A stretch of DNA of 33,321 nt from a virus (taxonomy: Duplodnaviria > Caudoviricetes). The stretch is taken from the IMG/VR virus record IMGVR_UViG_3300048574_000100, positions 1 through 33,321 of that record; one strand, given 5' to 3'. The translations under genes and the position numbers were made by a program. The notes beneath the pieces are model-generated. The model was given only the letters and a program-made list of their open reading frames with translations. It searched no databases and had not been told where the DNA came from. Numbering within the stretch: the stretch's first letter is position 1; the number at the start of each line of letters is the position of its first letter. Positions 1-33,321 of the stretch are shown here, piece by piece.

Positions 1-465
1 ATCGGCTCGTGCATGACCAACATCGGCCACTTCCGCGCCGCCGGCAAGATCCTCGACGGCCAGAGCGACATCCCGACCCGTCTGTGGATCGCCCCGCCGA
101 CCAAGATGGACGCGCTGATCCTCACCGAGGAAGGCTACTACGGCGTGCTCGGCAAGAGCGGCGCGCGCATGGAAATGCCGGGATGCTCGCTGTGCATGGG
201 CAACCAGGCGCAGATCAGGAAGGGCAGCACCGCGATGTCGACCTCGACGCGCAACTTCCCGAATCGCCTGGGCATCGACACCAACGTCTTCCTCGGCTCG
301 GCCGAGCTGGCCGCGATCTGCTCGCTGGTCGGCAAGATCCCGACGGTGGCCGAATACATGGAGCGCATCCAGTCGGTCAACGCCAAAGCGGCCGACGTGT
401 ATCGCTACATGTCTTTTGACAAAATACCGGAATTCGTTGAATCCGCAGCAGAAGTTACTATCTGA
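1..465 (+). CDS. acnB: Aconitate hydratase B (bifunctional aconitase/2-methylisocitrate dehydratase), 3' part only
   Basis: Frame open from base 1: IGSCMTNIGHFRAAG...PGCSLCMGNQA...STSTRNFPNRLG...LGSAELAA. These are the AcnB Fe-S cysteine motifs and C-terminus. Confidence 0.97.
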   Translation: MGSCMTNIGHFRAAGKILDGQSDIPTRLWIAPPTKMDALILTEEGYYGVLGKSGARMEMPGCSLCMGNQAQIRKGSTAMSTSTRNFPNRLGIDTNVFLGSAELAAICSLVGKIPTVAEYMERIQSVNAKAADVYRYMSFDKIPEFVESAAEVTI

Positions 466-496
466 TGTCTAAAAAATAGCGTCTGATTACTGCTCT

Positions 497-533
497 GAAA
501 GGCCCGTCGTTACTGATGGGCCTTTCTATTTTT
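497..533. terminator. Intrinsic terminator between convergent acnB and holin
   Basis: GAAAGGCCCGTC-GTTACT-GATGGGCCTTTC hairpin followed by TATTTTT. Confidence 0.75.
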
Positions 534-560
534 AGACAGCTTTTTCGCTACTGGCGGCCA

Positions 561-995
561 TCATTTCGCCACGCCTCTGAACTTCTCCCACGTTCGTGCT
601 CCGGCAATACCGAGCATGCCCGTCACGAGCACCATCAGCGCCTCGACGTCGAGTAGTGGCGGGGGTGGCAGGTTCGTGGCGACGAGGCCGGAGGCTTGCA
701 TGGCGGACCATGCCCAGGTGAGCAATGGATAGAGGATGTACTGGTAACCGAGCGCGGCGACGGACACCCAACCGACGGCCGGCCGCCATCCGGCGACGAA
801 GATGCTGGCGTGCGCCGCTTCAGCTTTGTTCACCTCAATCTGCCCGCCGAGGCGCGCAGTCTCGGCCTGGTAGGCTTCCGTCTCGACGCGGGCGGCCTCG
901 ATCTGCAGCTTGGCGCGCTCCTCGTCGCTCGTGAAAAGGCTGTCGGCGACCTTGCCGACTGTTTCGATGATGCCGCTAATGAGTAGTGGATTCAT
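561..995 (-). CDS. Holin, 3TM/GTA-holin-like family
   Basis: QIEVNKAEAAHASIFVAGWRPAVGW motif, two hydrophobic segments, C-terminal GMLGIAGARTWEK; adjacent to the endolysin. Confidence 0.8.
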   Translation of the reverse strand: MNPLLISGIIETVGKVADSLFTSDEERAKLQIEAARVETEAYQAETARLGGQIEVNKAEAAHASIFVAGWRPAVGWVSVAALGYQYILYPLLTWAWSAMQASGLVATNLPPPPLLDVEALMVLVTGMLGIAGARTWEKFRGVAK

Positions 996-1510
996 ACCAC
1001 GTCTTTCAAAGTTCTATTCACCCAGCCAAGCAGGAATTTCTGCTGCGAACGATCTCGCGTCACGATGTCGCGGTACCGGGCCAGCTTTGCCAGGGCGAAC
1101 GCAAGGACGAATTTCTCCGGGTCCATCGCGTTGATCGCGGCCAGCGTCTTCGGTCCGAATGCCCCATCCGGGGTGACGCCGGCGACGATCTGCGCCAAGC
1201 GGACGGCAACGGCCGGCCGGCCGGGTGCGCTGGAGTTGACGGCAAAATCGAAGATGCTGCGCGCGACGGCCTGCGCGGAAATCTCGTCCCCGCGGATCGG
1301 CTGCCAGTAGCCTTCCCGGTAGAAGTCGCGCACCAGTTCAGTTGGCGGAATTTCTCCGCGATCAATACAGGCCCAGCCGGGCCACTGCGGATTCATGTTG
1401 CGCGCGATGCCGGCGTAGGTCTGCCCGCCCTTGTCACCAACCACGTTGTGCAGCGTGTATCCGCCTTCGTTGCGGATCATCGACTCGTAGGCTTGAAGGA
1501 AATCGGCCAT
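992..1510 (-). CDS. Endolysin, glycoside hydrolase family 108 with peptidoglycan-binding C-terminus
   Basis: Start reassigned to ATG 1510 (MADFLQAYESMIRNEGGY...DKGGQTYAGI); also DGAFGPKTLAAIN and KFLLGWVNR motifs. Confidence 0.88.
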   Translation of the reverse strand: MADFLQAYESMIRNEGGYTLHNVVGDKGGQTYAGIARNMNPQWPGWACIDRGEIPPTELVRDFYREGYWQPIRGDEISAQAVARSIFDFAVNSSAPGRPAVAVRLAQIVAGVTPDGAFGPKTLAAINAMDPEKFVLAFALAKLARYRDIVTRDRSQQKFLLGWVNRTLKDVV

Positions 1511-1512
1511 GC

Positions 1513-1854
1513 TCACCCCCTGTTGAAAAATGGCAGCGCCAGGCCCAGCTTCGCCGCGGCGCCGACGGCGGCCAGCATCAGGACAATCTTCAGCACCGAG
1601 AACAGGCCGTCGATACCCTTCGAGAGCAGAATGCGCCGGGCGTCCTCCCAAAATCGCTTCTGTTCCTCCGCGGCGTCGATCAGTCCCTGGTGATAGGTAC
1701 GGTGCGCTTCCAAGTCGCCTCCCGGAAAGGCCTGCTCCCACAAAGCGCGCTCCCGCTCTTCGTATGCATCGAAGTGACGCGCCACGATCAGCTCCACGGC
1801 CTCAATCGTTGGTTGTCGGCGTCGTTCCGGCCCGTCGTATGCTTCTTCGTTCAT
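1513..1854 (-). CDS. Lysis-cassette membrane protein (putative holin/antiholin)
   Basis: 113 aa, YDGPERR N-terminus, one C-terminal hydrophobic helix, immediately upstream of the endolysin. Confidence 0.55.
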   Translation of the reverse strand: MNEEAYDGPERRRQPTIEAVELIVARHFDAYEERERALWEQAFPGGDLEAHRTYHQGLIDAAEEQKRFWEDARRILLSKGIDGLFSVLKIVLMLAAVGAAAKLGLALPFFNRG

Positions 1855-1921
1855 CGGTTTGGCTGCTCCGGTTAGCGATACGGGTCCGCCCCTACTGACG
1901 CCTGTGTCTGTATGCGGCTAT

Positions 1922-2299
1922 TCACAACGTCATGGCATCTGCGATGAATCCGTGTAGATCTGTGACCCCTAGAAGGACGGCCACTTGCTGCACGAACGGA
2001 TTGTCTTCGCTGAATTCTGTCGCGAAATGCCAGCCGTCCTTAATCTCCACCGGCGTTGCGGCTTGGGAGACGTAGGATTCAACCGTGGCGCGCAGACCTT
2101 CCTTATTCAGCTTTTTGCGCATCTGCCATGGCGAACACGAAAGGACTGGAACGGGCATTGGATCGGCAGGCTCCGGGGAGTTTCCATGGGCCAACCATGC
2201 AAGATACTCCTGATAGTCCTGGTTGCAGGGATCACAGGGGATATAGGCGTTGTCCGACAATCGGATAACAGTGTCAGTAAGCGTCAATTTGTAGTTCAT
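1922..2299 (-). CDS. Putative tail fibre assembly/chaperone protein
   Basis: Start reassigned to ATG 2299; [27 protein letters not shown] motif typical of genes following phage fibres. Confidence 0.7.
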
Positions 2300-2301
2300 A
2301 T

Positions 2302-3711
2302 TTATAGCTCCGAGTCGGCGGTCCAAGCCCCTCCGGATACGCCCATGTAGTTTGAGCAGCTCGTGACATACAAGGAGAAGCCTTCGGCGTTTTGTCCGAC
2401 CACCTGAACCGCTCCGGGCGTAGCTCCTGGAGTGCCATTGATATAGTAGGAAGCAGAGAAAATCGTGCATGTAGGGATTACGCGCTTTGTTACTGCGAAG
2501 GAGACCGTCTGCATCCCGGCTGTTGCCCCTAAAGTGGCATACCCTTGGAACTCAGGATGAAAATAACCATACTCGAAGTACCTTTTGCACAGGATTAACT
2601 CCATCCCATACGGGCGATGCTCGAAGGGGGTAACGATACTTCCTTGCTCGTACTGAACCTTCGCAAGGGTCCCAATGCCGAACTCTACGGACTGGTTTGT
2701 TCCGCCTATCGCCGTACCGGTGACGCCAGACGCGCCATAGGCCCCGGAATCCACACGCCCCTGTGCGGTCCCAGACCAACTCAGAACATGCGTCCCGCTG
2801 ATCAGACTTGATCCCTCGATGACTTGCACCAATGATCCCGCGGTAATGTTAAGCGTGGTGACATTGTTGGCTATCGAAAACGTGTAGGTGCAACCCGATG
2901 CCCCCGCTTTCCATCGGTCATGACCGTAAGCACCTGCCGCCAAGGCCACGGTTCCGGTCACGGCGCGTTGGTTGATCGTGAATCCCCCATTGGTGATTTT
3001 GTTGCGCATCGACATTTGAGAGTCGATCCACGACGCAACTGCACCGTTGGTAACCATCGGGCCGGAATGCCCGCTTTGTACTGGAATTGCCGATGAGGCT
3101 GCCTGTGCAGCGCTGTTTGCTGCTTGCGTCGCACTGATCGTCGCCGCAGATGCGCTGTTTGCTGCTTGCGTCGCACTGATCGTCGCCGCAGATGCGCTGT
3201 TTGCTGCTTGCGTCGCACTGATCGTCGCCGCAGATGCGCTGTTTGCTGCCGAGGTGGAACTGGAGGCTGCGGCAGATGCGCTCACCTGCGCGGCGGCAGC
3301 GGCCTGGGCGGCATCTTCTCCCGACGTGAAGCCGAACTGAATCCACTTCGCTAGGTCGATCACAACCCCTGATGTATGCGCCACCGTGCAGCAGTACGTG
3401 TATTCGCCGGACGAGCAGATGTCATTGACGGCGTAGTCCGTGTCCGGCGCCCACAGTCCGCGCAGGTTGAACCCGCCCATCAGATTAAGCACTTCCTTCG
3501 TGAGCGTGGAAACGCCGACGGTCAGATCGCCAAGCCGGCCGTCGTCGCGCTGGATCAGCGCGAGGTTATCGATGGTGGCATTCACCGTCGTTTGGATGTT
3601 GGCAAACTCCGTGTCCAGCGCCGCGGTATTGACCGTCGATCGGCCGGAAGCGTTGATCGCCTCCTGTTGCGAGAAGTCCGTCGTCGGGGTATAAGGATTC
3701 GGTTGAGACAT
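2302..3711 (-). CDS. Tail fibre / receptor-binding protein
   Basis: N-terminal anchor (LDTEFANIQ...LIQRDDG), Ala/Ser coiled-coil repeats, [14 protein letters not shown]...DRW and [19 protein letters not shown] fibre motifs. Confidence 0.85.
3110..3249. repeat. 42-bp tandem repeat (3 perfect copies plus a partial) in the tail fibre
   Basis: GCGCTGTTTGCTGCTTGCGTCGCACTGATCGTCGCCGCAGAT at 3110, 3152 and 3194, partial at 3236; encodes [14 protein letters not shown]. Confidence 0.95.
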
Positions 3712-3790
3712 GGGGATGGTCCTTATGGAAGAGCTTCTTCGAGGCGCAGCAGCCGGGCTTGGCGTAGCGTTGTGGGCATGGATCGCATCG

Positions 3791-5851
3791 TCAGTCCCCT
3801 ATACCCGTTCCAGCCGCCCCGGCGACCCCTCCCATCCCGCCCCCCAGAATGCGCGAGAGGAGTTCAAGCTGTTTTGCGGGGATGTCCGCCGGCTGATTGC
3901 GAAGCTTCGCGCCAAGCGCTGAATTGACGGCGTGCTGGTTCTCCGCAGCGGTTTTGGCTATATTCAACAGGCCGACGCTCTGCGGCACGCCGGGGATGCG
4001 CGAAAGCCATCCGAGATCCGCCAGGGCTGACGCCGTGTTCGAGGTATTCACCGGCGCGAAGGCCGGGAAGCTGTTCATGTAGGCGCCGACCCGGCCGATC
4101 CGGGTGATCTGCTCGACATCCTCCGGCGAGAAGAACGCCGCCAGCTTCTGCCGCATGCCCGGCTGGTTAATGAACCGGGAAAACCGCTCGGGAGAGAACG
4201 CCTTGTCGCCGGTGTTCTCGCCGAACGCCGCGCGCTCCAGTGCTGCGCCGAACTGATGGCGCGCCTCCGCGGCGGCATCCTCCGGCAGCGCGCCGGCCAA
4301 TGCCCGCACTTCGTCCGCCTTGCCGTTGATCAGGAACCGCCGCACGAAGTCCTGTGCATTGACATCGCCGTTCACTGCCGCCTTGAGCGCAGGAATCGCC
4401 TCGTGCGTCTTGAACCGGTCGCGGGCCATGCCGCGCGCGGTGTCGAACATCATCTTCGCGTCCTCGCCGACGTTATCGGCGATGCCGGCCTTGTTCAGCG
4501 CGTCGCGCACGGCGCCGACAGCCTTGGCCTGCGCCGGGTTCCCACTGTTCATCGCGGCCCGCTGGGCCTGAGAAAGCACGCTGTCAATCTGCACGGCGGT
4601 ATTGACGTTGAACGGGATCTTCCCGAGCGTGACGTCATTCAGGATGCCGCGTACCTCCTCCGGCAACCACCGCCCGAGCATCTGTTCGTCCAGCGTGGCA
4701 TTGGCCTGCTGGCTGAATCCGGCGCTGTCCATCGGCGCCGCCCGGCCGAGGTGATCGCGTGCCTTCCCGTAGGCCGCGTCGACCTGGGTCTTCGCGGCAT
4801 CGTCGACGCTGCGCAGGGACGACAGCAGGGCCTCGCCGGCGGAATTCTCGTCCGCCGCGCCCCGCGCCCGGCCGGTGATCAGATCCTGCAGGCGCGTGTT
4901 CTGCTGCTCCAGCCGCTGCATGAGCGGTTCGCCGACGCCGGAGACGCCGCGCAGATTCCGCTCGCGCGCGAACTGTGCCGGGTCCCGGGTGATCTGCCCA
5001 AGCGTGGGATCGATGCCGAGGGCGTCGAAGTCCTGCTTCCGCAACAGCGCCGCCGGGTCGATTTTCTGCCCGCCGTCCAGCGCTTGGCTGACATGCTGCC
5101 GCAACGTGTTGATCTGCGCCCGATCCAGTTCGATACCTTCGCGGCGGAAGCGATTGACCGTCTCGCGTAGGATGGCGTCGGCCTGCGCCGCCTTCTCCGC
5201 GGGGGAGAGCGCCGCCACCCGGCGGGTGACGGCTTCGCCGAGGCTCGACGCCACAGGCGCCAGCGCGCCGCCGGCGGCAGCGCCGGAGGCCGTCTGGAGG
5301 ATCTTCTCGGGGAGGTAGCTCTGGTCGGCATTCACGACCGGCGCCGCGGCCCCGCCCAGAGCGCCCGCCCGCGCTCCCTGCGCCACCTTGCCAAGCTTCG
5401 TTGCGGCGTTGATCGGCGCCGCCTGGGCAATGACCAGGTTGGCCGGCGACGCCACGTTCCCGGCGAAGCGGGCCGCGTCGAACCCATCCCGGCCGGCGGC
5501 GGCGCGTGCCTGTTCGTACTCGGCGTTCTTCGCGTCAATCGCTTGGTTGATGGTGGTGTTTTGCCCGAGCCCGGACAACTGCGCAGCCCCGACAACGGGG
5601 TCGGCAGCGCCAAGCATCACACCATGCACAGCAGAGCCTTTTCCAAGACCGACGCCAGCGACTGAAGGATTTGAAAGCCATTGCTGCGCCCCTTTCGGCA
5701 GCATTGAGACGAGCTTTTCGCCGAGGCTCAGTTCCTGATCGTGGATCGGCCGCTGGGCCTGGGGCGGCTCGGCAGCGCTTTGCGACGGGATCAGGTCGTC
5801 GAAGCCCCGACCGCCTTGCCGAGCCGGCAGCAGATCATCGAACGCGCCCAT
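3791..5851 (-). CDS. Putative DNA ejection / internal virion protein (686 aa, P22 gp16-like position)
   Basis: Ala/Gly-rich helical protein with FDDL N-terminal repeats; last of the ejection block before the fibre. Confidence 0.7.
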   Translation of the reverse strand: MGAFDDLLPARQGGRGFDDLIPSQSAAEPPQAQRPIHDQELSLGEKLVSMLPKGAQQWLSNPSVAGVGLGKGSAVHGVMLGAADPVVGAAQLSGLGQNTTINQAIDAKNAEYEQARAAAGRDGFDAARFAGNVASPANLVIAQAAPINAATKLGKVAQGARAGALGGAAAPVVNADQSYLPEKILQTASGAAAGGALAPVASSLGEAVTRRVAALSPAEKAAQADAILRETVNRFRREGIELDRAQINTLRQHVSQALDGGQKIDPAALLRKQDFDALGIDPTLGQITRDPAQFARERNLRGVSGVGEPLMQRLEQQNTRLQDLITGRARGAADENSAGEALLSSLRSVDDAAKTQVDAAYGKARDHLGRAAPMDSAGFSQQANATLDEQMLGRWLPEEVRGILNDVTLGKIPFNVNTAVQIDSVLSQAQRAAMNSGNPAQAKAVGAVRDALNKAGIADNVGEDAKMMFDTARGMARDRFKTHEAIPALKAAVNGDVNAQDFVRRFLINGKADEVRALAGALPEDAAAEARHQFGAALERAAFGENTGDKAFSPERFSRFINQPGMRQKLAAFFSPEDVEQITRIGRVGAYMNSFPAFAPVNTSNTASALADLGWLSRIPGVPQSVGLLNIAKTAAENQHAVNSALGAKLRNQPADIPAKQLELLSRILGGGMGGVAGAAGTGIGD

Positions 5852-7260
5852 CAGAACGCCCCCTGTGTGATGCCCATGTCGCGCAGGCGCTGGATGACGG
5901 CGCTTCGCGGCGCGCCGTTCTTCACGGCCCGCTGCGCGTCGGCCAGGGCGTCACGCTCCGAGGCATACCCGAAATCGGAGAACGATTTCTTCTGCTCGCC
6001 CTTGGCCTGGCCGCTGTGCTTCAGGTTGTACGCATCGCTGACGCGCCCCCGGGCGCTGCCTGCGTACTCGACGATCTTCTTCAGGCTGTCGCGCATCTGC
6101 TCGACCGACTGCGCGTTCTCCAGTGCGGCCAGGTTCGCTTCGAGGCGCTTGCCTTCAGCATCCGACACCGCGCCGAGCGCGCCGCCCGTCTTGGAGTTGT
6201 TGCGCATATCCTGCAGCACGCCGAAGCCGACCTGCGATTTGAGCGTGTTCAGCTTGGCCTGCGCGTCGGCAGCGGCGGTCCCAGGAATGTTGGGAATGAC
6301 GCCGCGCACGCCGGTGATGCCGTTCAGTCCGGGGTGATTCAGCACCTCGTTCGCCGCCGCGGCCAGCCGGTCGAAATTGTTGAGCGAGCCGTTGAGCGCG
6401 GCCGTGTCTTGGTTGAACTGCCCCTGTATTTTCAGGTCGGCCGGGCCGCCCGGGATGGCTTCCATCGTGCCGTCTGCTTTCCAGCGGTAGCCCGGTGGCG
6501 GCTTCCCGCCGCCGCGTTCGTTGGTCGCCTGAATCCTATGCAGTTCGGCGGACGCCACTGCATTTCCGGCCTGAGCGCGATTCTCGGCAATGGCTGAGGC
6601 GTTCTTGTCAAGGTACGGCTGATTGAACGCCACCTTGCCGGTGGATTGGTCGCCGGTGCCGAATTCGGCGAACTTGTACAGGTCGCCCTTGCGCGCCGCC
6701 TCCAGGCCATTCAGTCCCTGCACGCCGCCGGCGGCCAGCGCCTGATCGATCTGCGCCTGCTTCGCGGCATCGACGTACGCCTGTGCCATGTTGTGCGAGT
6801 CGCTGTTACCTGTGCCGGCGAGATTGCCCATTGTCGCGGCGCGTGCGGCCATGTACCGGTCGAGTACCGCCGGCGTGGCGAAACTCGGCGCCGACTTGGG
6901 CGTGATCTGCGGCGGGCCGTACTGATCGGGCGGCAGCGCCTCGATGTTGGTCCCCCATCCGCCCGTCCTGGCGAAATTCTCCAGTTCGGCGCCTTGCGTC
7001 TCGGGCAGTCGGGCCAGGGTGGCGGCCAGTTTCGTGCCGTACTCCGGTGTCTGGAACGCAGCGCGGCGCTTGATCTCGTCAGCCTTTTGCGTGTTCAGTT
7101 CGGCCTGCGACTCCGAGTCCCGCGTCTTGGCCCCGAGCAGTTCCTGTTCGGCCATGGTCTTGGCCATGGCGTTGTAGCCCGCGTCGTAGGCCTTCTGCCC
7201 GCCGAAAATGCCTTTCCCGATGTTGGAGAAGGCCTGTGCGATTGCAAGTCCGTTGGCCAT
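5851..7260 (-). CDS. Putative DNA ejection protein (469 aa, gp20-like position)
   Basis: PPGYRWKADGTMEAIPGGPAD and GALGAVSDAEGKRL motifs seen in podovirus ejection proteins; overlaps the next gene. Confidence 0.7.
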   Translation of the reverse strand: MANGLAIAQAFSNIGKGIFGGQKAYDAGYNAMAKTMAEQELLGAKTRDSESQAELNTQKADEIKRRAAFQTPEYGTKLAATLARLPETQGAELENFARTGGWGTNIEALPPDQYGPPQITPKSAPSFATPAVLDRYMAARAATMGNLAGTGNSDSHNMAQAYVDAAKQAQIDQALAAGGVQGLNGLEAARKGDLYKFAEFGTGDQSTGKVAFNQPYLDKNASAIAENRAQAGNAVASAELHRIQATNERGGGKPPPGYRWKADGTMEAIPGGPADLKIQGQFNQDTAALNGSLNNFDRLAAAANEVLNHPGLNGITGVRGVIPNIPGTAAADAQAKLNTLKSQVGFGVLQDMRNNSKTGGALGAVSDAEGKRLEANLAALENAQSVEQMRDSLKKIVEYAGSARGRVSDAYNLKHSGQAKGEQKKSFSDFGYASERDALADAQRAVKNGAPRSAVIQRLRDMGITQGAF

Positions 7261-7263
7261 TCC

Positions 7264-7992
7264 TTACCCCATCAGGTTGAGTTTGGAATACTTCGCCGCA
7301 TTGCTCAGGCTCGGGCTCGAAAGCAGGTTGGCGTTCCCGAGTCCATTCCCGACGTCGGCGCCGGCGGTGGAAGCGGTTCCGAAGGCATCACCGAGCCCGC
7401 CCGAGAGATACGCCGTGCCAAGCCCCTGCGCGAACCCGCCGAGCGCCATCTGCCCGGAATCCACCTTGCCCGCCGCGACGATGCCAGGTTGCGCGGCGCT
7501 GTAGTCGCCCTTGGCGTTGCGGCTGATCGTCGCCAGGTCGGAGGCGTAGTTCGCATTCGTGAGGGCTTCGTCGTTCAGCATGTCGTTGACGCCGCGCACC
7601 CGGCCCATGAGCCGCGCCATGTCCACCGAGTCCTGGAACTGCTGCGCGAGCTTGCTCGACCGGTCGGCGATGAACGAATCCGACAGCTTCCCGGAGGCCT
7701 GCGCCGGCGTGCTGATCTCCTCTCGCGACTTCACCAGCGACTGCGCCAGGGACTCGCCGGCGGCTTCCTTAGCGTCTTCGAGCCGTTCGGCACGCTTGGT
7801 CATGTCGTACTCGTCGGCGTTCTCCAGCGCCTTCTGCTCGGCCTTCCGCGCCCATTGGTCCTGCTGCGTCAGGGCGGCGTTGATGGCGTCCTGCTGGCGC
7901 TGCGCGGCGTCGTTCGTGGCATCGGCCTGCGTTTTCGCCCCGTAGGCGGCCGCGATGGCGGCGGCGGCGTAGGGCACCCATGCGTAGCACAT
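7264..7992 (-). CDS. Putative internal virion/ejection protein (242 aa)
   Basis: Start reassigned to ATG 7992 (MCYAWVPYAAAAIAAAYGA); Ala/Gln-rich helix, Gly-rich C-terminus. Confidence 0.7.
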   Translation of the reverse strand: MCYAWVPYAAAAIAAAYGAKTQADATNDAAQRQQDAINAALTQQDQWARKAEQKALENADEYDMTKRAERLEDAKEAAGESLAQSLVKSREEISTPAQASGKLSDSFIADRSSKLAQQFQDSVDMARLMGRVRGVNDMLNDEALTNANYASDLATISRNAKGDYSAAQPGIVAAGKVDSGQMALGGFAQGLGTAYLSGGLGDAFGTASTAGADVGNGLGNANLLSSPSLSNAAKYSKLNLMG

Positions 7993-7994
7993 GA

Positions 7995-8936
7995 TCAAGT
8001 CCCCGACTTCGACACGGTGCCGGACGTGCCGGACGTGTTGGAGAAATAATTCCCGGTGTTGCTGCCGTAGGTCTTCGCCGCGGCGGCGCCCTTGTTGTAG
8101 GAATTCGTGTTGTAGGCGTTCAGCAGGTCGGAGAACACGTTCGCCATCTGCTCGGACTGCGCTTCGTTCTTCGAGGCCTCGGCGTTCGTCTGCAGGGTGC
8201 TCAGGGCGTTCGCGACTGCCGTGTCCTGGTCGACGCCGGCGACGATCTTCGAGATCAGGTTCAGGCGCGCCGTCTCGTCGTTGTTCTTGAGGTTCGTGTA
8301 GGCCGTGTCCGCGCGGTTGGCGACGCTCAGCAGGCCTTTGTCGAGCGCCTTCTGGTACTCCGTATCCATGTCGTTCGCCATCGACGATCCGACGATGCCC
8401 ATGCGGGCCTTGGCGAACTTCAGCTGGCGCTCGGCGTCTTCCCGGTCTTCCTCGAGCTGTTTGGCGTAGTAGGCGCGTGTGTCTTCCTTGGTGGAGTCGT
8501 ACAGCGAAGAACGCGCTGCGGCGTTCTTCGAGGCGTCGGACTCGACGGTCTGATACACGTCCTGGTAGATGGGCGTATAGCTGTCCTTGTTGCTGGTCTC
8601 GCTGGCATCGGAAACCCATTGGTCATCACCCTGGACCCAATGGCCGCCGCCATCGTTGTTGAGCGGACTGAGCTTGTTGTACTGTTCGACGCTGATGGGC
8701 TTGGTCGTGCTCCCGTCACCGAACTGGTAGCCGGTGATGATCTTTTCCCCAGTGGGAACCTGCGACGTGGAACTGCCGACGCCGAAGATGGCATTGACCG
8801 CATCGGTTCCGGCGGCGATGCGCGCCTGACGCGCGGCTTCCTGCTCGGCAGCGGTGTTGTCGCTTTTGCTGCTGCCCTTGAGGTACAGCCGCCGTCCGTC
8901 CGCCGAATACCCGCTAAATTTGATCCTCGATAGCAT
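7995..8936 (-). CDS. Putative ejection/pilot protein (313 aa, gp7-like position)
   Basis: Basic N-terminal leader ending RRLYLKGSSKS, helical body; first gene of the ejection block. Confidence 0.65.
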   Translation of the reverse strand: MLSRIKFSGYSADGRRLYLKGSSKSDNTAAEQEAARQARIAAGTDAVNAIFGVGSSTSQVPTGEKIITGYQFGDGSTTKPISVEQYNKLSPLNNDGGGHWVQGDDQWVSDASETSNKDSYTPIYQDVYQTVESDASKNAAARSSLYDSTKEDTRAYYAKQLEEDREDAERQLKFAKARMGIVGSSMANDMDTEYQKALDKGLLSVANRADTAYTNLKNNDETARLNLISKIVAGVDQDTAVANALSTLQTNAEASKNEAQSEQMANVFSDLLNAYNTNSYNKGAAAAKTYGSNTGNYFSNTSGTSGTVSKSGT

Positions 8937-9342
8937 GTCGTACCACCTCGTAGGTTTTCTCGAAGCCGTATCGCGCCAGAAACCGCGACATGGCCGAGGA
9001 GCACGAAGCCTCGATTACCGTGACACCCATACCGTACAACCATTTTTTGAACGTGACGAAAAACCGTTCGTAGGCTTCCGCCATGTTCCTCCCGCCCAGT
9101 GCCATGATGTTGCAGGCCGACATGCGCGGGTAGTGCAGGAATTCGAAGACCATCGCCAGGACGACTTCACCGTCGTCGATCGCAATGGCGGCTGTTGCGG
9201 TTTTCCCGACGCACGCCCGGCGCAGATCATCGAGGTTGAATTCCCCGCGCGCCGCGTGCTCGACGACCGGGCGGATCAAGCGCTCGACGTCCGGCCAGTA
9301 GCGCGCCAGCAGTGTGTCGTCGGTCAGGAATAGAGGCGTCAT
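8914..9342 (-). CDS. GNAT-like virion morphogenesis protein
   Basis: 142 aa; NIMALGG...GVTVIEASC...RFLARYGF acetyltransferase-like pattern. Confidence 0.6.
   Translation of the reverse strand: MTPLFLTDDTLLARYWPDVERLIRPVVEHAARGEFNLDDLRRACVGKTATAAIAIDDGEVVLAMVFEFLHYPRMSACNIMALGGRNMAEAYERFFVTFKKWLYGMGVTVIEASCSSAMSRFLARYGFEKTYEVVRHAIEDQI
9031..9062 (-). promoter_or_regulatory. Candidate late promoter, copy 3 (inside the GNAT gene, upstream of ejection genes)
   Basis: - strand TTTTCGTCACGTTCAA-N10-TACGGT; 15/16 match to the other two copies. Confidence 0.5.
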
Positions 9343-9785
9343 CGCGCAATCACGTAGCAGTAGAAGTCGGTGCCGTTCTTGGCGAATCCTCGCATCACGG
9401 ACTCGCGGCGGAAGCCAAGCATTTCCAGCCAGACGTGCGCCTGTGTGTGGAAATCAGCGGAGCAGGCCTGGATACGGTGCATTTCCGAGGCGAGCAGCGT
9501 GTTCAGCACGGTCTTGCAGGCATGCGCAACCTCGACGCCGGATTTGCCGATGTCGTCGGTGCCGATCAGCCAAGCCTGCCCGACGCCGGGAAACAGGGGC
9601 ACAACGCCGAAGACGCAGACGGGAACGCCGTTTCGTGCCACGCAGACCCTGCAGCCCGGTGCCTCCGTGAATTCAGCCTCGAACCCGTCGTCGGACCACC
9701 GCGTCAGGTTGATTTCGTACCGATCATCCGCGCGCAGGTGGCGGCAGACGTGCAGGATTTCAGGCGGGGTGGCGGATTTGATCAT
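9339..9785 (-). CDS. GNAT-fold protein (T7 gp13/DUF2833-like)
   Basis: HLRADDRYEI, GVGQAWLIGTD, AHVWLEMLGFRRE motifs. Confidence 0.7.
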   Translation of the reverse strand: MIKSATPPEILHVCRHLRADDRYEINLTRWSDDGFEAEFTEAPGCRVCVARNGVPVCVFGVVPLFPGVGQAWLIGTDDIGKSGVEVAHACKTVLNTLLASEMHRIQACSADFHTQAHVWLEMLGFRRESVMRGFAKNGTDFYCYVIAR

Positions 9786-9813
9786 TGACGTACCAAACGG
9801 AATCGTCTAGCAT
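9785..9813 (+). promoter_or_regulatory. Sigma70-type promoter, antisense to the late operon
   Basis: TTGACG (9785-9790), 17-bp spacer, TAGCAT (9808-9813). Confidence 0.7.
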
Positions 9814-9940
9814 GGGGCCGTCGCTCAAATGGGAGCGGAAATGCTGGTTGCCGGTGTGACGGGACAACTCCGAGAGTAGGTGCGAATCCTACCCACCGCC
9901 TCTGGCTGATAAACCCCATCACCCGATGGGGTTTTTCTTT
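9814..9940 (+). ncRNA. Candidate tRNA-like small RNA (not a canonical tRNA)
   Basis: D-arm-like CGCTC-AAATGG-GAGCG; T-arm-like GTAGG-TGCGAAT-CCTAC; closing stem CGGTG/CACCG; bracketed by a promoter and a terminator; no ORF noticed. Confidence 0.6.
9911..9940 (+). terminator. Intrinsic terminator of the antisense small RNA
   Basis: AAACCCCATC-ACCC-GATGGGGTTT followed by TTCTTT. Confidence 0.8.
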
Positions 9941-10329
9941 CATGGAAGTCCTTTGGGAATAATCGTCATTACGCTCATGTTCCCGTCTTCATCAAGGAAC
10001 AAAGGCATTTTTGCGTCATAACGCTTTTTCGCCAACGGGTTAATGGCCGCCACCAGCGCGGGAAGCGCTTTGCCAAGAACGGTCGTGGATTTCGATATCA
10101 GCCCCGTCCCGATCAGGTCCTCCGGTGACACCATGGGCGCTTCCAGCGCCTGGCCACCCGCGCGCTCGTAATCCGGAATCCAGCCTTGCCCGGTCGGCTG
10201 AGACATCACCGAATTTTGCCATCCCCGGGCGGCCTCCTGCCGCGACAGCAGATCGGCGACTCGACTCAACCCATCCGGGTTTTCCTTGGGTGCCCTCACG
10301 CCCATGAACGCATCGGCCAGGCCGCTCAT
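9940..10329 (-). CDS. Hypothetical virion-operon protein (129 aa) with AT-rich C-terminal segment, possibly internally deleted
   Basis: ATGA-type overlap with the tail hub gene; compositional shift at ~10040. Confidence 0.65.
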   Translation of the reverse strand: MSGLADAFMGVRAPKENPDGLSRVADLLSRQEAARGWQNSVMSQPTGQGWIPDYERAGGQALEAPMVSPEDLIGTGLISKSTTVLGKALPALVAAINPLAKKRYDAKMPLFLDEDGNMSVMTIIPKGLP

Positions 10330-11711
10330 ATCGCTGCTAAATTCTCGTAATAGAAGGTGATCGCGTGCAACTCGAAATCACCCGAGTTCTGCACGTTGAT
10401 CACCGGCGCGATACCCACGGAAACGATTTCGACCGGGATCATCTCGCCCGGTCGCGTGTCGCCCGACAGTTCAACCGGCGGCGTCACGAAATCCGGCTGC
10501 CGAGCGTCAAACTTGATGGAGAAGTCGCCCGTCCCAACCATCACGGCATCCATGCCGACGATCTGCTTCAACACGCCGGGCGTTTTGAAGTCCAGGTACG
10601 GGAATTCGATGCCGATGGAGAAATTCACCCCGGCGTCGGTGTAGGCGTTGTCGTCCAGCTTGTACACCGTGTCGCCGGCGCGGAAATACAGGTCGCCGTC
10701 GAGCTCCGTTACGTCGGTGATCGCGAACGGGAACTCATACTTCGACCAAGCGGAAATCTTGCTCGTGCGCGAGAACGAATAGACGTAGGCGAACGAGCCC
10801 TTCATCACCCAAAACTGGCCGCCACCGCGGAAGTAGAAGGCCCGGATGTCATCGCCGGCGGAGAAATTCTTCTTCACGAGCGAGTCGATCGGGCTGCCGA
10901 CGTCGACGTCGATCATGTTGCCCGTCGTCGACTGCGTGGTGATCGACCGGATGCCGTCGTAGGAGGCGAAAAACACGTCGCCGGCCATGTTGGCGGCGCC
11001 GTGCGGATACGGGCAGCCGATGTCCAGGCCCTGGACGAACTGCATCTGCGCCGGATCGGGATCGACTGTCCAGACCTGCGACGAGTCGCGGAAGAACACC
11101 ACCATGTTCCCGGAGTACTCGCCCAGCGCCGTCGGCGTCGTAACGCCGCTCTGCTGGACGCCCACGCCCAAGAATCCGGCGTCGCCCGATGTCGTCCAGT
11201 CGCGCGGCGCGGACGTGGCGCTGAACCGCACCACGTCATCCTTCGTAGCGAAAATCTTCGACGCCTTCTTCGATACAGCCGCGGTGTGCGGGCAGTTCGT
11301 GTCCGTGATCACCGGTGGATTGGTGCCGTCCAGGTAGTGGTGCCGGATGGTGGCGTTGTTGTACTCGGCCGAGACGTAAACGTAGCCGTTGAACACGTCC
11401 GCCCAGTGAATTTTCGACACTTCGATGGCCGGGTACGACGGATGCGGGATCTTGTTGGCAACGAACCGCGTGTCGGCATGTGACACCGTGCCGGTCGCGT
11501 AAAACGTGTTCAGCTTCCCGCCGGCGGCGCGCAGGCCTTTGGTGCCCGTCTCCAGCACGGAAACCAGCGTCAGTCCAGGGCGCTTCTTGATCGTCTTTCC
11601 GGTCGTGACGTAGCAGTTCGTCAGGACGCGCAGCCGGTTCGCTTCGGAGACGGACGCGCCCTTGCGCAGGTCAAGGCCGATGGAAAAATCGTCGAACGTG
11701 ATGGCGGGCAT
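10326..11711 (-). CDS. Tail hub / tail tubular protein B (P22 gp10/T7 gp12-like)
   Basis: Start reassigned to ATG 11711 (TAATG overlap); LTNCYVTTGKTIKKRPG N-terminal motif; beta-rich; follows the adaptor. Confidence 0.8.
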   Translation of the reverse strand: MPAITFDDFSIGLDLRKGASVSEANRLRVLTNCYVTTGKTIKKRPGLTLVSVLETGTKGLRAAGGKLNTFYATGTVSHADTRFVANKIPHPSYPAIEVSKIHWADVFNGYVYVSAEYNNATIRHHYLDGTNPPVITDTNCPHTAAVSKKASKIFATKDDVVRFSATSAPRDWTTSGDAGFLGVGVQQSGVTTPTALGEYSGNMVVFFRDSSQVWTVDPDPAQMQFVQGLDIGCPYPHGAANMAGDVFFASYDGIRSITTQSTTGNMIDVDVGSPIDSLVKKNFSAGDDIRAFYFRGGGQFWVMKGSFAYVYSFSRTSKISAWSKYEFPFAITDVTELDGDLYFRAGDTVYKLDDNAYTDAGVNFSIGIEFPYLDFKTPGVLKQIVGMDAVMVGTGDFSIKFDARQPDFVTPPVELSGDTRPGEMIPVEIVSVGIAPVINVQNSGDFELHAITFYYENLAAI

Positions 11712-12349
11712 TACACCATCCTGGGCTTGGCGAGATACACCTCGTCGACGTCGCGGCGCGCGAATACCGCCTTCCCGCGGCTCTGCGCCTTGAGCTTGTT
11801 GAGCATCGAGTTCAGTTGATTCGCGTAGGCCTGCCCGTCCGCCTGCTTGTAGTGCAGCTTGGCGTTCGTGACCGCGTGCAGGAAGATCAGCCCGTCGTCC
11901 AGGCTGGCGCGGTCGTTGTCCTGCGTGAAGCGTGCGGGACTGGCGACGTAGTACCGGCGGATCGTGTATTGCGCGTCCGGCGCCGGCCATACTTCCATCT
12001 GCGCGTACCGCTCGTAGCGGCAGGGCTGCGATTGCGAATCGTCAGATCGCATGCCCCACGAGATGCCTTCCTTCATCGGCACCCAGCGGGTTCCGTCCCA
12101 CACCGCCACGTCGCGAATGTTCCCCGGATCGCAGTCCTCGGCGTAGTCGTACAGCGTCTGCCCCTGGCCGAGCGTTTCCTCGTCGAACCTGATGAGATGC
12201 CGCCACTCGAAGGTACTGAACAGCTGGTCCTGCGCGTTCTGCAGGAAGGAGTCGAGCAACCCGGAGTTGATTCCAGAGGAACCTTGGGCGCCAAAACCGA
12301 GCCTCCGGGAGAGCTCGCTGCGCAGATCGCCCAGGGTTCGGTACATCAT
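11711..12349 (-). CDS. Head-tail adaptor / tail tubular protein A
   Basis: TLGDLRSELSRRLG...FLQNAQDQL...EVWPAPD motif; position after the capsid genes. Confidence 0.75.
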   Translation of the reverse strand: MMYRTLGDLRSELSRRLGFGAQGSSGINSGLLDSFLQNAQDQLFSTFEWRHLIRFDEETLGQGQTLYDYAEDCDPGNIRDVAVWDGTRWVPMKEGISWGMRSDDSQSQPCRYERYAQMEVWPAPDAQYTIRRYYVASPARFTQDNDRASLDDGLIFLHAVTNAKLHYKQADGQAYANQLNSMLNKLKAQSRGKAVFARRDVDEVYLAKPRMV

Positions 12350-12675
12350 TCGGCGTCAGCCTCGGCCTTCTTCGGACGGCCGGCCTTCTTCTTCGGCGCT
12401 TCGTCCGCTCCGAACGCCTCCAGCGCGTCGGCGCCGATACCGATGATGCGCTCGACGTAGGGCTGCCCGGTGTCGTTGCGGCCGTAGCAGTTCATCAGGC
12501 GATCGTATTCCTCGCCGGCGTCGATTTCCGTCACGCCGTAGTCGCCGTCGACGACCGTTACGTTCGCATCGCCGTGGATGTCCTTGAGAATGCCGATCTC
12601 GTGTTCGAACACCGTCACGGGAATTTCTTCCGCCATGTCGCGGTGGACCAGAGCCTTCGCGTATTTGACTTGCAT
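12346..12675 (-). CDS. Hypothetical phage protein (109 aa)
   Basis: GGAGG RBS; C-terminal KKKAGRPKK; coupled to the adaptor gene. Confidence 0.75.
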   Translation of the reverse strand: MQVKYAKALVHRDMAEEIPVTVFEHEIGILKDIHGDANVTVVDGDYGVTEIDAGEEYDRLMNCYGRNDTGQPYVERIIGIGADALEAFGADEAPKKKAGRPKKAEADAE

Positions 12676-12684
12676 CGTTCCTCC

Positions 12685-12711
12685 AAAGAAAAACCCCGCC
12701 CGAAGGCGGGG
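12685..12711 (-). terminator. Intrinsic terminator after the capsid/decoration genes
   Basis: - strand CCCCGCC-TTCG-GGCGGGG-TTTTTCTTT. Confidence 0.85.
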
Positions 12712-12720
12712 AGAACCGCA

Positions 12721-13059
12721 TCAGGCCAGCAGCAGGCCGTCCACCGAGCCGGACGTAAACGTCGTCACGTTGAGGCGCATGCGGCGGTACATCGTCACGA
12801 CGCCCGCCTTACTGCCCGAGTTGGACGCCGGCGCCACGAAGGTCAGCAGGTCGGTCCACGTCGCCGAGCCGTCCGCGACCGAATCGAGGTCGTTCGTGCC
12901 CTGGATTTTCGCCGTCCCGACGAAGGCGCCGTTGGTCGGCTGAATGATGGCCTCCGCGGAATCGCCGCGCTGGAACTTGGCGTTCGTGTCTTCCGCCTTG
13001 ACCGACGCGCCCGCCGTTGCGGAGGTCAGCGTGCCGAGAGAGACTTGAGAAACAGACAT
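12721..13059 (-). CDS. Putative capsid decoration protein (112 aa)
   Basis: Small beta-rich Thr/Ser/Gly protein between the major capsid gene and the terminator; AGGAGG RBS. Confidence 0.6.
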   Translation of the reverse strand: MSVSQVSLGTLTSATAGASVKAEDTNAKFQRGDSAEAIIQPTNGAFVGTAKIQGTNDLDSVADGSATWTDLLTFVAPASNSGSKAGVVTMYRRMRLNVTTFTSGSVDGLLLA

Positions 13060-13071
13060 GTGATCCTCCTG

Positions 13072-14133
13072 TTACGAGATGGCGAGCACGGCGTGCGCGT
13101 TCGCGCGGTTGGTCGTCAGGGCGCCCCGCCAGGTCAGCGCCCAGTAGTACACGTACTTGTCGTACACGCGGGGCGGCTTGCGGGTCACCATGTCCTGACC
13201 GTCCATCGGGCGCAGGCTCAGGTGCTTCGAGTTGATGAAATAGCAGCGCTTGGTCCAAGCCGGCGTCGGGTTGACGAAACCGCCGAAGTTGTCGTCGAAC
13301 TCGGGACACCACTGCATTTCGACGCCCTTGTAGAAGACGCCCGAGATGCCGCCGTCCAGCTTCCGCTGCTCGCCGCCGACGTAGGTGATCTGCTGGCCGA
13401 CGAGGTTCATGGCGGCGATGTAGGCGTCGATGAACGCCGCACCGGAGAAGATCAGGTCCGGACGCCCGCCGTTCTTCACGCACGCGCGCCAGTTCGCTTC
13501 CATCACCGCCAGGAACGCCACCGCCTGGGCCTGCGTGGTCGGCACCGTCATGGACAGCGTGAAATTGTTCCGCCACCAGGTATTTCCGGAACGGCCGATG
13601 CCGCCGACGGTGCCGGAGGTCGGATCGGTGGCGACGATGGCGTCCAGGCCGGTAACCGCATCCGTCGAGGACGAGCCGTCGAGGTGCAGGTACATCGAGA
13701 ACTTTTCCTCGAAACCGAGCCGCAGCGCTTCCGTCTGCTCCTGCAGGAGGTTGGTGAGTTGCACCTGCTCGGCGCGCGAGGCGTTGCCGCCGCGGCTGTT
13801 GTCGTCGATGGCAATGCCGTTCTGCGCCAGCCGGTCCTCGTCGAGCGAGAAGCCATCATGCGCGGAGCGCCACGGGAATTGCGACTGTTCGATAGTGACG
13901 CGCTTGTTGTACGTGACCACGGACGCGCCGTTGAACCATTGGAAATTGCTCTGATAGCGATAGCGAAGCTGCTCGACGATGTACTGCTTGCCGCCGGGGA
14001 ACGTCTTCTTCTTCGCCATCAGTGCCTTGAGGAACGGACGCTCGACGGCAATCTGATCGATCGGATTGTTCTTGAGGTAGAAATCCAGGGCGATCTTGCC
14101 AGCGTCTTGAAGTTCTTGCGCACTGAAGGGCAT
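13072..14133 (-). CDS. Major capsid protein
   Basis: 353 aa, follows the scaffold; GLDAIV...GTVGGI.RS.NTWWRN and terminal GALTTNRANAHAVL motifs of HK97-fold phage capsids. Confidence 0.88.
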   Translation of the reverse strand: MPFSAQELQDAGKIALDFYLKNNPIDQIAVERPFLKALMAKKKTFPGGKQYIVEQLRYRYQSNFQWFNGASVVTYNKRVTIEQSQFPWRSAHDGFSLDEDRLAQNGIAIDDNSRGGNASRAEQVQLTNLLQEQTEALRLGFEEKFSMYLHLDGSSSTDAVTGLDAIVATDPTSGTVGGIGRSGNTWWRNNFTLSMTVPTTQAQAVAFLAVMEANWRACVKNGGRPDLIFSGAAFIDAYIAAMNLVGQQITYVGGEQRKLDGGISGVFYKGVEMQWCPEFDDNFGGFVNPTPAWTKRCYFINSKHLSLRPMDGQDMVTRKPPRVYDKYVYYWALTWRGALTTNRANAHAVLAIS

Positions 14134-14234
14134 GATGAATCTCCGTGAGGATGAACATGGGTTCTGGTCCTGGTGGCGGATTCAGGAAATTCAGCCGGTC
14201 AGCGCGGAGACGAATTCCGCTACGTCTGGCGCGT

Positions 14235-14266
14235 TTATAAATCGCGGGTGTTCAACGTGACGAAAA
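14235..14266 (-). promoter_or_regulatory. Candidate late promoter, copy 2 (upstream of the major capsid gene)
   Basis: - strand TTTTCGTCACGTTGAA-N10-TTATAA. Confidence 0.65.
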
Positions 14267-14286
14267 AAAAGCCCGCCGAAGCGGGC
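14263..14286 (-). terminator. Intrinsic terminator after the scaffold gene
   Basis: - strand GCCCGC-TTCG-GCGGGC-T8. Confidence 0.85.
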
Positions 14287-14309
14287 CAAGAGGGAGGTGC
14301 TGCGGGGGA

Positions 14310-15278
14310 TTAACCATTGCCGTAGCCCAAGCCTTGCTGCAGGGCTTCCAGCATGTTGTTCGGCTGGCGTGCGCCGGCCGTCTGCCCGGACGCGCGCAAC
14401 GGCGCTGGGGCGGCCGCAGCGGGCCGGGCCAGCGGGACGGACGACAGGGCCTGATACAGCATGCGGACCTGTCCGGCCCAGGCGTGCGGCGGGAAATTCC
14501 GGGCAATTTCCGGGATCTGCTTGAGGATGATTTCCTCCTTCGCGGCATAGTCCGGGTCCTTCTTGGCCCACTCGACGCCCAACCGGTTGATTTCGTCGAT
14601 CGCGCCGTTCTTGGCCTGCATCGCGCTGTTGGCGCTTTCCTGGCGCTGATTCCGCTGTTCGAGCGCAATCTGGTTCTCACGCTGCATGGCGCGCATCCGG
14701 GCCACCTCCAACGCCGAATCCTCGGTGATCTGGTAGGCATTGACCTTCTCGCGCAGATCCGGGTATTCGGCCAGCGGATCGACCGCGCCGAACGACTTCC
14801 CGGTAGCGATCTGGTACTGCCGAATCTGCTCCTGCAGCATTTTCCCGACCTGGTCCATGTTGCCAGAGCGCAAGGCTTTCAGGTAGTCGAAGACCATCGC
14901 GAAATCTTCCGGAGCGGCCTTGGTGTCCTGCATCACCTTGCGGATACCGTCCAGGTTCGAACGCAGGTGCGTGATTTCCTCGTCCTTTTCCTTGACGCGC
15001 GTCACCAGCCGCTGGAATCGCTCCTGCGCCTTCTTGGTGATGCCTTCCGGCGGCGTCTCGTCGTCCTCCGGCGTGGGCTCCTGCGACTCGTCCGGCTTCG
15101 GCTCGACGGAATCCGGCTTGGCCTCGTCAGGTTCCTGCGCCTCGGGCTGCTTCAACCCCTCCGCAATGGCGTCCAGCATCGACGCCGGTTCATTCGTGAT
15201 CTCCTGTTTCTCAGCAGATGCAGCGCTTTCCTGTGCGACGTCCGGCTGAGCGACTTCCGTGTTCAACTCTTGATCCAT
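14310..15278 (-). CDS. Capsid scaffolding protein
   Basis: Acidic disordered N-terminus, coiled coil, directly upstream of the capsid gene; AAGGAG RBS. Confidence 0.75.
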   Translation of the reverse strand: MDQELNTEVAQPDVAQESAASAEKQEITNEPASMLDAIAEGLKQPEAQEPDEAKPDSVEPKPDESQEPTPEDDETPPEGITKKAQERFQRLVTRVKEKDEEITHLRSNLDGIRKVMQDTKAAPEDFAMVFDYLKALRSGNMDQVGKMLQEQIRQYQIATGKSFGAVDPLAEYPDLREKVNAYQITEDSALEVARMRAMQRENQIALEQRNQRQESANSAMQAKNGAIDEINRLGVEWAKKDPDYAAKEEIILKQIPEIARNFPPHAWAGQVRMLYQALSSVPLARPAAAAPAPLRASGQTAGARQPNNMLEALQQGLGYGNG

Positions 15279-15291
15279 GATTTCTCCTTTT

Positions 15292-15561
15292 CTACATCAT
15301 CAGCAACAAAACGGCTTCTTCTCTCCTGCGCCTGGCCTTGCGAATCTCGTCCTGCATGAGCGCCGCGGCCAGCATTTCGCCGCGGAGCCTGGACACAACA
15401 GCAGGAGGGAAAGCCTCTTCGACAACCTCTTCGTCCGCCCGGCGAATCCGCTTGATCGGCCCCCACGCACCGAGCGATGCGGGAACAAAGGCTCGATCGA
15501 ATCGCCAGGACTTCGAGCTGAACGACTTCGCTGAAAATGAACTACGGTGAAACACCGGCAC
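15292..15561 (-). CDS. Hypothetical phage protein (89 aa)
   Basis: FHRSSFSAKSFS N-terminus, RRRREEAVLLLMM C-terminus; fills the operon gap. Confidence 0.6.
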   Translation of the reverse strand: MPVFHRSSFSAKSFSSKSWRFDRAFVPASLGAWGPIKRIRRADEEVVEEAFPPAVVSRLRGEMLAAALMQDEIRKARRRREEAVLLLMM

Positions 15562-16162
15562 CTCGCCACGGACTGGCCTCGCTGCCGTCGCCGATTACCT
15601 CGGCACTGTTCATTTGCTTCACGTTGACCGGGATCGCAGTTGCCTGAAGTGCCGCGAGCACCGCAGCGGCGATCTGGTCGGCTGTCGGATAAGGCGCCTG
15701 CTCGCCGTCTATGTGATACGCAGCCAAGTTATCAGCGTATATGGCGGCGTGAAGCTGGTAATCGGCGGCTACGTCGCGCGATGCAAGGGTCAGCACGGCG
15801 TACGCGCCCGCTAGATCTGCCGAGATAGGCCCGCGCACGGCGTAGGCGCACTCGTCATCGCCCAGTGCCCGACCAAGAACGGTATAAATGGAGGAATTGC
15901 CTGCGCCGACCGCTGCGGCGCTCAAGACCGAATAGGATGTCGTACAGTCCGCCAGGGCCGCGCCGCGGATCGAATACCCGGCGGGAGAATCGACCGACAC
16001 CGCGCCGCGCAAGGCAAATGCCGCCGCGACGGGGGCGCTGACGGCATTCCTGACGATGTAGGACGTCGTCGCTGAATCGGCGTATACCGATGGTGAGGTT
16101 GATGTCTCTTGGCGCGCCTTTCCTATCGCGGATTTACCGAGGGGGAGCGAACCGATGGCCAT
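15542..16162 (-). CDS. Putative virion structural protein with ~15-aa beta-repeats
   Basis: Recurrent AD...Y.V pattern; part of the fibre cassette. Confidence 0.6.
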   Translation of the reverse strand: MAIGSLPLGKSAIGKARQETSTSPSVYADSATTSYIVRNAVSAPVAAAFALRGAVSVDSPAGYSIRGAALADCTTSYSVLSAAAVGAGNSSIYTVLGRALGDDECAYAVRGPISADLAGAYAVLTLASRDVAADYQLHAAIYADNLAAYHIDGEQAPYPTADQIAAAVLAALQATAIPVNVKQMNSAEVIGDGSEASPWRGAGVSP

Positions 16163-16165
16163 TAA

Positions 16166-16639
16166 TTACTCCGGCCAGCTGTAAAAAATGTCTATCGCCT
16201 CCGGGGCATCACTGGACCGTACCAGCGTTTTTAATTCCCGCGCTCGCGCATGCAGTAGAGAGACATGAGCCGCCAGCGCGGGAAGAATACCCATGAGTTC
16301 AGTGGCAGACAGTACGATGCTGGTGTTATCGGCGCAGGTCCATTCGATGGAGAATTCGGCGCCGGTATCCACAGCCATCCTCGCCGCGCACCAAGCGCCC
16401 GAGAGGCGCTGCACAGAGACCGCATCGGAATCGAAGACTTTTCCCAGATACGTGAATCCGGACTGCTCTTTCACATCGCGCAGTCGATTGACCTCGGCGC
16501 AGTAATACTCCCGCCGGGCATGCAGCAATTCTTCCGGTGTGGCCAGACGCGACCCGTCTTCGAAGTCGAGCCGGTATGTTCCGTCTTCAAGCTGGGCGAT
16601 GCCCGCACAGCCAATGACATCGAAGTATGGGATCAGCAC
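16166..16639 (-). CDS. DUF4376-like fibre assembly protein
   Basis: GFTYLGKVFDSD.VSVQRL and IEWTCADNT...LSATEL motifs. Confidence 0.75.
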   Translation of the reverse strand: MLIPYFDVIGCAGIAQLEDGTYRLDFEDGSRLATPEELLHARREYYCAEVNRLRDVKEQSGFTYLGKVFDSDAVSVQRLSGAWCAARMAVDTGAEFSIEWTCADNTSIVLSATELMGILPALAAHVSLLHARARELKTLVRSSDAPEAIDIFYSWPE

Positions 16640-17739
16640 GACAATTCTCCTTTGTAGGAGAGTCCAGAAATCTCGAATACAGCGCCGCCGATCTCCAGCA
16701 TGTTCAGCGTGGTGCGACCCACCGGCAATGCCGTGCCAGGAAAGTAGGCAAGCAAGCTCTGATACAGATTGGCGGTGTCGTAAGTCGGCTCGCAGTCATA
16801 CGTCAGCGCTGTGGAGGTATTCACGCCGATCCCGACATTCCCTGCCCCGCCGCTGCGCCGCAGCCCGGTGCTTCGAACAGTCAAGGTCACGGCGTCGGCC
16901 AGCCCGAGCATGCACATTCCATAGCTCGTGACGTTGTTGAAATATCGGACCGTTGCCGTGGTGTAGGTGTGGTACGTACTCAGTACGAGCGCCCACGCCT
17001 TCGATGCCCGGTTGTACATGTTCCACAGCATCCGGTACTGCGCGGAGTCTTCTGTCGTGGTCGTCGAGCGAGGCATGAAGGAGCCCAGGTACAGGCGGGA
17101 ATGATCCCCAGCCTTGCAGTACATGCCGTCCTGCATGGTGATGTCTGTTGCCCGAGCCGTCGCGCTCGACCACGCCAGCAATTCCAGCGCCAGATCCCCT
17201 CCGGAGAGGTAACCGAACACGTCGTAACCGACTGTGCTGGTCAGGGTTCCGAGTGCAAGGGTCTTTTCCGTGAATTTCACCAAGCGCCAGTCTGTACCAT
17301 CCCACAGTGGAATCACGTCATGCTCGGACGGCGTGTAGTAGAGGCTGGTCGCGCCCGTCACGTCGGATAGCGTCACTGGCGTGCCGGAGGTCAGCGTCAA
17401 CCGTCCGCCGGGCCTGACCGATTGAAGTGCGAGCAGGCGCTGATTGATCCGGTCGGCCGTGTCGATCACAAATACCTTTGCGCTGGCCGATAGGGAGAGC
17501 GCCGCGCCGGTCGAACTCGCTTCGAGCGTGCCGCGCGTCAAGGTCGTCCCGGAATGGGTGTAGGCGCAGTTCCGCGCTATTTCCCAGGCGCCCCCGTCCT
17601 CGATCAGGATATCGACTACGGAATTGGACGCATACGCTGCGGCGAACGATTGATAGCCGGACTCGGCCGCGCCGAGCGTAATCGATCCAGTTCCGGGCGT
17701 ACCGGACACGCCCATGCCGACTCGGTTTTTAGCTAGCAT
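16633..17739 (-). CDS. Second fibre-like virion protein (368 aa)
   Basis: GTPGTGSITLGAA.SGYQSF...TTLTRGTLEASSTG phage fibre N-domain; GGRLTLTSGTPVT domain; followed by the DUF4376-like gene. Confidence 0.7.
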   Translation of the reverse strand: MLAKNRVGMGVSGTPGTGSITLGAAESGYQSFAAAYASNSVVDILIEDGGAWEIARNCAYTHSGTTLTRGTLEASSTGAALSLSASAKVFVIDTADRINQRLLALQSVRPGGRLTLTSGTPVTLSDVTGATSLYYTPSEHDVIPLWDGTDWRLVKFTEKTLALGTLTSTVGYDVFGYLSGGDLALELLAWSSATARATDITMQDGMYCKAGDHSRLYLGSFMPRSTTTTEDSAQYRMLWNMYNRASKAWALVLSTYHTYTTATVRYFNNVTSYGMCMLGLADAVTLTVRSTGLRRSGGAGNVGIGVNTSTALTYDCEPTYDTANLYQSLLAYFPGTALPVGRTTLNMLEIGGAVFEISGLSYKGELSC

Positions 17740-17748
17740 TCCAGCCTC

Positions 17749-18240
17749 TTACGGGTTCGTGTCGCCCTGCGTGCGCAGGGTAAAGCTGTCTGCGTAGGCT
17801 GCCGCCGCTGCGTTAACCGTCCGCCGCACCCATACGGCCTTGTGCGCACCCGGCCCCAGGTCGCCAATGCTTAGCCCGCCGGCCAGCGATGACGGAGCGG
17901 AAAAAATGACGCCGGCCGGCGCCGTGTTTTCGTCCGTGACGGTCTGCTCCGTGCCGCTGACTGCCGAGGTACCGAGGCCGATCGCAACGTCGGTGTCCGG
18001 CGATGGTGTATTTGTTTGAATCCAGATCTTCGCGCCGAGCAGCGTCAGCGTTCCGTGATTGTTCCGCACGTAGATGCAGCGGTATTCGATATCGCCCGAT
18101 GCCGCCTCTGCGCTGGATACGTCGTCGAAATAATTGCTTGCCGCCGTGCTGGACAGGGCGCCCCCCAGGGAAACCGACGGATCGGCGTTGGCGGCGCCGC
18201 CAGAGAGGCGGTATTGGATATCTGACGAAACAATTGGCAT
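17749..18240 (-). CDS. Putative virion structural protein (163 aa)
   Basis: Start reassigned to ATG 18240 (AAGGAG RBS); SLGG...FDDVS..EA.SGDIEYRCIYVRN...AVWVRRTV. Confidence 0.7.
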   Translation of the reverse strand: MPIVSSDIQYRLSGGAANADPSVSLGGALSSTAASNYFDDVSSAEAASGDIEYRCIYVRNNHGTLTLLGAKIWIQTNTPSPDTDVAIGLGTSAVSGTEQTVTDENTAPAGVIFSAPSSLAGGLSIGDLGPGAHKAVWVRRTVNAAAAAYADSFTLRTQGDTNP

Positions 18241-18253
18241 TTGTGACTCCTTT

Positions 18254-18478
18254 TTAAGTCTGTTCCCTAATGCGCGCAGCACCGAAGACGATTCGGCGCG
18301 CCTCGTCATACATCTCGAAGGGTTCCGGGACGATCAGCCCGAGATAGGCCGACGGTGGGAGGATCAGGCCCATGTCCTTGAGCCCGCGCATGCAGACGCG
18401 CGCCTCCCACTGCCCGCGGCCAATCTCAACTTGCCAAGTCCAGTAGTCGGCCTGCTGTTGTGCCGTGCAGATGTGCAT
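18254..18478 (-). CDS. Hypothetical protein (74 aa)
   Basis: ATG 18478 overlaps the portal TAA (TAATG); MHICTAQQQADYWTWQVEIG... Confidence 0.55.
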   Translation of the reverse strand: MHICTAQQQADYWTWQVEIGRGQWEARVCMRGLKDMGLILPPSAYLGLIVPEPFEMYDEARRIVFGAARIREQT

Positions 18479-20862
18479 TACTGCAGCGTCCGCACGACCT
18501 CGACGCCGGCGATGTCCCCGTTGTCGTCCCGGATGACCCGCTTCGGCGCCGTCAGGCTTTCCTGCATCACGGACAGGCTCTGCGAGAAGTTCGCCGCCAT
18601 CGCCTGCATGGCTTTCTGCAGCTGCTCGATCATCTGCACGACCTGCTGATTCGCCACGTCGGAAACCTGAGCCTGCTGGACCGCCTGCGCCTCGTCCTGG
18701 CGCTGCTGATGCTGCGCTTGGCAGGCTGTCATCATGGCCTTGGCCATCTCGACGCGCTCCTGCGAGGCAATGCGCTCGCGCTCCAGGCCGGCATTGATTT
18801 CCGCTGTCTTTTCGGCCGCCACAACCTGCGCCTGCGCTTTGATTTCCGCCGTGCGGATCAGCGCCGCCTCGTTGCGCGCCGAATCCTCGGACTTCAGGCG
18901 GATTTCCTCGCCGGCCTTGGACTGCTCGAATGCCAGTTTCTCGCGGCTGAAGGCGATGTCCTGCGCCTTTCCGTCGGCCACCTGCTTGAGTTGCGCGTTT
19001 TCTTCCTGCATCTGCTGCATGGCCTGCTGCATTTGCTGGACCTGCTGCTGCAGTTCGGGCGGAATCGTCGGCTTCTGCCCGCCTGCTTCCTGCTGCGGCA
19101 TGAACGATTCGATATCGATCCGCTCGTCGAACCGGCGCAGCGTTTCTTCCATGAGCTTCAGCATCATCTCGGCCATGTCGTTCTGGCCGGCCTGCCGGAG
19201 TTGCATGATTTGCGACATGGATTCCTGGATTTGCGGAAGCATCTGCCCCCACTGCTCGCGTTCCTTGGCCTTGTTCGGACGACCCGACGAGCCGGCGCGG
19301 ATTTCGATCTGCACCAGATCGAAAATCTGTTCCTTGTTCATCTGCGGCCAGACGGACTCGGCGCCGGCGATGCGCTGCACCTGCGGCAGCGTCATTTCCT
19401 GCAGCAGGATCTCCGCGGCGAACTGCGCCATGTCGGAAATCCAGTCCTCGACGACATCCTGGCGCTCGGCGACGCGGGATTGCAGCCCCTGCGCCATGAT
19501 TTCGGCTTCGGTCGCCGTCTTGGCCTTGTTGACCACGCCCTTGCTGGCGTCGCCGGCGCCGAGCACCAGCTCGGCATCGCGCAGGATCGGCGCCACGTCG
19601 TAGACCGCCGGATCGATCGGCGGATTCGGCAGAACGGCGATGTCTTTTTCGATGGGCGTGTCGGGATTTCCCTCGATGCCGACCCACTGATTCGGGCTGC
19701 GGTTCGCCAACGCCTTGACGTCGTTGTCCGTCAGGTCGCTGGATTTACGATACACGCGGACGGGCAGATTTTCAGCGCGATGCTCGGCGAAGTTCGTCCG
19801 CGTCGTCGAATACTCGTCCTGCAGTTCCTTGAGCAGTTCCGCATCGGAGATCGGATTAACACGACCATCAACGGGGTTGAACGCCAAGGCGAAGAACGGG
19901 TAGAAGCGCTGCCCGATGTGCTGCGGCACGTAGGGTTCGCGCGCCCACTCGTCGGCGCCGGCGCACAAGGTGTAGACCGTGTTCGACGTCCGGTTCCAGC
20001 ACTCGAACACCGCGACGAGCAACTTGTCTTCGTCCTGGTCGATGCTCTTGCCGAATTCCTTCTTGTCCGAGCCGTAGCGGTTCGCCGTCTTCGGCGCGTC
20101 CTTTCCGAAGGTCTGCTTGTACTGCTCGCAGCGCATCCAGACGCGGTGCGCGATGGTGTCGGCCTGATCGTACTGGTCGAAATCGTAGATCGTGTCGTCG
20201 AGAACGAAAATATCCTCGGTCAGCACGCGATCGATGACGATGCCTTCGACGACCGAGACTTCCGCTTGCTGCTGCAGCGCTGACAACTGCTGTTCAAGCT
20301 CGCCCTGCTTCGCCTCCAGCTCCGCGCGCGAGTCGTCGCCTTCCTGAATCTCATCGATCAGCATCCGCACACGCTGCAGGTTGTCCTGCGTGTCGGCGAT
20401 GCGGTTCTCGATCAGCGGATCGGTGCGAATGTCCTTCTGCCAGGAAACCTTCGCCCAGCCGATCGAGGTCGTCATGGCCGACCGGATAGCGGATTTCGTC
20501 CGCTTCTTCAGTCGGCCCTCCTTGACGAATTTCCGGTTCAGTACGGCCTGCAGCGTCTTGCAGAACTGCGGAACCCATTTGACAGTGTCCCCGGCCGCTT
20601 CCGTCGGCGTGACGGCGATTTCCGGATTCTTGGCGTAGATCTGCGGGATGATCGCCGCGAAATTCGAATGGATGATGTTGGTCCGGACGAGGCCTTTCTC
20701 GCCATCGTCGCCAACGTCTCCGCGGACGTAGGCGCGCAGTTCCTTGAACCGCTTCTCCTGCTTGTCCTCGCGCTGCTTCTTCAGCGCGTCTTCGAGGCGC
20801 TTCCCCCACTGCCGGGCGAGGGCCTTCTGCTGCTCGCTCAGTTCGTCGGTTTCGTCCATCAT
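18478..20862 (-). CDS. Portal protein with long C-terminal coiled-coil barrel
   Basis: Start at ATG 20862 or 20859; VRTNII, FYPFF, KTATEAEI motifs; Gln-rich C-terminal helix; downstream of the terminase. Confidence 0.88.
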   Translation of the reverse strand: MMDETDELSEQQKALARQWGKRLEDALKKQREDKQEKRFKELRAYVRGDVGDDGEKGLVRTNIIHSNFAAIIPQIYAKNPEIAVTPTEAAGDTVKWVPQFCKTLQAVLNRKFVKEGRLKKRTKSAIRSAMTTSIGWAKVSWQKDIRTDPLIENRIADTQDNLQRVRMLIDEIQEGDDSRAELEAKQGELEQQLSALQQQAEVSVVEGIVIDRVLTEDIFVLDDTIYDFDQYDQADTIAHRVWMRCEQYKQTFGKDAPKTANRYGSDKKEFGKSIDQDEDKLLVAVFECWNRTSNTVYTLCAGADEWAREPYVPQHIGQRFYPFFALAFNPVDGRVNPISDAELLKELQDEYSTTRTNFAEHRAENLPVRVYRKSSDLTDNDVKALANRSPNQWVGIEGNPDTPIEKDIAVLPNPPIDPAVYDVAPILRDAELVLGAGDASKGVVNKAKTATEAEIMAQGLQSRVAERQDVVEDWISDMAQFAAEILLQEMTLPQVQRIAGAESVWPQMNKEQIFDLVQIEIRAGSSGRPNKAKEREQWGQMLPQIQESMSQIMQLRQAGQNDMAEMMLKLMEETLRRFDERIDIESFMPQQEAGGQKPTIPPELQQQVQQMQQAMQQMQEENAQLKQVADGKAQDIAFSREKLAFEQSKAGEEIRLKSEDSARNEAALIRTAEIKAQAQVVAAEKTAEINAGLERERIASQERVEMAKAMMTACQAQHQQRQDEAQAVQQAQVSDVANQQVVQMIEQLQKAMQAMAANFSQSLSVMQESLTAPKRVIRDDNGDIAGVEVVRTLQ

Positions 20863-21179
20863 TCCACCCCGCGAACTTCGACCGTGGCCTGCAGGCCGGT
20901 GGAAGTGTCGAGCGCCTTGCACAGCTTGATCGTCTCGCGCAGGCCTTCCTGCGCCCGGTCCTCGGCGATCTGCGGCATGAATTTCGGCGCACGCACGACG
21001 ATGAAATCGCCGTTGAACGCCTTGCCATTCACGGAGTAGATCCAGAAGTCGCCACCGATGTCGGACGGAACGTGCGCTTCGAATTCAGCGGACGGAGATT
21101 CCATCGCCAGCAGTTCGGCGACGGTCAGGTTCTGACGATCGGCAGCCAGGCCGTTCAGGACGCGCGACAGTTCGTTCAT
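20859..21179 (-). CDS. Hypothetical protein (106 aa)
   Basis: ATG 21179, 6 nt after the candidate -10 (leaderless); ATGA overlap with the portal. Confidence 0.65.
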   Translation of the reverse strand: MNELSRVLNGLAADRQNLTVAELLAMESPSAEFEAHVPSDIGGDFWIYSVNGKAFNGDFIVVRAPKFMPQIAEDRAQEGLRETIKLCKALDTSTGLQATVEVRGVE

Positions 21180-21186
21180 GGGCGCG

Positions 21187-21218
21187 TTATAAGCGCGCAC
21201 CCTTCAACGTGACGAAAA
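21187..21218 (-). promoter_or_regulatory. Candidate late promoter, copy 1 (upstream of the portal operon)
   Basis: - strand TTTTCGTCACGTTGAA-N10-TTATAA, immediately after the terL stop. Confidence 0.65.
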
Positions 21219-22652
21219 TCAGCGCAACGAGCGGTACTTGCTGGCCGTCTTCGGGTCGTCGGTGATTTCCAGCAGATGGGCGAAGGTTCCGGGCTTGGCC
21301 TTCTTCACCCCTTCCGATGGGACTCGCGCATCGCGCATGCGGTCGAGGTAACGCCCGAGCAGCGAACACACATCTACCGCATCATCGAACACGCCTACCG
21401 GAAACGTGAGCAATTGCCGCAACAACCGCTGCGAAAAATCCTCTTTCATCGGGAAATAGACCATTCCGGACGATGCCATCGCCTGGAACGGACGCGCCCG
21501 CGTCGGCTTGTCGGTAACACTCGGCAACCATTCTAGGCTGCACAGGCTCCGCCTTTCCCGCATCCGGCGCTTCAGGAATGGCTCGATGCTCCGCCGGATC
21601 GGACCCGCCTCGCCGATCCACGCCTGCGGCTTCCAGCGGTCAATCAGGTCAAGTTGCGTCTCTATCCACACATCGGACGATGTTTGCCCACTCCACCAGT
21701 CCAGCATGTACAGGTCTCCGTCGTTATCCAGCCCGAACACGCCGTGTTCCGTGAAATCCCCATCGTCAGCAGTCACGGCATAATCGCTTGCCCCGTAGAT
21801 GCGTAAATGCTTCGGCGGATTCTCGTAGGTTTTGAACCAATCGCGCTTGAAATAATCACCTGTGTCAGGCGTCGGGCGCTGCATGTAGAGCGCCTGCCAT
21901 TCCCGCTGACCGATCGTACGCTTGATCCGGTTCAGCGCCTCGATGTCGTACTGGTCCGGCCATAGCGCCTTTCCCTGTTCGTCGATAGCAGGCAGATCGA
22001 TCACCGTCCATCCTTCGTGCCCGTGCTCCGACAGAACCCACCCGATCAAGTCGTCCTCATGCCATCGTGTCGCCATGATGATGATGGCCCCGCCAGGCAT
22101 CAGCCGCGTGTATGCCACGGACGCATACCATTCCTTAAGCCGTCTCCGGTGCGTCTCGCTGTCGGCTTCCTCCCGGCCCTTGATCGGGTCATCGATCACC
22201 ATCAGGTGCGATCCTCGCCCGGTTGCTGGCGCCCCTACTCCGAGCGCGAAATACGCGCCGCCCTGTTCTGTACCAAACCGGGAAGCGCTCTGCGAGTCCT
22301 CCGACAACACGCACTGCGGGAATGTCGCCTTATGCTCCGCGCTACGCATCTGATTCCGCACCTTGCGCCCGAAGTCGTCGGCCAAATCCTGGCCGTAGGT
22401 CGACGTGATGATGTACTTGTCCGGATTCCTACCGAGAAACCACGCCGGGAAATATTCTGACGTAAGCATAGATTTCCCGTGCCGGGGCGGCGCCTGCAAT
22501 ATCAGGCGGCTTATCTCCCCGCGCTCAACCGCCATCAGCGCTTCGGCAATCCTCCGGTGATGCGCTCCGATGCGATAGCCGGGGAACTGCAGGCGCACAT
22601 ACGCAAGGAGATTGCTGTGCGCCAGCGTGAGGATGTCAATCTCACTTGCCAA
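21219..22652 (-). CDS. terL: Terminase large subunit
   Basis: Walker A PPRHGKS, Walker B VIDDPIKG, TRWHEDDL, C-terminal FPVGVFDDAVD; probable TTG start at 22652. Confidence 0.95.
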   Translation of the reverse strand: MASEIDILTLAHSNLLAYVRLQFPGYRIGAHHRRIAEALMAVERGEISRLILQAPPRHGKSMLTSEYFPAWFLGRNPDKYIITSTYGQDLADDFGRKVRNQMRSAEHKATFPQCVLSEDSQSASRFGTEQGGAYFALGVGAPATGRGSHLMVIDDPIKGREEADSETHRRRLKEWYASVAYTRLMPGGAIIIMATRWHEDDLIGWVLSEHGHEGWTVIDLPAIDEQGKALWPDQYDIEALNRIKRTIGQREWQALYMQRPTPDTGDYFKRDWFKTYENPPKHLRIYGASDYAVTADDGDFTEHGVFGLDNDGDLYMLDWWSGQTSSDVWIETQLDLIDRWKPQAWIGEAGPIRRSIEPFLKRRMRERRSLCSLEWLPSVTDKPTRARPFQAMASSGMVYFPMKEDFSQRLLRQLLTFPVGVFDDAVDVCSLLGRYLDRMRDARVPSEGVKKAKPGTFAHLLEITDDPKTASKYRSLR

Positions 22653-22929
22653 GTATCGCCTCTGCAATCGCCTTCTGATGCTCTGGCGACAGGCTGCCGA
22701 TGACATGCGTCGCAGCAACGTCGGCCTTTATTTCTTTCGGCAGGCACTTCCCGATCAAAGTGACAAACGAGGATGCCGTCTTCGGGTCGTTCGCGCACCT
22801 GACCAGGTACGCCACTCCACCAAGCTCGTTCAACGCGCCAACCACCATCGCACGAATGTCGGACTGAACCCTGTTCTGGCTTCCCGGCTTTCTCCCGCCT
22901 GTTTTCGGTGATCCTTTTTGACGCGCCAT
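22642..22929 (-). CDS. Terminase small subunit-like protein
   Basis: KTGGRKPGSQNR, GGVAYL, FVTLIGKCLP motifs; directly upstream of terL. Confidence 0.7.
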   Translation of the reverse strand: MARQKGSPKTGGRKPGSQNRVQSDIRAMVVGALNELGGVAYLVRCANDPKTASSFVTLIGKCLPKEIKADVAATHVIGSLSPEHQKAIAEAILGK

Positions 22930-22940
22930 TCTATTTCTCT

Positions 22941-23210
22941 CTATTTTAGATTCCTGCCGAAGAAGATGTCTTCGAGCATCGCCACGCCGTCTTCCGTCCG
23001 CTCGACCCTGATCGCCCGCGAGCTGCGTCCGGACCGGAATCGGGTGTAGGCGATTTCGCCCTGGTCAGCCGCCCGGCGCAATACCGAGCGCACGGTGTTG
23101 GGCTTCGCTCCGGTCTCTCTCACGATGGCGGCGACCGTCTGGCAGAACGCGGCCTTCTGCATGACGATTCCGCCGATCGTTTTCTTTCTTCCAGAGTTTC
23201 GTCCGCCCAT
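22941..23210 (-). CDS. Small HTH DNA-binding protein (candidate late regulator)
   Basis: TVAAIVRETGAKPNTVRSVLRR helix-turn-helix pattern; last gene before the terminase. Confidence 0.55.
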   Translation of the reverse strand: MGGRNSGRKKTIGGIVMQKAAFCQTVAAIVRETGAKPNTVRSVLRRAADQGEIAYTRFRSGRSSRAIRVERTEDGVAMLEDIFFGRNLK

Positions 23211-23217
23211 ATCACTC

Positions 23218-23499
23218 CTAAAGTACGCCCACCTTTCCCGCCCGCACCAGCCTATCCAGCGTCAGCACGATGGCGCGGTCCATCTCCGCCCGGCGTTCGG
23301 ATCGCGTCATCTCTACGCCGTGGTCGATGAGGAAATGGCAGTTCGGGCACAGCGCCGCAGTGAGCGCGTCGGATACCTTCGTGCCCATCCCCTTCCCCTC
23401 GTTGCGGTGCGCGGCCTGGACACCGTGGGCGCCGCAGCAAACGCACTCGCCGAGGTCGCGGACGGCCTGCAGCCATTTCTCGGAGCGGTAGGGCTTCAT
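23218..23499 (-). CDS. DUF1364/DUF968-like zinc-binding putative nuclease
   Basis: Start ATG 23499; CVCCG...AAHRNEGKGMG.K.SD...LCPNCH. Confidence 0.75.
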   Translation of the reverse strand: MKPYRSEKWLQAVRDLGECVCCGAHGVQAAHRNEGKGMGTKVSDALTAALCPNCHFLIDHGVEMTRSERRAEMDRAIVLTLDRLVRAGKVGVL

Positions 23500-23882
23500 A
23501 CCGCAGGCCTCCACTCGTCCGACCATTGCACATTCCGCTGCGCGCCGAAGGCGTAGATCAGCTCGATGAACTCAGCGAACTCGCGCTTACCCATCTGGCT
23601 CGTCCGCTGGCCACACACGACGAAGCCGCCATCCAGTCCGGGAACGACCTTCTGCCGCTTGAGCGAAGCGCTGAACACGTCCTTCCATTCCTCGCTCGTG
23701 AGCCGGTTCCCGTACCACTCGACCTGCTGCGACACGTCGCTGAGCATCGCCCAAAGCTTCGCATTTTGGTCCAACGTCCGCGTCGCCTCCTTGAGCGTCA
23801 TCACGTATCCGTCCGGCGCCGCGTCGATGCTCCGGTGCGCGGCCGCACGGGCGAGTGCGTTGTCGAGCTTAAGGACGATCAT
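23496..23882 (-). CDS. ninB: NinB/Orf-family recombination protein
   Basis: RTLDQNAKLWAMLSDVSQQVEWYG...EEWKDVF...TSQMGKREFAEFIELIYAFGA. Confidence 0.88.
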   Translation of the reverse strand: MIVLKLDNALARAAAHRSIDAAPDGYVMTLKEATRTLDQNAKLWAMLSDVSQQVEWYGNRLTSEEWKDVFSASLKRQKVVPGLDGGFVVCGQRTSQMGKREFAEFIELIYAFGAQRNVQWSDEWRPAV

Positions 23883-23885
23883 TGG

Positions 23886-24236
23886 TTAAAACTCACCGTC
23901 CAAAATTTCTTTCATCAGCTGGTATGTCTTTGGAGCACTGCGCGCCTTACACCAACCGAGACCAGCCTCATCAAGGAACGACTGTTCGATTTCGTCCCAC
24001 CTGCCAACGAGTTTTCTCCAAGCAGAAGAAAGCGCAGCCATATCACCAAGATGATCGCGTAATCCAGGAGCTGCAATCAAAAGCTTGATGCACCGGTCCA
24101 GATCATCTGGATCATGTGGATGGCTGAAACTTCTTTTCTTGATTCCGAAGCCGAGCCAGAACGCCATCGTCTCACTGCTAACTCCTGTGTACTGGTGAGC
24201 GAACCATGAAATAATCTGTTCCTGTGTTTCTGTCAT
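23886..24236 (-). CDS. Hypothetical phage protein (116 aa)
   Basis: TGVSSETMA...HPHDPDDLDRC motif; lower GC than neighbours. Confidence 0.7.
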   Translation of the reverse strand: MTETQEQIISWFAHQYTGVSSETMAFWLGFGIKKRSFSHPHDPDDLDRCIKLLIAAPGLRDHLGDMAALSSAWRKLVGRWDEIEQSFLDEAGLGWCKARSAPKTYQLMKEILDGEF

Positions 24237-24406
24237 TTCTTCCCCTCACGCATTCGTGAATTGATGATCGACCGCACACGTTCCGCGGTCCGCTTGCCGT
24301 ACTGCTTCTCCCACATCTCTAGGCACGTTTTCACGTACCGCCGCCATTCGCTTGTGCGGACCATGCCGAGGACGAATTCGGCGAGATGTTCCTCGATGGG
24401 CTTCAT
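24233..24406 (-). CDS. Small hypothetical protein (57 aa, not in ORF track)
   Basis: MKPIEEHLAEFVLGMVRTSEWRRYVKTCLEMWEKQYGKRTAERVRSIINSRMREGKK; ATGA overlap with the next gene. Confidence 0.55.
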   Translation of the reverse strand: MKPIEEHLAEFVLGMVRTSEWRRYVKTCLEMWEKQYGKRTAERVRSIINSRMREGKK

Positions 24407-24413
24407 GAACCAC

Positions 24414-25328
24414 TCAATTCCCGTCGAAACACGCCATCAGGTCGAGCGGACGGCACTTACTCGACGCGAGGTACTGCTGGCTGCCGCGGTCGAACCACAG
24501 GGCGATGCGCCCCTCCCATTCGCCGTGCCGCTGCTTGTCGACGATCACCAAGGCATCCGGATCGTCCGACTCGATACCCTTGGCCTGCAGGGCTTCCTTT
24601 TTCTTGTTCCGCCATACCGTGATGCAGTTGTCGACCTGGTCGGTGATGGCACCTGTACCCTTGGCGTCCATCTTCCCCGGCGGGCTGTTCTCGTCGCTCA
24701 GCTTCCGCGAGTGATGCACGACGTGGATGTGCATCTGCCGGTCCCTGGCAACGGCGGTCAGTTCGTCGATAAACCGCTTCTGGCCGTTGTAGTCGTCCTC
24801 CGGGATGCCGCACTTCATCAGCGAGTCGATGACGATGTGCGTGCCGTTGAGCTTCGTGGCGAAATACCGGCACACGGCGATGGCGCGCTCCGGCTTCACG
24901 GTGCCCTGCTGGTCGTACATCCACAACTTTCCGTCCGTCCAGGCGTGGAAGTCGCGGATGAACCCTACCGACGGCTCCGGCCCCATCGACGCCTGCCGGC
25001 ACATCCGCGCCAGCGTGGCAACCGGCTTCATCTCGAACGACTGGATCAGCGCGCGCTCTCCCTGCGACATGAATCCCGTCATCAGCTGTCCGAGCAGCAT
25101 CGATTTCCCGTGCCCGTTCATCCCGAGCCAGAGCGTGACCTCCCCGGGCCGGAAGCGTATCGAGAACTCGTACCTCCCCCATGGCAACCTGGCGCCGGTG
25201 TGCGTCTGCGGGTTGTGGAACCGATCGATCACCTCGTCCAGGAACGACGACGCCGGCTTGACGTTCGCCGACTCGTCCGGCTCCTGCACGTAGGCATCGA
25301 AATTGATCGTGTCGTCCAGGACTTCCAC
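24414..25328 (-). CDS. DnaB/SF4-like replicative helicase
   Basis: GTG start after GGGAGG; RPGEVTLWLGMNGHGKS Walker A, IVIDSL Walker B, HVVHHSRK, DKQRHG. Confidence 0.88.
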   Translation of the reverse strand: MEVLDDTINFDAYVQEPDESANVKPASSFLDEVIDRFHNPQTHTGARLPWGRYEFSIRFRPGEVTLWLGMNGHGKSMLLGQLMTGFMSQGERALIQSFEMKPVATLARMCRQASMGPEPSVGFIRDFHAWTDGKLWMYDQQGTVKPERAIAVCRYFATKLNGTHIVIDSLMKCGIPEDDYNGQKRFIDELTAVARDRQMHIHVVHHSRKLSDENSPPGKMDAKGTGAITDQVDNCITVWRNKKKEALQAKGIESDDPDALVIVDKQRHGEWEGRIALWFDRGSQQYLASSKCRPLDLMACFDGN

Positions 25329-25329
25329 G

Positions 25330-25716
25330 CTACCCTCCCAGTCCTTCGAATGCCCGTTTATCCGCCAGGCCAAACGCCCGGAATGCTTTGGACTGCGGGC
25401 GAAAACAGCCCCATCGCAGGCTGATGCCGTCTTGCTTGTCGGCCAGCCACAGGCCGAGGTAATCTGGGGCTACGTGGTCGATGGCGTCGAGCGTCCGTTT
25501 GACGAGATGCGGCTCGATCGTCGAATTCGCGACGACGAGGACATCCAGCCCAACGGCAAACCGCCAGTCGTAGCCAAGACCCGGCTTGGCGATGATTACT
25601 GGGTTCTGCTCCCGCAGAGGGCCGATCAGCGAGACCAGCAGCATGTGGGCCGGTCGTTTTCCGACCTGGCGGAGCTGCTCCACTTCTCGCGCTCCGTACG
25701 GAGTCCTAGGCGTCAT
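25330..25716 (-). CDS. Hypothetical replication-module protein (128 aa)
   Basis: Start ATG 25716; DWRFAVGLDVLVV motif; between initiator and helicase. Confidence 0.65.
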   Translation of the reverse strand: MTPRTPYGAREVEQLRQVGKRPAHMLLVSLIGPLREQNPVIIAKPGLGYDWRFAVGLDVLVVANSTIEPHLVKRTLDAIDHVAPDYLGLWLADKQDGISLRWGCFRPQSKAFRAFGLADKRAFEGLGG

Positions 25717-26497
25717 AGCCCATCGCTCCGTCGAAGATCCCGTGCGATACGGGGACACGGGGTGCCCTGTCCTGCTGGCGGGACAGCCAGCCAGCCAGGA
25801 ATCGAGCGTAGTTTTTCTTTCGGTTCTTCGGATTGGCCACCAGCCAAGCGGCAGCCTTGAGGATTTCGCCCTCAACGTCGATGGCAGGGTAAGCTTCCCG
25901 CCAGAGATCGAGCTGGCCGTTGATGTTCTGGAACCTGCATCCGTCGAAAACGATTTTTTCGTTTTCGACTAACGGTGTTGACTCTTCTTCTCTTCTCTTC
26001 TCTTCTCTGTGGTTACGCGTTACGTCACTTGTTACGTCACTTGTTACGTCACTTTGTGACTTTTTCCGGTTCCGATATTCACTTTGTCGCTGCGCTCCGG
26101 TCTTGGCAGAAGACCTTCGATCTTGCCCGCAAGTATTGTATTCACTGAAGTTCGGCAAAATTACGCACTCATTTGCTTCGTCGTATATCGCCCATCCGAC
26201 ATGAACCATGGCTTCGCCAAAACCAGGAATCCCGACCATATCATCGATGTCTGACAGATCGGCGTTATGGAAAATGCCGTCAGTTGTGTGCTCGTTTGCT
26301 GCTCCCCAAATAACGAGTAGTGACGCGACCGTTACGCTACGCATAACGCTTCGCGTAACGATTTCAGACATAGGTCCGCTAAATCCCGTCGAAAGCGCCC
26401 GACTCGTTTCCCGTGATTCTTCGAGGAATCGAGCGATTCCATTCACCTTTGGGCTGGTGAGTAGCGACGGGCGCATCTTGATCCAATCTCCGGCCAT
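25706..26497 (-). CDS. Phage replication initiation protein
   Basis: MAGDWIKMR N-terminus, REEKRREE linker, internal iterons, C-terminal WLVANPKNRKKNYARFLAGWLSR. Confidence 0.8.
   Translation of the reverse strand: MAGDWIKMRPSLLTSPKVNGIARFLEESRETSRALSTGFSGPMSEIVTRSVMRSVTVASLLVIWGAANEHTTDGIFHNADLSDIDDMVGIPGFGEAMVHVGWAIYDEANECVILPNFSEYNTCGQDRRSSAKTGAQRQSEYRNRKKSQSDVTSDVTSDVTRNHREEKRREEESTPLVENEKIVFDGCRFQNINGQLDLWREAYPAIDVEGEILKAAAWLVANPKNRKKNYARFLAGWLSRQQDRAPRVPVSHGIFDGAMGYDA
26019..26054. repeat. Three tandem 12-bp iterons (candidate phage origin)
   Basis: GTTACGTCACTT at 26019, 26031 and 26043 within the initiator gene, beside a TCTTC-repeat tract. Confidence 0.75.
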
Positions 26498-26625
26498 CAC
26501 TTCCCCCTCAGCCCGGCCAGCAGCGTCTTCAGCAGGATCGACTCCTGCTGGCGCTTCACGTCGCGGCGTTTGATGTTTTTGAGGTGCGCCGCCATGCGCA
26601 GCGCGTCGAGGAATTGAGATTTCAT
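26497..26625 (-). CDS. Small hypothetical protein (42 aa, not in ORF track)
   Basis: MKSQFLDALRMAAHLKNIKRRDVKRQQESILLKTLLAGLRGK; overlaps both neighbours (ATGA, TGATG). Confidence 0.55.
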   Translation of the reverse strand: MKSQFLDALRMAAHLKNIKRRDVKRQQESILLKTLLAGLRGK

Positions 26626-26987
26626 GCCGGCCTCACCAGCGGATCAAGGGCTGCCCACACGTCGGCCACGGAGCGGGCCACGAACGCGACAGCGCCGTTT
26701 TCTGACGCGCGGGATAGGAACGCCTGCTGCTCGGGCGAAACGACGCCAGAGGGCCGCTTGACCTCGATGGCGAGCAGACGCCCGTCGCGCAGTTGCCCAA
26801 GGATGTCTGGCTGGCCCTTGAAGCCGAAGCGGATGAACTGTGACGCGCCATTGAGGCGAAGCAGCTGGCCGGCGCCGGTGTTCATGCGCGCGTGCCAGAC
26901 GACGGCCGGGTGAATGCGCAGCGCCCGCAGAATGGCGGACAGGACCGCGGATTCGGTCGGCTCGGGGCGCTTGAGGCGGTAGGTCAT
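26622..26987 (-). CDS. VRR-NUC (PD-(D/E)xK) nuclease
   Basis: KGQPDILG...AIEVKRP.G.VSPEQQAFL. Confidence 0.85.
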   Translation of the reverse strand: MTYRLKRPEPTESAVLSAILRALRIHPAVVWHARMNTGAGQLLRLNGASQFIRFGFKGQPDILGQLRDGRLLAIEVKRPSGVVSPEQQAFLSRASENGAVAFVARSVADVWAALDPLVRPA

Positions 26988-28042
26988 GCGCTCAGCTCCA
27001 GTCCAAACTGCCGCGTCCTGTCGTGCTGCAGCTTGATGTACTCGGGATTGAGTTCACAACCGATCCAATGCCTGCCGAGTTGTTGAGCCACTTGGGCAAC
27101 GGTTCCTGAGCCAAGGAACGGATCGAGAACGATGTCGCCCGGGCGGCTGCCGGCAAGGATGCAAGGCTCGACCAGCGCAGGTGGAAACACGGCGAAGTGA
27201 GCGCCCTTATACGGCAGCGTTGCGACCGTCCAGACGCTGCGCTTGTTGCGCTTTTCGGTGTCCCATTCAGACTCGGCACGGTCCTCGCGGTGCGTCCCGA
27301 CGGCCTGACCTAGGATGGGCTCGGCGCGCTTGCTTGAGGCGCGCCTGAAACTGTCGCGCTTGCTGCGCGGACCTCCAACTGCCTTCATCGTGCCGTTTGT
27401 CTTGCCGGGCACGCGGTCACTTCCCGTCTGCGCATCTACGTTCTGCGCCCATCGAGCATGACTCGACTCTGCGGCTGGCTCCTTGATCGCTTCGTGGTCG
27501 AAGTAGTAGCTTGGCCGCTTCGACAGAAGGAATAGGTATTCATGCGCCTTCGTGCAGCGGTCGGTGACGCTCTCGGGAAGGGGGTTCGGCTTCGCCCAGA
27601 TGATGTCCTGGCGGAGATACCAGCCGTCGGCGCGGAGGGCGAAGGCGAGCATCCAGGGGATGCCGATTAGGTCTTTGGCTTTTAGGCCGGCGGACGCGAG
27701 CCAGTCGGGCCGATTCCTCACGTTTGTGATGTGCTCGCCGTGGCCGGTCTGTTTGGCGCTCTTGCTGTAATTCCCGCCGCCCCCGCCCGCGTAGCTATCC
27801 CCGATGTTAAGCCAGAGCGTCCCATCATCGGCCAGCACGTCACGCACGCAACGGAACACCTCGACCATCGCAGCGATGTATTCCTCGGGGGTCTTCTCCA
27901 GGCCGATCTGCCCCTCGTGTCCATAGTCCCGCAGCCCGAAGTATGGCGGCGAGGTCACGCACATCTGCACCCGTCCCGCCATACCTTCGGATAGCATCTG
28001 CCGCATCGACCGCCGACAGTCTCCTAGGTAGCAGTGGTTCAT
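26984..28042 (-). CDS. DNA methyltransferase, N4-cytosine/N6-adenine beta class (orphan)
   Basis: Start ~ATG 28042; VTSPPYFGLRDY catalytic motif, HFAVFP, VLDPFLGSGT SAM motif. Confidence 0.92.
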   Translation of the reverse strand: MNHCYLGDCRRSMRQMLSEGMAGRVQMCVTSPPYFGLRDYGHEGQIGLEKTPEEYIAAMVEVFRCVRDVLADDGTLWLNIGDSYAGGGGGNYSKSAKQTGHGEHITNVRNRPDWLASAGLKAKDLIGIPWMLAFALRADGWYLRQDIIWAKPNPLPESVTDRCTKAHEYLFLLSKRPSYYFDHEAIKEPAAESSHARWAQNVDAQTGSDRVPGKTNGTMKAVGGPRSKRDSFRRASSKRAEPILGQAVGTHREDRAESEWDTEKRNKRSVWTVATLPYKGAHFAVFPPALVEPCILAGSRPGDIVLDPFLGSGTVAQVAQQLGRHWIGCELNPEYIKLQHDRTRQFGLELSA

Positions 28043-28059
28043 GACCACAGAGCCACTGC

Positions 28060-28197
28060 TCACTCTTCGTCCCCGACGTTCCCGCATCCGCAATCCACCG
28101 GGATGGACGAGCACATGGCGATCAGTCCGAGGATGGTGAGAACGAAGCCGAGAGTCAGACCAGCAAATACCAGGAGATGAATTGCGAAATCGCTCAT
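28060..28197 (-). CDS. Small membrane protein (45 aa)
   Basis: MSDFAIHLLVFAGLTLGFVLTILGLIAMC...; GGAGG RBS; ATGA overlap. Confidence 0.5.
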   Translation of the reverse strand: MSDFAIHLLVFAGLTLGFVLTILGLIAMCSSIPVDCGCGNVGDEE

Positions 28198-28580
28198 TTC
28201 CGTTTCCTCCCATTGTTGTTGATGCCGACGCGATCGAGCAGCGCCGGCAGTTCGCCGAGCAGCGACTGGACACGCTCGATGGCCTCGTCGCGCGCCGCGG
28301 ATTGGTCGCCGCAATACTTCGCTACGAGAAAATAGATCGGGGTCTTGTCGCCGGTGGCCGCGATGTAGGCTTCCAGCGTGTCCGTATCGAACTTGCGCTG
28401 GCCGTCGCCGGCGAGCTGGATGGAGAGATTCCCTGGCGCTTCGTCTAGGTCAGCGGCCATGCGCTTCAGGCCGCGCCGATACACGCCGGCGGCGACGACC
28501 TCCTTGACCGACCGATAGCGGTCCGTCAGTCCGGCATCGAGGTCAAGCGTTAACTGGATCTGAGAATCAGCGATATTCAC
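28194..28580 (-). CDS. CII-like transcriptional regulator
   Basis: GLKRMAADLDEAPGNLSIQL HTH; position downstream of cro; TAAGGAG RBS. Confidence 0.65.
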   Translation of the reverse strand: MNIADSQIQLTLDLDAGLTDRYRSVKEVVAAGVYRRGLKRMAADLDEAPGNLSIQLAGDGQRKFDTDTLEAYIAATGDKTPIYFLVAKYCGDQSAARDEAIERVQSLLGELPALLDRVGINNNGRKRK

Positions 28581-28738
28581 TGAGAATTCTCCTTATCAGC
28601 GAGTATCAGCGGTTATCAGTGCCAGGCGCGACGATGGCGCCATGAACACGACGACGAAAACTGCAGAATGGGAGGGCCGCTCCAGCCGCGTAGAATGGTG
28701 TCCGCCTAAAGCCACCATCCACACGAAAGGAGCAGCCC

Positions 28739-28954
28739 ATGAAGGCGAAATGCCCGAAGTGCGAATCACTCATGCCGAGCCTCGTCTGCGCGCCAATCAA
28801 CGCAAGCCTCGGAAGCAGTACGAAGCGGGCGGTTGTTTTCTCGTGCCCCATGTGCGGTACCGCAATCGGCGCACAGATCGATCCGTTTGCGCTCAATACG
28901 GAGCTCATCGCAGCACTCGGGGAGCGGGACGAAACATCCGGCAGGCGTTACTGA
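28739..28954 (+). CDS. Small zinc-ribbon protein (71 aa), antisense between cro and cII
   Basis: CPKC...CPMC; AAAGGAG RBS; TAGAAT at 28691-28696. Confidence 0.7.
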   Translation: MKAKCPKCESLMPSLVCAPINASLGSSTKRAVVFSCPMCGTAIGAQIDPFALNTELIAALGERDETSGRRY

Positions 28955-29045
28955 ATCCGTGTAGTGCCCAGCTAGGCAGCGTACGGAGTAGCGTCCGACC
29001 GTCGTTGCGGACAGGCGGTGCGTGATGAGGTTATCGTCTTCCATC

Positions 29046-29279
29046 TCAGGCCGCCTCCTTCTTCGTGCCGCGGAGGTAGGCCCACTGCTCGGCGAGGTCC
29101 GGACGAAGCTCTTCGCAGGTTACGGCCCCGCCGGTAGCGCGCTCAATGTCGGGGCAGCGCTCGGCGGGGATGGGGCGGATGCCCCGCGCCCATTGATGCA
29201 CAGAGACAGGACGTACACCCAACGCACGGCTCAAGACGCTTTGGTTTCCCCGTTTAGAGACGTATGTGATTAGTTTCAT
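29046..29279 (-). CDS. cro: Cro-like repressor (YdaS/Cro family)
   Basis: QSVLSRALGVRPVSVHQWARG.RPIPAERCPDIERATGGAVTCEELRPD. Confidence 0.88.
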   Translation of the reverse strand: MKLITYVSKRGNQSVLSRALGVRPVSVHQWARGIRPIPAERCPDIERATGGAVTCEELRPDLAEQWAYLRGTKKEAA

Positions 29280-29285
29280 ACGCTC

Positions 29286-29352
29286 AGTTTAGCGTTACGC
29301 AAAACAAAGATCAATAGCGTTACGCAAATTCCCTATTTTAGCGTTTTGCTAT
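29286..29352. promoter_or_regulatory. OR region: three operators and PR
   Basis: TAGCGTTACGCAAA at 29290 and 29315, TAGCGTTTTGCTAT at 29339; - strand TTGATC-17-TAAACT (29314-29286). Confidence 0.85.
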
Positions 29353-29355
29353 TGA

Positions 29356-29778
29356 ATGGCGGCCATGAAAGATATCGACGAAATCAGACGGACCAACATT
29401 CTCATCTTGGAGAAAGAAGCAGGCGGTGCAACGCAGTTGGCTGCTCGGGTAGGTATGGAGCTCGCTCAATACCTCAATTTAAGGGATGGCGCAAAGGACT
29501 CGAAAACAGGGAAACGCCGAGGGATGAAAAAAGAGACGGCGTGGAGATTCGACGACGCAGGCCACAGGCACAGAGGGTGGCTAAACGAAGATCACTCGAA
29601 TGACGCCTTAGAGCATGAAGCAGGTGATATAGCAGAGTTCGTTGATCCGTTGATCTCTGACGTACTTGGGCTCATGAAGAAGATGTCACGTGAGGGAAAA
29701 ATGCGTTTGATAGAGAGGGCTACTGTTCTCGCCGAACAGTACCCCGCTCAAAAGCAAACGCCGAAATCATCTCGATGA
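29356..29778 (+). CDS. CI-like repressor lacking a peptidase S24 domain
   Basis: IDEIRRTNI...GGATQLAARVGMELAQYLNL HTH; divergent from cro; start 29356 or 29365. Confidence 0.75.
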   Translation: MAAMKDIDEIRRTNILILEKEAGGATQLAARVGMELAQYLNLRDGAKDSKTGKRRGMKKETAWRFDDAGHRHRGWLNEDHSNDALEHEAGDIAEFVDPLISDVLGLMKKMSREGKMRLIERATVLAEQYPAQKQTPKSSR

Positions 29779-29858
29779 TGGAATGGCGCATTCGTATCTT
29801 GCAAGCCGAATTGGAGCTCTGGTAGGAAATATTTCACACAAATAATATAGGCCGAACA

Positions 29859-30062
29859 ATGAACGACAAAATATCTCCAGCCGCGTTAGTGTGGGCACTT
29901 TTCTGCATATTATTGTCGGCAGTGATTACGTCTCCCAATGATGTTGCCCGAGGGTTTGGCGCTATTGGCTTTGTGGCTTTTGTTTGGGCTTCTGGTAATG
30001 CTTTAGCCAAAGAAGTTATAAAACGACGGAAATTAAAAAGCCAGGCGAATGATTCGCCATGA
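29859..30062 (+). CDS. Small membrane protein (67 aa, two hydrophobic segments)
   Basis: AT-rich ORF with a basic tail; ATGA overlap with the next gene. Confidence 0.55.
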   Translation: MNDKISPAALVWALFCILLSAVITSPNDVARGFGAIGFVAFVWASGNALAKEVIKRRKLKSQANDSP

Positions 30063-30367
30063 AAATCCACAAAACCGCCATCAGGGTAGGGAATGCGGTC
30101 TTTTCAGCCGACACCATCGAGCATGAAGGCGCGTTCTGGCTAGTGCCAGAATGGATTGAACACCTCGCCGAAGGAACCATCCAGCCAGCGCGAATGATTC
30201 GCGTATCGGCGCCGGATCTTCACCAGGCTGATGGGACGGGATTTGATTTCGCTTTAGGCGATTCAATTCCCATAGATGTCCTCGAAGGGCGAACAACAGA
30301 ACATTACGACGTTCAAGTTCTCCCGGACATACGGATCGATAACCCGGACGCGTCTTCATTGCACTAG
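30059..30367 (+). CDS. Hypothetical protein (102 aa)
   Basis: DTIEHEGAFWLVPEW...PARMIR; co-oriented in the post-repressor island. Confidence 0.65.
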   Translation: MKIHKTAIRVGNAVFSADTIEHEGAFWLVPEWIEHLAEGTIQPARMIRVSAPDLHQADGTGFDFALGDSIPIDVLEGRTTEHYDVQVLPDIRIDNPDASSLH

Positions 30368-30381
30368 GATACCCGCCGGAA

Positions 30382-30660
30382 TTGAACGGGATAAAAATAG
30401 CTCTGCTTGCCGCACTCGTCGTGCTGTCCTCCGTCGTCGGCGCCCGCCAGCAGCGCAGCACCACGGAGCGGCACGCCTTCGTCAAGGAGAACGCCTGCCC
30501 AGCCACCGGCCGGTATCGCCTACCGTGCGCCGGCTATCAGATCGATCACGTCGTGCCGCTCTGTGCGGGCGGCGCGGATCATCGAAGCAACATGCAGTGG
30601 CTGAGCGTCGAGGAACATAGAGCCAAAACAGTGCGGGAGGCAGGATGGTGCAGAAAGTGA
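30382..30660 (+). CDS. HNH endonuclease with N-terminal signal peptide
   Basis: KIALLAALVVLSSVVGA signal-like segment; CPATG...C.GYQIDHVVPLCAGGADHRSNMQWL...H..KT. Confidence 0.8.
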   Translation: MNGIKIALLAALVVLSSVVGARQQRSTTERHAFVKENACPATGRYRLPCAGYQIDHVVPLCAGGADHRSNMQWLSVEEHRAKTVREAGWCRK

Positions 30661-30842
30661 TGAAAGAGATCCGTCTGTGCTGGTCAGTCATCGGCCGGGA
30701 GAACATCGTGGGCGAAGAGATCCAGAACGGGCTGTGGCATCCGGATACGCCGGACGTGCGCCGCGACCTTGAACTGATCCGCGACGCCGGCAACGAAACC
30801 TACGGCCCCGGAACGCACTGGATCGAGGAGCGGGAGGCTTAA
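30657..30842 (+). CDS. Hypothetical protein (~60 aa)
   Basis: KEIRLCWSVIG...GLWHPDT...AGNETYGPGTHWIEER; overlaps the HNH stop. Confidence 0.6.
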   Translation: MMKEIRLCWSVIGRENIVGEEIQNGLWHPDTPDVRRDLELIRDAGNETYGPGTHWIEEREA

Positions 30843-30860
30843 CTTTCTAGGGAGGAAAAA

Positions 30861-31901
30861 ATGGGGAATGCAACACCTGAACAATTGCTGCAATATGCTG
30901 AGCAGAATGATACCGATGTAATATCTTATATCGGACAAATTAGTCGAACAGGATACGACAAGATTTGTGATATCATTCCAGAAAAGAAAAGGCGGAATTG
31001 CTTGCTTATTCTCGCCACGTTTGGAGGAGATCCTCATGCAGGATACAGAATAGCAAGAGCATTGAGCCACAACTACCCGGAGCCAGGTGTTATACGAGTC
31101 CTAGTCCCGACCTACTGCAAGAGCGCTGGTACGTTAATTTGCATTGGGGCAAATGAATTGATCGTCGCCGATCAAGGCGAACTAGGACCGGTAGACGTGC
31201 AAGTGCAGAAACCTGATGAAATTCTTCAGTTGTCCTCCGGGCTCGACATCATCAGAGGACTTGAGTACTTGCAGACAAGCACCCTTGAAACGTTCCGCGA
31301 AATACTGCTCGACATCAGCCAAGGAAGTGGTCTATCCACAACGATATCGTCTGAAATAGCCACCAAGCTGACAACCGGTATGTACGAACCGATTCTCGCG
31401 CAAATTGATCCACTCAAGCTTGGAGAAATGCAGGCAGCACTGACAATAGCGACCGAATACGGTCGCCGTCTGAACGAGCGAACGAAAAACTTGCGGAACA
31501 ACTCACTGGCACATTTGTCTTCCAGATACCCGGCTCATGGATTCGTGATTGACCGAAAAGAAGTAAAGCAACTTTTCGAGCGAGTACGAGCTCCAGACGG
31601 AGACGTTGAAGCAAATCTTTGCCTCATCGCAAGCCGCATCTTCATGAAATGCTATAGTAGCGTCAATGTTGCTAACGTTTTGGTAGAATTTGCCCCGGCC
31701 CAGCCGTCCGAACACCAACAGGATGAACAGGAGAATCCCCATGAAACCGTCGATGGAAGAACTGCTGAATCGGCAGAATCAGAACCCACGGCTCCCGAAA
31801 TCTCAGAGCCCGCTAGCGGTAGCATCGAGGGTAATCGCACAACAGGTCAAAGAGACGAGGCTACCGAAGAAGGATCAGATGGGGGCAATTCTGCGGCTTA
31901 G
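30861..31901 (+). CDS. SDH/S49 family ClpP-like serine protease with acidic disordered tail
   Basis: LILATFGGDPHAGYRIAR, VLVPTYCKSAGTLICIGA (catalytic Ser), GELGPVDVQ, YPAHGFVIDRKE; GGGAGG RBS; low GC. Confidence 0.85.
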   Translation: MGNATPEQLLQYAEQNDTDVISYIGQISRTGYDKICDIIPEKKRRNCLLILATFGGDPHAGYRIARALSHNYPEPGVIRVLVPTYCKSAGTLICIGANELIVADQGELGPVDVQVQKPDEILQLSSGLDIIRGLEYLQTSTLETFREILLDISQGSGLSTTISSEIATKLTTGMYEPILAQIDPLKLGEMQAALTIATEYGRRLNERTKNLRNNSLAHLSSRYPAHGFVIDRKEVKQLFERVRAPDGDVEANLCLIASRIFMKCYSSVNVANVLVEFAPAQPSEHQQDEQENPHETVDGRTAESAESEPTAPEISEPASGSIEGNRTTGQRDEATEEGSDGGNSAA

Positions 31902-31911
31902 CCCACAGTGA
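31741..31911 (+). CDS. Candidate nested out-of-frame peptide (56 aa)
   Basis: AGGAG (31729-31733) 7 nt before ATG 31741; MKPSMEELLNRQNQNPRLPKSQSPLAVASRVIAQQVKETRLPKKDQMGAILRLSPQ. Confidence 0.5.
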   Translation: MKPSMEELLNRQNQNPRLPKSQSPLAVASRVIAQQVKETRLPKKDQMGAILRLSPQ

Positions 31912-31935
31912 CAGGCCTGCTCTAGTACCACAAAC

Positions 31936-31960
31936 AAACCCGCTCCGGCGGGTTTTTTGT
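31936..31960 (+). terminator. Intrinsic terminator ending the immunity/accessory transcript
   Basis: AAACCCGC-TCCG-GCGGGTTTTTTGT. Confidence 0.85.
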
Positions 31961-32000
31961 TGCCCGCTTCCGGCGGGATGGGGGCATCTTACAGGAATAT

Positions 32001-32043
32001 TTTGCGTTTCGCTATTGCATTTTGTTTTGCGTAACGCTAAAGT
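32001..32043 (+). promoter_or_regulatory. OL region: two operators and a PL-like promoter
   Basis: TTTGCGTTTCGCTA (32001) and TTTGCGTAACGCTA (32026, exact reverse complement of the OR sites); TTGCAT-17-TAAAGT (32015-32043). Confidence 0.85.
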
Positions 32044-32049
32044 TACTCC

Positions 32050-32445
32050 AACGCCTCCCAGCAAAACCTGCGAGTCGGGCATCGAACCGAGCAAGACGCC
32101 GCCTCTACACCGTAAGCGGATGAGCGAAGGAGAGAACCACTGGGGGTGAGGCGTGAGTTTCGAGGCTTGGCCGTGCCTGACGCACAAAACGGCTGAGGTC
32201 CTGCGCCGCGCCTCGCATCAAGCGGCAAGCACACCGGAAGCCGCGCCGGAAATCAGCGCCGAAGCCTGACCCACGTCACAGGCCCGAATGGTCGAGGGTA
32301 AGGGCCATGACACGGCGAGAGTGCCGGGAAAAGGAAGGCGGGAAGACTCCGAGTTACCGCGTCAAAACCTAGCCTGACCGACGGAAAGCACGTCCAAGCG
32401 CACAGCGCCGCTCCGTGGAATGCGGGGTTCCTACAACTGACACAG
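32050..32445 (+). ncRNA. Long structured 5' leader / candidate ncRNA of the early operon
   Basis: No convincing ORF; many stems (ACGCCTC/GAGGCGT, CTTGGCCGT/ACGGCTGAG, GCCTG/CAGGC); GCCTGAC x3. Confidence 0.4.
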
Positions 32446-32455
32446 GAGAAGAACC

Positions 32456-32776
32456 ATGCAAGTTTTACGTCAAGGCGATGTGCTGCTCGTCCAGGTCGCC
32501 GAACTGCCGAAGGGCGCCAAGCGCGAAAAGCCGGAGAACGGGCGGGTCATCCTCGCGCATGGCGAGGTTACAGGCCATGCGCACGCCATCGCCGTGAAGC
32601 CGAAGGAGCCCGTCGCGGTGGCCTGGTCGGCGAACTCCGAGCGGTTCCTGCAGGTGGTGGAGAAAACCACGCTGCGCCACGAGGAACATGGGGCGGTCGA
32701 TCTGGATGCGGGGATCTATCACATCGCTATTCAAGTTGAATACACGCCGGCTGAACTCCGCCGCGTCCAGGACTGA
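32456..32776 (+). CDS. Conserved His-rich hypothetical protein (106 aa), partner of the DUF6745-like gene
   Basis: RQGDVLL, LAHGEVTGHAH, LRHEEH, QVEYTP..LRRVQD motifs; AGGAG RBS. Confidence 0.85.
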   Translation: MQVLRQGDVLLVQVAELPKGAKREKPENGRVILAHGEVTGHAHAIAVKPKEPVAVAWSANSERFLQVVEKTTLRHEEHGAVDLDAGIYHIAIQVEYTPAELRRVQD

Positions 32777-32788
32777 GCGGAGGAAGCC

Positions 32789-33321
32789 ATGGTGAAACGT
32801 ATTGATTCTCTGACCGAAGAACAGCGGTCAAAAATGGATGCTCATGCCGACAAGTGGATTGAAGTCGGCCTGCGTACAGGCGCCGCTGATCGCCCGAAGT
32901 TCGAAGCCGCGGTAGAGCGTTGCTACCGAGCCGCTGGGCTGCCGTGGCACGGGAATGTTGTGTGGGTTCCATCGCCCATCGTCATGGCGATAGCTGCTCC
33001 GGTCGCCGCGCTACTGATCCAGATGCATCGTAATAAAGACATCTGCGGCGCGGTGCGCGGCGCGGTGGACGACGCGGTGGGCGTCGCGGTGGGCGTCGCG
33101 GTGGGCGACGCGGTGGACGGCGCGGTGGACGCCGCGGTGGACGGCGCGGTGCGCGGCGCGGTGGACGACGCGGTGGGCGTCGCGGTGCGCGGCGCGGTGG
33201 GCGTCGCGGTGGACGACGCGGTGGGCGTCGCGGTGGGCGTCGCGGTGGGCGACGCGGTGGACGGCGCGGTGGACGCCGCGGTGGACGGCGCGGTGCGCGG
33301 CGCGGTGGACGACGCGGTGGG
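32789..33321 (+). CDS. DUF6745-like protein, 5' part, with AVxx tetrapeptide repeats (runs off the window; not in ORF track)
   Basis: GGAGG RBS; MVKRIDSLTEEQRSKMDAHADKWIEVGLRTGAADRPKFEAAVERCYRAAGL...VVWVPSP then (AVxx)n. Confidence 0.78.
   Translation, partial: MVKRIDSLTEEQRSKMDAHADKWIEVGLRTGAADRPKFEAAVERCYRAAGLPWHGNVVWVPSPIVMAIAAPVAALLIQMHRNKDICGAVRGAVDDAVGVAVGVAVGDAVDGAVDAAVDGAVRGAVDDAVGVAVRGAVGVAVDDAVGVAVGVAVGDAVDGAVDAAVDGAVRGAVDDAV
33050..33321. repeat. 12-bp minisatellite GCGGTG-N6, 23 units, with a 144-bp higher-order duplication
   Basis: GCGGTG every 12 bp from 33050 to 33314; 33061-33177 is identical to 33205-33321. Confidence 0.95.

Follow-up and report, generated by a model that had tools for sequence, protein, structure and literature searches.

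What is encoded in the short interval that separates two minus-strand genes of a phage virion operon and that carries, on the opposite strand, the signals of a small RNA gene? The interval lies in a linear virus record of 33,321 nt, which was analyzed at full length (the window); the record is ~75% complete and is the one genome from which the element is known. The window encodes terminase, portal, capsid, tail-fibre, lysis and replication functions together with a divergent repressor pair, a gene set from which we infer a temperate, podovirus-like phage. The records that contain related loci, from Methyloversatilis and Neisseriaceae, point to a host among the betaproteobacteria. The element sits between a 129-aa ORF (9940–10329) and a 148-aa gene (9339–9785), both on the minus strand. 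The 148-aa product is an internal virion protein (phrog_308, E 2e-18), to which we presume an acetyltransferase-like label also applies, and no clear Shine-Dalgarno motif is present in the sequence upstream of its gene. The answer that we tentatively prefer, as a possible rather than a probable one, is that the interval holds a remodelled tRNA-mimic moron, independent of the repressor and serving as a putative decoy.

On the plus strand, a sigma70-like promoter, TTGACG-17-TAGCAT (9785–9813), matches 9 of 12 consensus positions, and its −35 box overlaps the start codon of the 148-aa gene. It is the sole sigma70-like site within bases 1–20000, where shuffles give 4.4 expected. Sigma70 transcription starts ~7 nt past the −10 box, which predicts a start near 9820 (9819–9823) and casts the GC-rich stretch GGGGCCG (9814–9820), the 7 nt that follow the −10 box up to the predicted +1, as the discriminator. 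Alternatively, GGGGCCG could be the 5′ acceptor strand of a former tRNA; it is identical at 7/7 positions to the 5′ end of an Azospirillum tRNA-Ala (alignment A4), a match that is not significant by BLAST (E=4). An intrinsic terminator (9908–9940) ends the unit, with a hairpin of 10 pairs (9911–9934) and a T run that is found on the plus strand only.

Between these signals lie four paired elements: a D-arm-like hairpin with loop AAATGG (9821–9838; 6/6 pairs), in which a D-arm motif with U8, A14 and GG occupies 9821–9836; a small hairpin (9860–9872; 4/4 pairs) that corresponds in position and length to the variable arm of class II tRNAs and is spaced as in the tRNA-Ser(GGA) of locus L165; a tRNA T-arm with loop TGCGAAT and G at position 55 (9876–9892; 5/5 Watson-Crick pairs); and a closing stem, CGGTG/CACCG (9852–56/9894–98; 5/5 pairs). 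The initial annotation had described all of these, with the promoter and terminator, and a check of the sequence bears out each one. In 20,000 dinucleotide shuffles of the gap, with motifs that were written from the tRNA consensus after the site was seen, a T-arm arose 13 times, a D-arm 71 times and the two in order never; the window contains the T-arm motif once, whereas shuffled versions of it give 0.11. The features of the element are real and non-random. The earlier idea of a separate, tRNA-like RNA gene is supported by the anatomy and by the statistics of signals and arms; the body as a whole folds no better than its shuffles (z −0.31; 184/500 shuffles) and reaches significance only with the terminator included (z −2.72).

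The body within this gap of 154 bp had also been called non-coding, but on the minus strand a 53-codon ORF (9782–9943) that was missed earlier spans the gap, which is therefore not non-coding. The start of this frame (9943) overlaps the stop codon of the 129-aa ORF and its stop (9782) overlaps the start codon of the 148-aa gene, each as ATGA, and both ends belong to a chain of four consecutive ATGA overlaps. The frame remains open in 4,328 of 20,000 shuffles and ATGA ends are found in 4/22 other genes, so that the chance of a coupled frame, calculated post hoc as open frame times ATGA times one-in-three frame, is about 0.013. Exact coupling at both ends is what a real gene for a 53-aa peptide would display, with the RNA features as incidental, but we regard such a gene as very unlikely: the codon index of the frame is 0.37, below both shuffled open frames (0.44 ± 0.045) and called genes (0.50–0.78), no family or homologue of the product was found, and the promoter, T-arm and terminator on the opposite strand would be left unexplained. 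Because its codon use is unadapted, the frame likely acts as a translational-coupling relay that passes ribosomes to the 148-aa gene, and in doing so it may also melt the hairpins in the late mRNA. The 148-aa gene starts with NTGA in all nine relatives listed, and in the four read by eye an upstream stop codon overlaps its start. The closer relatives of the 148-aa protein include P0002, at 77% identity, and P0003–P0006, at 62–65%; P0005 and P0009 are found on long contigs. An imperfect 17-nt inverted repeat joins 9762–9778 with 9885–9901 and could pair the late mRNA over codons 2–8 of the 148-aa gene.

What shape would the plus-strand RNA take? In the ensemble predicted for starts at 9819–9823, the D-like hairpin forms at the 5′ end (pair probability 0.96–1.0), and a long stem (9843–58/9893–9906) closes a three-way junction with the small hairpin and the T-arm. 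This predicted stem, P1 (9843–9906), combines 9850–58/9893–99 with 9843–47/9902–06, the latter lengthening the closing stem. The T-arm has a probability of 0.80–0.86 from these starts versus 0.03–0.17 from starts at 9812–9817, and it forms also from 9810 and 9825. The acceptor stem pairs at 4/7 positions in the canonical register and is not stacked as a 7-pair stem on the T-stem; two acceptor-like registers pair at 6/7, but with a gap of 1 or 3 nt to the T-stem. The anticodon stem pairs at 2/6 positions around CTGGTTG, short of a 5-pair stem with a 7-nt loop, and with this stem lost the RNA cannot decode. No RCCA lies 3′ of the predicted acceptor end. From the T-loop to G9850 the model counts 12 pairs with two bulges, with U9849 unpaired before G9850, and U9849/G9850 is a plausible predicted RNase P site; a published account describes acceptor-plus-T-arm substrates and a 12-pair ruler for this enzyme (PMC11143913). 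The lack of RCCA weakens the prediction. In the predicted fold, the distance between the D-like hairpin and the T-loop probably keeps an elbow from forming. The idea of a CsrA sponge was dropped, the three GGA motifs lying outside loops (judged against the CsrA consensus).

A 5′ leader, a closing stem and two hairpins with predicted RNase P maturation are shared with the C4 antisense RNA of phages P1 and P7 (RF01695; PMC5320573), although in the element three stems with a closing stem and leader exist in the predicted fold only. The element could then be a trans-acting antisense RNA matured by RNase P, with a target either in a host mRNA or in the quarter of the phage that the record lacks, and with a seed that would lie in the released 5′ piece (9820–9849) or in the loops. 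The C4-like topology and a record that is only ~75% complete speak for this possibility, which the remaining evidence makes distinctly unlikely. Unlike C4, the element lies in the virion operon rather than in an immunity region, has a true T-arm, and lacks both a′/b′ loops of 7–11 nt and a target in the window; its junction linkers of 0–3 nt leave no room for antisense loops. Outside the element, no stretch of the window matches the body over more than 10 nt, which is under the shuffle mode of 11, and the best seed to 43 start regions scores −20.3 versus −22.8 in shuffles, with 39 of 40 shuffles better. The sole match to the RF01695 model (8.9 bits) is elsewhere in the window. Membership among C4/CI-type immunity RNAs, one of the earlier suggestions, is not supported by these results.

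The suggestion of a Y-RNA-like scaffold fares no better. YrlA (RF02553) likewise imitates a tRNA, with D- and T-like arms, and does not decode, and RNase P cuts some YrlA RNAs (PMC4201824). YrlA is ordered T, acceptor loop, D, whereas the element is ordered D, small hairpin, T; YrlA also has a GNCGAAN0-1G motif near its 5′ end and a neighbouring Ro60 gene. The RF02553 model has no match at the element, and the incomplete record holds no match to PF05731 for a TROVE/Ro60 gene. The allo-tRNAs, including the inactive allo-tRNA(UAU), are irregular class II-like tRNAs on mobile DNA, some of them inactive in translation and near toxin-antitoxin genes (PMC5389517). By contrast, a check by hand yields neither an 8/4 nor a 9/3 acceptor branch for the element, it is without an anticodon arm, and its D loop has 6 nt instead of forming a tetraloop. 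Class II tRNAs themselves (tRNA-Ser/Leu; RF00005) share with the element the T-arm sequence, D-arm motif, variable-arm hairpin and overall spacing; the element is set apart from them by the missing anticodon stem, canonical acceptor and terminal CCA and by the absence of an RF00005 or default ARAGORN score. Rfam gave nine weak matches, none reaching the cut-off and most of them on the terminator, and none at gathering in the window. The element thus resembles RNase P-type tRNA mimics such as C4 and YrlA in shape only, and it fails membership of the tRNAs, C4, YrlA and the allo-tRNAs; the initial annotation could assign it to no known family, and with Rfam, ARAGORN and the C4 and YrlA models all without a match at the element, we reach the same position.

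Does the element nevertheless descend from a tRNA? ARAGORN at default settings calls no tRNA gene at the element, and with relaxed thresholds it makes 53–351 calls over the window, which we discarded as noise. The RF00005 covariance model, which detected tRNAs in 14/14 control genomes, has no match here at E ≤ 10. The T-arm, unique in the window, gives a more positive picture. Its 17-mer is the T-arm of ARAGORN-called tRNAs in 5/7 metagenome matches; the other two fell outside that ARAGORN run and look like coding DNA. A 20-nt stretch is identical to one inside the tRNA cluster of Lactobacillus phage LP65. A covariance model built from the single sequence of the element, and so of limited reach (R1), matched 3/151 genomes, the best match (32 bits) being a tRNA-Ser(GGA) whose spacing of variable arm and T-arm equals that of the element. 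A pattern of variable arm plus T-loop matched viral contigs 12 times, and the sole RNA among the matches is a phage tRNA-Ser. When the element is compared pairwise with 96 collected tRNAs, its best score does not surpass that of T-arm-fixed shuffles (94/200); for the mean score over the 22 long tRNAs, 8/200 such shuffles score higher. Together, the sequence comparisons weakly support an origin from a class II tRNA. The LP65 cluster also contains an unannotated tRNA-like gene with the same T-arm and without an ARAGORN call (L164:1141–1230).

If the element is a former tRNA gene, it may simply be on its way out, a decayed class II gene with its own promoter and terminator and an RNA without a role. 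This close rival, which we rate as somewhat doubtful, accounts for a length collinear with tRNA-Ser(GGA), for CT-GGT-TG at the place of the anticodon loop, for the singleton status and for folding not above shuffles; tRNAs above cut-off are carried by 4/14 related virus records, and tRNA fragments are common in mobile DNA (PMC9897764). Simple decay fits less well with the pattern of change. In the class II register, every position of the D, variable and T stems is paired and promoter and terminator are intact, yet whole-length identity is at most 45/93 to any of eight aligned tRNAs, and the acceptor has been replaced by a new stem of 10–12 pairs. Moreover, a 5′ acceptor strand would stay untranscribed from the promoter at 9785–9813, and no integrase lies alongside in the record. 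Such uneven divergence, deep outside the stems and signals, argues for selection, an argument that is inflated because the features were noticed for being intact. The ordinary decayed tRNA that the initial annotation weighed did not appear as a clear match, RF00005 and ARAGORN being silent and identity so low. Among the related records, G004 carries a tRNA frame of 22.7 bits with D- and T-arms intact and a swollen anticodon arm (L188:1501–1593, minus strand), with two irregular tRNAs downstream.

Homologues of the element were found in none of the searches of viral contigs, phages, plasmids and genomes. The 14-mer D-arm pattern matched 119 viral stretches, and none of the matches listed continued like the element. 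The D-plus-T pattern had no match in viral contigs or in 401 genomes, and the acceptor-plus-T pattern none. BLAST against the 401 genomes gave seven weak matches, none homologous on inspection; the T-loop 14-mer occurs in two of these genomes, in neither case in a tRNA; BLAST against phages and plasmids returned short arm matches only; and model R1 matched none of the 14 related virus records. A literature search, mostly outside subscription journals, found no published description of the element. The RNA is absent upstream of the 148-aa gene in all 17 related loci listed, some of which are from the same record. In these loci, judged by eye, either the conserved 554-aa virion gene (10326–11990 in the window, minus strand; probably tail-nozzle, a label taken from its position) adjoins the 148-aa gene, as it does in close relatives, or another gene intervenes. 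With relatives lacking it, the element is an insert. By eye, a different, shared gene occupies the slot before the 148-aa gene in L126, L127, L129, L130 and L134, suggesting a variable position.

The location itself allows a regulatory role in cis. Convergent transcription or duplex formation could silence leaky late transcripts in the lysogen, the tRNA arms serving only to stabilise the RNA. The site is just ahead of internal-virion and lysis genes, the RNA is by position perfectly complementary to the relay ORF, and the −35 box overlaps the next start codon; minus-strand 9885–9903 can in addition pair with codons 2–8 of the 148-aa gene (−21.3 kcal/mol; 12/300 shuffles; post hoc), a weak sign. 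We think such a brake unlikely. The element is absent from relatives, interference needs no particular sequence and leaves the tRNA arms unexplained, and 35 nt before the start codon lie outside the coverage of the RNA.

A repeated 13-bp operator-like motif of the phage has 11 matches in the window versus 2.2 expected, with three sites at 29290–29351, in the divergent cI/cro repressor gap, and two at 32002–32039; within 2 mismatches, there is none at the promoter of the element. The putative expression of the RNA in a lysogen is therefore compatible with the data. Downstream of the repressor, in the lysogenic direction, the window carries a gene for a ClpP-like SDH-type protease (30861–31901, plus strand).

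We propose that the virion operon captured a tRNA gene at a variable slot, where it was reshaped into a non-decoding RNA of ~120 nt. Host sigma70 would transcribe it from about 9820, free of repressor control and hence in the lysogen as well. The former acceptor 3′ strand would re-pair with 9850–58, and RNase P could then cut at U9849/G9850, leaving a stable acceptor-plus-T-arm molecule capped by the terminator. As a decoy, this RNA would occupy host proteins with affinity for the tRNA top half; as a guess, the partner could be a tRNA-directed nuclease, a modifying toxin or a processing enzyme. Meanwhile, ribosomes leaving the 129-aa gene would likely continue along the 53-codon frame, across the hairpins, and so reach the 148-aa gene, which lets the operon tolerate the insert.

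Several lines of evidence favour this tRNA-mimic decoy. First, promoter, T-arm and terminator have the right order and spacing, and no shuffle reproduces D- and T-arms together. Second, the T-arm equals real tRNA T-arms, and the best model match is a tRNA-Ser(GGA). Third, the fold with a tRNA top half dominates at starts 9819–9823, where sigma70 would begin. Finally, the promoter is free of an operator, acceptor-plus-T-arm RNase P substrates are described in PMC11143913, four ATGA overlaps run through the site, and related phages carry tRNAs, one with a swollen anticodon arm. Against the decoy stand the lack of homologues, a body at the shuffle mean, a tRNA match equal to T-arm-fixed shuffles, the missing RCCA, the distance of the D-like hairpin from the T-loop, the formation of the T-arm from starts 9810 and 9825 as well, and the fact that no partner protein was found in the window; in particular, scans of 46 ORFs of the window with PHROGs and 20 with Pfam revealed no toxin family and thus no cognate toxin. 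The tRNA-Lys of phage T5, which acts against PARIS, offers a parallel for a phage tRNA-derived gene that is possibly aimed at a host tRNA-directed defence (PMC11464382). Phage tRNAs that counter tRNA nucleases are working molecules that replace the cut host tRNA, whereas the non-decoding element could only titrate, and the PARIS nuclease AriB recognises the anticodon stem-loop. That loop is absent here, which counts against the decoy, and any target of the decoy would need to recognise the T-arm or acceptor instead.

A more elaborate version, which we hold to be doubtful, treats the locus as a 160-bp cassette with work on both strands: an anticodon-less top-half decoy, matured by RNase P in the lysogen, and on the other strand a ribosome relay that is indifferent to sequence. 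The relay would let a terminator-bearing RNA gene sit in a coupled virion operon, in a slot that relatives of the neighbouring gene use for enzyme cargo. More broadly, a functional element would mean that a phage deploys a non-decoding tRNA shape, and not a working tRNA, to act on or against the proteins with which its host handles tRNA, and would show an RNA moron fitted into a coupled operon with translation unbroken. The case also cautions that gene callers can overlook coupling frames that lie within short gaps between the genes of phage operons.

The 129-aa ORF on the other side of the element is part of the insert. It consists of an N-terminal module common to longer phage proteins and a low-GC tail, with GC falling over the last 30 codons. 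No relative of the same length was found, the one such protein among 72 candidates being the ORF itself, PHROG and Pfam hold no family that covers the N-terminal module, and Atlas look-ups with the 129-aa and 53-aa products yielded no usable lead. About 66 residues match a 327-aa protein at 61% (1/1607 match), and a similar module is present in a 518-aa protein with HELGGH; both relatives sit in different gene contexts. The tail of the 327-aa protein presumably resembles an ADP-ribosyltransferase-type domain, for which Pfam gave no support. In three phages, the module is joined to unrelated C-terminal parts (window 9940–10329; L149:3950–4933; L150:3692–5248), an arrangement like that of a polymorphic cargo family. 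Given the drop in GC, the ORF may be a cargo gene whose enzyme part was lost on arrival of the RNA cassette, or it may simply be a short form. Its low-GC tail also contains a partly palindromic 12-nt direct repeat (9964–9975 and 10014–10025, 50 bp apart), which could be a candidate protein-binding site.
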